DNA from: a virus | Taxonomy: Duplodnaviria > Heunggongvirae > Uroviricota > Caudoviricetes | DNA length: 37,859 nt | Reading direction: 5' to 3' (one strand) | Virus record (IMG/VR): IMGVR_UViG_3300026484_000284 | Coordinates: 64,001-101,859 of that record | Part shown: piece by piece, positions 1-37,859 of the stretch | How the letters are laid out: every line of letters begins with the position of its first letter | Position numbering within the stretch: position 1 is the first letter of the stretch | The notes under the pieces: generated by a model | The model's input: the letters and a program-made list of their open reading frames with translations, nothing else | Database searches by the model: none | What the model was told of the DNA's origin: nothing | Translations under genes and position numbers: made by a program

Positions 1-72
1 ATCCTTCAAAAATGATTTTGAATTTACTTTTTTTAATCTAAGATCTGATTCAAAGTTATTGATTTTTTTCAT
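1..72 (-). CDS. Hypothetical protein, 5' part only (MKKINNFESDLRLKKVNSKSFLKD...), runs off the window
   Basis: Hand-read ATG at 72 with AAAGGA RBS upstream; frame open to position 1. Confidence 0.6.
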   Translation of the reverse strand, partial: MKKINNFESDLRLKKVNSKSFLKD

Positions 73-102
73 GCGACATCCTTTATTGATTTGAATTAAA
101 AA

Positions 103-666
103 TTAAAGTGCTGTTCTAAGCACTTCATTCGTTCTTTTAAGTGTTTTTCTTAACTCATTTACATCTAATACAACTTCATTTTTTGAAATATATTCTTCTA
201 ATAAGTCAATTGCTTTTTTAGTTTTTTCGTCTTTTCTGTAACTCATTCTTTCTCTTAATTGAGTTACCATATCAAGTGTTACTTTTACAGGTTTATATGA
301 TGTTATTCTTTTTTCAAAACCATCTGTTCCCCAAGCAATTTCTGAAAGATATTCAACGGCATACTTTAATTCATAACTATCATTTTCTTCTAGTAAATCT
401 GCGAATGCTACTAACCCAGTCATTCTCGCACCGATGTGTTTTAATAGTTCTCTATTTTCAACATTATACATAGAGTATTTTGCTCTTCTAACCATAAAAT
501 CTTGACCTTCTAATCCGTTTTCATTTTCAGTTAAAACCACTTTATCTAAATGTTTCCATAATTGATTTCTACTATTTTCCCAATAACCATCGCTAAATTG
601 ACCCATTAACTCGTTTTCTAAAATACTTTTTACTTTTTTGTCATTTGTTTTGATTGTTAATTTCAT
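103..666 (-). CDS. Hypothetical early protein, 187 aa
   Basis: ORF with AAAAAGGA RBS behind a consensus sigma70-type promoter. Confidence 0.8.
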   Translation of the reverse strand: MKLTIKTNDKKVKSILENELMGQFSDGYWENSRNQLWKHLDKVVLTENENGLEGQDFMVRRAKYSMYNVENRELLKHIGARMTGLVAFADLLEENDSYELKYAVEYLSEIAWGTDGFEKRITSYKPVKVTLDMVTQLRERMSYRKDEKTKKAIDLLEEYISKNEVVLDVNELRKTLKRTNEVLRTAL

Positions 667-711
667 GTGCTTCCTTTTTGTTTTATTTTGTTTCTTTTTG
701 TTTCTTTTTAC

Positions 712-746
712 ATTATAATTATAACTTATTTTTTTTAATTTGTCAA
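712..746 (-). promoter_or_regulatory. Class I (early) promoter TTGACA-N17-TATAAT followed by a second TATAAT
   Basis: -35 at 746-741, -10 at 723-718, 17-bp spacer counted by hand. Confidence 0.85.
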
Positions 747-788
747 GTGTTTTTAAAAATTTTTAAAAAATTTTACCACAATTAACAA

Positions 789-1295
789 CTAAACCCTATT
801 AATATCTGTGTCAGTTATTGTAATTTGCCCATATTTTTCAATATCAAAAATATAATTGGTCGTGCTTACACTCGCACTTGTAGATATTGAAATGTATTCA
901 TCAAAAGTTTTTTCCATTTTAGTGATTTTTAGACCATTGTCATAAACATCCTCTAAATTATGATAAAATAATCTTGATAATTCTTCTTCAAGTTTTGGAA
1001 TAATTGAATCAGGTACTTCAAAATCAATATCAAAATATGGATATGATAAACCTTCATCAATGCTTCTTTTATATTCTTTATAAAATTTTTCATAATCTTT
1101 AAATTTTGTTTTTGAAATTACTTTCCCAATTCTGTTTTTAATTATTTTTAAATCTCTATTTTCATAATATAAACAATCATCTGCTTCAACAATAAGTGAA
1201 AATAAGTCATAAGATACATAACCACCCAAAAAACTCATTACCATTTGTTTAGTGATTTTATCATATTCAATTTCTTTTAGTGTTTTAAATTTCAT
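789..1295 (-). CDS. Hypothetical early protein, 168 aa
   Basis: ORF, AAAAAGGA RBS, own promoter. Confidence 0.8.
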   Translation of the reverse strand: MKFKTLKEIEYDKITKQMVMSFLGGYVSYDLFSLIVEADDCLYYENRDLKIIKNRIGKVISKTKFKDYEKFYKEYKRSIDEGLSYPYFDIDFEVPDSIIPKLEEELSRLFYHNLEDVYDNGLKITKMEKTFDEYISISTSASVSTTNYIFDIEKYGQITITDTDINRV

Positions 1296-1321
1296 GTGGT
1301 TCCTTTTTGTTTTATATCATA

Positions 1322-1350
1322 ATTATAACTAAAATTTAATTAAAAGTCAA
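1322..1350 (-). promoter_or_regulatory. Class I promoter TTGACT-N17-TATAAT
   Basis: -35 at 1350-1345, -10 at 1327-1322. Confidence 0.85.
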
Positions 1351-1370
1351 GTGTTTTTTAATGTTTTTTA

Positions 1371-1571
1371 TTATAAATTCAATAAAGTTACATAAGTATA
1401 ATCTTCGCTTTCACATTCAATTTCTGAAATATGGAATAATTGATTTAAAATATCATCATAAACATAACTTGCTTTCTCATCTAGTGTTTCACTTAATCTA
1501 ATATCATAAAAATGTTCTACATATTTTAAGTCTTCATAAATTTCTTCTTTTAATTCTTTTATGCTTTTCAT
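1371..1571 (-). CDS. Small acidic early protein, 66 aa
   Basis: ORF, AAAAGGAG RBS, own promoter. Confidence 0.8.
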   Translation of the reverse strand: MKSIKELKEEIYEDLKYVEHFYDIRLSETLDEKASYVYDDILNQLFHISEIECESEDYTYVTLLNL

Positions 1572-1600
1572 CGTGTCTCCTTTTGTTAATTTATATTATA

Positions 1601-1629
1601 ATTATAACAGAAAGAAATAGATTTGTCAA
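1601..1629 (-). promoter_or_regulatory. Class I promoter TTGACA-N17-TATAAT
   Basis: -35 at 1629-1624, -10 at 1606-1601. Confidence 0.85.
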
Positions 1630-1653
1630 GTAAAATCTATAAAAATTTTAAAT

Positions 1654-1854
1654 TTATCTATAAATTTTTATTCCATATGGGTGTTTTAAAGTAGTATTTA
1701 TCTCACTTCCTTTAAATGTACCACTACCAATGGGAAGTGGATTAAAGTGAAAGCAGGTTTTAGCAGTTGAACCTTCAAGAGAAAGTTTTGAATTTTCACA
1801 ATATAATTTTTCTGAAGCAGACAAAAAAGAAAGAAGAAGTAAAATTAAAACCAT
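1654..1854 (-). CDS. Small protein with signal-peptide-like N-terminus, 66 aa
   Basis: Hydrophobic MVLILLLLSFLSA; start overlaps the end of the upstream gene. Confidence 0.5.
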   Translation of the reverse strand: MVLILLLLSFLSASEKLYCENSKLSLEGSTAKTCFHFNPLPIGSGTFKGSEINTTLKHPYGIKIYR

Positions 1855-2372
1855 CCTGAATACCCATCGTCATCGTTGTCTTCATCATTTGTATCTTTCT
1901 TTCTAATTAAAATGTATATATTACTTTTTTCTTTAATCATTTTTTCATTATTGACTGCTTCTAATTGAATTATGAATCCCCTATTCTGACCTGTATTACC
2001 ATCTGATTTTATTTCAATATCAACTGTCGTTCCTGTTCCATCTGAATTTATAGTGATGTTTTTATCTAACTCGGTATAGTCAATTCCATCCTCAGCAGAT
2101 AAAGAATAAGTTTTACAATTTATAGTTATATCGTCAGGTAATTTTTTTGAAATGTTTATATCTATCGTTATATTGGTATCTTCGTCAGGTGTATCTGTTT
2201 TGACTTGACTTGAAAGAATTGAAGAACGGTCAGTGGAAATGAAGTACGAAGTCATTGTTCCGGGAATTTCTAAGTTGCCATTATTGTCAAGGTTGAGGGT
2301 GGTAAATCCATTATACTCAACCCTATAACCAAATAATAAAGTGAAACAGAAGAGAACAGGTAAAAGTTTCAT
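1845..2372 (-). CDS. Exported protein with Calx-beta-like Ig-fold domain, 175 aa
   Basis: Signal peptide MKLLPVLFCFTLLFG; SAEDGIDY...ITI...VDIEIKSDG...FIIQL resembles the Calx-beta A-x-x-G-x-D-Y pattern. Confidence 0.55.
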   Translation of the reverse strand: MKLLPVLFCFTLLFGYRVEYNGFTTLNLDNNGNLEIPGTMTSYFISTDRSSILSSQVKTDTPDEDTNITIDINISKKLPDDITINCKTYSLSAEDGIDYTELDKNITINSDGTGTTVDIEIKSDGNTGQNRGFIIQLEAVNNEKMIKEKSNIYILIRKKDTNDEDNDDDGYSGWF

Positions 2373-2387
2373 TTTTACATCCTTATA

Positions 2388-2852
2388 TTATATCTTTATG
2401 TAATGCTGTTTGTAATAATTAACTATTTTTTTAAAAACTTCCATATTGGGAGTATATCTTACATTTTGTAAAATTGAGCATTCTTTTGAAAACTTTTCAA
2501 AATTATACTCATCTAATTTTTTTAAACATTTATTATAAGTTATTGCCATTGCTACAGTAGCACTTCTGCTTTCGCCTGCATCACAATGAATAATAAGATT
2601 ATCTTTACTTGAAAATTTTATGATTTTTTTAATAGTTTCATTATCAATATCATCCCAAAAATGAATTCTAAGAACACTATTAAATTTCTTATATTCATCT
2701 TGGGTAATAAAATTGTCATTTGATATTGAAATAAGATTATAACTTGAAAAATCATTTGAATTTTTATTTATCATTAGCAAAGATTTCAATTCAAATTTTG
2801 AAATAATTGCCTTAATATGTTTATTAGAAGAGGTGTTAATATGTCTAACCAT
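2388..2852 (-). CDS. Protein tyrosine / dual-specificity phosphatase family protein
   Basis: HCDAGESRS = HCX5R(S) catalytic loop; upstream HFWDD acid loop. Confidence 0.75.
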   Translation of the reverse strand: MVRHINTSSNKHIKAIISKFELKSLLMINKNSNDFSSYNLISISNDNFITQDEYKKFNSVLRIHFWDDIDNETIKKIIKFSSKDNLIIHCDAGESRSATVAMAITYNKCLKKLDEYNFEKFSKECSILQNVRYTPNMEVFKKIVNYYKQHYIKI

Positions 2853-2909
2853 TTTTAAAAACCTTAATTTTTAAATTATTTAATTATAAATACTGCTTCA
2901 AACACTGCT

Positions 2910-3275
2910 TCAAATGTTTGATTTCGTGCAAGCAAATCCCTCCATTGTGCCTGGTGTCTTAATCGTTATTAAATAAATGCCATTTTTGATTTCGTCTTCA
3001 CTCACATAAACTGTCACATCACTATTTTTGAACTTTTTATAATTGTTTTTTCCAACTTTTAACTTTTCACCTGTATTGTAACAAGTTCCTGTAGCATTTT
3101 CTGTCCCATCAGTGATAGCAATTTTAACTTTATATTTATCTTCTATTACAAGCAGTTTATCTTTAAATTTCCAACTAAGCATTACTCCATTTTCTTGTTT
3201 TTGAGTTGAAACACATTTATACTCAGCACCAAATAACCCTGCCACAACCATAACTAATAATAACATTTTTTTCAT
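2910..3275 (-). CDS. Exported hypothetical protein, 121 aa
   Basis: Signal peptide MKKMLLLVMVVAGLFGA; AAAAAGGA RBS. Confidence 0.75.
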   Translation of the reverse strand: MKKMLLLVMVVAGLFGAEYKCVSTQKQENGVMLSWKFKDKLLVIEDKYKVKIAITDGTENATGTCYNTGEKLKVGKNNYKKFKNSDVTVYVSEDEIKNGIYLITIKTPGTMEGFACTKSNI

Positions 3276-3850
3276 TTTACATCCTTTTTACTTTTATTTT
3301 TATTTTTCGTCTTTTTTGTTTTTATACAAACTAATCCATTGAATTCGTTTATCTTGAATTCATAAAAGGTTTTATTGCCTTTTAAATTATAATCACTTTT
3401 AATTTTTACTTCTATGCCGTTATCAATTTGTTCCTCAAACCCTAACTCTTTTAATAAAGTTTCAAAAATAACTCTTGCCCCGTCTATTGAAAAATCGTCA
3501 ATTACATTTCTTGTTAAGAAACAATCTTCCTCATCTATCATCATTTCTGTAATAATGTTCATCAAGGCAACATTCACTAAAAATTCAAATTCATTCGTTT
3601 TTACTGAATAATAACAAAAATATCTTTCGATTGGTGTTCTATCAAACCCTTTATCTTCTTCTTTATAAGTTACATTTTCAATACCACACATAAATTTACA
3701 GATATTATTAAATGTTTTAACTATATCTTTTTTAAGTATTGGTGTCTTCTTTTTTGTCTTTTTTGCTTTTAAGTCATCTTCATTAACAACTTCAAGTAAA
3801 GCATTAACAATATCCTTTGAAACTAAATTCTCATCATTAGGATAACTCAT
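3272..3850 (-). CDS. Hypothetical protein, 192 aa
   Basis: ORF overlapping both neighbours; AAGGAG RBS. Confidence 0.75.
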   Translation of the reverse strand: MSYPNDENLVSKDIVNALLEVVNEDDLKAKKTKKKTPILKKDIVKTFNNICKFMCGIENVTYKEEDKGFDRTPIERYFCYYSVKTNEFEFLVNVALMNIITEMMIDEEDCFLTRNVIDDFSIDGARVIFETLLKELGFEEQIDNGIEVKIKSDYNLKGNKTFYEFKINEFNGLVCIKTKKTKNKNKSKKDVK

Positions 3851-4133
3851 TTCGTAACTCCTTAATCATTTTTTCTCTAAACATATATTTTATCTCATTC
3901 TTTCTTCTATGATGTTTATTTTTGTAATGAAGATTTTGTATTTTATTCATTTTATTACAGTCAAAATTTGACTGTCCCAAATTTAATATCTTCCAGACTT
4001 CATACTTTGTCATAATTGACTTTTTTAATTTTCTTCTATACACTCTAAAAGAATGCAAGTCGTCATAAAACGACGAACCATCACTTCGCATAAGTGATAA
4101 CTCTCTCCACTCTTTAAATTTCCACTCAACCAT
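3837..4133 (-). CDS. Basic hypothetical protein, 98 aa
   Basis: ORF in tightly packed operon. Confidence 0.65.
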   Translation of the reverse strand: MVEWKFKEWRELSLMRSDGSSFYDDLHSFRVYRRKLKKSIMTKYEVWKILNLGQSNFDCNKMNKIQNLHYKNKHHRRKNEIKYMFREKMIKELRNELS

Positions 4134-4135
4134 TA

Positions 4136-4363
4136 CTAATCCTCATATTTATAATCTTTAAGATTTACTAATGTGATTTTATCACTAATATCTATCTTTC
4201 CAGCATCAATATCTTTAATGGTTTTATTTTTTGTATCGACCTTTCTAATAATACAAAATACACTCATTCCAAAATCAAAATCCGTCTGTGGGTTTGCTAT
4301 GATGAATTCATTCGGTTCATTTGAAACTATTTTATCTAAAAGTATATTCACTTCTTTTGTCAT
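4136..4363 (-). CDS. Hypothetical protein, 75 aa (start revised to MTKEV)
   Basis: AAAGGAG RBS precedes the ATG at 4363, not the one at 4399. Confidence 0.7.
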   Translation of the reverse strand: MTKEVNILLDKIVSNEPNEFIIANPQTDFDFGMSVFCIIRKVDTKNKTIKDIDAGKIDISDKITLVNLKDYKYED

Positions 4364-4388
4364 TTCTTCTCCTTTAAAGTTAATTTGA

Positions 4389-6218
4389 TTAAGAAACAAG
4401 TTCTAATAATAGTCCCATTTCTGGGTTTCTTAAATCTAACACTCTTGTTTCTTCATCTTCTTCAATCTCTTCAAGTTCTAAGTCGTTGAAATATAGATAT
4501 GAGTCAAGTTGTCTTCTTAACATATCTTCTACCCCTAATGGATCTTGTCCTGAAACTTGTGTCATTTTATTGTTTGCTAAAAAATAAAATGTATCACTAT
4601 CAATAATACCAATCGTTTCTTCTCTATCTTTAGGTTTGATGTTTGTCTCGAAAACTATTTGACTCTTCTCTAACATTCTGTTATTGACTATATCTTCAGC
4701 ATCACCTATGAAAAATTTGTAATTCAAATCAGGATGAGTTCCAGTATATAGATTCACCTTAACATTAAACAAATTTTTTGTTTTGAATTTCAATAATTCT
4801 GTTGCTCCATTTGGTCTTGGTGCATTTGTAATATCTCCTGAATAAGTGGCATTACCTGTCCAATTACTATTCCACCCGATTTTGGCAACACTATTTGTGG
4901 CACTTAAATCCAAATCAACCCTACTCGATAAAGTATCTTCTAAGTCAAGATTGAACCAATGAATTCCTACAACAGGATTATTGCTTATTTCAATTTTACT
5001 TCCAAAAGGAAAATTACCTACAAACTTTTTACCACTCTCAGGTAATGCGACTTTTATGTTACTATCAAACCCTATGATTTTGATATTACTTTCTTTAAGT
5101 TTTTTGTTTAACTTTTTAGAAAGTCTTTTGATGATAACTTTTTTAACCATTTTAAGATATTCATTGCTTACTTTTTTGTTATAACTGTCTAAAAATGTTT
5201 TACCATTTCTAACTTGATATTGTATCAAGTCGCCATCATTTGTTAGAAGTCTTGTATTAACTGCTCTATAAAGTTTTAAAATGTAACTAATATCCATTTC
5301 TTTAATGATTGACTTGATTTCACTTTTTGAATGTTCTTTAGAAGTTACCATTAAATATTCTGCTGTTTTAACAGGTTTATGGTATTTTTTAGATAATCTT
5401 GAAATTTTGTTTATAATACTTCTATTATATAAGTTTTTCATCATTACAAAAATTTCTTTATATCTATTGAAAATTTCAGCAAAGGGTTTATAACCATATA
5501 ACTCGATATGTCTTTCAAGGTCATTTGAAAAATCTTTTCTCGACACTAACTCTTGGAATTCTATATTTTTAACAAATGGCATTTGATATCTGTTAGCAAT
5601 CATTCTGAAGAAGTCTTCACCTTTTGCAGGAATACCTACTTTGTCTAATACCGACATTTTTAAGTCTTTGCTACCGATATCCCATTTTTGAATTAGATTG
5701 TATTTATCTTTAATTGAACCCTCAATCTTTTCAGATAAAATATCAGCAATTTCATATACTAAATCATTATCTAATGCGATGTTTTGTCTAATAACTTGAA
5801 ATAGTTTTTCAAAAAATTCATTTTCACTCATTACTTCGATTGTTTTAATCTCATAACCATTTAAGAATTCTACAACACCTTCATCCTCTTCAAAATCCGT
5901 GGGTTTTACTCCTGTCAAGTAATGGAGAATTTGATAAAATATTCTTGTTCCTTCAACTTCACTATTGACAACATCTTCCCATCTTCTAAAAAATGTTTCT
6001 TTCAACTCATTATTTGAAATATAATACTTTGAAACAACATCAAAAGCAGCACTTAAACATTTATCGCTCATTCCTGAAAAATCAAAATAAACACCTTTTG
6101 AGAATAAATCCATAGAATATCTTTGTAAATTCTTTTCTTTTAAGTCTGTTTCGTCATCCTTAACTAAACCATTAAACAATTTCATTGCTACATTTTGTTT
6201 TATCATACAATTTTTCAT
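4389..6218 (-). CDS. Large early protein with C-terminal TerD-like region, 609 aa
   Basis: RVDLDLSA...IGWN...YSGDITNAP..GATE resembles TerD DLDLS / SGD motifs (recalled). Confidence 0.5.
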   Translation of the reverse strand: MKNCMIKQNVAMKLFNGLVKDDETDLKEKNLQRYSMDLFSKGVYFDFSGMSDKCLSAAFDVVSKYYISNNELKETFFRRWEDVVNSEVEGTRIFYQILHYLTGVKPTDFEEDEGVVEFLNGYEIKTIEVMSENEFFEKLFQVIRQNIALDNDLVYEIADILSEKIEGSIKDKYNLIQKWDIGSKDLKMSVLDKVGIPAKGEDFFRMIANRYQMPFVKNIEFQELVSRKDFSNDLERHIELYGYKPFAEIFNRYKEIFVMMKNLYNRSIINKISRLSKKYHKPVKTAEYLMVTSKEHSKSEIKSIIKEMDISYILKLYRAVNTRLLTNDGDLIQYQVRNGKTFLDSYNKKVSNEYLKMVKKVIIKRLSKKLNKKLKESNIKIIGFDSNIKVALPESGKKFVGNFPFGSKIEISNNPVVGIHWFNLDLEDTLSSRVDLDLSATNSVAKIGWNSNWTGNATYSGDITNAPRPNGATELLKFKTKNLFNVKVNLYTGTHPDLNYKFFIGDAEDIVNNRMLEKSQIVFETNIKPKDREETIGIIDSDTFYFLANNKMTQVSGQDPLGVEDMLRRQLDSYLYFNDLELEEIEEDEETRVLDLRNPEMGLLLELVS

Positions 6219-6252
6219 TTATGCTCCTTTTTATTTATCATGTGATGTTATA

Positions 6253-6281
6253 ATTATAATATAAAAATTTGAAAAAGTCAA
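6253..6281 (-). promoter_or_regulatory. Class I promoter TTGACT-N17-TATAAT
   Basis: -35 at 6281-6276, -10 at 6258-6253. Confidence 0.85.
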
Positions 6282-6289
6282 GGACTTTT

Positions 6290-6718
6290 TCATCTTTTCT
6301 TAAAAAAGTTTATAAGTTTTGAAGGTATCGCTTTCAAACCACCTTTAATAGGTTCATCTTTCTTATTAGTTTCGCAACTAACCCTATTACTAACCTCATT
6401 TTCTTCAACTTGTTCCACTTTTTCTTTTGGTACTTCGTAAAGTGCTACTTCTTTGTCTGGTATGGTGGTATTTTTAGTTGGGTTCTCCTCAAAAAATTTC
6501 ACATTAAACTTTTTGGTTACTTTTAACCATTCATTATGCACTTCTAGAACATCTATTTTTTCATCAAGTTCTTTCCATTTAATACTTGAAAAAACAAATT
6601 TCTGAGGTTCTATTTTTTGAAGTTTCTCCTTAAGATTATTTTTTTCAATATAATCTAACAATTTACTTTCTTTGATGATTTTCTTTTTTTCTAACCATCT
6701 TGTAAAAATTACATCCAT
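6290..6718 (-). CDS. Hypothetical protein, probably late, 142 aa
   Basis: AAAAGGA RBS; TAAATA at 6742-6737. Confidence 0.75.
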   Translation of the reverse strand: MDVIFTRWLEKKKIIKESKLLDYIEKNNLKEKLQKIEPQKFVFSSIKWKELDEKIDVLEVHNEWLKVTKKFNVKFFEENPTKNTTIPDKEVALYEVPKEKVEQVEENEVSNRVSCETNKKDEPIKGGLKAIPSKLINFFKKR

Positions 6719-6792
6719 AATTATTCCTTTTAAATTTATTTAAACAATTTTTATGAATAATTATAAATTAGACTTAAAAAACCACGAAAATT

Positions 6793-7389
6793 CTAAACAT
6801 TGCCAAGGTCAGAAAATTCTTGGCAATCAAAAAACTCGACATTTACTTCTATTTCGCTCTTGTAAATTCTACCATCACATTCTTCAACCCGTGTCGATTT
6901 ACAAACATAAGCATCATCTTCTTTTTTGAATACTTCGTTTTCCTCAACTTCACTGTCATTAATGATAAATGTTTCTTTGGTTGTTCTTCTGGCAATCGTT
7001 TTCAATTCATTACTTGAACTTTTTAACTCCGTAATAGATTCAAAACTCATTTCATTTGTTTTTGGACTCACATATCTTCTTGTAGTTTCAATACTCAAAT
7101 GTCCTTCCTCTAAATCGAAAAATCTACTTTCTGCCAAGTCAAATCTATCTCTCATACTCGTAAGTGTATCAATATCAGAATTATTGTTTTCACATTCTTC
7201 ACATTCTTCATACTCGTTACATTCTTCACATTCTTCACAATCGTTACATTCTTCACATTCTTCACAATCGTTACACTCTTGTTCTTCTTTTAAAACTTCA
7301 TCAATGTGGATCAAATTGATATCCACTCCTAAAATTTTTGAAAAGACATCACCTAAAACCTCTTCGAAATTTTCAACATTATTTTTCAT
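6793..7389 (-). CDS. Acidic protein with a Cys/Glu tripeptide repeat, about 198 aa
   Basis: GAGGAG RBS favours ATG at 7389; (CNDCEECEE)n tract. Confidence 0.75.
   Translation of the reverse strand: MKNNVENFEEVLGDVFSKILGVDINLIHIDEVLKEEQECNDCEECEECNDCEECEECNEYEECEECENNNSDIDTLTSMRDRFDLAESRFFDLEEGHLSIETTRRYVSPKTNEMSFESITELKSSSNELKTIARRTTKETFIINDSEVEENEVFKKEDDAYVCKSTRVEECDGRIYKSEIEVNVEFFDCQEFSDLGNV
7190..7278 (-). repeat. Coding tandem repeat, about 3 x 27 bp with 9-bp sub-period
   Basis: tcgttacattcttcacattcttcacaa units visible; encodes CNDCEECEECNDCEECEECNEYEECEEC. Confidence 0.9.
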
Positions 7390-7726
7390 TTTCATTCTCC
7401 TCATCTTCTTTATCTTCGTTTATATTATCCAATTTTTCATTGAACTCTGCTTCATTATTAATACCTAAAACAATTTCATCTGGGATTAATATATATCTTT
7501 CACTATTGACAATAATAGGAATCCCTTCACCTTTTTTGATAGTGATAATATCATCTTCACAATACTCTAACCCTTTTGCTATTCTTGCCACTTTAACATT
7601 TTCAGTAAATGAAACTGTTTTTGTAGTTGCTAAAATAATACCTGATTCAGATTTAACTTCATCTTCTTTTTCTGCTTCGCGGATGCAAAGTAACATTTTA
7701 TTTTTTGGAATGAAATTAGGTTTCAT
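7379..7726 (-). CDS. groES: GroES/Cpn10-like co-chaperonin (functional analogue of T4 gp31)
   Basis: KSESGIILA mobile-loop motif; C-terminal YILIPDEIVLGI. Confidence 0.8.
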   Translation of the reverse strand: MKPNFIPKNKMLLCIREAEKEDEVKSESGIILATTKTVSFTENVKVARIAKGLEYCEDDIITIKKGEGIPIIVNSERYILIPDEIVLGINNEAEFNEKLDNINEDKEDEENENEK

Positions 7727-7751
7727 CTTTATCCTTTTTTTTGAATTTTTA

Positions 7752-7855
7752 TTTTATAATCTATTTTATAATTATACTTTTTTTGAAAAGAAAAATTAAC
7801 TAAAAATAAATTTTTTATAATCTTTTTTATAATTATACTTTTTTTGAAAAGAAAA
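7752..7855. repeat. 43-bp direct repeat (42/43 identical, period 61) carrying a duplicated promoter
   Basis: Copies at 7752-7794 and 7813-7855. Confidence 0.9.
7771..7800 (-). promoter_or_regulatory. Class II promoter GTTAATT-N17-TATAAT
   Basis: -10 at 7776-7771, GTTAATT at 7800-7794. Confidence 0.65.
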
Positions 7856-7861
7856 TAATTT

Positions 7862-8845
7862 TTAAAAAATATATTCTATTTCATAAACACTATTATCTTC
7901 TCCCAGTAAAGGCAACTCAAAATTTTTACCCATAACTTTCCACAAGTGAAATAAATTTTTATCTTCTCTTGTCTCATTTCTTTTTTTCAATTCATTCAAC
8001 CCTATAAGTGACACATAAATTTTAGTATTAAAATTTTTATTGAACCATTTTTTTCTACTCTTGATTGAAAGATTTGTTAGGTCTATAACAAAATCTTTTC
8101 TTGCTCTCAACAATTCACTATTCTTTTTTTGTAGTAATTTATCTATTTCTTTTTGGTCTTCACTCGTTAAATTTTTCCAGATTTCATTATAGTTGTCTGT
8201 GTTATATTTTTCTTTACCATATTCAACTAAAATACTGTCTCTACTTAACACTTCAAGTTCATTTAAGTTTTCATTTATGTAAGTAGATTTTCCACAACCA
8301 GGTAACCCAACCATTAAATGGATAGTAGGTTTATTACTATCTTTTTTAGGTAAATCAATTTCTTCTAATTCAACTTTTACATCCCTTCCTTCTTGGTATT
8401 CAAAACATATATTTCCAGCAATATCATACTTTCTGAACTCATATAAATTTTTTAATAGTTTAATGTTATGTTTAAAGTATTGTTTAATTTGTCTTTCACT
8501 TTTTTGCCATAAAACTCCGTGATAGTTTATAGTGTAAAGCATATCTATATCTTCAGGACTCAAATGACCTTTATCTCCCATTAAGTAGTCAATAGCAATT
8601 AAAGTCGATAAATGCTCGTGTCCTGAATATAATGTTCTTCCTTTATCATTTATGAATTTTGCCGCAGGTTTTCCTAAGTCGTGTAATAATCCAACTTTTT
8701 TCATAAAGTCTGTTTTTGCTAAAGCAAATACCAAACAAGTATGTGTCCAAGTGTCATCTTCAAAATGATATGTTTCACTTGGAACGATTGTTTCTTTTAA
8801 TACATTCATATAATCATTTTTTATTTTTATAAATAAATCTTTCAT
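7862..8845 (-). CDS. HD phosphohydrolase fused to P-loop kinase (HD-Pnk-like end-healing enzyme)
   Basis: H...LLHDLGKP...GHEHLS HD motifs; GLPGCGKST Walker A; DLTN and LKKRNETR polynucleotide-kinase-like motifs. Confidence 0.75.
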   Translation of the reverse strand: MKDLFIKIKNDYMNVLKETIVPSETYHFEDDTWTHTCLVFALAKTDFMKKVGLLHDLGKPAAKFINDKGRTLYSGHEHLSTLIAIDYLMGDKGHLSPEDIDMLYTINYHGVLWQKSERQIKQYFKHNIKLLKNLYEFRKYDIAGNICFEYQEGRDVKVELEEIDLPKKDSNKPTIHLMVGLPGCGKSTYINENLNELEVLSRDSILVEYGKEKYNTDNYNEIWKNLTSEDQKEIDKLLQKKNSELLRARKDFVIDLTNLSIKSRKKWFNKNFNTKIYVSLIGLNELKKRNETREDKNLFHLWKVMGKNFELPLLGEDNSVYEIEYIF

Positions 8846-8871
8846 GTGCTATCCTTTTGTTTTATATTATA

Positions 8872-8900
8872 ATTATAACAAAAAAGATGAAAAAAGTCAA
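8872..8900 (-). promoter_or_regulatory. Class I promoter TTGACT-N17-TATAAT
   Basis: -35 at 8900-8895, -10 at 8877-8872. Confidence 0.85.
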
Positions 8901-8917
8901 TAGTTTTTAAAACTTTT

Positions 8918-10060
8918 TTATACTTTTTTCAAAATAAAACAAGATTCATACCTTTCAAAAGATTGATTAGAAACTCTTCTCAATTCAATAGTTTTGTAAA
9001 AAATTTTAATTTCCCTAATGAATTCAAATTTCTCTTTTGCTATTTCAAGTAAATCTTGTCCTATTTCTTTTCCATCAATTTGTTTCGATATTACGAAAGA
9101 ATATATTCCACCTTTGTTTAGTGAATTGAATGAATTTTCAACTGTTTTTCTCCAATACTTATCTAACCATTCTTCATAAGTAGGATAAAGATTTATACTT
9201 TGTAAATTCCCATCATATGATTCCAAGTCAAAATAAGGTGGGCAAAAGAAAACAATATCATAATCGTTATCTATAACCTTATCCATTTTTTCAGATGGTA
9301 TGCAAAAAGTTTTAAGTTCTGGCAACTCATCAAACACATTCTCAAGTTTATGTAGTTCAATACAATTTTTTAAAACATTTTCTTGGACATCTATTATGTG
9401 GTATTTATTGGTCTTACCCCTTAAAGGTGATTTATCAATTGCTATCACAGGAGAACACCAACTTGCTGTGGGAATTAAAACATTGACCTTTTCCTTATTA
9501 ACCATTTTATACACTTCATCTAAAAGAGTGTAATAAGTATTAGGTGAAAAAATTGATGGGAGCATTATAACAGTTTTTAAAGTTACAGCAAAAGATCTAT
9601 AAATCCCTTTAATGCTGTTTGAAAAAACAGAAGGCATTGTAATTGACCTCATATTTTTACCCGTTTCAAGTGCTGCTTTGTATTTATCAAAAATTGTAGG
9701 ATTGTTTTTTGATGAACTTTTTAAAATATCTTCAAGATTTATATTCCTTAAAGTGCTGGGTGAATTAGGTTTAATAATTACAATATCGTCTTTAATTTCA
9801 AGTTTTTCAATGGGTTTAAATTCTTTATAACTAAAATAAGTGTTATAAAATACTCTTAAAGTTTCATTATCATTTAGGAAATTATAAAACCATTCATAAA
9901 AGGCATCTAAATCATTTTTAAAACACACTTTTCTAATATCATCCTCTTTTAACCTTTCCCATAGTTTTGCTAAATTTGGTGTCTTTTTAAATTCATCAAG
10001 TGGTAAAGGAGTGATGTCTTTTCTCAAGACACCACAAAAATCCTCAAATGAGTGTTTCAT
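8918..10060 (-). CDS. SAM-dependent amino-DNA methyltransferase-like protein
   Basis: FFCPPYFDLESY as motif IV variant; degenerate motif I VLIPTASW; EEWLDKYW...SLNKGGIYSF segment typical of this group. Confidence 0.65.
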   Translation of the reverse strand: MKHSFEDFCGVLRKDITPLPLDEFKKTPNLAKLWERLKEDDIRKVCFKNDLDAFYEWFYNFLNDNETLRVFYNTYFSYKEFKPIEKLEIKDDIVIIKPNSPSTLRNINLEDILKSSSKNNPTIFDKYKAALETGKNMRSITMPSVFSNSIKGIYRSFAVTLKTVIMLPSIFSPNTYYTLLDEVYKMVNKEKVNVLIPTASWCSPVIAIDKSPLRGKTNKYHIIDVQENVLKNCIELHKLENVFDELPELKTFCIPSEKMDKVIDNDYDIVFFCPPYFDLESYDGNLQSINLYPTYEEWLDKYWRKTVENSFNSLNKGGIYSFVISKQIDGKEIGQDLLEIAKEKFEFIREIKIFYKTIELRRVSNQSFERYESCFILKKV

Positions 10061-10070
10061 TTTTTAACCT

Positions 10071-10364
10071 TTATTTTTTACAATTTGCTTTATGATATAT
10101 TTCTATTTGCTGTGGATAATGTTTTTGTAATTCATACATCATAAAATCTTTTTGAGGTATTAAAATAACAAATAAAACACCCACTATTAAAATAACAAAT
10201 AACGATTTTCTTCGTTCGAATGCTTTTTTGATGTTACCACCCTCATAAACAATAAAATCGTATGATTCAAAAAACATAAAACCACCGAACAGAACAACAG
10301 CAAAAAAGACAAGCATAACCGAAACATTTAAAGCACCTATTAACCATAATGATAATTCAAACAT
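10071..10364 (-). CDS. Small membrane protein, 97 aa
   Basis: Two hydrophobic segments. Confidence 0.7.
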   Translation of the reverse strand: MFELSLWLIGALNVSVMLVFFAVVLFGGFMFFESYDFIVYEGGNIKKAFERRKSLFVILIVGVLFVILIPQKDFMMYELQKHYPQQIEIYHKANCKK

Positions 10365-10685
10365 TTATTCTCCTTTTAAATTTTCAATTATAACATTATA
10401 TCTTTGTAAATTGACACTTTTACCTATCTTTGCTGTCATTCTCAAACACTTAACAAAAATAATCATATATTTAGTATCTATTTTGCCATTTATTTTTAAG
10501 TCATTATCAAAAACTTTTATAATTCTGTTTTTAAAAGTTTTTAAAGTTGCTCCTTCAAAATAAACAGGGTAAGATTTATAAAACATTTCTAAAACATTAT
10601 CAAAACTTCCTAATGTTTCTGAAAGCATTTCTTTGACAACGAGCAGAAAGTCTATTTGGTCTTCGGTCAAGTTGTGTTTTTTCAT
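10365..10685 (-). CDS. Hypothetical protein, 106 aa
   Basis: ORF coupled to neighbours; AAAGGA RBS. Confidence 0.75.
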   Translation of the reverse strand: MKKHNLTEDQIDFLLVVKEMLSETLGSFDNVLEMFYKSYPVYFEGATLKTFKNRIIKVFDNDLKINGKIDTKYMIIFVKCLRMTAKIGKSVNLQRYNVIIENLKGE

Positions 10686-11095
10686 TTTTGTTCCTTTAAA
10701 CTTACAAAAATTTCTTTAAGCATTGCACTCGCTTTTTTCATATCAATGTCTTGTCTGACTTTTAACTCTTTCATACACTCGCCGAAGTTTTTGCCACTTG
10801 AAACCAAATCGTGTAAAACAGTTGTCAATTCATCACTTGATAATTGTTTAGGTAAAACTTTTTCTGCTAATTTTTTTAGAAAATTCAACTCTTTTTCAAC
10901 ATCCACCCCATTTTTGATTGAGTCTTCAACTTGCTTAATAGATTTTTTTAATCCATCAATGATAAACAAGTCTGGATTTGGGTCAGTTGGGTTTTTGTCT
11001 TTTGCTAATTTCTCTATCGTGTCAATTAACATCATAATGAAATTTTTATTTTCTTTATCTTTCATTCTCATAATTTTCAATTCTTTAAAATTCAT
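10682..11095 (-). CDS. GatB/YqeY-domain protein
   Basis: VLPKQLSSDEL...GECMKEL...DMKKAS pattern of YqeY. Confidence 0.75.
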   Translation of the reverse strand: MNFKELKIMRMKDKENKNFIMMLIDTIEKLAKDKNPTDPNPDLFIIDGLKKSIKQVEDSIKNGVDVEKELNFLKKLAEKVLPKQLSSDELTTVLHDLVSSGKNFGECMKELKVRQDIDMKKASAMLKEIFVSLKEQK

Positions 11096-11112
11096 TTCCT
11101 TCTCCTTTTAAT

Positions 11113-11361
11113 TTAATATGGGTGAATTTCATTTAAAACATCTTGAAATTTTTTAACCATTGTATTGACTTTTGATTTCACTTGATATTCATCTTCAAAT
11201 TCCTGAGCATCGAATAAATAACGATTATACCCATCTACTTCAAAATGACTGTCTTTTAAATTATTCAATAATTTTTCCATTGCTTTTTTCAATAAAAATA
11301 TCTCTTGATGATTTGCTTTTATTTTAAAAGTATTCATCTCATCTTTAACTTTTATTTTCAT
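11113..11361 (-). CDS. Hypothetical protein, 82 aa
   Basis: AAAGGAGG RBS. Confidence 0.75.
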   Translation of the reverse strand: MKIKVKDEMNTFKIKANHQEIFLLKKAMEKLLNNLKDSHFEVDGYNRYLFDAQEFEDEYQVKSKVNTMVKKFQDVLNEIHPY

Positions 11362-11436
11362 TAGACCTCCTTTGTCAATTTCACTTTACGATTTACGATT
11401 TTTGAACCGATTTGTAAAGTGGATTTTACAATAATT

Positions 11437-12789
11437 TCAATTTAATTCTTTAGCACTTTCTTCAATTTCAAAACATTCATTCAATGTATTTGATGTATCC
11501 TTATCTTCTCTAACTTCTATAAATCTTGGATGTAAAACACTATAAGTTCCATTTGAATTTTCACTTATCCCAGAACATTTAATAGTTACCACTTTACCAA
11601 CTAAACTATCTTTATTCTCCGTTAAGTAATTCATCATTGCTTCAGGAATACCACCAGCAGTAGTTTTTAATTTTCCATCTGCTGTTTCACATACAATTCT
11701 ATTAACAAAATTTTCATATTTTGTTCCGGAATTTCCATTTAATAAATCGGTTATGATGAGGTCTAATTCAATTTCTAATTTGAACTTCATTTGACTATTA
11801 GGTTTTCCGTCTTCCCAAACACTATCAGTATCTTTCAAAATGATACCTTCTTCTCCATTGTCTTTTGCTTCTAAATAACTATTCATAATTTCTTCATAAG
11901 TTGAAACCTCTTTATATTCAACTAAACCAATTTTAGAATTGATTTTATGGAATTCAATTAAATCTTTTCTTCTTTCATATAAAGGTTTTTCATATCTACC
12001 TTCTTGCCATTTATCAAGTGGTATAATATCCCAAGCAACCATATGAATTTTATTAAGTGCTTCGTTAGGAGTAATATCATAATTTTTTATAAAATTTTCA
12101 ACATCTTTTTGTCTTGAACCTTTTTCTATAAGTTGTTTTAATGAATTCACTAACCCATTAGCAATATATCTATGAAAACCTTCAACCAATATCTCACCTG
12201 TAACTACAAGATTTTTTGATTCAATTCCTTCAAATGCTTTTTCTAAAAATAATTTTTTACCACTTCTCGCAAGTGTTTCAACTCTTCCGTTCTCATCAAA
12301 AATCAAATTACAAAATAATCCATCATATTTTATTTCTGAATATAATTTTTTACCAATCATTTTTTGTAGTTTTTTCTTATTGAAACTTATCGCACCCATA
12401 TAATTGATAGTAGGTATTAAATTTTTATAAACTTTATTTATAAGTTTAGTGTTTATACCAACCTTCATATCTTTTGCTAAAATTTTGTCAAGCACTATCG
12501 CATCTCTCTCATTTAATTTACTTCTTAAAATAGTTACCATATCAATTGCTGCATTACCTGTAACTTCTCTATTTCTTAACTTGTCTAAATAGTCGAATAC
12601 TGCTTCAAGTTGGAACTCTCCTGAAAAACTTTTACCCTTTGGGTACTTTTTAATGTTAAAGGTATAAAATGGATTGTAAGTGTAAAATAACACTTTTCTA
12701 AATAATTCATTATCATTTTCTTTTAACATAACTTGCTTTTGATTAGTTGAATTTTCACCTTTTAATTTTTCTAAAATTGATAATATCAT
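11437..12789 (-). CDS. gp30: ATP-dependent DNA ligase (T4 gp30-like)
   Basis: EIKYDG motif I, TGEI motif III, EEGIILKD motif IV, MKFK motif V, LHPRFIEVREDK motif VI. Confidence 0.95.
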   Translation of the reverse strand: MILSILEKLKGENSTNQKQVMLKENDNELFRKVLFYTYNPFYTFNIKKYPKGKSFSGEFQLEAVFDYLDKLRNREVTGNAAIDMVTILRSKLNERDAIVLDKILAKDMKVGINTKLINKVYKNLIPTINYMGAISFNKKKLQKMIGKKLYSEIKYDGLFCNLIFDENGRVETLARSGKKLFLEKAFEGIESKNLVVTGEILVEGFHRYIANGLVNSLKQLIEKGSRQKDVENFIKNYDITPNEALNKIHMVAWDIIPLDKWQEGRYEKPLYERRKDLIEFHKINSKIGLVEYKEVSTYEEIMNSYLEAKDNGEEGIILKDTDSVWEDGKPNSQMKFKLEIELDLIITDLLNGNSGTKYENFVNRIVCETADGKLKTTAGGIPEAMMNYLTENKDSLVGKVVTIKCSGISENSNGTYSVLHPRFIEVREDKDTSNTLNECFEIEESAKELN

Positions 12790-12923
12790 TTTAACTCCTC
12801 TAAAATTTTTTTAAGTCTTATAACTTCACTATGTATATATACTTGCTCATTAAAATTTAATGATGTGTTTAAATCCACCTTTAACTTTTTTATCATTAAT
12901 TCAATTCTTTGTCTTTCTGTCAT
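12786..12923 (-). CDS. 45-aa ORF absent from the ORF track (MTERQRIELMIKKLKVDLNTSLNFNEQVYIHSEVIRLKKILEELK)
   Basis: AAAAGGA RBS; first gene behind a class I promoter; TGA overlaps the ligase ATG (ATGA). Confidence 0.75.
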   Translation of the reverse strand: MTERQRIELMIKKLKVDLNTSLNFNEQVYIHSEVIRLKKILEELK

Positions 12924-12953
12924 GCGAATTCCTTTTCGTTTATTTACATTATA

Positions 12954-12982
12954 ATTATAACAAAATAAAAATAAAAAGTCAA
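12954..12982 (-). promoter_or_regulatory. Class I promoter TTGACT-N17-TATAAT
   Basis: -35 at 12982-12977, -10 at 12959-12954. Confidence 0.85.
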
Positions 12983-13000
12983 GTAAATTTTAAAATAAAA

Positions 13001-13300
13001 TTACAAACTTTTACTCATTTGTTTATCAAAAGCACAAATAAGTTTATCATTTATTTCATTTAATTCTTCAAGTGTCAATTCTTTATCGAATAATTCTTTC
13101 ATTAAAATTATAACATCGGCATTATCTGAACCAAATAATATCATTTTACAAACTTTTACATTCATAATAGTTTCCATTTCATACTCATCTGCTTCAAGAA
13201 ATTCAATTTTTTCTTTAAGTCCAAAATTCATAATCGAAACTATTTCTGCTAAATCTTTAACTTTTATATTTATTATTTCATTTGTTAAATTTATTTTCAA
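13001..13300 (-). CDS. Hypothetical early protein with TTG start, 99 aa
   Basis: AAAAAGGA RBS in front of the TTG. Confidence 0.75.
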   Translation of the reverse strand: MKINLTNEIINIKVKDLAEIVSIMNFGLKEKIEFLEADEYEMETIMNVKVCKMILFGSDNADVIILMKELFDKELTLEELNEINDKLICAFDKQMSKSL

Positions 13301-13329
13301 GTGTATTCCTTTTTTGAATTTATAATATA

Positions 13330-13358
13330 ATTATAACAAAAAAGAAAGAAGAAGTCAA
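13330..13358 (-). promoter_or_regulatory. Class I promoter TTGACT-N17-TATAAT
   Basis: -35 at 13358-13353, -10 at 13335-13330. Confidence 0.85.
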
Positions 13359-13374
13359 GTAAAAATTATAAAAA

Positions 13375-13575
13375 TTAAAAATTTACTTGAATAAATTTAT
13401 ACCCATTTAATAAATTATCTCTTTTATTGACACTATAAATTTTATATTCTTCATCGTCAATTATTTCAAAGTCATAACCCTTTTGATATAACTCCTTAGC
13501 AGTTTCAAGTGCATCTTCAAAAACTTCAAATTCTTCTTTGAATTGTGCTATATCATTCTTGTATTTTAAAACCAA
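13375..13575 (-). CDS. Hypothetical protein, 66 aa
   Basis: ORF abutting the upstream gene. Confidence 0.65.
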   Translation of the reverse strand: MVLKYKNDIAQFKEEFEVFEDALETAKELYQKGYDFEIIDDEEYKIYSVNKRDNLLNGYKFIQVNF

Positions 13576-13576
13576 T

Positions 13577-14101
13577 TTATTCTCCTATAAAATTTTCCAG
13601 AAGTTCTATCACTTCATTTTCGTTATCACAAACATAATAATCACTTAATCTTCCTAGAATGTCATTTCTTATAATAGTGTCCAATTTTATTGCCTCTTCT
13701 TCACATTGTAGTCTCCCAAGTGGATTGAATTGACAACTTCTTCTTATTAAAATATCAATCGTCATAAATTTATCGTGTTTGTGAAATAAGTACTCTTTCA
13801 AAAATAAATCATCTGTATAAACACAACCAAGTAAAAATGGACTATCTGTGATTATAACATATTCATCTTCTTTTAAACCCTTATCTTTATAATACTTATC
13901 AACTCTCCATATCCTATGATATTGACTTGCAGAAATAAAGAATTGGTCTTGTAATTTTTTGTGTGATTCTTCATAAACTAAATCTTTGGCATATTCTGTA
14001 ACCAATTCAATTTGCTTATTTAGTTTTTTAAAATGGTTAAACACTCCTGCGGCAATGGTCGATTTTCTACAACCAGGACCCCCATACAAATTTACAATCA
14101 T
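13577..14101 (-). CDS. NadR/AAA_28-like P-loop nucleotide kinase/ATPase
   Basis: VNLYGGPGCRKST, ELVTEYAKDL, IITDSP, RLQCEEEA family motifs. Confidence 0.75.
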   Translation of the reverse strand: MIVNLYGGPGCRKSTIAAGVFNHFKKLNKQIELVTEYAKDLVYEESHKKLQDQFFISASQYHRIWRVDKYYKDKGLKEDEYVIITDSPFLLGCVYTDDLFLKEYLFHKHDKFMTIDILIRRSCQFNPLGRLQCEEEAIKLDTIIRNDILGRLSDYYVCDNENEVIELLENFIGE

Positions 14102-14110
14102 TTTTATTCC

Positions 14111-14521
14111 TTAACTTTTTACTTCAACTAAACAATTTTTTCCATATTTATTTATTGCTTCTTTAACAGATTTAACATTTATTTCATTCTTAAGATTTTT
14201 AAACCTTACAGGTTTTTCAAGTGATTCCAACTCTAACCTTGTCGCTTTTTTAAGATTAAGTGGTAACTCAATTTCGATATAAAACGAACCTTTAACTCTT
14301 AAAGTAAAATTCAATTCCGTTAAGTAGTTAGGTAAAACTTTTTCAACTTGTAAGTTCGGATAAATGTGTTTTAATGAAGCAGCATAATTTTTTTTAACTT
14401 TTTTTAGTGCTGCTTCCATCCTCTCCTGGAAATTTGGAATGGTATTATCTAACATTCCCAAAAACTCATCTGATTTTATTTCTTTTGAATTATCTAATTC
14501 ATAAGTCAATTTTAATATCAT
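14111..14521 (-). CDS. Hypothetical protein, 136 aa
   Basis: ORF with TAATG coupling. Confidence 0.7.
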   Translation of the reverse strand: MILKLTYELDNSKEIKSDEFLGMLDNTIPNFQERMEAALKKVKKNYAASLKHIYPNLQVEKVLPNYLTELNFTLRVKGSFYIEIELPLNLKKATRLELESLEKPVRFKNLKNEINVKSVKEAINKYGKNCLVEVKS

Positions 14522-14676
14522 TACTCTTCCTTTTTCTCAAAACGGGGTTGAAACGAAGTTAAAAAGTTTTCGATATTCTTAACCCCTTCTTTAACATCTT
14601 TTAACTCGCAAGCAACTTTTTTGGCAATTTCTTCAACCAATGACTTTAATAGTTCCTCGTTATTTTCGTATTTCAT
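14521..14676 (-). CDS. 51-aa ORF absent from the ORF track (MKYENNEELLKSLVEEIAKKVACELKDVKEGVKNIENFLTSFQPRFEKKEE)
   Basis: Fills the gap exactly, with TAATG overlaps at both ends. Confidence 0.75.
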   Translation of the reverse strand: MKYENNEELLKSLVEEIAKKVACELKDVKEGVKNIENFLTSFQPRFEKKEE

Positions 14677-14873
14677 TAACTATCCACATTCTTCGTGAAT
14701 TCTGAATCAATGTTATTGAAAGCAGTATCTCTTTTATCTGTATTTTCATATTCCTCTATTGAAGATTGCCCATTTGAGAAAGTGAATTTTATTTTATTAT
14801 CATCTGATTTCTCATATCTTGATATTAAAGTCATTGGATAAAGTTTATCATTTGTTCTAGCATAAATTATCAT
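14676..14873 (-). CDS. Hypothetical protein, probably late, 65 aa
   Basis: AAAAGGA RBS; TAAATA at 14897-14892. Confidence 0.7.
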   Translation of the reverse strand: MIIYARTNDKLYPMTLISRYEKSDDNKIKFTFSNGQSSIEEYENTDKRDTAFNNIDSEFTKNVDS

Positions 14874-14909
14874 TATCGTTCCTTTTGTTTTTATTTAATT
14901 AAGATTTAA

Positions 14910-15440
14910 TTAAAATTTTTGAGGTGTATAGTCGTGTAACTCAACACTAAAATTTTTATGATTTGGCAAATTGACTACCCTATTATGTGTATGTCCGTGA
15001 AGAACTAAATCATAATCATTTTCTTTAAGTCTTGATATATATTCATTCAATTCTTTACTATTTTGTTTCTTTATTTCAAGTGGATAGTGAGTAAATAAAA
15101 TTTTTTTATTATTGATTGTTAAAATCATATTATCTAAAACTTTTTCAAAACCAATATCTAAATAGAATTGATTTGACTCTTTATCGTGATTACCCTTAAT
15201 AAGGACTTTCTTACCATTCAATCTATCCATAATTGACTTATAAGAATCTTTTTTTGTTTTGTATGACTTATCCCAACCAATAGCAAAATCACCTAAATGC
15301 ACTATAAGGTCGTCTTCTTTTACAACCTCATTCCACTTTTTTATAATGTACTCATTCATTTCGTATGTGTTATTAAAGGGCCTATCACAATAATTGATGA
15401 TATTATCGTGATAGAAGTGTGTATCTGAAATTAAAAGCAT
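14910..15440 (-). CDS. Calcineurin-like metallophosphoesterase
   Basis: DTH, HLGDF, GNHD, H and HGHTH motifs all present. Confidence 0.9.
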   Translation of the reverse strand: MLLISDTHFYHDNIINYCDRPFNNTYEMNEYIIKKWNEVVKEDDLIVHLGDFAIGWDKSYKTKKDSYKSIMDRLNGKKVLIKGNHDKESNQFYLDIGFEKVLDNMILTINNKKILFTHYPLEIKKQNSKELNEYISRLKENDYDLVLHGHTHNRVVNLPNHKNFSVELHDYTPQKF

Positions 15441-15697
15441 TACATACTCTTATAAATTTTATAATGATTTCCATTATTTGTGGCGTTATCGATTATGAAC
15501 TTAACAACTTCAAGGACTGTATTGAATTCTCTATCTGGTATATGGTAATTCCAAGTTGTGTCATTTGAGTATCTAAACTTCACTACATACTTTCCACTTT
15601 GATTTTGTAGATTGACTTTTCTTGAAATTTTAATATAACATCTTAAACCGTCAGGTGTAACAAATTCAGTATAACCTTTCTTACATTTTTCAATCAT
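15440..15697 (-). CDS. Hypothetical protein, 85 aa
   Basis: AAGGAG RBS; TAATG coupling. Confidence 0.75.
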   Translation of the reverse strand: MIEKCKKGYTEFVTPDGLRCYIKISRKVNLQNQSGKYVVKFRYSNDTTWNYHIPDREFNTVLEVVKFIIDNATNNGNHYKIYKSM

Positions 15698-15733
15698 TTT
15701 ATCTCCTTATTTTATTTTTATATATTTTTTATA

Positions 15734-15763
15734 ATTATAATTTATTTTTAATAAAAAATTAAC
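15734..15763 (-). promoter_or_regulatory. Class II promoter GTTAATT-N17-TATAAT
   Basis: -10 at 15739-15734, GTTAATT at 15763-15757. Confidence 0.65.
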
Positions 15764-16612
15764 TTATTCTGGACATTCAAACTTAAACATCTCTTTCCAT
15801 TTCACTTCTGGGTCTATTGCTTTTCCATCAGCAAAATAGCAAGTCACGATTCCTGTGTCTGGGTCAAGTTTCGCATATTTTTGATTAAATCTCTTTTCTG
15901 TAAATAACCCTAAACTATCATTATGGATAATTATCTTAATCTTAAATTTCTTTGATGATTTAATCGTAAATTTAAAATCTTCATTATACCTATCTATAAA
16001 AACTTTATAAAAAGGATAGTCAGGTAAAGTCGGTAAAACAACCTCAACAGGTGGTGGGGGTGGTAACAATGGATCTGGTGGAACGGGATTTGGGTCAGGG
16101 ACGATACCTAATAAAATCAAAATATCGTCTTCCACTCCTTTTGCTTCAGGTAAAAATTTATTATAGAATGCTTCAATATCTCTTATTTTAACTTTTGAAG
16201 TGAAATTGACAGTTACTTCTTTTTCGATGTAACCCTTAGGAGGAACATATTGTGAATAATCTTTATCATAAGGCATAGGGAAAGCACTTATTGGTGGGAA
16301 TTTCGCTTCTTTTTTGATGATTGGGTCACCTTCAACTTTACCACCGATTTCTCCTGTCTTAGTGTCGTTGAATTGTAGGCCTTCTACATCAATTTGAGCA
16401 TTGTACTCGTGAGAAACTTCCTCAAAGTATTCTTCCATTCCATCTTCAAATATAGTTTTACAATAATTTATAAATGACTTAAAATTACACCCAGTCATAA
16501 TGTTTTTACCACTTGGGGATTGAATGTATTCATTATCAATCCATTTATGATGTGCAACTTTTAAAGGAGTTTTAAAGAATTGATTTAATACCATTTTATC
16601 CATTATTAACAT
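15764..16612 (-). CDS. Hypothetical protein with Pro-rich linker, possibly structural
   Basis: PDPNPVPPDPLLPPPPP; overlaps the end of the PAAR gene; exact start uncertain. Confidence 0.7.
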   Translation of the reverse strand: MLIMDKMVLNQFFKTPLKVAHHKWIDNEYIQSPSGKNIMTGCNFKSFINYCKTIFEDGMEEYFEEVSHEYNAQIDVEGLQFNDTKTGEIGGKVEGDPIIKKEAKFPPISAFPMPYDKDYSQYVPPKGYIEKEVTVNFTSKVKIRDIEAFYNKFLPEAKGVEDDILILLGIVPDPNPVPPDPLLPPPPPVEVVLPTLPDYPFYKVFIDRYNEDFKFTIKSSKKFKIKIIIHNDSLGLFTEKRFNQKYAKLDPDTGIVTCYFADGKAIDPEVKWKEMFKFECPE

Positions 16613-16886
16613 TAGGACTACCTTTTGCTAAAGCACCACCACAATCTATTGGGTCTCCAATTCTTGCGACAGGTTTCCCTTCTACAAACAAGTTACCACT
16701 ACCAGCAGCAATTTTTCTTGGGTGTTTTTTAGCAGGACAAGAACCAGCGTGAGGTTCTAAGTCGTCACCTAATCTGGCAACAGGTTTTCCATTTATGAAA
16801 ACACTCCCTGCTCCTGAAATTACATTCGTTGTGGGAAAACATCCGTGCCCTGTACCTGCATCCCCAATGGTTGAAATTGGTGGCAT
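16596..16886 (-). CDS. gp5.4: PAAR-repeat spike-tip protein (T4 gp5.4-like)
   Basis: GKPVARLGD and GKPVARIGD repeats; GHGCFP and PHAGSC His/Cys; GSPNV end. Confidence 0.92.
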   Translation of the reverse strand: MPPISTIGDAGTGHGCFPTTNVISGAGSVFINGKPVARLGDDLEPHAGSCPAKKHPRKIAAGSGNLFVEGKPVARIGDPIDCGGALAKGSPNVNNG

Positions 16887-17245
16887 TACACTTCCACAAA
16901 CCCAATGTGCTCAAACACATTGATTTTTTCAACTTTACCATCTTTTTCAATTTCTTTACTAACTCTTTTGCTGAATGAATACACAGGTTTTAAGTCGTGT
17001 CTTTTTAATTCCTTTTCCAAAACACCCATAAAGTATGGTGCTCCACCGATTAGGACTTTATCTATCCCATAAGTAATTGCTAAAACAGATAAGTACTCTG
17101 CTCTTTTTGTCATTTCTTCAAGTGTAGGGGCATCTTCAAAAGTCAATAATGATTTAACAGTTTCTTTTTCTGTCGGTTCGAAAACCCCTGCTGCTTTTTG
17201 TGATTCAGTCGCATTATGCTGTGTAAGGTTTAAAATGTTTTTCAT
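16886..17245 (-). CDS. Csx20-like putative ring nuclease, 119 aa (start revised from 17392)
   Basis: AAAAAGGAG RBS and class I promoter fix the start at 17245; NLTQH N-terminus; DKVLIGG...LKPVYSFSKRVSKE..DGKVEKINVFEHIGF matches the recalled Csx20 C-terminus. Confidence 0.6.
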   Translation of the reverse strand: MKNILNLTQHNATESQKAAGVFEPTEKETVKSLLTFEDAPTLEEMTKRAEYLSVLAITYGIDKVLIGGAPYFMGVLEKELKRHDLKPVYSFSKRVSKEIEKDGKVEKINVFEHIGFVEV

Positions 17246-17284
17246 AAAAACTCCTTTTTTATATTCATGTGATTTTGTATTATA

Positions 17285-17313
17285 ATTATAACTAAAAGAA
17301 AATAAAAAGTCAA
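17285..17313 (-). promoter_or_regulatory. Class I promoter TTGACT-N17-TATAAT
   Basis: -35 at 17313-17308, -10 at 17290-17285. Confidence 0.85.
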
Positions 17314-17328
17314 GTAAAATTAGACTTT

Positions 17329-17589
17329 TTATAAAAATTTTATTGGGATGCCTATCTCTTTTTCTAATTCGTGTTTTTTGATAATTGACCACAATTTATT
17401 TGACTTTTTTAAAAAATCGTAACTTCTAATTTTCGGGGCATTTACTTCAATTCCTTCAGCAACTTTTTTTTCAATTTCTTCAAGTGATTTTATATTTTGA
17501 TGAAAATAATCAATTTGTAAAAAATTTTTAATGAAAGCACCTTTGGATTCATTTTCCGGGCAAACTAAATAATCTAATTTTAACATCAT
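17329..17589 (-). CDS. Hypothetical protein, 86 aa
   Basis: ATGA overlap with the upstream gene; AAGGA RBS. Confidence 0.7.
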   Translation of the reverse strand: MMLKLDYLVCPENESKGAFIKNFLQIDYFHQNIKSLEEIEKKVAEGIEVNAPKIRSYDFLKKSNKLWSIIKKHELEKEIGIPIKFL

Positions 17590-18065
17590 TTATCCTTGAA
17601 ATACTTACAAATTTCATCTTTAAGGTTTTTATAATCCTTATCACTCAATTTAATTGACTTGCTTTTTTTATCATAATTTTTGGGTTTTGAAATTATTATC
17701 GAGGAAATGTATCCATTGTCTTTTGTAACGACTACATTTTCAAAGAACACTTTATAACCTATGTCGAATAAAAATTCTGTATTCCCAAATAATTTTGCTT
17801 CAAGTAACCCTTGGAATTTATCATCTATTTTACAATCACTCAAATCCATTGTCATTACGGACATTTCACTTTCTGTAAATCCAAGAGTATCTTGAACATT
17901 TTTTAAGAATCTTTTATTTACCATAAAGGCAGTATAAGTGTTTTTATCACTTTCCTTGTTTGTAACAATTTGCATAACTTCAAATCCTCTTCTAATATAC
18001 GAAGCAACTAAATTCGCCAATGCCCTTGACGACTTTGCTTGAAGGTCATAGATTAACATTTTCAA
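17586..18065 (-). CDS. Hypothetical protein, 159 aa
   Basis: Coupled ORF; AAAAAGGA RBS. Confidence 0.75.
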   Translation of the reverse strand: MKMLIYDLQAKSSRALANLVASYIRRGFEVMQIVTNKESDKNTYTAFMVNKRFLKNVQDTLGFTESEMSVMTMDLSDCKIDDKFQGLLEAKLFGNTEFLFDIGYKVFFENVVVTKDNGYISSIIISKPKNYDKKSKSIKLSDKDYKNLKDEICKYFKDK

Positions 18066-20578
18066 TCCTTTTTTAATTTATTAAAAAATTTCATTATTGA
18101 AGAATTCAACTTATAAGATTTACCGTATCGTTTATAACCTATCAACCTTAAAAATTTCTTAAATCTTTCATTCTTTAATTCTTTTTCAGAATATTTATCT
18201 TTAAGTTGTATTGACTTAAATTGACTTATCAACTCTAAGTTATGTATATAACTTTTATTGAGATTGTTTGCTAAACTATAAGCAATTAAGTTTTTGATAT
18301 TATCATTTAAGAACATTTTAAGGTAATTGAATTTCATAAGAATTTTTTTATCTCTTTTACTTATATTTAATAATTCAATTATCTCTTCTTTATTAAGTTC
18401 TATAAAAATCTTGTTTATTGATTTATAAAATTCATTATAATCTGTTTCAAGTTTTAAATCAAATTCAAAAGTCGATAAATCTTTTAAGACTTCAATTTTT
18501 TCTTTAAATTCTTTTTCTTCTTCTTGTTTTAAAGTTTCCCTAATTTGTTTCAAGTCATATTTTTTAGATATGGTATCAATTTCAATAGTTTTATTTTCAA
18601 ATTGTTCTTTTAGCAAAATTTCAAAAGTTAAAAGTGGGTTGGTATTGAATAAATTTTCCATATAAATTTTTTTAAGTGTCCATTTACCAAACTTGCTTAG
18701 TTTTAAATTCGCATAAGAATCAAACTCAACGAATAATGAATTCTTAACAAGGTACTTGTCAAGTTTTTTAATAATATCACTTTCCAATTCCTCGTAATCT
18801 ATTATCCTATTAAATCGTTTATTCTTTAAGTAAAAATGAATATTCTTTGCTTGTCTATTTCTTTTGACTTGCTGTAATGAATTTATAACACTACCTGTCC
18901 CATCCGAAAAATGAAAATGATGATAAGAGTGGTTCAATATATTTATCCCAACTGTTATTGTAGGAGTATATATTAACAAATCCCACTCACTATGTTTGTC
19001 TTTTTTGAAAAACTCACTATAATCCTTATCCGTTTCACTTGTTATGCAAACAACATTAAAGTCCTTTTCAAAAATTTTTTTAATGATTTTAGCATAACTT
19101 TTATTTGTAGTTGATAAGGTGACTTTTCCATTTTTATTTTTTAAAGTGGATTCAATGGTATAGATGAACTCATCTAACTCCTTATAAACATAAAGGTTTG
19201 TTTTATCTCTATAAAAATTCTCATAATACTCTATATTTTTTCTGTTAATAAATTCAACTTCTATACCCGTTAAAAATGCATCCATAATCAATAAAGGTTT
19301 TTTAAATTTTTGTAATATATAAAAAAATTTTAGATTATTATAACTACCATAATCCCCCAAATTAGATTGACTATGTTCCACAAGTGATAAAAATTCATCA
19401 ACTATAAAAAAATCAAACTGCTTTAAATCATACTTATATAAAGATTCAAATTGGCATATTAAACTATCTCCTTCAAAATACTTATCTTGATTATATAGTT
19501 TAAAATGAGGAAATTTTTCTTTATATTCTTTCGCAAGTGTTACCCTATTTGTAATTATTAAACATTTTTTATCTTTTTCCAAGTGTTTTATAAAATTAGT
19601 TTTACCCGTCCCCATTGCTGATTTTACAAAAATAACTTTATCTTCTTCCAACTCAATTTTCCCAAAAGTGTTTTCGAGAGTTTCAATATCTATATACCTT
19701 TGATTAAACACTTTTTTATTTTGAATAGGTGAAAAAATTTTATCTTGAAATTCATTTAAAATTCTTTTTTGATTATATTCTTTAAACTCTTTTGTGTTTT
19801 TTATCAAATCAAAAATTGAGAATGACTTTGACTTGTTAAAATGGTGGCAAAATTGTGGAGAATTTTTATAAATAAAGTATCCACCTTTTGTTTTTTCTTT
19901 TGGATGCTGTAAATTTATCAAGTCTTCTTTTTCTGATTTTATATTATAACCTAAATTTTCATATGTCCTTAAACATAAAGATAAGAGTGAATTATCGAAA
20001 TTTGAAACTTCAATCTTACTTTCTTCATAATAAAAATCTAAAACATTTCCACCCTTAAATGTAATTATTTCATTCTCTTTAAATGTCGGTGCTTGAACGG
20101 AACTTATTCTTATTGAAGAATAATCGACTTTACAATAATCATTAATCAAGTGTTTAACATAATCTAATGCTTTTGTTCTACTAATAAAATTATTGTTACC
20201 AATAAATTCTATAACACCTTTCATATTAAAATTATCTACACCATTATAACTTCTACTCTCCCATAATGAAAAATTAAAATTATTTTTTTGTAAAATTTCA
20301 ATAATATAATCACGATTGAAAGCATTTTTAACTTCATCAAAATCTACAATTATGAAACTGAATTCCTTACATAAAAACTTTTCCATTTCATAATTGTTCC
20401 TTTTTGAAATTGTTCCGTCTTCGGAAAAATTAAAACAACCATTTAACATCCAAAATTCTGAATTGACTTTATAAAAGTACTCTAATGGAATGTCTTTTGT
20501 ATAAAATAAAAATTCGTTGTCTTCATTACCTAACGGATGTTTGCCTATGCCTTCAGACCTGAAAAATGATAATAACAT
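18062..20578 (-). CDS. Origin-binding (UL9-like) SF2 helicase with N-terminal primase/polymerase-like region
   Basis: VKSAMGTGKT, ITNRVTLA, IVDEF, LIYTPTITVGINI, QQVKRNR helicase motifs. Confidence 0.8.
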   Translation of the reverse strand: MLLSFFRSEGIGKHPLGNEDNEFLFYTKDIPLEYFYKVNSEFWMLNGCFNFSEDGTISKRNNYEMEKFLCKEFSFIIVDFDEVKNAFNRDYIIEILQKNNFNFSLWESRSYNGVDNFNMKGVIEFIGNNNFISRTKALDYVKHLINDYCKVDYSSIRISSVQAPTFKENEIITFKGGNVLDFYYEESKIEVSNFDNSLLSLCLRTYENLGYNIKSEKEDLINLQHPKEKTKGGYFIYKNSPQFCHHFNKSKSFSIFDLIKNTKEFKEYNQKRILNEFQDKIFSPIQNKKVFNQRYIDIETLENTFGKIELEEDKVIFVKSAMGTGKTNFIKHLEKDKKCLIITNRVTLAKEYKEKFPHFKLYNQDKYFEGDSLICQFESLYKYDLKQFDFFIVDEFLSLVEHSQSNLGDYGSYNNLKFFYILQKFKKPLLIMDAFLTGIEVEFINRKNIEYYENFYRDKTNLYVYKELDEFIYTIESTLKNKNGKVTLSTTNKSYAKIIKKIFEKDFNVVCITSETDKDYSEFFKKDKHSEWDLLIYTPTITVGINILNHSYHHFHFSDGTGSVINSLQQVKRNRQAKNIHFYLKNKRFNRIIDYEELESDIIKKLDKYLVKNSLFVEFDSYANLKLSKFGKWTLKKIYMENLFNTNPLLTFEILLKEQFENKTIEIDTISKKYDLKQIRETLKQEEEKEFKEKIEVLKDLSTFEFDLKLETDYNEFYKSINKIFIELNKEEIIELLNISKRDKKILMKFNYLKMFLNDNIKNLIAYSLANNLNKSYIHNLELISQFKSIQLKDKYSEKELKNERFKKFLRLIGYKRYGKSYKLNSSIMKFFNKLKKD

Positions 20579-20587
20579 TTTTTCTCC

Positions 20588-21343
20588 TTAAAATATATCC
20601 AACTCCATTATAGGAGTGTCAGCATTTCCATCGCATAAATTATGCTCAAAATAAGGACACCAATTACAAAATGTATCCTTCTTAGGAAAAGATTTTGTAG
20701 TTTCAATGGTATTTATAACCTTTTTAACTTCATCTTGAATTTTTTGTTTTTCTGATTTATCAAATTCAAATATTATATTCTTATTATGCTCAATAAATTC
20801 AAAATAAAGTTTTGCTTTTCCAGCAGGAAATAATGATAATGCCACAAGATAATAAATATACAATTGGATCTTATCTTGATTTTCATTAAATCTCCCTGTT
20901 TTGTGGTCTGTAATATAAACAATTTTTTCGTTTTTATCATAATACATTAAATCTATGAACCCTATTATATCAGACTCATAATTGTAATCTTTCACTTCTA
21001 AGGTATCAATATCAAGTCCAAACCCCATTTCTATAAATAATTCATTTCTTGATTTATAGTCTTGAATAGTATTGTTTTTTAAAATTTTTTTAAGTTGCTT
21101 AAATAACATTGACTTTTCTTCGCCTTGATAAACCTTAAATTCAAAATCAGCAATTTTTTTGATTTCGTCTTTCAAATAAAGTTCTATTCCTTTATGTAAA
21201 AATGACCCCTTTTCTAAACTCCTATTCATTACGAATGGAGTTTTGATTTTATCAATGTATTGGAGTTTGAACCTATGAGGACAATTCTTATAGGTGTTTA
21301 TTTTTGAATAACTATAAGGCGAAAATTTTAAGTCCATTTTCAT
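20588..21343 (-). CDS. Cas4/RecB-like PD-(D/E)xK exonuclease with Fe-S cysteines
   Basis: SYSKINTYKNCP...H...E...GFIDL...DHKTG...QL..Y...CNWCPYFEHNLC. Confidence 0.85.
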   Translation of the reverse strand: MKMDLKFSPYSYSKINTYKNCPHRFKLQYIDKIKTPFVMNRSLEKGSFLHKGIELYLKDEIKKIADFEFKVYQGEEKSMLFKQLKKILKNNTIQDYKSRNELFIEMGFGLDIDTLEVKDYNYESDIIGFIDLMYYDKNEKIVYITDHKTGRFNENQDKIQLYIYYLVALSLFPAGKAKLYFEFIEHNKNIIFEFDKSEKQKIQDEVKKVINTIETTKSFPKKDTFCNWCPYFEHNLCDGNADTPIMELDIF

Positions 21344-21642
21344 TCGCCTAAAAGTTTATTTGCTAAATTTTGCACATTGTCATCCTCTTCAAATCTTCTC
21401 GCAAATAACTCTGCTTCACTATCAATAGGTTTTAGTTGTTCTTTAATTTTTTGTTTAATCATTGACAATGCTTTATTAAAATTTTTAACTGTTATACCTT
21501 CGTCTTTTAGTTCATCTTTAATTGCTTTAATGTCCATTTTTAAGTCTTTTATTTCATTTTCAAGACTTAAAACCCTAATAGCACCACTTATTGCTTTTTG
21601 AATGTCTTCTTCTTCTGTTGAAACGATTTTTTCTTTAATCAT
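21340..21642 (-). CDS. dsbA: dsDNA-binding protein, T4 DsbA / GapR-like
   Basis: IKDLKMDIKAIKDELKDEGITVKNFNKAL coiled-coil pattern. Confidence 0.65.
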   Translation of the reverse strand: MIKEKIVSTEEEDIQKAISGAIRVLSLENEIKDLKMDIKAIKDELKDEGITVKNFNKALSMIKQKIKEQLKPIDSEAELFARRFEEDDNVQNLANKLLGE

Positions 21643-21680
21643 CTTATCTCCTTGTTTTTTAATTTATAAATGATTTTATA

Positions 21681-21710
21681 ATTATAATAAAAAATCACTT
21701 GTAAATTAAC
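21681..21710 (-). promoter_or_regulatory. Class II promoter GTTAATT-N17-TATAAT
   Basis: -10 at 21686-21681, GTTAATT at 21710-21704. Confidence 0.65.
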
Positions 21711-21738
21711 ATTGTTAAATAATTTAAAAGGACTTAAA

Positions 21739-22230
21739 ATGTCTTATGGGAACATTTATTTAAAACTTAAAAATCAATATAAACATTTAAGCACTTCTTC
21801 AAAAGTGAAGAATCATCATACAACTACAAAAAAAACTAAACGAGGTCACCTTTATGGCGATTTTGTTCCTGTAAATGAAGATAAATTTATCATAGTTAAA
21901 AACAAACAAAATGGTGGTAAAATAAAATATCGTTCTTCTTGGGAAAAGAAATTTCTCGAATGGTGTGATTCAAATCCCAATGTTACCAAAATAATTTCTG
22001 AAGGTGTAAAAATACCTTATTATTTTGATGGAAAAGATAGAAATTACTATCCAGATTTTGTTATAAATTTTAAAAATGAAGTTTTACTTCTTGAAATAAA
22101 ACCAGCAAGTCAAGTTGATGACCCTATAAACATTGCTAAATTTGAAGCAGCAAAAAAATTTGCTGAAACAAGAAAAATAAAGTTTTTAATTCTTACAGAA
22201 AACGAATTAAAAAACCTTATTAAATCATAA
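21739..22230 (+). CDS. gp4: Head completion nuclease (T4 gp4-like, TnsA-type fold)
   Basis: YRSSWEKKFLEWCDSNPNV...IPY...YYPDF...EIKP; AAAGGA RBS before ATG 21739; TAAATA at 21716-21721. Confidence 0.85.
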   Translation: MSYGNIYLKLKNQYKHLSTSSKVKNHHTTTKKTKRGHLYGDFVPVNEDKFIIVKNKQNGGKIKYRSSWEKKFLEWCDSNPNVTKIISEGVKIPYYFDGKDRNYYPDFVINFKNEVLLLEIKPASQVDDPINIAKFEAAKKFAETRKIKFLILTENELKNLIKS

Positions 22231-22419
22231 CATCGCCATATTCCCTTCAACCATAACATCTAACGATTGAGTTGAACTTTGAGCATCGTTCAATGATGTT
22301 AGATTAGGTGTTCTTTGTTTTCCATTTTCTGTTGTTTTTGTTATATTCAACCCACACTTTGGACAAACCATTGCTTTACCCATATCATTCATTGTAGATT
22401 TACATCTTGGACAAGTCAT
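22225..22419 (-). CDS. Zinc-ribbon protein, 64 aa
   Basis: CPRC-x12-CPKCG. Confidence 0.75.
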   Translation of the reverse strand: MTCPRCKSTMNDMGKAMVCPKCGLNITKTTENGKQRTPNLTSLNDAQSSTQSLDVMVEGNMAML

Positions 22420-22658
22420 TTAATCTCCTTTATAAAATTTTTAATTTTGTCTTTAAATTCACTTTTTTTAACACTTGAAACTGTATCAATCGAAAACCCT
22501 ATAATTTCGTTTTCATAAGTTTTTAATCTACAATCATACACTTCTTCAAAATGTTCAGAAATCTTATCTGCCATTTCAAACATTCTATCTTCGTCATCAT
22601 TGAAACCTATAAAAACTTCTGATATATTCATTCTTTCTAAGATATTTTTTAAAGACAT
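22416..22658 (-). CDS. Hypothetical protein, 80 aa
   Basis: AAAAAGGA RBS. Confidence 0.75.
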   Translation of the reverse strand: MSLKNILERMNISEVFIGFNDDEDRMFEMADKISEHFEEVYDCRLKTYENEIIGFSIDTVSSVKKSEFKDKIKNFIKEIK

Positions 22659-22692
22659 ATTCTTCCTTTTTTAAGTGGTAACTATATCATAA

Positions 22693-22872
22693 TTAGGCAA
22701 AAGAACCTAATTCAAACTTTTTACCTTGTCTAAGATTATCAACCTTTTCATTTTTTATTTTTTTCTTTTTAAGGTCAATCTCGGCACCAACATTGAAACC
22801 ACAAGCAGGACAGGTCATAATGCTACCATTTGAGAACATTTCTGTCTTACATTTCGGGCATTTTAAATTCAT
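22693..22872 (-). CDS. 59-aa zinc-ribbon ORF absent from the ORF track (MNLKCPKCKTEMFSNGSIMTCPACGFNVG...)
   Basis: Hand translation; AAAAAGGA RBS; TAAATA at 22894-22889. Confidence 0.8.
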   Translation of the reverse strand: MNLKCPKCKTEMFSNGSIMTCPACGFNVGAEIDLKKKKIKNEKVDNLRQGKKFELGSFA

Positions 22873-22891
22873 ATGAATCCTTTTTAAGTAT

Positions 22892-23668
22892 TTAACTACT
22901 CAAAATCTTTTCAATTTCTTTAATACTTGTTTGTGAGCAATCACATTTCACAAATTCCGTAGAAATAACTTTTTTTCCACCAAGCATTTTTGAAATGTTA
23001 CTCGTGAAATTGAAGAACACTGTATTGTCTTCTTTGTTTAATTTAATGTTATAAACATTTTCAAGATTTACAAATCTATTACCAACTTTTATCCATTTAC
23101 ACTCACTTGTCAATTCAGTAATAAAATCATATAACTCTTTTGAATCTTTGAAATTTTCAATTTCAAAAGAAGGCCTAACATTTTCAACATTATCTTTATT
23201 AGATTCTGTATTTTTAAAATTTAAAATAACACTCAATTTCTCAATATCATACACTATATTATTGATGTTTTTTGAATTATAAAAATTATTACTTCTTTCT
23301 ACCCACATTTTTGCTCCTTTTAAGTATTTATGGATTCTTTCATTTTGTCCAGAAACTTTGATATTATAGTTTAAAAACTTACTATATATTCTTTTCTTTG
23401 ATAGACTTGTCATAAAACAATAATCGCCGTTGTCCCCATAAAATGTTATTTTTATGATTTTATCTAAATTTACATATAATTTATCATCAATTTTAAAAAA
23501 TTGTGATAACTCATCTTCATTAAATTCATTAAATTGTTTTTGAATATAAATATCCTCTCCATTAATGTTTATCATTACATCAAGTGTCGCAGACCATTTG
23601 TTCCCAAAATGTGTAATTTTGAGAATTTTGTCTTTACTATAAAATTCGTTATCCGTCGCTAATTTCAT
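22892..23668 (-). CDS. Hypothetical protein with four xNLxxIxxI-like repeats and an internal in-frame start
   Basis: YVNLDKIIKI, FVNLENVYNI, FYSKDKILKI, FYNSKNINNI; weak LytTR-like resemblance. Confidence 0.7.
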   Translation of the reverse strand: MKLATDNEFYSKDKILKITHFGNKWSATLDVMININGEDIYIQKQFNEFNEDELSQFFKIDDKLYVNLDKIIKITFYGDNGDYCFMTSLSKKRIYSKFLNYNIKVSGQNERIHKYLKGAKMWVERSNNFYNSKNINNIVYDIEKLSVILNFKNTESNKDNVENVRPSFEIENFKDSKELYDFITELTSECKWIKVGNRFVNLENVYNIKLNKEDNTVFFNFTSNISKMLGGKKVISTEFVKCDCSQTSIKEIEKILSS

Positions 23669-23747
23669 TTAATCTCTCCTTATTTTTACTCGTTATTATT
23701 TAATTTTAAAATAATCTGTTATAAGTCTTGATTAAATGAACTATATA

Positions 23748-23776
23748 ATTATAACAGATTTATTTTAAATTGTCAA
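23748..23776 (-). promoter_or_regulatory. Class I promoter TTGACA-N17-TATAAT
   Basis: -35 at 23776-23771, -10 at 23753-23748. Confidence 0.85.
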
Positions 23777-23802
23777 GTGTTTTTTGAATGATTTTAAAAA
23801 TT

Positions 23803-25059
23803 TTATTCAAAATCTCCAAAATCAAAATCCCCACTCGATTCTTCAAACTTCAAATCACCTGCTGAGTCTTCAGGTACCCCAAAACTCGCATTTAATTGAC
23901 TTGTCAAATCCGGTAAATTATTGTTATCTACCTCATTAACTTTTTGATTCATTTGTTTAATTCCTGCTTGCTCATCAACGATACCTTTAAAGGCCATCCT
24001 TGAAAAATCAACTTCTAATAAAACCTTTTCAAGTTTCCCCGTGTATCTATTTTTGTCTGCTTTTAATATAATTTGCTTTTGCTGTCTCAATTCTTCATTC
24101 GATAACATACTTGCGGCAAAATCTGCTGTAGCAATAACACCGATTGACTCTGAAATGTTCTCCATTCCTGCTTCCGTATTGTTATAAGAACTTCTATTCA
24201 TTTGCGAACTTGAAATTATTATAATATCGTTTTGTTTTGCAAACCCGTGCAATTCTTCTGCTATACTTTTAAAATATGTATAAGAACCTTGACTTAATTT
24301 TGCTCTCGTTGATTTCATTAGGTTAAGATAATCAACCACGATATAATCCAACTTGATATTATGCTCATTTTCAATCTCATCTTTTAGGAATTGTAAATCA
24401 AATACACTAAAACCTCCAGCAGGATATTCCTTTACAAAAAATTTACCTGTGTAATCTTTAACTTTATCATATTTTGCCTTATACACTTCCCAACTCATAT
24501 TGTCGAATTCGTGTAGTTGAGTGTAAAGTAGATTAGCATCAAATCTTTTTAGTATTTCTGCTTCTTCCATTTCAAGTGAAACATATAAACCATTTTTCTT
24601 CTGTAAAGACATACCTGCAGCAGTTGCTATTTTTAGTGCCGTGTTATGATGTAAAATTCCATTAGCATCATAATATAAATGTGGTGCATCTAATGATAAA
24701 CCATATAAAAACTCATCTGTATTTTCTTTTATATTTAAGTGTTTAATTTTAACTAATCCTTCAACTGTTTCTAAATAATCTCCAACTTTTAAATCTTTAG
24801 CATAAATAATGTTTCCATTTATTACGAACCTGTGATTTAATGAAACCACAACTTCAATTCCGTTTTCAAGTGTAACTTCAACCCAATCCTCAGGTGTTTT
24901 TTTAACTAATTGTCTAATAGGCACAATACCATCTGGAGATTCAATATAACACTCATATTTTAAATCTGAAAATATATCACACTCATAACTCTCTTCTAAA
25001 AATTCATTGAATTCAAATAATTCACTTATTTCCATTGTTATTTTTTTTAAATCACTCAT
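23803..25059 (-). CDS. gp41: Replicative helicase gp41, C-terminal half preceded by a 139-aa IntC
   Basis: ...GILHHN|TALK..YVSLEM..IVVDYLNLM..SSQMNR..ISESIG..KNRY DnaB-family motifs. Confidence 0.9.
   Translation of the reverse strand: MSDLKKITMEISELFEFNEFLEESYECDIFSDLKYECYIESPDGIVPIRQLVKKTPEDWVEVTLENGIEVVVSLNHRFVINGNIIYAKDLKVGDYLETVEGLVKIKHLNIKENTDEFLYGLSLDAPHLYYDANGILHHNTALKIATAAGMSLQKKNGLYVSLEMEEAEILKRFDANLLYTQLHEFDNMSWEVYKAKYDKVKDYTGKFFVKEYPAGGFSVFDLQFLKDEIENEHNIKLDYIVVDYLNLMKSTRAKLSQGSYTYFKSIAEELHGFAKQNDIIIISSSQMNRSSYNNTEAGMENISESIGVIATADFAASMLSNEELRQQKQIILKADKNRYTGKLEKVLLEVDFSRMAFKGIVDEQAGIKQMNQKVNEVDNNNLPDLTSQLNASFGVPEDSAGDLKFEESSGDFDFGDFE
24643..25059 (-). mobile_element. Split intein C-fragment of gp41 (139 aa)
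   Basis: SLNH block B, AKDLKVGD, LYGLSL block F, HHN/T block G. Confidence 0.9.
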
Positions 25060-25175
25060 TATTTTCTCCTTTAAGTGTCCCTATTATATTAAAATACTTT
25101 ATAAATTTAATGTTATGTTTTTCAATAGTTTTTTTGAATTTATAATTTTTTATTATAAACATCTTTATCCATTAA

Positions 25176-25206
25176 AAAAGAAATAGATTTCAGGTCTATT
25201 TCTTTT
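25176..25206 (-). terminator. Intrinsic terminator-like hairpin between the two gp41 halves
   Basis: 12-bp perfect stem AAAAGAAATAGA/TCTATTTCTTTT with a 7-nt loop; ends in a U run on the minus strand; stem is AU-rich. Confidence 0.6.
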
Positions 25207-25225
25207 ATGTATGTTATGCTTTTTT

Positions 25226-25933
25226 TTAAGAATTCAATTTTTTATTTCTTTTCCACTCTTCGAACTTTTTTCGTGTTTTTTCATCTACATATATATTCAA
25301 TTTTGTATCTTTTCTTAAACATTTACCTCCGTGCGATGGCGCCAAAAATAAATTTAATGTTTTACTTCTGAAACCACCACCTAATAAATCGTCAAGAACA
25401 TTTATTCCAGTTGAAATTTTTCTAAATTCTTCTTGATATTTTTTAAATCTATTTTCCAAGTCATTATGGAACTCTAAACCTAAATCCGTATCAAAATTAT
25501 AATTTAGTGCCTTTTCAAATTTTACGATTATATCATTTTCAATATCGTCTTTTTGTTTTAATTCATCGACACTTTCCAAGATAGCATCCATCAATGAAAT
25601 CTTTTTTAAGTGCCTTTGAGTGAATTGTATTAAAAAGTCAAAATTTTTTATATCTTGCTCATTTTTTAATTCTGTTTTAATGTAATTAAAAACATTCTGT
25701 TTTAAATTTTTGTCTAATCCACTTTCCATAACAAAAAGCGCCAATTCTTTAATTGACGGAGATTTCTCAAATTTTTTATGAAATTTTTCAATATATTGAT
25801 ATATCGTCTTAGTTTCAACTTTTTTAAAATTATTGCCTTCTAATTTTGAAAATACTCTGGCAAAATAAGCAGGATTCTTCATAAGGTGAAAAATTATAAT
25901 TTTTTCTCCATCGAGATTGTCTAATTCATTCAT
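25226..25933 (-). CDS. gp41: Replicative helicase gp41, N-terminal half followed by a 31-aa IntN
   Basis: FDTDLGLEF..RFKKY..ISTGINVLDDLLGGG..KTLNLFLAPSHGGK|CLRKDT. Confidence 0.9.
   Translation of the reverse strand: MNELDNLDGEKIIIFHLMKNPAYFARVFSKLEGNNFKKVETKTIYQYIEKFHKKFEKSPSIKELALFVMESGLDKNLKQNVFNYIKTELKNEQDIKNFDFLIQFTQRHLKKISLMDAILESVDELKQKDDIENDIIVKFEKALNYNFDTDLGLEFHNDLENRFKKYQEEFRKISTGINVLDDLLGGGFRSKTLNLFLAPSHGGKCLRKDTKLNIYVDEKTRKKFEEWKRNKKLNS
25229..25321 (-). mobile_element. Split intein N-fragment of gp41 (31 aa)
   Basis: Block A CLRKDTKLNIYVD directly after the Walker A lysine, then a stop. Confidence 0.85.
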
Positions 25934-25992
25934 ATTGTTTCTCCTTTAAATATATTAAAAATGATTGTATTTGTATTTATAGTCATAATATA

Positions 25993-26022
25993 ATTATAAT
26001 ATAATTGAAATTTAAAATTAAC
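25993..26022 (-). promoter_or_regulatory. Class II promoter GTTAATT-N17-TATAAT upstream of gp41-N
   Basis: -10 at 25998-25993, GTTAATT at 26022-26016. Confidence 0.65.
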
Positions 26023-26037
26023 CTTAAGGATTTTATA

Positions 26038-27060
26038 ATGTGTGTAATAATAGCAAAAAAAATAAAAAATATAAACGATGAGTTAGAATGGAACCTTTTT
26101 AAATTTAGGGACAGAGCATATGACCCAAAATATGTTCTTAAATCATTCATCTATAAAAATGTAGAAGTGTTATACCTTAAAGACAAAAAATCAGAATGGA
26201 TTGAAGGGATAAATTCTTTTGGAATAACACTTGTATCTGCTGCCCTTGATAATCATTCAGATGCTTCAATAGGTGGTGGAAGTAACACCTCACAACTTTT
26301 TAGAGATTACTTAAAAACTGCCAATGAAAGAAATAGTATCATCATAAAAAGGGTATTAAGACAAACATCTATTGAAGATGCTCTTGAAGTTCTTGTGGAT
26401 TCAAAATTTATTGGTAATACTTTCTTAACAGATGGTAAAAAACTTTTTAGTATTGAAATATCTATACCTCAAAAAAAATTATTAAATTACAGAAATTCTT
26501 CTGAAGATTTAGCAAATTTAAAATGGTCTGACTTCAAAGCAAAAATTATGAGCAATCTTGAAGAAACCGATTTTAAAGTTTCTGTTAAAGAAGCATCAAC
26601 TGAAAGATTACTTATTAAAACCAACCACTCTATACAAATGAAAAATTTAGGATATCGTCCAGAACATAAAGGTTATAAGTCAAGTGTTAAAAGAAGAGAA
26701 ATTGTTAAAAATTTTACGAAAAGCATTAAAACAGATTCTATTGAGAACATAATGTATCTTTTAACAAATCTTGACAACCCAAAACATTCAAAAAATCCTG
26801 AATTAAGACCACTAAGAACAAAAGAAAAAACTTCATTATCAAAAAAAGAAAAAGAAAAACAAAATATAACTGATTATTATACAACTGATATTTTTGGATT
26901 TTCACCTTCAAAAAGAACAATGTATTTATTACCTATTCATTCAAAAACAGAAAAAGGTAGTTTTGATAATAAAGAAACTCAATGCCATTTTATCACATTA
27001 AGTAGGAGTTTCCTTAAAGAAAACTTATGTGAAATTCTTTATACGGATATTAACGATTAA
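26038..27060 (+). CDS. N-terminal nucleophile (Ntn) hydrolase-like protein, 340 aa
   Basis: AAGGA RBS gives start MCVIIAK (Cys2); FRDR and WIEGINSFG resemble NRDE/C45-type motifs. Confidence 0.6.
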   Translation: MCVIIAKKIKNINDELEWNLFKFRDRAYDPKYVLKSFIYKNVEVLYLKDKKSEWIEGINSFGITLVSAALDNHSDASIGGGSNTSQLFRDYLKTANERNSIIIKRVLRQTSIEDALEVLVDSKFIGNTFLTDGKKLFSIEISIPQKKLLNYRNSSEDLANLKWSDFKAKIMSNLEETDFKVSVKEASTERLLIKTNHSIQMKNLGYRPEHKGYKSSVKRREIVKNFTKSIKTDSIENIMYLLTNLDNPKHSKNPELRPLRTKEKTSLSKKEKEKQNITDYYTTDIFGFSPSKRTMYLLPIHSKTEKGSFDNKETQCHFITLSRSFLKENLCEILYTDIND

Positions 27061-27475
27061 ATTCGTTGAAATTTTCCTGAATTTCTTTTAGTGTCGAATT
27101 TTTAAGATATTTCAAATATTTATATGCCATTTCGTCATTTATTTTGAAATACCACTTTACTGCTTCTAAATAAACCGATTTTTTAATTTTAGGTTTTGAA
27201 GGATATCTAACAAACCCAACTTTCCCAAAAAGCAGTTGTATCAATTCAATAGATTTTTCTTGTGGTATTGCCATAACATTAAACTGATTTAATGTTTCTA
27301 TAAACTTAGGTTCTGAACTTAAATGCTGTAAAAGCATATATTCGCTCACTTTCTTAAACTCTTCTTTGGGTAATTTACCATTAAAAAGTTTTTTGTGATA
27401 GTCAAACATACCTAATTTCTTCTCTTTTTTAACTTCACTTTCTTTTTTATGTTCTTCATCAAAAAATAATCCCAT
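27050..27475 (-). CDS. gp62: Clamp loader small subunit (T4 gp62-like)
   Basis: YMLLQHLS...NQFN...FVRYPSK...LEAVKWYFKINDEMAYKYL; AAGGAG RBS before ATG 27475. Confidence 0.7.
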   Translation of the reverse strand: MGLFFDEEHKKESEVKKEKKLGMFDYHKKLFNGKLPKEEFKKVSEYMLLQHLSSEPKFIETLNQFNVMAIPQEKSIELIQLLFGKVGFVRYPSKPKIKKSVYLEAVKWYFKINDEMAYKYLKYLKNSTLKEIQENFNEFNR

Positions 27476-27485
27476 TTTGTTCTCC

Positions 27486-28025
27486 TTAAAATAGACTCCC
27501 GTCTTCAATAATTATATTTTTAAAAATTTTTTCATCTAATTTCCATCGCATAAATTTCATTAAATAATCTATCTTATTATAAATTATTTTTTGAAAGGTG
27601 TTTAGTTTTTTATTTTTAGATAAAAAGTATAAAGTATAAAAACTTATTTTCCCGTTTTGATATAATTGGAATATCTCATCAATTTCAATTTTTAAACTAT
27701 TTTCCATTAAAAATTCAATGTCTGCCTGTATATATTTTAATGGATTTTTCATAATGTCTTTAAATTTATAATAATTGCTTCTATCTTTTAAATTATCGTG
27801 GCAATAATTCAAAAAGGTTTCAAAGTTACTTGCTGAGTATTTATAAGTTACAAAAATAGCAAGTAAAGCAATGAATTTCTTTTCGTAATTTTTAAAAGGT
27901 AATAAATAACTACTATAATGCTCAATAGTGTTTTTTGTATATTTTACACTTTTTAATCTTTTATTTATTTTCGAACCTTCATATATTCTTCTGAGTAATA
28001 CATATAATTCTAAATCATCGTTCAT
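27486..28025 (-). CDS. gp59: Helicase loader (T4 gp59-like)
   Basis: Position next to gp33; QLYQNGKISFYTLYFL resembles the gp59 C-terminal motif. Confidence 0.5.
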   Translation of the reverse strand: MNDDLELYVLLRRIYEGSKINKRLKSVKYTKNTIEHYSSYLLPFKNYEKKFIALLAIFVTYKYSASNFETFLNYCHDNLKDRSNYYKFKDIMKNPLKYIQADIEFLMENSLKIEIDEIFQLYQNGKISFYTLYFLSKNKKLNTFQKIIYNKIDYLMKFMRWKLDEKIFKNIIIEDGSLF

Positions 28026-28033
28026 AATTTCTC

Positions 28034-28309
28034 CTAAAAGAATCCTAATCCACTTAACTTGTTATCTTTTTGAACTTTTTTGCTCATTGCTAAATTTTTA
28101 ATCACTTCACTTGCCTCGATATAATCTTCAATGTCTTCAACTCGAAAATTGTTTTTTTCGCAAAATCCAAGAATCCCATCTATTAAATCAAGTTGAGGAT
28201 TCTTATTGAGGAACGAAACTATATTATTTTCTAATATAGTAATAATTTGTTCCTTATTTTCAGGAGTTGGGATTATAAATGGTATATCTTTTAATTTTAT
28301 ATTTTTCAT
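28034..28309 (-). CDS. gp33: Late-transcription coactivator (T4 gp33-like)
   Basis: LIDGILGFCEKNNFRVEDI resembles the gp33 helix motif. Confidence 0.65.
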   Translation of the reverse strand: MKNIKLKDIPFIIPTPENKEQIITILENNIVSFLNKNPQLDLIDGILGFCEKNNFRVEDIEDYIEASEVIKNLAMSKKVQKDNKLSGLGFF

Positions 28310-28316
28310 CTTAACC

Positions 28317-29468
28317 TCAATATACCGACATCAATTTTAATAAAAATGCCATTAAAGTAATTTCTTTGTTTTTAGCAATTTTATCCATTTCTTGATACCT
28401 TGCCAATTCCCCAACTATCCCAGGTTGTTTTTGTGCTGGTAAAAATTCGTCCATTTTTTTCCAAAACCAAGTGTAAAAATTTGAAGGGTTATTGAGTAAC
28501 ATAACCATTCCTCTTGTCGTACTATAATTTTTTTCTTTAACTTTTTCCATTAAGTCGGTAAAAATATCATCTACATCCAAATTTTGGAGTTTTAGTTTTC
28601 CATTGACTACATTATCTTGTAATGAAATTGTCATATTTCTCATAGAAGGATAGTGCTTTTTAACTATTTCACCTATATCCTTTTTATCGTACTCAACACC
28701 TTCAATTTCGCAAATATCTATAAGTCTTTTATACATTTTTTTGGCAATTTCGTTTTTATGTTCTTGAAAAATAATATCAAAATCAAAAACAATAAATCTA
28801 CTCAATAAAGGTTCTATGAATCTATCTTTATAGTTTCCTGTTAGAAAAAATCTAACATTACCAGCATATTGCTCAATCACTCCCCTTAAAATATCTTGTG
28901 CTCCTGCACTTCCTTGACTTGAAGTCGTTAGGTTATCTGCTTCGTCTAAAACCAATAGTTTTCTTTTACCTTGTGCTGACATAGTACTTGCAAAACTCAC
29001 GATTTCATTTCTAATGGTCGAAACCGAATTATCCTGAGAAGCATTTATCCATTTTACATCTGAATCTAACTCGTGAATTAAAGCATTTAACATACTTCCC
29101 TTACCTGTATTATGAGATGAAACTTCATTTAGGAAGTATTGGTGCTTTTCACTATCAACAGTTAAGTCATAAACCGGTTTCACTTCATTTGTTTCTTCAA
29201 TAAATAAAACCTCAATAATTCCTTTTTCACTTAAAATTTCTTGACCTATTTTTAAATCTTTTGAATAAACCCATCCGTTTTCAATTTCAAAAAGATGATT
29301 TTCGGCGACCTCCATAAAGTCAAGTTCTTCATTATATTCATAATATACTATAATAGTTTTCTCTTTTTTTGTTACGGATGCTATAACATTTTCAAATCCT
29401 GTATCTGTTTTAATTTTTAAAGTTGAATTATTGAAATAATAATCCAAATTTTTTACATCAATTAACAT
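28317..29468 (-). CDS. gp44: Clamp loader large subunit gp44, C-terminal part preceded by a 120-aa IntC
   Basis: VSSHN|TGKGS...INAS...LVLDEADNL...QDILRGVIE...TGNY...LLSRF RFC motifs. Confidence 0.92.
   Translation of the reverse strand: MLIDVKNLDYYFNNSTLKIKTDTGFENVIASVTKKEKTIIVYYEYNEELDFMEVAENHLFEIENGWVYSKDLKIGQEILSEKGIIEVLFIEETNEVKPVYDLTVDSEKHQYFLNEVSSHNTGKGSMLNALIHELDSDVKWINASQDNSVSTIRNEIVSFASTMSAQGKRKLLVLDEADNLTTSSQGSAGAQDILRGVIEQYAGNVRFFLTGNYKDRFIEPLLSRFIVFDFDIIFQEHKNEIAKKMYKRLIDICEIEGVEYDKKDIGEIVKKHYPSMRNMTISLQDNVVNGKLKLQNLDVDDIFTDLMEKVKEKNYSTTRGMVMLLNNPSNFYTWFWKKMDEFLPAQKQPGIVGELARYQEMDKIAKNKEITLMAFLLKLMSVY
29109..29468 (-). mobile_element. Split intein C-fragment of gp44 (120 aa)
   Basis: KIKTDTGF, AENH block B, VYDLTV block F, SHN/T block G; own AAGGAG RBS. 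Confidence 0.9.
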
Positions 29469-30187
29469 TTTATCTCCTTAATAAATTTTTCAAATTCTTG
29501 TGGTAACAAAATAATGGCACCAAATTTGAATTCTTTGTAAATCATTTTAGCATCATATTCATAATTACCTTTCAAACCAGCAATTTCTATATACATATTT
29601 TTTGAAGGAATATAAAAATCACATCGCATTCTTGAATTAGTATAATGTTTTTCCAATTCAAATTTTATATCATTTTCTTTCAATAAATCATAAAAATTTA
29701 TTTCATAACTACTTCTCAATAAACCTTCACTGACTTTTTTTGTATATCCATATCTTGATTTATGATTTTCAATGGGATTATATAAAACCCCAATCTTATT
29801 TTCAATATCACTTTTAAAAAATTTTATGGGCTTAATAAATTCTTTAGGCACCACGAAATTACAATAATTTTTATATTTTTCAACATAAAAATCAATATAA
29901 CTATTTTTTGAAGAATATTTTTTGAGAATTATATCATTTAATTGTTTGTTTTTTGAAATTGATTCTTTCGTATATTTTTTTAAATAACATTCACAATATT
30001 CTTCAAAATCCTTCGAATAAGTCCAATCCATTTTTATTCTATCAAAGTATTTTTGAATCGTGCTTCTGTTTTGTAATGATTCTTTCCATTTGTTTTGTCT
30101 TGACTTCCAAATCTGAAACGCCACACCAATAGGATATTTTTTAATTAGTTTTTCAAGTGAAAAGGTTGTTTGTCTTTCTTTCAACAT
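29462..30187 (-). CDS. Homing-endonuclease-like PD-(D/E)xK (Vsr/DUF559-type) protein between the gp44 halves; frame open upstream to 30268
   Basis: LRSSYE...RCDFYIP...YIEIAG; location inside a fractured gene. Confidence 0.7.
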   Translation of the reverse strand: MLKERQTTFSLEKLIKKYPIGVAFQIWKSRQNKWKESLQNRSTIQKYFDRIKMDWTYSKDFEEYCECYLKKYTKESISKNKQLNDIILKKYSSKNSYIDFYVEKYKNYCNFVVPKEFIKPIKFFKSDIENKIGVLYNPIENHKSRYGYTKKVSEGLLRSSYEINFYDLLKENDIKFELEKHYTNSRMRCDFYIPSKNMYIEIAGLKGNYEYDAKMIYKEFKFGAIILLPQEFEKFIKEIKC

Positions 30188-30263
30188 TTTTTTAGCAGTT
30201 CCCTCATCATATCCTTTTTCTAAATAGTATTCAATTCTTGTCGTAAAAGTTTTTTTATATTTT

Positions 30264-30279
30264 TCAGGGGTGTTCCTTT
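30264..30279 (-). other. Candidate +1 ribosomal frameshift cassette AAAGGAA-CAC-CCC-TGA
   Basis: The +1 frame continues PEKYKKTFTTRIEYYLEKGYDEGTAKK without a stop into the endonuclease ORF. Confidence 0.5.
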
Positions 30280-30998
30280 ACTAACTTTGATTTGATTTTC
30301 CCGTTTTTTGATTGTATCATAAATACTTGTTTTTGTGCTTCTTCAATACTAAATCCTCTATTAACCCAAAATGAAACGGTTGAAGGTTGCTGCTTTTCAA
30401 AAAAATCCATCTCTTTATTGTCAATAATCGCTTTTCTAAGTTTTAATAAAGTAACTTTTCCGTCTATATTTTGTTTAAAATTCAAATCTTTAAAATCATT
30501 CTCAAAGTATTTTTTTCTTCTTCTAATTCTTTTAGTTGTCTCGACTGCTTCTTCAAAAGTTTTAAAATTTAACCAATAAATGAATTTAGGATATTTACTT
30601 TTGAATTTCTTATCTTCTTTAATTAAATTTATTATACGACTTTTATTTTTATCCCAATTTTCTGAAATTTTTTTATATGCTATTTCATTTACTTCAAAAG
30701 TATCTTTTGAAACTTCATAGGTTAAGTTTTCAAATAATGTTTTTGATTTTAACAACGGGAATTTCTTCAATAATTCTTTTTTATGTAAAGAATCAACTCT
30801 AACTTCCACATTATTACCTTCAACACTACACCCTGGAGTGCTACTTACAAACATAATATTCGGAATATTACTTTTATCTATATACTCTTGAAATTTTTCC
30901 ATAAGATAATCTGGTAAAACCACATCCTTTAATCTTTGGGGGCGATATTTCTCAACCCATAAGTCGTTAAACTTTTCATTATACACTAAATCTGGCAT
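30264..30998 (-). CDS. gp44: Clamp loader gp44 N-terminal 56 aa, IntN, and endonuclease-associated tail
   Basis: LWVEKYRPQRLKDVVLP RFC box; SSTPG|CSVEGN intein start in Walker A. Confidence 0.9.
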   Translation of the reverse strand: MPDLVYNEKFNDLWVEKYRPQRLKDVVLPDYLMEKFQEYIDKSNIPNIMFVSSTPGCSVEGNNVEVRVDSLHKKELLKKFPLLKSKTLFENLTYEVSKDTFEVNEIAYKKISENWDKNKSRIINLIKEDKKFKSKYPKFIYWLNFKTFEEAVETTKRIRRRKKYFENDFKDLNFKQNIDGKVTLLKLRKAIIDNKEMDFFEKQQPSTVSFWVNRGFSIEEAQKQVFMIQSKNGKIKSKLVKEHP

Positions 30999-31050
30999 TT
31001 GTTCTCCTTTGTTTAATAAACTTCATGTGCCATTCACTTTTTGTTTTATA

Positions 31051-31079
31051 ATTATACCATAAATAAAAACAAAAGTCAA
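31051..31079 (-). promoter_or_regulatory. Class I promoter TTGACT-N17-TATAAT with extended -10 (TGnTATAAT)
   Basis: -35 at 31079-31074, -10 at 31056-31051. Confidence 0.85.
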
Positions 31080-31087
31080 GTAGATTT

Positions 31088-32086
31088 TTAATAATCTACT
31101 CGTTGAAACCTTAAATCTTTCATAACATTTTGTCTGATATCTACTTCAATGCTATTTTTTGAAGGGTCGTTTTCTTTTTCACCTGTTCCCATACCACTCC
31201 AACCTTTTGAACCAGCAGAAATATCGAATTCATCACTTACAAACGATGTCATTCTACATTCATTATTCGTATCATCTTCATCTATTTTGGCAAATTCATT
31301 TTTACATTCTTTAAGTGCCATAACTACATCGTTTTCTGCACTATTAAAATGTGCTCGGAATGTTCCTTTACCATTTACTAAATAAAAATTATACTGAATT
31401 TTTATAGGTTTATTAAATGAAATTTCATATGAAGTGCCCGATGAATTATAATCCACTATATCGTTATCATCATTTAAGGCATAAGCATTCAATAAATCTA
31501 AGGTACTTTGTTTGATTTTTTCGGGAATTTCAATTAAAAATTTCTTTGGTCGAATAGCAAAATTGTCAGTACTATATTCTATATAATGACTTGTTTCTTT
31601 CTTTAAAGTAACATTATAACATCTATAATATGGTTCTGTACTTGAATAAATATAATATAAACCTGACTCCAAATCATCAGTAATTTCTTTAACTTTTTTG
31701 AAAGAATTTAAAGTAATTGGGCACTCAACCTCATTAGAAACAAATTCAACTTCATCCTTATCATAATCAAATCTTACTTTTACATTTTTAAAAGTGTTAT
31801 TCACTTCAAAAGGTAAAATAGGTAAAAAAAATTTACTTGAAGTTATATTCTCATCATTAGCATATAACGATATTTTAACATTTTCTATCTCTGGACATTT
31901 ATTTTTGAATTTTAATAAAAAAATTTGACCTGATATTTTTGTAGTTATACTATATGACGATTCTAAATCAAAAGCATTTAAGCATTGATTTGAGTCTTTC
32001 ACTAATTTTTTATCAGATTCGCTTGTTTTTAGACAAGACCCGTTTAACCCTAATATCAATAAAGGTATTAGAAATAGTTTTTTCAT
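31088..32086 (-). CDS. Exported hypothetical protein, probably late, 332 aa
   Basis: Signal peptide MKKLFLIPLLILGLNG; TAAATA at 32120-32115. Confidence 0.75.
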   Translation of the reverse strand: MKKLFLIPLLILGLNGSCLKTSESDKKLVKDSNQCLNAFDLESSYSITTKISGQIFLLKFKNKCPEIENVKISLYANDENITSSKFFLPILPFEVNNTFKNVKVRFDYDKDEVEFVSNEVECPITLNSFKKVKEITDDLESGLYYIYSSTEPYYRCYNVTLKKETSHYIEYSTDNFAIRPKKFLIEIPEKIKQSTLDLLNAYALNDDNDIVDYNSSGTSYEISFNKPIKIQYNFYLVNGKGTFRAHFNSAENDVVMALKECKNEFAKIDEDDTNNECRMTSFVSDEFDISAGSKGWSGMGTGEKENDPSKNSIEVDIRQNVMKDLRFQRVDY

Positions 32087-32125
32087 AATTTATCCTTTTT
32101 TATGATTGCATAATTATTTAACAAT

Positions 32126-33811
32126 CTAATTTTTTACGATTTTACTATAACCCTTATTTTCAATTGTATAAATCTTATTGAAAATATCTTTATTTTTTAT
32201 ATCTTTATTATGGGTTATAAGAATTATCTCTTTTTCTATAAAATTTTTATGCAATAATTCCAGAATTTCATCAACACCATCCTCATCTAAACTGCCATTT
32301 ATGAACTCATCTAAAAATAATATATTAAATGAAATTTTACTTTTTATTTCACTCAATTTCAAAAAAGCAAATAAAATAGCAATTATAACTCTCATTTTTT
32401 GTCCATTACTTAATGAGTTGAAACTATAATCTTTATTCCTATATATGATTCTTTCTTTGAAAAATTTATCTAAAATAAAATTATAAGACATTCCTAATTT
32501 TTCTAAATATAAATTTATGTGATAATTCAAAATTGGTATCTGCTCATCTATCAACTCACCTTTAAGGTTATCTTCACTTAACAAGATTTCAAGTTCTTTT
32601 AGGTCATTTATTTTTTGTGATAAATCGATATATTCATCTTTAAATTTTTTTAACGATTCTTTTTTCTCATCGATTAGTAAAGTATTTACCTCAATTTCTT
32701 TAAGATTTTTTATTTCATTTATTTTATTTTTTAAATCTATTATCTTTTTTTCTGCTTCAATTTGTTTAAATTGTTCCATTTTCAACTCAGAAATTTTATG
32801 TTTTTCAACATCAATATCTCTTAAAATGATTTCAAGATTTTTTTCAAAAGAAGATATATCCTCTTTTATCTTTTTAGCAGTTTCAACTTCATTTTTATAA
32901 TCAAAATCAAATTTTGCCATTATTTCGTTACCACATTTCTCGCAGATTATTTTTTCATTTTCTGCTTTTTTAAATGCCTTTATATTTATGATATGCTTTT
33001 GTATATTGTTTTTAAAACTTTTTAGTTGATTTTCAATCATACTTTTTCTAGATAGTAATTTTTCAAGTGTAGTATTATCAATTTCTATCTTTTTTTCTAG
33101 CAATTTTTCAAGTGTTTTAATTTCATTTTCATAATTAGAGATTAGTTCTTGTTTTTTATCAATTATTTCTTGCTTTTGTTTTTTTGCTTTATTATATTCA
33201 TTTTGTAAAGTTATAATATCACTTTTTAAAGTAGAAGTTTTAAACTCATTTTCTTTCATCAAGTCCTGAATATGTTTTTTATAGTTTTTAACTTTTTCTT
33301 TAATCTCGTTAAAAATAGAAGTATCTAAAAGTATTTGAAAAACTTGTTCTTTTTCTTTGGGGGATAATTCCATAAAATTTTTGCTATTAGTAACATTCGC
33401 TCCCAGATATAATAATTGCCCAAAAATCAATTCATTAAACCCAATCATTTCTTCGAATTTCTTCTGGTAATCTTTAGACTTAGCATCCAAGTCTAAAATT
33501 TTACCATTTACATATATTTCAAAAATGTTAGGTTTCATTCCTCTTTTAATAAAATATAAATCATCATTTATCATAAATTCAAGGGTAACTAATAATTTTT
33601 TACCTGCTGTGTCATTTATCATTTCTGCTAATTTAACTTTATTGAGTGATTTACCAAATAAAGCAAAGTATATTGCTGTCCCAATGGTTGATTTTCCTTG
33701 CCCATTTTTGCCTGACAATAAAGTCAATCCTGTCTCAGAAAATTCAATTGATTGTTCTTTTGAGTAAGACATAAAATTTTGTAGTGTCAATTTTTTGAAA
33801 TGAATTTTCAT
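32126..33811 (-). CDS. gp46: Recombination nuclease ATPase subunit (gp46, SbcC/Rad50-like)
   Basis: GKNGQGKST, coiled coil with CEKC zinc hook, LSNGQK signature, LFLDE, IILITH. Confidence 0.95.
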   Translation of the reverse strand: MKIHFKKLTLQNFMSYSKEQSIEFSETGLTLLSGKNGQGKSTIGTAIYFALFGKSLNKVKLAEMINDTAGKKLLVTLEFMINDDLYFIKRGMKPNIFEIYVNGKILDLDAKSKDYQKKFEEMIGFNELIFGQLLYLGANVTNSKNFMELSPKEKEQVFQILLDTSIFNEIKEKVKNYKKHIQDLMKENEFKTSTLKSDIITLQNEYNKAKKQKQEIIDKKQELISNYENEIKTLEKLLEKKIEIDNTTLEKLLSRKSMIENQLKSFKNNIQKHIINIKAFKKAENEKIICEKCGNEIMAKFDFDYKNEVETAKKIKEDISSFEKNLEIILRDIDVEKHKISELKMEQFKQIEAEKKIIDLKNKINEIKNLKEIEVNTLLIDEKKESLKKFKDEYIDLSQKINDLKELEILLSEDNLKGELIDEQIPILNYHINLYLEKLGMSYNFILDKFFKERIIYRNKDYSFNSLSNGQKMRVIIAILFAFLKLSEIKSKISFNILFLDEFINGSLDEDGVDEILELLHKNFIEKEIILITHNKDIKNKDIFNKIYTIENKGYSKIVKN

Positions 33812-33829
33812 ATTTACTCCTGTATAATT

Positions 33830-34108
33830 TTACTTACTGTCATCTTCTTTTTCTTTGTCTTCTTTATCTGTTTTATCTTCTTCAGGTTCTTCCTCAATGA
33901 CTTTATACCTTATAATTTCTGTTAAAGGAAACGAAGTTCTATCCCCGTGGTCGTCAAATACCCAGAAAGTATTGTCATCGTCATCTATAGAATCTAATTT
34001 ATACCATTTTGTATCTATTAAAACTTTTAATGATTTTTCATCAATAAGTAATTGTTTTAACTTTTTTAAATTATCACTATTTATTTCCTCTAAAATTTGT
34101 CTAAGCAT
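33830..34108 (-). CDS. Hypothetical protein between gp47 and gp46, 92 aa
   Basis: ORF with acidic tail. Confidence 0.7.
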   Translation of the reverse strand: MLRQILEEINSDNLKKLKQLLIDEKSLKVLIDTKWYKLDSIDDDDNTFWVFDDHGDRTSFPLTEIIRYKVIEEEPEEDKTDKEDKEKEDDSK

Positions 34109-34111
34109 TTC

Positions 34112-35158
34112 TCACCCTTCATTATTAAATTTTAATACCTCATTTAAAATAGTATTAAGTTTTGAATCCAATCTTTTTTTGATGTATTCTAACCCCTTTA
34201 CTTGAATATCTTCTTCAAGAATTTCTTTTTCTTTTGGGTCATATTTAATGTCTATCAACTCACTCAATTCCACATTATTCAAAACTTCAAATTCAAAATT
34301 CTTCTGTTTTAAGTCATATAAAATTTCATTATATTTACTATCTTTTGCTACATTGATATAGACATTGAATATATTTTTTTGGAGTATCTTTAGAATATCT
34401 TCATTCAATTCATCAAAATAAATGTCTTCGCCCAATCCACTTATTGTCCAAGGTTTTTTGTTATTGTCATCGTATTTTAACTTTATATGCATTGGAGAAG
34501 TTTCATTTTTTATAAATTCAATGTTCTTATCTGTATCAAGTATATAAAAACCTTTTACTTCTTCATAATCTCCCCATTCAAGTTGATATGGGGTACCAAT
34601 ATACATAACATTATCCTTTAACGATTTGTTATGATAATGTCCACTGAAAACCATTTTTGCTTTTGAAAATGTTTTAATGTCTATTTCTCCTGCGATATAT
34701 TTATCAATATCTTTAAATTCAAAATGACCTAAAACAAAATCATTATATTCTTTTGGGATGTCATTTTTACTATCTATAATCCAGGGAACAAGAGTTAAAT
34801 TTTCCAAATGAGTAACTTCATCTATATTGATAAACCCATCATAAAACTTGTTTAAATGTTTTACCAAACTTACATCACTCCTATTTCTAAAATATAAATC
34901 GTGATTTCCTTGAATGTTATAAAAAGTAATACTAAATTCTTTCAATAATTCTATAAATTCATTCACAAAATCATTAAAAAAATTTATATCAATTATAGAC
35001 CTATTATCAAATAAGTCTCCCATTGAAATACATATCTTTATCTCTTTCTCTTGCATGACCTTAAACATTTCACGAAAAAATTCAATTTGAATATCAAAAA
35101 TTTTTTTACTAAAATTCTTTTTTCCGAAATGTGGGTCACCCACTAAAACACATTTCAA
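34112..35158 (-). CDS. gp47: Recombination nuclease subunit (gp47, SbcD/Mre11-like)
   Basis: GDPHFG, GDLFD, GNHD, GHFE, FSGHYH, YIGTPYQL motifs. Confidence 0.95.
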   Translation of the reverse strand: MKCVLVGDPHFGKKNFSKKIFDIQIEFFREMFKVMQEKEIKICISMGDLFDNRSIIDINFFNDFVNEFIELLKEFSITFYNIQGNHDLYFRNRSDVSLVKHLNKFYDGFINIDEVTHLENLTLVPWIIDSKNDIPKEYNDFVLGHFEFKDIDKYIAGEIDIKTFSKAKMVFSGHYHNKSLKDNVMYIGTPYQLEWGDYEEVKGFYILDTDKNIEFIKNETSPMHIKLKYDDNNKKPWTISGLGEDIYFDELNEDILKILQKNIFNVYINVAKDSKYNEILYDLKQKNFEFEVLNNVELSELIDIKYDPKEKEILEEDIQVKGLEYIKKRLDSKLNTILNEVLKFNNEG

Positions 35159-35186
35159 TCCAATCTCCTTGATATAATTTTTTATA

Positions 35187-35216
35187 ATTATATCAAATGA
35201 TTAAATTTTTATTAAC
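35187..35216 (-). promoter_or_regulatory. Class II promoter GTTAATA-N17-TATAAT with TG extension, upstream of gp47
   Basis: -10 at 35192-35187, GTTAATA at 35216-35210. Confidence 0.6.
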
Positions 35217-35224
35217 TTCAATTT

Positions 35225-35464
35225 TTATTTCATATAAATTTTTTGTAATTCGTCCAATGTTTTATTTGTGATTGCTTCAACAGTATTTTTTGCGATTTTT
35301 CTTGCTGTTTGTCTTGGGCACCCTTGCGCCATTAAATCAAAAACAAATTGGGGTCTGTATGTTTCTTTAACTTCTTCAATGTTTCCGTTTCCACTTATAA
35401 CTTTAACTGCTTCAACTTTAATTGCATCTACTAATTTTATTCTTAATGTTTCATTTACTATCAT
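35225..35464 (-). CDS. Small early protein, 79 aa
   Basis: AAAAAGGA RBS; own class I promoter. Confidence 0.8.
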   Translation of the reverse strand: MIVNETLRIKLVDAIKVEAVKVISGNGNIEEVKETYRPQFVFDLMAQGCPRQTARKIAKNTVEAITNKTLDELQKIYMK

Positions 35465-35516
35465 GTGATTCCTTTTTGTTTGAATTTATTTCGTAACTTC
35501 ATCTTGTTACATTATA

Positions 35517-35545
35517 ATTATAACAAAAAAGATTTTAAAAGTCAA
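35517..35545 (-). promoter_or_regulatory. Class I promoter TTGACT-N17-TATAAT
   Basis: -35 at 35545-35540, -10 at 35522-35517. Confidence 0.85.
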
Positions 35546-35573
35546 GTGTTTTTATACAAAAATCCAAAAAAAT

Positions 35574-35861
35574 TTAAAAAAATTCTGGATTTTGTATAAA
35601 ATTTGAATTTTTTAGGATTGAACCTATTTTGTCAGGATCCAAATCCAACTTTTGAATTAAAGAAAGAGTCTTCTCAAGATTTGTTACTCCTTCTAAAAAG
35701 TTGATAATTGATAATTTTTCGATAATACCAATAAGTTTTTCACTATCAATTTTACCTTTATCTATTTCAAGAAAAGTTGAAAAGGGCAAAATATCCTTAA
35801 CATCTTTTTCAAGACTTAGATAAAATTTTTTATCAAATATCATTTTAGTTTTAACTGACAA
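35574..35861 (-). CDS. Hypothetical protein, 95 aa
   Basis: Overlaps the upstream gene; GAGG RBS. Confidence 0.65.
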   Translation of the reverse strand: MSVKTKMIFDKKFYLSLEKDVKDILPFSTFLEIDKGKIDSEKLIGIIEKLSIINFLEGVTNLEKTLSLIQKLDLDPDKIGSILKNSNFIQNPEFF

Positions 35862-36330
35862 AGTTACCTCTTAAAATTGTTTCAATCTTATGCTTTTTCA
35901 TAAGTTCCACATCATCTTGAGATAATCTTTCTTTATCTAATTCTTTATCAAATTCAATTTTTATAATTTGTCTAAAAACTTCTTTACCACCAACTTCTTT
36001 AACGAATTTTCTCAATTCCTTAATTTTTTCTGGATTGTCATTGATATATTTAAGCGCTTCTGCTCTTGAAGTTCTTCCTCTATGCCCAACTGGACTCTCC
36101 CCGAGGTATTGTTCTTTAATTTTTTGAGTTAAAGATTCCGTTTTTATGTCAATTTGTTTAGGGTCTTTTTTAGGACCTTTTCCATTTTCCCACCATTTAT
36201 TGATAACATCGAAAAATTCAGATTTTTGCTCATCTGTTAAATCCGCAGGTGATTCTGCATCAAATTTTTTTAGCATATCAGCAAAAAATTTTCTATAATC
36301 TTTTTGTAATTGACTTAATTCTTGTGCCAT
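35851..36330 (-). CDS. Hypothetical late protein, 159 aa, possibly virion-internal
   Basis: TAAATA at 36353-36348; AAAAAGGA RBS; highly charged. Confidence 0.7.
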   Translation of the reverse strand: MAQELSQLQKDYRKFFADMLKKFDAESPADLTDEQKSEFFDVINKWWENGKGPKKDPKQIDIKTESLTQKIKEQYLGESPVGHRGRTSRAEALKYINDNPEKIKELRKFVKEVGGKEVFRQIIKIEFDKELDKERLSQDDVELMKKHKIETILRGNFVS

Positions 36331-36357
36331 TATGTTCCTTTTTATATTATTTAAAAA

Positions 36358-37188
36358 TTAGTTATGATAAATTACTTTTATTGATTTAATACTATACCGA
36401 TCCGCTGACCCAAAAACAATTTTATGTGATTTGTTTTTTAAGTCAAATAGCATTTGTAATGAAAGGCATTCATCAATTATATTCTTATTTGTATTATATT
36501 CCGTGCCATCTATCGAAAACTTCATATTTTTTTCGACACTACTATCCCCAGAATGTAAATCGTGTAAGACAATAAACACATCCATTTTATCAAAATTATT
36601 TTTTGATTGTGGTATAGTTACAGTCCACCCGTGTAAAAGATCTTTTACAATCGCAATATCAATTTTCTCATATAATTTTTTAGTTATTTCTGGATCTTTA
36701 GGAAAATCATAAACTTCGTATTTCGGGTAGAATCTATGTTTAAATAATACCATTGCTTCATCATCTGGATCTTGATTTAAAGTCGTTTCCAAATATAAGG
36801 TAGGTGTAGTTTCAAAAAATGAAACATATAAACAAGTCCCAGCATTAGAATATGTATTCACATACCATTTTTTTGAAGGAGAATCAATATGTATTGGTTC
36901 TGGTAAATCTAAGATACAGAATTCATTCTTCCCAATAACTTCATATCCATCTGTAGAATTATTATTGATATTATATTTTTTAATAATTCTATCATCAGAT
37001 GAAATTATATAATCTTCTGCATCCGGAGACCCATAGATACCCCAAAATAAAAAATGTAACCCTTTATCTTTACATTCGGGTATTGATATTGTTTGTTTAT
37101 CCGTAAAAAATAACATTTTATCAGTTATTCCTTCCACCCATTCAACATTTCGTAACTTTGCATCACCTGTGGGTTTGAAACTTGCCAT
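36358..37188 (-). CDS. Hypothetical protein, 276 aa
   Basis: AAAGGA RBS; in a probable late operon. Confidence 0.75.
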   Translation of the reverse strand: MASFKPTGDAKLRNVEWVEGITDKMLFFTDKQTISIPECKDKGLHFLFWGIYGSPDAEDYIISSDDRIIKKYNINNNSTDGYEVIGKNEFCILDLPEPIHIDSPSKKWYVNTYSNAGTCLYVSFFETTPTLYLETTLNQDPDDEAMVLFKHRFYPKYEVYDFPKDPEITKKLYEKIDIAIVKDLLHGWTVTIPQSKNNFDKMDVFIVLHDLHSGDSSVEKNMKFSIDGTEYNTNKNIIDECLSLQMLFDLKNKSHKIVFGSADRYSIKSIKVIYHN

Positions 37189-37197
37189 TACAATCCT

Positions 37198-37785
37198 TTA
37201 TAAATCACTTGTATTTTTTTCTTGTGCTTTTTTTCTTTTTGTCTGAGCAATCATTTGAAGTATCTCATCAAGATTCTCTTCATCATAGTCTTCTATTTCT
37301 TCATTTTTTTCAACTTCATTTTTAGTGTGTAGTGCTTTGAGTGTCATTTCAATACTATCCATATCAATTTTTTCTTGAATTTTCATAAGCATATCTTCTG
37401 TTCTTTCAAATAGTATTCTCGTTGATTGGTAAAGTTGTAACATCTCTCCTGTTTCAAGTTTATCTATCATTCTATCGTCGAATAACCTATCTTCTAATTT
37501 TGATAAATAGTCTTCAAGAACATTTAGTTTTGCACTTAACTTTTTGGCAAGTTGTATTAATTGAAGCGAAACTCCTAGACCTGATAATTTAACTCTTTTA
37601 ATAAAGTCTTTGTCTGGGATTTTACCTTTGAAGAGTAACTCTTCAATAATAGCATCATCTTCTTTTGTTAAAAGATTTAACGATTTAAAAGTGTCTTGGG
37701 TTTCATATTTTTCTTCTTCAAAAGTACTTAATTCATCGAAGAAGTCATCCTCGATGACTTCTGCTTTAACAACATTATTAGACAT
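37198..37785 (-). CDS. Hypothetical helical acidic late protein, 195 aa
   Basis: TAAATA at 37816-37811; AAAGGG RBS. Confidence 0.75.
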   Translation of the reverse strand: MSNNVVKAEVIEDDFFDELSTFEEEKYETQDTFKSLNLLTKEDDAIIEELLFKGKIPDKDFIKRVKLSGLGVSLQLIQLAKKLSAKLNVLEDYLSKLEDRLFDDRMIDKLETGEMLQLYQSTRILFERTEDMLMKIQEKIDMDSIEMTLKALHTKNEVEKNEEIEDYDEENLDEILQMIAQTKRKKAQEKNTSDL

Positions 37786-37859
37786 TTTGACCCTTTGCTC
37801 GTTTTAAAAGTATTTAAAAAGTTTTAGTTAGGTAAAATGTTTTTAAGTTCTTCAAGTTC

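Follow-up and report, generated by a model that had tools for sequence, protein, structure and literature searches.

The locus described here raises the question of whether a short gene of a large uncultured phage, encoding a protein that resembles the CRISPR-associated protein Csx20, acts against the type III CRISPR immunity of its host. Type III CRISPR is among the few defenses that are effective against large and nucleus-forming phages, and phages can naturally be expected to direct counter-measures at its cyclic-oligoadenylate (cOA) signal. The window analyzed in this study is a stretch of 37,859 bases that corresponds to bases 64001–101859 of a 101,859-base IMG/VR virus record with a CheckV completeness of 46%. 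The phage contig has a base composition of 26% G+C, and a megablast search with 8 kb of sequence against cultured phages gave no match. An initial annotation of the same DNA had read the gene as an early, cOA-degrading anti-CRISPR of the Csx20 type. The coordinates of the gene, its expression signals, and its neighbors are listed in Table 1.

Table 1. Features at and around the phage Csx20-like gene, in window coordinates.
Feature	Position	Strand	Remarks
Csx20-like coding sequence	16886..17245	minus	119 aa; ATG 17245-17243, TAA 16888-16886
Ribosome-binding site AAAGGAG	17251..17257	minus	5 bases before the ATG; read from the sequence
Sigma-70-type promoter, TTGACT-17 nt-TATAAT, extended GTTATAAT	17285..17313	minus	11 of 12 consensus positions
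PAAR-motif gene	16596..16886 (to 16888 with the overlapped stop codon)	minus	downstream of the Csx20-like gene
Gene for a 282-aa proline-rich protein	15764-16612		start overlapped by the PAAR-motif gene
Upstream gene	17329-17589		end overlapped by the 168-aa frame
PD-(D/E)XK exonuclease	20588-21343	minus	weak Cas4-domain match

In the program-made list of open reading frames, the frame of the gene opens at a GTG codon at 17392 and spans 168 amino acids. This longer frame is an artifact: it crosses the promoter and overlaps the upstream gene, and all 63 aligned relatives start at the position of the MKxILNLTQH motif, so the shorter model of 119 amino acids is the right one. The initial annotation had claimed that a 119-residue gene with its own promoter and ribosome-binding site was hidden in the list by the start at 17392, and both parts of that claim hold, as does its assignment of the promoter to a recurring class. 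The window holds 11 copies of the pattern TTGAC-N17-19-TATAAT, each of them on the minus strand, compared with a chance expectation of 0.32. Over the whole 102-kb contig, 28 near-identical minus-strand copies are spaced along the sequence, with TTGAC[TA], a common T-rich spacer, and the GTTATAAT end, and the plus strand holds one further match to the pattern only. Loose sigma-70-like matches are no commoner than chance in this AT-rich window (56 versus about 50 expected). The whole phage fragment appears to be transcribed in one direction. The Csx20-like gene is under purifying selection, with a dN/dS of 0.17 relative to its orthologue in a related viral contig (L062). Its G+C content is 34% compared with 26% for the window, and because its GC3 lies within the range of its neighbors, the higher G+C is not read as a sign of recent acquisition.

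The gene lies within a module for DNA replication and nucleotide metabolism that encodes an 838-residue helicase, the PD-(D/E)XK exonuclease, a metallophosphoesterase, and a thymidylate-kinase-like protein. The module further includes an ATP-dependent ligase, a polynucleotide-kinase-like protein, a DnaB-like helicase, a clamp-loader-like protein, and an SbcC-like protein. The ligase is only 31–35% identical to the ligases of Cellulophaga, Vibrio, and Campylobacter phages, whose genomes measure 130–250 kb. The conserved promoters at the head of this module make it reasonable to expect that the host RNA polymerase expresses it at an early or middle stage; the word "early" reflects just two features, the sigma-70-type class of the promoter and the DNA-replication neighborhood. 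Five clustered tRNA genes (Ser, Glu, Ile, Gln, and Asn) are located on the phage contig outside the window (G000:C1, 10595–11341, minus strand).

The stop codon of the Csx20-like gene overlaps the ATG of the PAAR-motif gene in the sequence TAATG, and because of this overlap the two genes are probably co-transcribed and translationally coupled. The order of the Csx20-like, PAAR, and proline-rich genes is retained in L062, where the proteins are about 80% identical; in a more distant relative of 222 kb (L063, 56% identical) the gene is placed differently relative to the exonuclease and the helicase. It is unusual for a spike-tip (PAAR) protein to be encoded within a replication module and behind a promoter of the sigma-70 type, and such a partner would be unusual company for an early counter-defense gene. 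The statement of the initial annotation that the window lacks cas genes and an array is borne out, as the window yielded neither a CRISPR-like array nor, around the gene, any type III cas genes. The sole cas-like match among the neighbors tested is the Cas4-domain match of the PD-(D/E)XK exonuclease (E 1e-8), which is rejected as evidence of CRISPR, this protein being a phage recombination-type nuclease. Beside the phage gene, no anti-CRISPR-associated regulator (RHH, HTH, or Aca-type) and no known acr gene was recognized.

The relationship to Csx20 is seen with profiles from two independent libraries. The NCBIfam model CAS_Csx20 (NF040559) aligns residues 7–117 of the phage protein with model positions 4–122 of 124 at an E-value of 5.2e-9. 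The score of 36.5 bits misses the membership threshold, a curated equivalog cut-off of 70 bits, and the phage protein therefore represents a sister branch and not a strict Csx20 orthologue. None of the five cellular relatives tested on NF040559 reached the cut-off, and all 64 aligned family members match the model (best 2e-12). In the PADLOC library, two Csx20 profiles match with E-values of 1.3e-10 and 2.8e-10, a Csx15/20 profile matches at 1.2e-7, and a CARF-HEPN-Csx20 fusion profile matches at 2.5e-6 through its C-terminal Csx20 part. Pfam family PF27247 is precomputed for the phage protein and for every listed relative in a large protein database. In the ESM Atlas, PF27247 is the MJ1673 family (Pfam 38.1), and a cluster of 767-residue TIGR02221-type CRISPR proteins likewise carries it. 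The sole control genome in which the Csx20 model passes its cut-off is that of M. jannaschii, the species of MJ1673; no protein scored above it among 301 genomes from the phylum of a cyanobacterial MAG (G001) or among 400 genomes from the class of a gammaproteobacterium (G002).

On these profile matches, the phage protein is assigned to the Csx20/MJ1673 family (PF27247) in the broad sense. The motifs of the phage protein are N6-L-T8-Q-H10, Q16, I66-G-G-A-P70, Y89-x-F91-x-x-R94, K107, and F111-x-H113, and the polar residues T8, H10, R94, K107, and H113 show little or no variation among the 64 relatives. The protein had also been placed in a family other than that of AcrIII-1/Crn2, a viral ring nuclease, and no match to DUF1874, the domain of AcrIII-1/Crn2, was found in a Pfam scan at E-values up to 10. 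Two sub-threshold Pfam matches, DUF1878 and DUF2674 (E up to 10, in a Pfam copy without PF27247), are considered noise. A PHROGs search with the phage protein matched no family, and a sequence-profile search of the PDB gave no match at E-values up to 10.

The AlphaFold2 model, built with 64 relatives, has a pLDDT of 94.8 and a pTM of 0.84 and describes a small alpha/beta domain with a long beta-hairpin at the end. A Foldseek comparison with the Swiss-Prot section of the AlphaFold database, which the initial annotation had proposed as a check, gave one clear match, MJ1673, with an E-value of 8.3e-8, TM-scores of 0.63/0.59, and 25% identity over residues 1–118, both of the structures compared being predictions; the next match has an E-value of 0.04. 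Matches among the AlphaFold database clusters consist largely of entries under the name "CRISPR-associated protein"; one is a Csx16. Among solved structures, the top matches by Z are generic Rossmann-like enzymes, and weak fold matches include the SAVED domains of the CBASS proteins Cap4 and Cap5. The proposed dimer check also gave a positive outcome, with a homodimer predicted at an ipSAE of 0.79 versus 0.01 for the best control. Of 30 proteins solved as same-chain pairs, 20 reach this ipSAE mark, as does 1 of the 23 that were solved as single chains, a calibration that is only rough here since the prediction used a custom alignment and included AMP. Three dimer runs agreed in 100% of contacts, with a partner pLDDT of 91. 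The predicted interface includes the conserved I66-G-G-A-P-Y71 loop, a location compatible with a ligand pocket that lies on the two-fold axis in the manner of CARF dimers.

One Csx20 has been shown to degrade cyclic tetra-adenylate (cA4) fully in EDTA buffer, cutting it to linear products independently of metal, and to degrade cA3 when ten times more enzyme is used, and Csx20 has been modeled as a homodimer (Hoikkala et al. 2025, PMC12409355). Among the extrinsic ring nucleases of type III loci, Csx20 is the most common, with 78 loci, and 4 of 28,114 phage genomes carry it as well (PMC12409355). The phage protein resembles Csx20 in its full-length profile match, its PF27247 domain, its MJ1673 fold, and its small predicted homodimer, and relatives that are 45–53% identical to it hold the ring-nuclease position in type III loci. 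It differs in its subthreshold NF040559 score and in being encoded by a phage rather than a CRISPR locus, and its ring-nuclease activity is a prediction.

Mobile-element copies of csx20 with a proposed counter-defense role are likewise known from the Aca14-regulated anti-defense (anti-CRISPR) operons of Pasteurella multocida prophages and phage Pm86, described in a 2026 paper (PMC13551039). In contrast to the csx20-aca14 operon, the downstream partner of the present gene is the PAAR gene, with no RHH or HTH regulator recognized beside it. The idea of a phage-borne Csx20 is consequently less new than the initial annotation had presumed, homologues in phages being already in print (PMC12409355, PMC13551039). 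AcrIII-1/Crn2 (DUF1874; Athukoralage et al. 2020, cited in PMC12409355) is a small, dimeric viral enzyme that destroys cA4 in the same role as is proposed here, and, like the Csx20 family, it occurs both in viruses and in some CRISPR loci. Its fold and family are unrelated and its anti-CRISPR activity is proven, whereas the function of the phage Csx20-like protein is a proposal. Csx16 and Crn1, both CARF-type ring nucleases, are also among the closest known systems. Crn4b is a CRISPR ring nuclease whose phage and plasmid copies have similarly been proposed as anti-CRISPRs, but it has a new, unrelated fold and a broad specificity from cA3 to cA6 (PMC12830947).

The phage gene itself is neither encoded in nor located beside a type III locus, unlike three of its relatives. 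P0087 (51–52% identical) lies directly upstream of a Cas_APE2256 CARF effector, a RAMP protein, Cas10/Cmr2, and Cmr3, and was found in many samples (77 blocks of the collection in the index). The copy in a Synergistaceae MAG (L010, 53% identical) adjoins Cas10, four RAMPs, a sigma-54 ATPase, and a WYL-WCX regulator, and that in a Hyphomicrobium MAG (L046, 45% identical) adjoins a Cas10-like protein and RAMPs. An alignment of these three proteins with the phage copies shows no variation at N6, L7, T8, Q16, R94, and H113 and a conservation of at least 90% at H10 and G67-G-A-P70. The Csx20 profiles score the locus-encoded P0087 no better than the phage protein, so that the phage protein is no poorer a relative of Csx20 than those filling the ring-nuclease slot in type III operons.

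A mechanism can be proposed for the phage protein from what is known of Csx20. The large AT-rich phage would carry a small, homodimeric, CARF-like protein of the Csx20 family (MJ1673, PF27247), with its gene driven by one of the strong sigma-70-type promoters of the phage. Upon detection of phage RNA by the type III CRISPR complex of the host, Cas10 would synthesize cA4, which the phage protein would bind in a pocket on the dimer axis and cut to linear products without a metal ion. The cA4-activated effectors (Csx1/Csm6, Can2, Cam1, and similar proteins) would then remain off. We consider a dimeric phage cA4 ring nuclease that keeps these effectors silent to be the most likely reading, with a probability of roughly 0.6; that the protein binds and cleaves cA4, that it is made early, and that it benefits the phage are points that we infer. 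As far as sequence analysis reaches, the interpretation given by the initial annotation is supported, and the gene is a plausible candidate anti-CRISPR. No in vivo test of a phage Csx20, and no biochemical or infection data on phage members, was found in the literature.

The family to which this putative ring nuclease belongs is large and widely distributed. A word-indexed search gave 513 matches, and an exhaustive search grouped the family into 2,547 clusters at 50% identity. With two narrow peptide patterns, its presence was confirmed on at least 193 IMG/VR contigs. One copy is carried by a phiKZ-like jumbo phage, and that of Rhodothermus phage RM378 is 41% identical (E 2e-18). In a Campylobacteraceae MAG (L052, 1–906 and 2559–10366), the family gene follows gam in the early region of a Mu-like prophage that encodes a CI-like repressor, a Mu transposase, a MuB-like ATPase, and Gam; about 1.5 kb from this gene, a CRISPR-like array of 14 repeats is situated at the contig end. 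Pasteurella phage Pm86 has an unannotated 66-residue ORF (L147, 309–699, at the record end) that matches only the C-terminal half of the family, with 41% identity over residues 61–117 of the present phage protein (E 5e-9). The next ORF, of 71 residues, takes the place of the published RHH regulator Aca14, to which it putatively corresponds by that position. In this record, the csx20-like gene either appears to have a shortened N-terminus or its start was not found.

The family gene is also carried by 27 plasmids, 21 of which are conjugative. The MOBH plasmids p33Kpn22-2 of Klebsiella (L149) and Rts1 of Proteus (L150) encode a homologue of about 30% identity that is fixed between ssb-recT-exo and a cluster of MoxR ATPase, DUF3150, and VWA genes; it lacks H10 and GGAP and therefore represents a separate branch. 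Further copies are found in MAGs of Patescibacteria, Saccharibacteria, and DPANN. On two Patescibacteria contigs (L159 and L160), the gene shares an island with AbiEii genes and TrmB-like regulators (two of each), a toxin-antitoxin pair of PemK/PhD, and some small uncharacterized genes, adjoining RNase Y and ClpP; cas genes are absent from this island. Many members (P0121–P0138 and others) consist of two or three tandem domain copies or have 130–500 additional residues, and a Pfam search of the fused and tandem members found no extra domains. Two family genes each are present at L036, L045, L054, and L073. An exact-sequence look-up of L027 gave no match.

Clustering of the neighboring ORFs within 4 kb at 139 loci yielded no conserved neighbor family, the commonest real one being a TrmB-like family at 12 loci. 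The two largest neighbor clusters were dismissed as antisense shadows of the gene itself. A drifting gene context is usual for accessory and counter-defense genes. In a tree built by a quick method from 121 columns, viral, genomic, and type III-associated copies are interleaved, and since the tree is poorly resolved, no direction of transfer between phages and CRISPR loci can be read from it. The copies in Patescibacteria, DPANN, and plasmids that have no cas genes nearby suggest that the role of the family may exceed type III CRISPR.

This distribution can be placed in a wider scheme, in which Csx20/MJ1673 would be mainly a mobile-element family that type III loci have captured repeatedly and whose members degrade more than one cyclic oligonucleotide. 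Phages (jumbo phages included), prophages, and conjugative plasmids would be its carriers, and CBASS-type signaling would be blunted too. Degradation of several cyclic oligonucleotides would explain the copies in lineages without CRISPR. Repeated capture by type III loci was earlier proposed for AcrIII-1/Crn2, and RNA-sensing type III systems matter most against jumbo phages. We hold this scheme to be rather unlikely.

The cA4 ring nuclease reading has further to be weighed against a role unrelated to defense signaling, for example that of a nucleotide-binding accessory in phage replication or repair, with the likeness to Csx20 reflecting a shared Rossmann-like ancestor only. The helicase, PD-(D/E)XK exonuclease, ligase, DnaB-like helicase, clamp-loader, and SbcC-like genes around the phage gene would suit such a role, as would the place of the distant MOBH homologue next to ssb-recT-exo and the generic Rossmann-like enzymes that head the solved-structure matches. 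However, the absence of a conserved neighbor family across the 139 loci makes a fixed replication partner unlikely, and the MOBH homologue stands on its separate branch. Type III operons, moreover, contain relatives of about 50% identity in which the conserved residues are retained, and this context of close relatives weakens the proposal, which we judge improbable.

If the protein is a cyclic-oligonucleotide nuclease, its main target need not be type III signaling; a broader enzyme might act chiefly on the cA3 of CBASS or on another signal. Such an activity would account for copies in elements whose hosts lack CRISPR, and it is in keeping with the frequency of the family in Patescibacteria and DPANN, with the islands of AbiEii and toxin-antitoxin genes, with the conjugative plasmids that carry the family without nearby cas genes, and with the weak fold matches to the SAVED domains of Cap4 and Cap5. 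Csx20 itself also cut cA3 at the higher enzyme concentration (PMC12409355). Against this, type III loci with a CARF effector are the only defense systems that were found in association with close relatives, and no relative lies beside a CBASS cyclase in the loci inspected, so that this alternative is given a slim chance. The same low standing is given to a sponge, a protein that binds cOA tightly and turns it over slowly or not at all, as proposed for Csx15: the fold family and dimer would be the same as for a cA4 ring nuclease, binding and catalysis are inseparable by sequence alone, and the related CARF-type protein Csx15 is a good cA4 binder and a very slow nuclease (PMC13148439), but the Csx20 that was tested is a true multiple-turnover cA4 nuclease (PMC12409355), the near-invariance of T8, H10, R94, K107, and H113 across the 64 relatives suits catalysis, and the Csx15 paper argues that the cOA output of type III systems is too high for effective sponging and reports Csx15 to be absent from phages (PMC13148439).

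The phage gene thus stands, by its sequence, as a further mobile-element-borne homologue of Csx20, probably encoding a cA4 ring nuclease. AcrIII-1 is a viral ring nuclease that the literature describes as acting as an anti-CRISPR, and phage homologues of Csx20 have so far been noted by sequence only, in four cultured phage genomes and in the Aca14-regulated operons. As the concept is already in print, the gain is incremental: the apparent abundance of the family in viral metagenomes and the coupling of the Csx20-like and PAAR genes add slightly to what has been published. With this gene, a large uncultured phage provides a further well-defined member of the Csx20 family, and the IMG/VR contigs and clusters counted here suggest that the published count greatly understates how common the family is in viral metagenomes. 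If the proposed activity is confirmed, the Csx20 family would constitute a second widespread family of viral ring nucleases and would also provide a compact tool to switch off cA4 signaling.

Follow-up and report, generated by a model that had tools for sequence, protein, structure and literature searches.

The window analysed here is a stretch of 37,859 nucleotides from a metagenome-assembled viral contig (IMG/VR record IMGVR_UViG_3300026484_000284, positions 64,001 to 101,859), and within it the gene for the helicase gp41 is divided into two open reading frames lying head to tail (Table 1). The first ORF has similarity to the N-terminal domain of DnaB, and the second to Intein_splicing / PT-HINT followed by DnaB_C (Pfam); in the combined Pfam and NCBIfam searches, both ORFs show DnaB-family similarity, and residues 7-139 of the second show similarity to intein/HINT domains. 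The C-extein matches T4 gp41 (8dtp) with an E-value of 2e-32 when searched with phmmer against solved structures. A preliminary description of this DNA had read the first ORF as ending in APSHGGK followed by 13 + 18 residues of IntN and a stop, which we confirm to the residue, and the second as opening, behind its own ribosome-binding site, with a 139-residue IntC that ends in HHN|T, which we also find, with AAGGAG preceding the ATG. As the length of the spacer is not divisible by three, the break in gp41 is neither a single stop codon nor a simple read-through.

Table 1. Features of the split gp41 locus, with positions counted from the first letter of the window
Feature	Position	Strand	Basis
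Promoter-like GTTAATT-N17-TATAAT, upstream of gp41-N	25993..26022	(-)	motif scan
Shine-Dalgarno AAGGAG, gp41-N ATG 7 nt downstream	25941..25946	(-)	sequence
gp41-N ORF, 235 aa (204 extein residues + 31-residue IntN), then stop	25226-25933	(-)	
gp41 N-extein, 204 codons, Walker A ...APSHGGK at its end	25322..25933	(-)	Pfam; L002 identity
IntN residues 1-13: Cys1 and strands beta1-beta2 (block A, CL..DT..)	25283..25321	(-)	
IntN residues 14-31 + stop codon: predicted basic amphipathic helix at S1 site	25226..25282	(-)	P0004 model
Spacer of 166 nt separating gp41-N ORF from IntC ORF	25060..25225	(-)	sequence
11-bp hairpin then U-run, inside spacer	25177-25205	(-)	MFE -19.7 kcal/mol, z -2.5
Shine-Dalgarno AAGGAG, IntC ATG 6 nt downstream	25066..25071	(-)	sequence
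IntC + C-extein ORF, 418 aa; residues 1-139 end ...GILHHN, residue 140 is Thr	23803-25059	(-)	
IntC, 139 codons: alpha1 11-17, block B His76, block G His137-His138-Asn139	24643..25059	(-)	
gp41 C-extein, 279 codons from Thr+1 (Walker A Thr), + stop codon	23803..24642	(-)	

The exact boundaries of the insertion are set by an uninterrupted allele. A related IMG/VR phage contig with the same neighbouring genes (L002) carries a single gp41 of 484 residues, which reads ...APSHGGKTALKIA... / ...SHGGKTALKIA... across the insertion point. Residues 1-204 of the N-extein are 97% identical to residues 1-204 of this protein, and residues 1-279 of the C-extein are 93% identical to its residues 205-484, at a nucleotide identity of 86–89% over gp41. 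The DNA alignments abut, and the insert between K204 and T205 is exactly 679 bp (93 + 3 + 166 + 417); relative to this allele, the intein is thus a precise, in-frame insertion. The earlier proposal that splicing would restore Walker A as GGK-T is supported. Ratios of dN/dS against L002 are 0.024 for the N-extein and 0.033 for the C-extein, with dS of ~1, so both extein halves are under strong purifying selection. The position of the insertion, GGK|T inside the Walker A motif of a replication ATPase, is of a known kind, as P-loops are an intein insertion hot spot (e.g. DnaB site b, MCM site a, RFC site a; PMC4760082).

All of the residues expected of a class-1 intein are present. A cysteine directly follows GGK, and this Cys1 is conserved in five gp41 loci; across 16 homologues there is no variation at His76 (block B), His138 and Asn139, and almost none at His137 and Thr+1. 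An AF2 model of IntC by itself (pLDDT 80) has its first helix at residues 11-17 and the strands of the HINT horseshoe fold after it, and in structural alignments it matched ~40 solved inteins, including Npu DnaE and Ssp DnaB, with Z scores from 9.1 down to 6. The best match was the TFIIB mini-intein 5o9j (Z 9.1, 131 aligned residues, rmsd 3.5), and gp41-1 (8.7), VidaL 6vgv (7.6) and PolB16 8cpn (6.0) were also among the matches. We therefore regard the element as almost certainly a functional, naturally split class-1 intein (Cys1, Thr+1) that would splice in trans, and its IntN of 31 residues supports the earlier assignment to the rare class of split inteins with a short IntN.

The explanation that we favor overall, with a probability of about 85%, is that the window encodes a functional split class-1 intein between the Lys and Thr of Walker A in the gp41 replicative helicase of an uncultured T4-like phage. 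The two halves would be co-transcribed from the promoter upstream of gp41-N, and each would be translated from its own ribosome-binding site. The short IntN (beta1-beta2 and a basic helix) would then dock on the acidic IntC, which holds alpha1 and the remainder of the HINT fold, and the reassembled intein would splice in trans to leave an intact GGKT P-loop in the helicase.

The same gp41 split site is found in four independent metagenomic loci, namely the window itself, L003 (IntN 33 aa, spacer 338 nt), L014 (IntN 28 aa, spacer 74 nt) and P0016 (IntN 30 aa). IntC-first gp41 ORFs (P0005-P0009, 48–65% identical) begin at the same point as the IntC of the window, and a contiguous gp41 of 643 residues (P0004) has its intein inserted in the identical position (GGK|C...HHN|T). 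A scan of viral contigs based on P0004 returned one partial locus only, and a search of viral and metagenome contigs with a degenerate PHLYYDANGILHHNT DNA pattern returned, apart from L014 and L015, nothing but loci that were partial or known already. This recurrence bears on the possibility that gp41 of the window is a decaying gene, in which an indel or the excision of an endonuclease disrupted a once contiguous intein, splicing has ceased, and the phage makes do with a different helicase or with halves that assemble non-covalently. Decay would be compatible with a hairpin that could stop transcription before IntC, and with an IntN that is less conserved among the loci (46–54% identity) than IntC (51–73%). 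However, both extein halves have a dN/dS of ~0.03, all catalytic residues are intact, and the same split has been kept while the inteins diverged to 47–73% identity, in every case with a separate start codon and ribosome-binding site. Moreover, the cut parts the Lys from the Thr of Walker A, and the two halves must be ligated for the ATPase to be active; we consider decay improbable.

Two sites of natural splitting have been described for inteins with a short IntN: VidaL and PolB16 are split at S1, AceL-TerL and GOS-TerL at S2 (PMC13014065). In structural alignments, residues 1-6 of the window IntC superpose on canonical intein residues 11-17, and its residues 3-6 on residues 11-15 of ~40 solved inteins. 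Chain residue 17 of VidaL 6vgv, its first IntC residue, aligns to residue 1 of the IntC model, the alignment of PolB16 8cpn starts with its residue 15A at that same model residue, and the alignment of the S2-type TerL consensus IntC 6dsl_B begins no earlier than model residue 23. In a model of the contiguous P0004 homologue, intein residues 7-12 form a strand and residues 14-27 a helix; a low-confidence loop (28-36) then leads to a further strand (37-41) and a further helix (42-48), and the break of the window maps to that loop. The pLDDT of this model is 63 overall and ~77–79 in this region, and its fold, from which the position of the IntN helix is taken, is moderately reliable, as it used a MAFFT alignment (A2) in which the IntN tails were smeared by mixing N fragments with full-length proteins. 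A further MAFFT alignment of such a mixture (A3) misplaced L002 and was set aside. According to these alignments and models, the gp41 intein is broken at S1, after beta2 and before alpha1, and the break comes after a 14-residue helix carried at S1 by this intein lineage. The separate translation of the two pieces and the short IntN (31 aa; known cases have 15–37 aa) are as expected of an S1-type intein, and alpha1 resides in IntC, not in IntN as in the S2 type.

The preliminary description had located a 'KI.I.EL' element at the start of IntC, and this is borne out in the model, where the element corresponds to alpha1 and IntC helix 11-17 superposes on the alpha1 position. It had further suggested that the split would lie even closer to the N-terminus. 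As a claim of a new or unusually N-proximal split this fails, since alignment places the break at the S1 site of VidaL and PolB16. The helices could also be assigned the other way around, as an S2 split like that of AceL-TerL and GOS-TerL, with IntN helix 14-27 as alpha1 and the helix at the IntC start as a lineage-specific insertion. The length of IntN would suit this (AceL and GOS range, 25–37 aa), IntN does end in a helix in the P0004 model, and its FEEWKRN looks by eye like EDLYKRL, which we take to be the corresponding segment of AceL-TerL. It is nevertheless the IntC helix 11-17 that fills the alpha1 position, superposing on the ~40 inteins from their residue 11-15 onwards; the offsets of 6dsl_B (model residue 23) and VidaL (its residue 17 on model residue 1) likewise speak against S2, and relatives that are devoid of the extra helix (P0062, P0073) proceed from beta2 directly to the 'K.T/M.I.ELF' element. 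We thus give little credence to an S2 assignment. Least credible of all is an assembly or sequencing artefact in a truly continuous intein-bearing gp41 ORF, for although the record is a metagenome-assembled viral contig and the continuous homologue P0004 exists, the break is no one-base error but 166 nt of inserted non-coding sequence that comes with a hairpin, a ribosome-binding site and an ATG, and independent assemblies show equivalent breaks with other spacers (74 and 338 nt).

A phmmer census with the IntC as query against 1.84 billion cluster representatives yielded 277 clusters at E<=1e-3, ~159 of which were scored. Sixty-nine of these start no more than 9 residues from the start of IntC, typically with M..I.I..LF, and their C-exteins are varied (gp41, UvsW-like TITTA, TGKT P-loops). 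Another 39 start after alpha1, and most of these have TerL-like exteins and a +1 Cys; 15 are extended slightly at the N-terminus, and the remaining 36 are internal or contiguous. With 69 of the ~159 scored clusters sharing the same start, S1-type splitting occurs naturally and often in this intein lineage.

Among the closest characterized inteins is VidaL (T4Lh-1; PDB 6VGV), which has a 16-aa IntN and an S1 split according to the passages of PMC13014065 that cite Neugebauer 2017 and Burton 2020. Like the window intein, it is naturally split at S1, Cys-dependent and inserted in a Walker A loop, and residues 17-144 of 6vgv align to residues 1-139 of the window IntC with the Z score given above (7.6). 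The host protein of VidaL ('T4Lh') is a T4-like replicative helicase. The strand-plus-alpha1 element at the start of IntC is KKVTVQELRELY in VidaL and KKITMEISELFE in the window. The two differ in that the IntN of VidaL is 16 and not 31 aa long and has no inserted helix, in the +1 residue (Ser in VidaL, Thr in the window), and in the register of insertion, as the exteins of the VidaL construct (ESG|...|SGK) place it 3 residues upstream of the GGK|T of the window. The window intein falls outside VidaL's own sequence lineage: BLASTP of the first 60 VidaL IntC residues against the window IntC gave no alignment, and VidaL was not among the phmmer matches of IntC to solved structures at E<=1. The two inteins share their architecture and host motif, and differ in insertion point and lineage.

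The PolB16 intein OarG (PMC10189870; PDB 8CPN) resembles the window intein in being split at S1, with an IntN that is very short (15 aa), but differs in its cysteine-independent Ser1/Ser+1 chemistry, its PolB host and an IntC of 168 aa. A PolB16-like intein with a 13-aa IntN also lies in gp43 of the same genome as the window. AceL-TerL, GOS-TerL and the Cat consensus (PDB 6DSL) are likewise natural inteins with a short IntN (25–37 aa) from phage-like metagenomic DNA; AceL-TerL and GOS-TerL differ by their S2 split after alpha1, a terminase large subunit host and a +1 Cys, and the TerL-like relatives form a separate class in the census, that of the later starts. The family with the same host, gp41-1 to gp41-9 (Dassa 2009, PMC2677866), also has head-to-tail halves and opposite fragment charges, and its member gp41-1 (6qaz) is the solved intein nearest to the window IntC by sequence (phmmer E 1e-3; Z 8.7). 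These inteins nevertheless have a canonical split, with an IntN of 88–94 aa and an IntC of 37–50 aa, and the insertion point of gp41-1 to -7 (position 356 of P-SSM2 gp41) is a different one.

A cultured phage provides a further case. Vibrio phage vB_VmeM-32 (KU160494) carries an unannotated fractured gp41 with an intein in the P-loop, an IntN of 27 aa with the beta2-plus-helix arrangement (E.T...Y..F.K) and an IntC that starts at alpha1, and in tblastn it matches residues 38-139 of the window IntC and the extein. It differs from the window in its insertion 3 residues upstream (GVN|TGKS, the VidaL register), in a free-standing endonuclease ORF of 378 aa between the halves, and in an IntC of 117 aa.

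The promoter-like GTTAATT-N17-TATAAT pattern was matched 5 times in the window (0.18 expected), and neither such a site nor any clear promoter precedes the IntC ORF within the spacer. The T4 late-promoter motif TATAAATA occurs upstream of gp41-N (25981) only and is absent from the spacer, where a terminator-like hairpin with a U-run follows 20 nt after the gp41-N stop. We count this hairpin and the lack of a clear promoter before the IntC ORF against our preferred explanation, and the stoichiometry of the halves is uncertain. The two halves are probably co-transcribed, with some attenuation in between. A hairpin before the C half is also retained at gp41-7, an endonuclease-less gp41 locus (PMC2677866).

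With respect to origin, fractured genes of the type described by Dassa 2009 have a free-standing endonuclease between the intein halves, and the window departs from this arrangement, in the same way as the published endonuclease-less gp41-7 locus: the spacer holds no endonuclease gene, similarity or detectable remnant, and its 36-aa mini-ORF matches nothing. By analogy with the model of endonuclease invasion followed by loss (Dassa 2009, PMC2677866), the locus may have arisen through the invasion and subsequent loss of a free-standing homing endonuclease; as the spacer holds no remnant, this history is drawn by analogy only. The gp44 locus of the same genome keeps a related, apparently broken endonuclease ORF. 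We also considered the N-terminal extension of the IntC ORF in L003 as an endonuclease remnant, and do not claim it as such; it weakly resembles the C-terminus of the vB_VmeM-32 endonuclease (E 0.22).

Split inteins with a short IntN are sought for protein semisynthesis and live-cell labelling. To our knowledge, only a handful has been characterized (VidaL, PolB16, AceL-TerL and GOS-TerL). The window intein adds to these an S1 split with Cys1 and Thr+1, a new register in the gp41 P-loop and an extra conserved helix in IntN. The S1 split is already known from VidaL and PolB16, so the window intein is no new class, and current understanding of inteins is unchanged by it; its distinctive features (the gp41 P-loop register, Thr+1 and the conserved helix that brings IntN to 31 residues) are minor ones. 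The census, with dozens of uncharacterized clusters sharing the same start, indicates that this split site is common in phage replication ATPases and no rarity. The phage would be unable to replicate without trans-splicing of its helicase and, apparently, of its clamp loader and polymerase as well.

The tail of IntN makes it longer than the 15- and 16-residue IntNs of PolB16 and VidaL. Residues 14-27 are a predicted helix (pLDDT ~77–79 in the P0004 model), and all five gp41 loci, the contiguous P0004 included, conserve T16, K/R19, F/Y20, W23 and K24. The spacing of T16, F20 and W23 gives an otherwise basic helix one hydrophobic face, which may pack on the intein core. Net charge is +5 for the tail, -10 for the first 45 residues of IntC and -15 for IntC as a whole, consistent with the electrostatic pairing of other split inteins (PMC2677866). 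It had been suggested earlier that the functional core of IntN could be as short as ~13 residues, and this idea is weakened by our results, as conservation of the tail and its presence in a contiguous homologue argue against a dispensable tail and a 13-residue core. On the other side stand the helix-less relatives P0062 and P0073, and VidaL, which works with 16 residues. We raise as a speculative possibility, more doubtful than not, that helix 14-27 defines a 'helix-assisted' S1 subclass, in which it would either be a docking element for the acidic IntC or be removable to leave a 13-residue IntN. A docking helix would mean faster or tighter association of the fragments than with the 15–16-residue IntNs in current use, and a removable one would give an IntN shorter than any characterized. 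Absent from VidaL and PolB16, the helix recurs in P-loop inteins of this lineage, and the beta2-plus-helix form of IntN is seen in gp41 (vB_VmeM-32 included), in the gp44 intein of the same genome and in contiguous UvsW-like helicase inteins.

The nuclease, ligase and ATPase genes near the split gp41 helicase gene are an ordinary T4-like replication and repair set. The gp44 clamp-loader gene in the window is likewise fractured, with the break in the P-loop (junctions SSTPG/C on the N side and SSHN/TGKG on the C side), and its IntC shares 29% identity with that of gp41 over residues 70-139. Another split gene of this genome, beyond the window, is that for the DNA polymerase gp43, which breaks off after YQDTD. 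Its layout is PolB16-like: the IntN has 13 residues and begins with Ser1, a 194-aa ORF separates the two parts, and the IntC-gp43C ORF, of 448 aa, has the junction LSHN/SGY.

The cultured Vibrio phage vB_VmeM-32 (KU160494) carries a fractured gp41 that is not annotated as such, and in its uvsX region an annotated HintC adjoins a Seg-like endonuclease. The repeats in the extension of the gp44-N/IntN ORF resemble those in the gp41 endonuclease of this phage. In L003, an independent assembly with the same gp41 split, the IntC ORF has an N-terminal extension of approximately 43 residues, with no internal Met close to the usual IntC start.

Coordinates of the neighboring genes and of the split-intein loci
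Feature	Coordinates	Strand	Remarks
PD-(D/E)XK/Cas4-like nuclease	20588-21343	(-)	
ATP-dependent DNA ligase	11437-12789	(-)	
SMC/gp46-like ATPase	32126-33811	(-)	
gp44, whole	28317-30998	(-)	
gp44-N/IntN ORF	30264-30998	(-)	continues into ~175 residues with FW..RG(F/Y)..EA repeats
ORF between gp44 halves	29462-30187	(-)	colinear with second half of vB_VmeM-32 endonuclease
IntC-gp44C ORF	28317-29468	(-)	
gp43 (L006)	G000:C1:11107-14421		
vB_VmeM-32 gp41 (L001)	1032-4107		
vB_VmeM-32 gp41 N ORF	within 1032-4107		232 aa, including 27-aa IntN
vB_VmeM-32 endonuclease ORF	within 1032-4107		378 aa; annotated 'hypothetical'
vB_VmeM-32 IntC-gp41C ORF	within 1032-4107		388 aa; unannotated
N-terminal extension of L003 IntC ORF	4875-5010		
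UvsW-like helicase (L015)	395-1637		

Among the intein homologues, UvsW-like SF2 helicases (L015, P0010 and P0011) contain an S1-split intein as in gp41, inserted at GK/T, and a second intein farther downstream, at the DEAD-box motif (VIVDE/C), and the helicase is therefore encoded as three pieces.

Follow-up and report, generated by a model that had tools for sequence, protein, structure and literature searches.

In the phage DNA analyzed here (the window, 37,859 nucleotides), two essential P-loop ATPase genes, the helicase gp41 and the clamp loader gp44, are each divided, which is best explained by two mobile, VidaL-like split inteins that are broken at the S1 site and were acquired independently of each other. 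According to this reading, to which we assign a probability of roughly 0.75, trans-splicing would restore both proteins, the two pairs would most likely not react with each other by virtue of their old divergence, and the inteins would be selfish passengers, not regulators. The source is an uncultured T4-like phage in which helicase, clamp loader, and DNA polymerase are each encoded as two genes; the gp41 and gp44 loci lie inside the window, and the polymerase locus lies on the same contig outside it. Very short-N split inteins are wanted as protein-ligation tools, and sets without cross-reaction are scarce. A single genome here offers three such pairs, all of which would have to function together in the processing of essential proteins. 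With every boundary settled by a sister genome that lacks the inteins, they are ready candidates for an orthogonal set.

Fractured gp41 and gp44 genes

The four open reading frames forming the halves of gp41 and gp44 were found where the original prediction had placed them, all on the minus strand. At both loci, each of two ORFs joins a part of the extein to one half of the intein, and the ORF of the C half has its own Shine-Dalgarno sequence. No second, unbroken gp41 or gp44 was found on the 102-kb contig, which is only 46% complete, so that intact copies might lie elsewhere. Intein boundaries were set to codon precision by comparison with a sister contig (L006), which carries both genes unbroken and without either intein. 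The helicase locus is composed as follows.

25322..25933, minus strand: gp41 N-extein of 204 aa, whose last residue is the Walker A Lys (ORF, domain match, L006 alignment)
25226..25321, minus strand: gp41 IntN, 13-residue core, 18-residue basic tail (net +5), and stop codon (L006 boundary)
25060..25225, minus strand: spacer of 166 bp without an endonuclease gene (hairpin, Shine-Dalgarno)
24643..25059, minus strand: gp41 IntC, 139 aa, with acidic N-terminal helix, block B His, and His-His-Asn end (Intein_splicing, PT-HINT)
23803..24642, minus strand: gp41 C-extein from Thr+1, DnaB_C domain (domain match, L006 alignment)

The clamp-loader locus contains an additional gene between the halves.

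30831..30998, minus strand: gp44 N-extein, 56 aa, with the first half of Walker A at its end (phrog_168, Rad17 P-loop)
30792..30830, minus strand: gp44 IntN core, Cys1 and 12 residues, beta1-beta2 (L006 gp44 boundary)
30264..30791, minus strand: 175-aa continuation of the gp44 N-half ORF in the same frame, net +17 (ORF, tblastn)
29462..30187, minus strand: endonuclease ORF, 241 aa as called (phrog_9019, E 2e-5; weak DpnII-MboI match)
29109..29468, minus strand: gp44 IntC, 120 aa, with alpha-1, block B His, blocks F and G, and His-Asn end (PT-HINT)
28317..29108, minus strand: gp44 C-extein, Thr+1 and the remaining Walker A (AAA and Gp44_lid domains; 98% identity to L006 gp44)

Upon removal of the inteins in silico, gp44 and gp41 aligned to their L006 counterparts with 98.1% and 95.9% amino acid identity, respectively, and zero gaps. 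Intact, conserved proteins are restored in this way, as expected of class 1 inteins. The expectation that both inteins use Cys1 and Thr+1 inside the Walker A loop was borne out by the ORFs and by L006. Their positions within the loop differ: the gp41 intein follows the Lys (GK|T), and the break in gp44 precedes that point by three residues (G|TGK). The gp44 N-extein matches residues 1-56 of the unbroken protein gap-free, and IntN begins exactly where L006 gp44 goes on with Thr.

The N halves had been described as parallel, and in each the beta1-beta2 core indeed has 13 residues, with a net charge of +5 in the 18 residues that come after it. The gp41 IntN, 31 aa in all, ends there, and its basic tail is conserved in a 73%-identical relative (L007). 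The gp44 N half does not end at the same point; its frame runs on for 175 residues, comprising the basic stretch and then two endonuclease-type DNA-binding repeats, and terminates at CCC TGA (30269..30264). Using endonucleases of other fractured loci as queries, tblastn matched first the frame of this tail and then the +1 frame, and the repeat-homology frame of the downstream endonuclease ORF reaches upstream, in the +1 frame, to ~30268. At its C terminus this endonuclease has a domain of the PD-(D/E)XK type. An endonuclease gene is present between the gp44 halves, yet it continues the reading frame of the N half and is itself interrupted by a frameshift. The Shine-Dalgarno sequence of the gp44 IntC lies at 29479..29474, and its start overlaps the endonuclease stop. 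In the gp41 spacer, a 12-bp hairpin with a U run (25206..25174; dG -11.3 kcal/mol, z -4.7) precedes the Shine-Dalgarno sequence (25070..25066); the consensus terminator scan did not call this hairpin because its stem is AT-rich.

Intein class, fold and mobility

Both inteins possess Cys1, the block B His, the terminal His-Asn, and Thr+1. In gp41 IntC, His76 and His138-Asn139 occupy invariant columns of alignment A2, and gp44 IntC has the same residues. Pfam, PDB sequence search, and AF2 models with Foldseek agree on a HINT domain in both C halves; since Pfam PF14890 was too insensitive for them, it was replaced by a profile built from A2. By sequence, gp44 IntC matched VidaL (E 1.8e-5) and gp41 IntC matched gp41-1, VidaL, and CatC. 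The AF2 models of both reached a pLDDT of 82, the best Foldseek match of the gp44 model was VidaL (6vgv, E 3.4e-6), and the Foldseek matches listed with E <1e-3 were inteins or intein-like HINT domains throughout for both.

Where an intein is known in both contiguous and split form, comparison of the alleles puts the break in the beta2-alpha1 loop. Both C halves hold alpha1 and block B, and the break falls directly after beta2, at the S1 site. Natural atypically split inteins known so far have N fragments of 15-37 aa. The relatives of the present inteins have N halves of 13-18 aa, and the gp44 core resembles the 13-18-aa IntN of its clade-B relatives; the gp41 N fragment has 31 aa, and the gp44 core has 13 aa but its ORF continues for 175 residues. 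Both elements are atypically S1-split, VidaL-like inteins, an element type that is already known.

From these features we infer that both pairs splice. Each half-gene would be translated separately, the short N piece would insert its pair of strands into the long C piece, most of which is already formed, and the restored HINT domain would splice and so re-form the Walker A loops of gp41 and gp44. The gp44 tail, the broken endonuclease frame, and a Gly at the usual block F Asp of the gp41 intein were counted against this explanation. They are also what could suggest that one pair is splicing-dead, either because the gp44 N half continues into endonuclease repeats that are followed by a frameshift or because of the block F Gly, leaving a defective phage or a non-covalent complex; fragmented phage enzymes assembled without splicing do exist (PMC3045599). 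We regard this as highly improbable. An unspliced intein inside the Walker A loop should kill the ATPase, and all other catalytic residues are intact. Purifying selection acts on the gp41 intein, and its Gly recurs in the diverged L007 relative, hence it is no fresh defect. The block F Asp, present in the gp44 intein, is frequent among inteins, not universal. Trans-splicing is still possible when the N piece forms part of a larger protein (PMC3443213), so the long tail of the gp44 N half need not prevent it.

Between the gp41 and L007 inteins, identity is 73% (dN 0.19, dS about 1.7), whereas the helicase N-exteins share just 34%, which indicates that this intein spreads horizontally under purifying selection. 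Overall, the occurrence of VidaL-like inteins shows that they hop among P-loops of ATPases (gp41, gp44, a UvsW-like helicase, UvsX, and PhoH), and one replisome can carry several simultaneously. The cultured Vibrio phage vB_VmeM-32 (KU160494) has a fractured gp41 together with an atypically split intein in terminase and split inteins of the canonical kind in UvsX and PolB. A claim of gp44 as a new intein host was dropped after further clamp loaders whose P-loops carry inteins had turned up in an exhaustive HMMER search, split in P0009, P0051, P0081, and P0124 and contiguous in P0039 and P0061. Scans of IMG/VR for relatives of the gp44 IntC matched only the intein-less L006, and the scan of metagenome contigs gave zero matches. 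Signs of co-conversion next to the intein insertions were unconvincing, with nucleotide identity to L006 dipping slightly (0.81-0.86 versus 0.88-0.90).

Among known systems, the characterized inteins gp41-1, gp41-8, NrdJ-1, and IMPDH-1 have the canonical split site, with long N and short C pieces. A close counterpart is VidaL (PDB 6vgv/6vgw; Burton et al. 2020, cited in PMC13014065), a natural phage-type intein with Cys1, cut right after beta2, whose N piece has about 16 aa. Both by sequence and by fold it is the best match of the gp44 C half, and it also matches that of gp41, with about 24-25% identity over the Foldseek alignments. The hosts here are gp44 and gp41, whose natural N-half ORFs carry extra tails of 175 and 18 aa, respectively. 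At the fractured loci described by Dassa et al. 2009 (PMC2677866; gp41-1 to gp41-9, NrdJ-1, IMPDH-1), an essential phage gene likewise occupies two ORFs, each with an intein half, and a free-standing homing endonuclease lies between them, to which the fused and frameshifted gene at gp44 may correspond; gp41-7 is an endonuclease-less allele like our gp41 locus. In contrast to the present S1 breaks in P-loops, the gp41-1 to gp41-7 group occupies another gp41 site, near residue 356 of the P-SSM2 protein, and the nuclease domain of the gp44 endonuclease is PD-(D/E)XK instead of Vsr-like. Both C halves also matched the fold of the Cat consensus of AceL-TerL and GOS-TerL (PDB 6dsl), inteins which differ in being cut after helix alpha1 (S2 site) and in residing in terminase.

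Divergence and cross-reaction

For short N pieces, cross-splicing is possible when no more than 40-50% of the residues agree with the native piece (PMC3443213), and in a 24 x 24 matrix cross-talk came mostly from atypically split pieces (PMC7090010). Whether co-resident pairs avoid each other is therefore a fair question.

The gp41 and gp44 inteins fall into separate clades (support 100/99 each). Their N cores share 3/13 residues (23%), and their C halves are 32% identical over the last 71 residues and alignable in the C-terminal half only. As had been anticipated, both C halves carry a surplus of acidic residues, with net charges of -15 and -13 and a pI of about 4.5. They also open equivalently insofar as both begin with a predicted helix (residues 11-17 in gp41, 5-14 in gp44), a likeness drawn from AF2 secondary structure; MAFFT aligned the gp44 start to residues 25-34 of the gp41 C half, not helix to helix. 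Because the two inteins are deeply diverged, mutual orthogonality is likely as a by-product, without special adaptation.

Some non-cognate docking is conceivable, given that both pairs share a charge polarity (basic N tail, acidic C half) and similar hydrophobic beta2 positions. With Cys1 and Thr+1 on both sides, a mixed pair would be chemically competent, and the published cross-splicing would lend weight to a phage that tolerates a fraction of dead-end gp41/gp44 chimeras. The N-core identity is far below the 40-50% at which cross-reaction was seen, however, the C halves align in part only, and chimeras would waste essential replisome subunits, so that cross-reaction of this kind seems distinctly unlikely.

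It appears very unlikely that orthogonality evolved as a requirement, by selection against similar co-resident pairs with the basic tail and acidic helix acting as a specific zipper, or that trans-splicing times replisome assembly. In its favor, it is short N pieces that have been seen to cross-react, the gp41 basic tail is kept in L007, and four other phage records with more than one atypically split intein have C halves that are, as here, at most 39% identical over aligned stretches. Where the alignment was significant, these gave 23-36%, but such values are also typical of unrelated site-specific lineages and hence no proof of a ceiling. As charge polarity is the same in both pairs, charge cannot discriminate them, and many clade-B N halves are nearly tail-less. 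The sister phage, with exteins 96-98% identical, replicates without either intein; the proposed post-translational gating of replisome assembly is thus unsupported, and both inteins are dispensable. No sign of mutual tuning of the two inteins within this genome was seen.

A third split intein in PolB

The prediction that similarly split inteins coexist was correct, but they would comprise six fragments instead of four, since a third short-N intein splits the DNA polymerase on the same contig. It has Ser1 and Ser+1, no cysteine, and an N piece of 13 aa, and is cut after beta2. In the PDB it matched 9hth (1e-14) and 8cpn (3e-5). The polymerase is interrupted at its DTD|S motif, which, as we read the 9hth alignment, is probably the Aes123 PolB1 site. 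That intein (Aes123 PolB1 / CL, PDB 9hth) is its best match; the present one is atypically split. Cut after beta2 and free of cysteine, it also resembles the PolB16 OarG intein (PDB 8cpn; PMC10189870). As PolB16 was described as the sole natural cysteine-less atypically split intein (PMC13014065), the PolB pair would be the second.

With lineages that split long ago, the gp41, gp44, and PolB pairs would most likely not cross-react. A more speculative view, which we consider unlikely, is that natural selection has made the three inteins, each with an N core of 13 residues and the PolB one wholly cysteine-free, into an orthogonal set whose specificity resides in a few outward-facing beta1-beta2 residues and is kept by selection against replisome chimeras; in addition, the fusion of the gp44 N half to the endonuclease could yield a spliced-out, two-chain intein-endonuclease. 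In related phages, several split inteins per genome recur.

Fractured gp41 and gp44 genes

The source record comprises 101,859 bp, of which the window spans bases 64001-101859, with a CheckV completeness of 46%; on this part of the genome, no second copy of gp41 or gp44 was found. In the window, the G+C content is ~25% and nearly every gene lies on the minus strand. No phage in the GenBank collection shares more than ~38% identity in its replication proteins, the top matches being from T4-like phages of Campylobacter, cyanobacteria, and Vibrio. Both gp41 and gp44 are encoded in two halves.

Features of the two loci (window coordinates; element bounds from the alignment to L006)
30998..30264, minus strand: gp44 (clamp-loader large subunit) N-half ORF, 244 aa
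30830..29109, minus strand: element inserted in gp44, 1722 bp
29468..28317, minus strand: gp44 C-half ORF, 383 aa
25933..25226, minus strand: gp41 (DnaB-like helicase) N-half ORF, 235 aa
25321..24643, minus strand: element inserted in gp41, 679 bp
25059..23803, minus strand: gp41 C-half ORF, 418 aa

The element bounds were derived from the sister contig L006 (IMGVR_UViG_3300026521_000463; 82–88% DNA identity, complete synteny), which carries intact gp44 (319 aa) and gp41 (484 aa). When the window exteins were joined in silico, they aligned to these proteins with 98.1% (gp44) and 95.9% (gp41) identity and without a gap at the junction, which defines the elements. Each starts with a Cys codon and ends with His-Asn, followed by Thr. 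The Walker A loop is interrupted directly behind its lysine in gp41 (GK|T) and three residues ahead of that point in gp44 (G|TGK). The original prediction of two inteins in Walker A loops with Cys1 and Thr+1 was thereby confirmed, the bounds being set by the intein-less L006.

The two loci are separated by the small clamp-loader subunit, the late-transcription coactivator, and two genes of unknown function. A 351-aa gene at 26005-27060 is the sole sizeable plus-strand gene of this block and lies where the GC and AT skews flip sign; it is kept in L006 (8060-9079) and matched no Pfam or PHROG family. A 172-aa ORF on the opposite strand (21712-22230, plus) with a PD-(D/E)XK-like motif is also kept (L006 12189-12680) and may be a free-standing nuclease.

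Intein identity, break site, and flanking genes

The first 139 residues of the gp41 C-half ORF and the first 120 of the gp44 C-half ORF matched HINT families in Pfam. Compared by sequence with solved inteins, the gp44 C half matched VidaL (E 1.8e-5), and the gp41 C half matched gp41-1 (2.5e-4), followed by VidaL and the Cat consensus. AlphaFold2 models of both C halves had a mean pLDDT of 82, and among the Foldseek matches listed with E <1e-3, all were inteins or intein-like HINT domains. The top listed match of the gp44 C half was VidaL (E 3.4e-6, TM 0.69); the listed matches of the gp41 C half include gp41-1, Cat, and VidaL. In the alignment, neither the block B histidine nor the terminal His-Asn varies. 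The gp41 intein has a glycine in place of the usual block F aspartate; as a 73%-identical relative from another phage (L007) shares it, this is no fresh lesion. Both elements are inteins and are predicted to splice.

The N halves retain only strands beta1 and beta2 (13 residues), while block B and all later blocks are found in the C halves, whose models open with a helix (residues 11–17 in gp41, 5–14 in gp44). Both breaks thus correspond to the S1 site after beta2, as in VidaL and PolB16, whereas TerL inteins are split at S2, after helix alpha1 (PMC13014065). The gp44 intein has relatives at 239 IMG/VR loci. Among the best 80 of these 239, 78 occupy the gp41 P-loop (60 split, 18 contiguous). 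Contiguous relatives have a short beta2-alpha1 loop; in split ones, the N half stops within this loop after 13–18 residues.

Near-identical gp41 P-loop inteins of two IMG/VR contigs, L032 and L034, occur in a split and a contiguous state, the halves of the split allele flanking an HNH endonuclease gene of opposite orientation. Allele by allele, the loop following beta2 is occupied by HNH, Vsr-like, or PD-(D/E)XK endonucleases. In UvsW-type inteins (L008-L018), a helix alpha1-like motif (Pro/Ser-x-Gly-Lys type) is present in both the N-half tail and the C-half start; their break may therefore have arisen with a duplication or overlap of this segment.

Each C half is preceded by a strong Shine-Dalgarno sequence. 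Folding revealed a 12-bp hairpin and U run after the gp41 N half (dG -11.3 kcal/mol, z -4.7). There is no endonuclease gene between the gp41 halves, which is also the case for gp41-7 of Dassa et al. (PMC2677866). In the gp44 N-half ORF, no stop codon follows the intein piece; the ORF continues in frame for 175 residues, spanning two copies of a repeat known from endonucleases of other fractured loci. It terminates at CCC TGA (30263-30269, minus), and the repeat homology continues in the +1 frame (30187-30268, minus), ahead of the annotated ATG, into a 241-aa ORF between the halves, which has a C-terminal PD-(D/E)XK nuclease domain. The frame break could reflect a decaying gene with a one-base change in the C run, a sequencing or assembly error there, or a programmed +1 shift. 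The long tail need not prevent splicing, as N pieces lying within a larger protein are still able to trans-splice (PMC3443213).

A third intein in PolB

According to profile searches, the contig has three HINT domains and no others. The third belongs to a family B DNA polymerase and lies outside the window.

G000:C1 (the 101,859-bp contig) ~11599-14420, minus strand (L002, the PolB stretch, 493-3314): intein at the DTD|S motif of PolB

Its N half has 13 residues with Ser1, its C half 155 residues with a final His-Asn followed by Ser+1, and the whole intein is free of cysteine. It matched the Mja KlbA intein (2e-18), the Aes123 PolB1 intein (1e-14), and PolB16 (3e-5), the latter described as unique among natural atypically split inteins in lacking cysteine (PMC13014065). 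The halves are separated by two ORFs (78 and 194 aa), neither with a recognised endonuclease domain. With this pair, not four fragments, as had been assumed, but six have to pair correctly.

Ancestry and orthogonality

A maximum likelihood tree built from the C halves places the gp41 intein (support 100/99) with the L007 gp41 intein, that of a Vibrio phage, and inteins that sit at GK|T in UvsW-like helicases. The gp44 intein falls with PhoH-like ATPase inteins (100/99), separate from the large gp41 clade. The two arrived independently, not by duplication. Between the window and L007, the gp41 intein C halves are 73% identical and the helicase N-exteins just 34%, with an intein dN of 0.19 and a dS of ~1.7 (saturated); these values indicate a transfer between distant phages and purifying selection on the intein. 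No mention of gp44 as intein host was found in the literature searched. Other clamp loaders carry P-loop inteins at both sub-sites, split as well as contiguous, so gp44 is not a unique host.

The parallel design proposed for both pairs, a basic stretch after IntN and an acidic IntC, was recovered: the 18 residues behind the 13-residue core carry net +5 in either pair, and the C halves -15 (gp41) and -13 (gp44; pI ~4.5 for both). As the polarity is the same, charge cannot tell a cognate from a non-cognate partner, and as both pairs use the same nucleophiles, a mixed complex would be capable of the splicing chemistry. The sequences themselves are divergent. The N cores of gp41 and gp44 have 3/13 residues in common, and share 1/13 and 0/13 with PolB; the C halves are 32% identical across the last 71 residues, the earlier part not being alignable. 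By comparison, the Ssp DnaX C piece cross-spliced with small N pieces only 40–50% identical to the native one (PMC3443213), and in a 24 x 24 matrix, atypically split short pieces were behind most cross-talk (PMC7090010). Since the divergence in the window is well past these published cases, we consider the gp41 and gp44 pairs probably orthogonal (roughly 70%), as a passive outcome of their ancestry. Four other records, vB_VmeM-32 and three IMG/VR contigs with inteins in UvsW, UvsX, DnaB, or TerL, contain co-resident atypically split C halves with 23–36% identity where the alignment is significant, the same range as the window pair. Such values would fit a ceiling on similarity and, equally well, unrelated site-specific lineages.

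An intein within Walker A leaves the unspliced halves inactive, and splicing is therefore a precondition for function. The further proposal that trans-splicing could gate replisome assembly is unsupported, as the L006 phage has neither intein and the elements show marks of selfish mobility; no evidence for a regulatory role was seen.

Each component of the system is of a known kind, including fractured genes with split inteins (PMC2677866), intein clustering at ATP-binding sites of replisome proteins (PMC4760082), and the S1 break of VidaL and PolB16. The literature searched does not appear to describe split inteins in phage gp44, the co-occurrence of three S1-split inteins within one replisome, or an S1 split at PolB DTD|S by a natural intein free of cysteine, nor does it seem to ask whether S1-split pairs are naturally orthogonal.

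Triple occupancy is not universal: in five larger genomes that encode the common gp41 P-loop intein, it is the only one. L015 (IMGVR_UViG_3300033064_008235), one of the three contigs compared, encodes a UvsW-like SF2 helicase in three pieces (3336-6779), with an atypical split intein and a Vsr-like endonuclease gene in Walker A and a canonical split intein in the DECH box. The cultured Vibrio phage vB_VmeM-32 (KU160494.1) has a fractured gp41 at ~65794-68669 that is not annotated as such: the N half contains a 27-aa intein piece, next comes a 378-aa Vsr-like endonuclease ORF, and the C-half gene lacks a CDS annotation. Further HINT matches in this record lie in TerL (two), UvsX, and PolB.

Follow-up and report, generated by a model that had tools for sequence, protein, structure and literature searches.

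A CCC-TGA stop inside the endonuclease of a split gp44 intein: a probable recent one-base insertion with a small frameshift leak

The DNA analysed here (the window) is a stretch of 37,859 nucleotides, positions 64,001 to 101,859 of the Caudoviricetes record IMGVR_UViG_3300026484_000284, and on its minus strand the phage clamp-loader gene gp44 is interrupted, within the Walker A loop, by a mobile intein of the atypically split kind. The reading frame that would join the N-intein (IntN) to a homing endonuclease is interrupted by a CCC-TGA stop, a site that a first-pass annotation had taken for a programmed frameshift cassette of the prfB (RF2) kind. Our results point instead to the recent insertion of a single C, at the start of nuclease decay, as the probable origin of this stop, with an incidental leak of up to ~2% into the nuclease frame. 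Three other readings are weighed below, and the weights given to all four are judgements that were not computed.

Organization of the gp44 locus

The features of the locus are the following.

31051..31079, minus strand: sigma70-type promoter-like site, TTGACT-17-TATAAT, 5' of gp44N; 11 of 12 consensus positions match
30831..30998, minus strand: gp44 clamp-loader N-extein, 56 aa, stopping within the Walker A loop (STPG/C)
30789..30830, minus strand: short IntN core from Cys1, ~14 aa; the boundary is approximate and presumed
30267..30788, minus strand: N-terminal part of the endonuclease, in frame with IntN, with the first FWxxRG repeat (alignment A3)
30274..30279, minus strand: SD-like AAAGGA, largely formed by the Lys-Glu codons AAG GAA, ending 4 nt before CCC
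30264..30270, minus strand: 4-C run and CCC-TGA shifty stop, the putative one-base insertion site, with CCC to CCU re-pairing in +1
29462..30268, minus strand: +1 frame, 268 codons, with PEKY motif, second repeat, QxTFSL module, linker and nuclease
29465..29764, minus strand: nuclease domain of PD-(D/E)xK / Vsr-like type that retains the conserved RSxxE, DF and E
29109..29468, minus strand: IntC, 120 aa, ending in SHN, with its own AAGGAG RBS and a 7-nt overlap with the nuclease stop
28317..29108, minus strand: gp44 C-extein from Thr+1 (TGK)

An intein-free allele, P0003, reads an uninterrupted STPG-TGK across the insertion point, and Cys1 (Cys57) and the Gly that follows it are invariant across 14-19 relatives. 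The downstream ORF (29468..28317) consists of IntC and the gp44 C-extein joined at SHN/T, and its start overlaps the end of the nuclease frame at 29462. IntC matched PT-HINT (E 2e-6) and VidaL (E 1.8e-5), the closest atypically split intein, and the features of such inteins are present: Cys57, AENH with the block B His, VYDL as block F, and a terminal His-Asn followed by Thr. Because gp44 is essential and its Walker A loop is restored only through splicing, we infer that the two halves splice in trans, and homing of the element is likewise presumed. The promoter-like site would drive the IntN-nuclease ORF.

The same phage has two further short-IntN split inteins, in gp41 and PolB (window 23803-25933; genome C1 11599-15836). 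The halves in gp41 are separated by a 166-nt gap without a gene and those in PolB by two ordinary-looking ORFs, the second with its own GAAGGAG RBS; reading by eye found no recognisable nuclease gene between the halves of either. One of the very few long plus-strand ORFs (window 26005-27060, 351 aa from TTG) lies amid the replication genes, as it also does in the related contigs L006 and L014-L017.

The interrupted junction

The upstream ORF (30998..30264, 244 codons) ends in GTA AAG GAA CAC CCC TGA. The +1 frame opens at CCT (30268..30266) and runs for 27 codons to ATG 30187 and for 268 to the TAA at 29462, and deletion of one C gives a stop-free gp44N-IntN-nuclease of 511 aa. Since a TAA at 30280 closes the +1 frame on the 5' side, a shift is possible only within the last four codons, where CCC can re-pair as CCU with UGA in the A site (TGA 30266..30264). 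Copies of a repeat, itself a motif across the family, lie on either side of the junction (30371..30312 and 30229..30170). AAAGGA is the RBS of this phage, with AGGA ending 5-8 nt 5' of 78 of the 81 ATG starts that have one. In all these respects the description in the first-pass annotation (ORF end, open +1 frame, ~511-aa fusion, repeat across the junction, RBS consensus and proline re-pairing) was reproduced on the minus strand.

Other routes past the stop were rejected. Readthrough would meet a closed frame 0 two codons past the TGA, which is an ordinary stop here (24/107). For transcriptional slippage, the upstream A6 and T7 runs precede the +1-frame TAA at 30280 and the A7 run lies past the stop. 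Phase variation requires a longer run than C4. RNA structure prediction and Rfam gave no structure and no match near the site, and the 102-kb contig contains no phage tRNA-Pro.

Sequencing error, which had been offered as an alternative, is largely excluded by two further assemblies with four C. The run recurs in a Logan contig (L013), which matches the window at 100% over 3373 nt. It is also present in L007/L012, an ENA megahit contig with 6 SNPs relative to the window, all in gp46. The agreement of the JGI, Logan and ENA megahit assemblies makes a consensus error unlikely, though all three possibly derive from one sample or the same reads. A consensus indel at a C3 run is unusual in short-read data, and a search for a near-identical 511-aa protein found none. 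The least credible of the four readings is that the phage really has a continuous ORF of 511 codons, the fourth C being an error of sequencing or assembly or else a variant present in a minority. The 6 SNPs (window 32584-32630, L007:1369-1415) are packed into 47 nt and look like a recombined patch or an assembly bubble.

The junction in relatives

A profile search with the IntN tail retrieved 65 proteins, a family in which a short IntN and its tail occur in gp44, PhoH and Dda, with differing nuclease domains at the end. In at least 11 members, from gp44 and PhoH, the fusion is full-length and in frame (P0028, P0031, P0032, P0034, P0035, P0047, P0050, P0052, P0057, P0067, P0095), and the fused layout is visible in the DNA of L027-L030. 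The IntN-nuclease architecture is evident from these reading frames, which confirm in-frame fusion as the normal form in relatives. Where the window has its stop, L005 reads AAA GAG AAC CCT GAA (K-E-N-P-E-K-Y), L018 reads AAA AAG AAC CCC GAG (K-K-N-P-E-K-Y) and L027 reads AAA GAA AGT CCA GAA (K-E-S-P-E-K-Y), all in frame and with neither a stop nor AAGGA at the corresponding position. L028 is also in frame, which makes four of four relatives checked in DNA without the cassette, and 12 proteins of the family have a P-[ED]-[KL]-Y motif in frame. The proposal that both parts were once a single ORF is therefore borne out. Conservation of SD-NNN-CCC-TGA is not: the cassette was absent from every relative examined, of which the closest intein-bearing allele (L005) has only 39% protein identity in the tail and 72% just past the junction. 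Since any CCT GAA contains an out-of-frame TGA and K-E is a shared feature ahead of x-P, the apparent cassette is what a single added C would produce in conserved coding sequence.

Scans of viral and metagenome contigs for the junction pattern were empty, with no close intein-bearing allele found, and the locus scans run with A2, P0002, P0039 and P0051 were likewise without a hit; neither result is evidence of absence. Among cultured phages there was no DNA-level match to the locus and none for the IntN tail.

The best model of the ancestral gene is that of L018 which, with TAG translated as Gln, encodes a gp44N-IntN-nuclease of 527 aa, colinear with the rebuilt 511 aa and 33% identical over residues 11-508. 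Its frame (L018:3304-4887) contains 8 in-frame TAG codons, several of them where relatives have Gln or Glu, and the gene caller had stopped at 259 aa; this pattern indicates a phage that reads TAG as Gln. P0026, which had been considered an independent truncation, proved to be such a TAG=Gln recoded full-length fusion.

Close relatives (L006, L014-L017) carry an intein-free gp44 allele at ~88% nucleotide identity, and the fourfold-site difference between the window and L015 is ~40%. The best-scoring cultured matches to gp44 among those listed are Campylobacter phages, at 38%, and a Campylobacterota host is only a guess from these sequences.

Several members (P0027, P0028, P0031, P0032, P0034, P0035, P0046, P0050, P0052, P0067) share a tail of ~180 aa and end in different nuclease domains, by motif PD-(D/E)xK-like, GIY-YIG-like or HNH-like, which suggests domain swapping. 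Among them, P0046, from Dda, is a contiguous intein that keeps a remnant of a nuclease. In another gene, gp46 (Rad50-like), the Walker A motif is fractured with a free-standing nuclease of the same repeat family between the parts (L001:3459-7265, L009:270-4087, L011:80-3867), and in L001 and L009 the fracture is made by a short IntN.

Nuclease loss and the state of the nuclease

Loss of the nuclease is recurrent in the family. In L019 (Dda) the nuclease is gone, the IntN ORF ending 186 aa after Cys1 with IntC 9 nt on, and in L023 (gp44) the corresponding values are 181 aa and 3 nt. In L005:6001-7005 the same gp44 intein lacks ~175 aa of the nuclease, RSxxE helix included, through an in-frame deletion bounded by two similar EK motifs; this could be a microhomology deletion or an assembly artefact. 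From protein alone, P0039 and P0045 end 194 and 197 aa after Cys1, and P0040, P0044 and P0051 are also truncated. The IntN ORF of the window ends 188 aa after Cys1, so that the nuclease-less alleles P0027, P0058, P0039, P0045 and window 30264-30830 all end at 181-197 aa. That several lineages end IntN at the same place, just past the first repeat, suggests that truncation there is tolerated or favoured, and the retained tail may have a role in IntN folding or splicing. The tail (region 30267..30788) also begins free-standing nucleases such as P0037 and P0041, so the break is located within the nuclease and not at its border with the intein.

Beyond the break, the +1 frame has no further damage. 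Its C-terminal 100 aa were predicted to fold confidently (block pLDDT 75-93 from about residue 180), with I-Bth0305I (3r3p) as the top Foldseek match (E 0.05, probability 0.98; VIA Z 6.6, rmsd 3.3, 80 aligned) and TnsA (Z 7.3) and Vsr (Z 6.8) as further matches, all of them middling at Z under 8. The RSxxE, DF and E residues are conserved and present. Compared with the EDxHD motif at the level of alignment A5, the acidic residues are conserved and no conserved His is evident (YIEIAG). The nuclease is 42-47% identical to that of P0095 and the upstream tail 30%. As 8% of substitutions would create a stop in this frame and none is present, a neutral break would be younger than ~5% divergence (P of no stop 0.04).

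Origin of the stop

We consider a recent one-C insertion the most probable explanation of these observations. Normally, the homing nuclease is fused in frame behind the short IntN, and trans-splicing of the N-precursor with IntC-gp44C would release an IntN-nuclease. One C added to the C3 run of CAC-CCT would have brought the hidden stop of the Pro-Glu codons into frame and left a 244-aa splicing partner without a nuclease domain, a first step of the loss seen repeatedly in relatives. Most ribosomes would then stop at the UGA, and the 244-aa precursor would still yield gp44 by trans-splicing with IntC-gp44C. A few would slip from CCC to CCU and make the exact 511-aa fusion, at a level of ~2% at most, or possibly slightly higher given the AAAGGA upstream, and this leak would be a by-product rather than selected control. 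The in-frame relatives, the fusions and the recurrent nuclease loss support the insertion, as does the lack of a recognisable nuclease gene between the halves of the gp41 and PolB inteins. Against it, the undamaged nuclease frame means that a neutral break must be young; the mutation hit a short C run where the region also has 14 A/T runs of 6-7 nt; and AAG GAA is uncommon, encoding 25 of the 325 Lys-Glu pairs in the genome. The intein-free targets in close relatives mean that homing could still pay, which argues against pure decay.

A small amount of fusion is likely to be made whatever the origin of the site, since CCC-UGA is shift-prone. [quoted passage not shown] The claim of low-level fusion by frameshifting therefore stands in part, and what lacks support is an evolved RF2-like cassette behind it: the UGA and the SD-like stretch follow from conserved amino acids, and a recent inactivating mutation, the other alternative first raised for this site, fits better.

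The rival that we take most seriously, though we judge it unlikely, is a selected, programmed +1 frameshift, in which an SD duplex and a slow UGA would push the tRNA-Pro from CCC to CCU and give a minority 511-aa fusion. The element would then stay mobile, while most ribosomes would yield a splicing partner devoid of the nuclease, expressed from a strong promoter, for which the sigma70-type site is a candidate. It stays in contention since neither the nuclease frame nor its catalytic residues are damaged and close relatives have intein-free alleles that could serve as targets. Moreover, the shift restores the ancestral protein exactly, the nuclease is better conserved relative to P0095 than the part upstream of it, AAAGGA is rare inside genes, and T4-type homing nucleases are routinely restrained at the level of translation (PMC2988022). 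On the other side, the cassette occurs in no relative checked, a single haplotype is known, no stimulatory RNA structure was predicted and there is no feedback loop of the RF2 kind. The need for rationing a toxic nuclease, the role proposed for such a shift, does not appear general, since many relatives in other lineages tolerate a full in-frame fusion.

The SD-like element itself is weaker than had been proposed. Since the final A of AAGGAA is left unpaired by the anti-SD, the duplex covers AAAGGA and stops 4 nt short of CCC, and the P codon, counted in the anti-SD register, lies 1 nt closer than at prfB; the statement that the spacing equals that of prfB was wrong. The duplex energy is -5.6 kcal/mol with an E. 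coli tail and -6.4 kcal/mol with a Campylobacter-type tail, about half the strength of the prfB-type site quoted in the first-pass annotation (AGGGGG UAU CUU UGA; -10.8 to -12.7 kcal/mol). Because starts in this phage lie 5-8 nt after AGGA, moving by +1 would lengthen the spacing from 4 to 5 nt and relax the duplex, and some SD stimulation of the shift is plausible. An SD-like duplex equally strong in the same upstream window is found at 3.9% of internal codons.

How easily such a site arises was estimated by an exhaustive simulation of single-base duplications, 683 in total, across codons 85-470 of the 3-C allele. Depending on run-length weighting, 5-14% gave a re-pairable codon before the first stop together with exact protein restoration, and 1-11% also had an SD-like duplex of -4 kcal/mol or better. 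A duplication in the T7 run at 30405, in the same ORF, gave a mimic as good as the real site, which supports the insertion, whereas under a stricter 4-mer definition of the SD only the real site remained (0.35% or less). Since the null ranges from ~0.01% to 11% by definition and the criteria were picked after the site was seen, the cassette-like look is moderate, not strong, evidence, only modestly above chance.

A further reading is that the insertion re-freed the nuclease as a 241-aa protein that begins at ATG 30187, either through initiation there or through translational coupling with a short ORF upstream, as in a classic fractured gene. The ORF from this ATG contains the whole catalytic domain, and homologous free-standing nucleases lie between the gp46 IntN and IntC in L001, L009 and L011. 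However, nothing pairs with the anti-SD at normal spacing before ATG 30187, the sole SD-like stretch (GAGGGA) ending 12 nt before it, outside the 5-8 nt of this phage; the Met is not conserved, the product would be without the N-terminal domain and both repeats, and no hairpin is predicted. We therefore hold this reading to be very improbable. A second internal AAAGGA, formed by E-K-G codons, precedes a 9-codon ORF in another frame (window 30183-30212, minus strand) whose TGA overlaps the ATG 30187 region, and this ORF could allow weak coupled re-initiation.

Significance and comparison with known systems

If the decay reading holds, the window captures an intein-borne nuclease cleanly at the first step of its decay, in a little-described family of short-IntN split inteins with a nuclease riding on IntN (gp44, PhoH, Dda). 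It also carries a caution, that RF2-like cassettes are easily mimicked in AT-rich genes. Should the SD-CCC-UGA site instead be under selection and ration the fused homing nuclease of a split intein, which we think doubtful, frameshifting would join hairpins and late promoters as a phage restraint on homing nucleases, and a recoding site born from one mutation would have turned an obligate IntN-nuclease fusion into a low-dose one. Our literature search turned up no account of a homing endonuclease with programmed frameshifting, and this would be the first case of ribosomal frameshifting controlling one.

The site resembles that of prfB in its upstream SD-like sequence, its P-site codon that re-pairs in +1 and the UGA in the A site. 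It differs in having CCC and not CUU, in an SD that is one base closer in register, its paired part ending 4 nt before the shift codon where the prfB type has 3 nt in the AGGAGG register, and in the base after the stop, UGAA in place of UGAC, which is a weak stop context. The prfB site is conserved, unlike this one, for which L005, L018, L027 and L028 are in frame, and the product here is an intein-nuclease and not a release factor that feeds back on termination by autoregulation. In register, conservation and feedback, then, this is not a site of the prfB type.

The closer likeness is to phage CCC-stop sites, in which frameshifting makes structural proteins. As in those, CCC is followed by a stop with an open +1 frame, and with an identical core signal it should work alike at the ribosome. 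CCC-UGA or CCC-UAA shifts of this kind are used by a Listeria phage tail gene, SPP1 and Q54, and occur in E. coli pheL and 18 other genes; pheL illustrates that such shifting can be incidental, even when it is as high as 15% (PMC3082878). In the phage cases the shift is used for gene expression, whereas here, judging from sequence, it is the long product that represents the ancestral protein, the short one being truncated.

In its layout, the element resembles the fractured genes of Dassa et al. 2009 (PMC2677866): a conserved enzyme is split by IntN and IntC into two ORFs on one strand (host-N-IntN, nuclease, IntC-host-C), with a Vsr-like/PD-(D/E)xK-type nuclease between the halves whose stop overlaps the IntC start. 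In those genes the nuclease stands alone, has its own start preceded by a 27-51 nt spacer, and usually follows a hairpin and a late promoter, whereas here it is fused to IntN across the family, with no normally spaced SD and no hairpin. Dassa et al. 2009 did not list gp44 among the hosts or mention frameshifts (PMC2677866). By its gene order the element is a fractured-gene variant in which the nuclease is joined to IntN, an arrangement near the in-frame steps in their model. Among split inteins, VidaL (PDB 6vgv) and Cat (6dsl) share the short IntN and the long IntC with blocks B, F and G, and differ in that IntN here bears a nuclease-derived tail of 175-450 aa and in the hosts, gp44, PhoH and Dda. 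The I-Bth0305I / Vsr / TnsA fold gave the best structural matches of the C-terminal domain; with Z under 8 and the histidine of EDxHD not evident, the nuclease probably works like these enzymes without being filed in that family.
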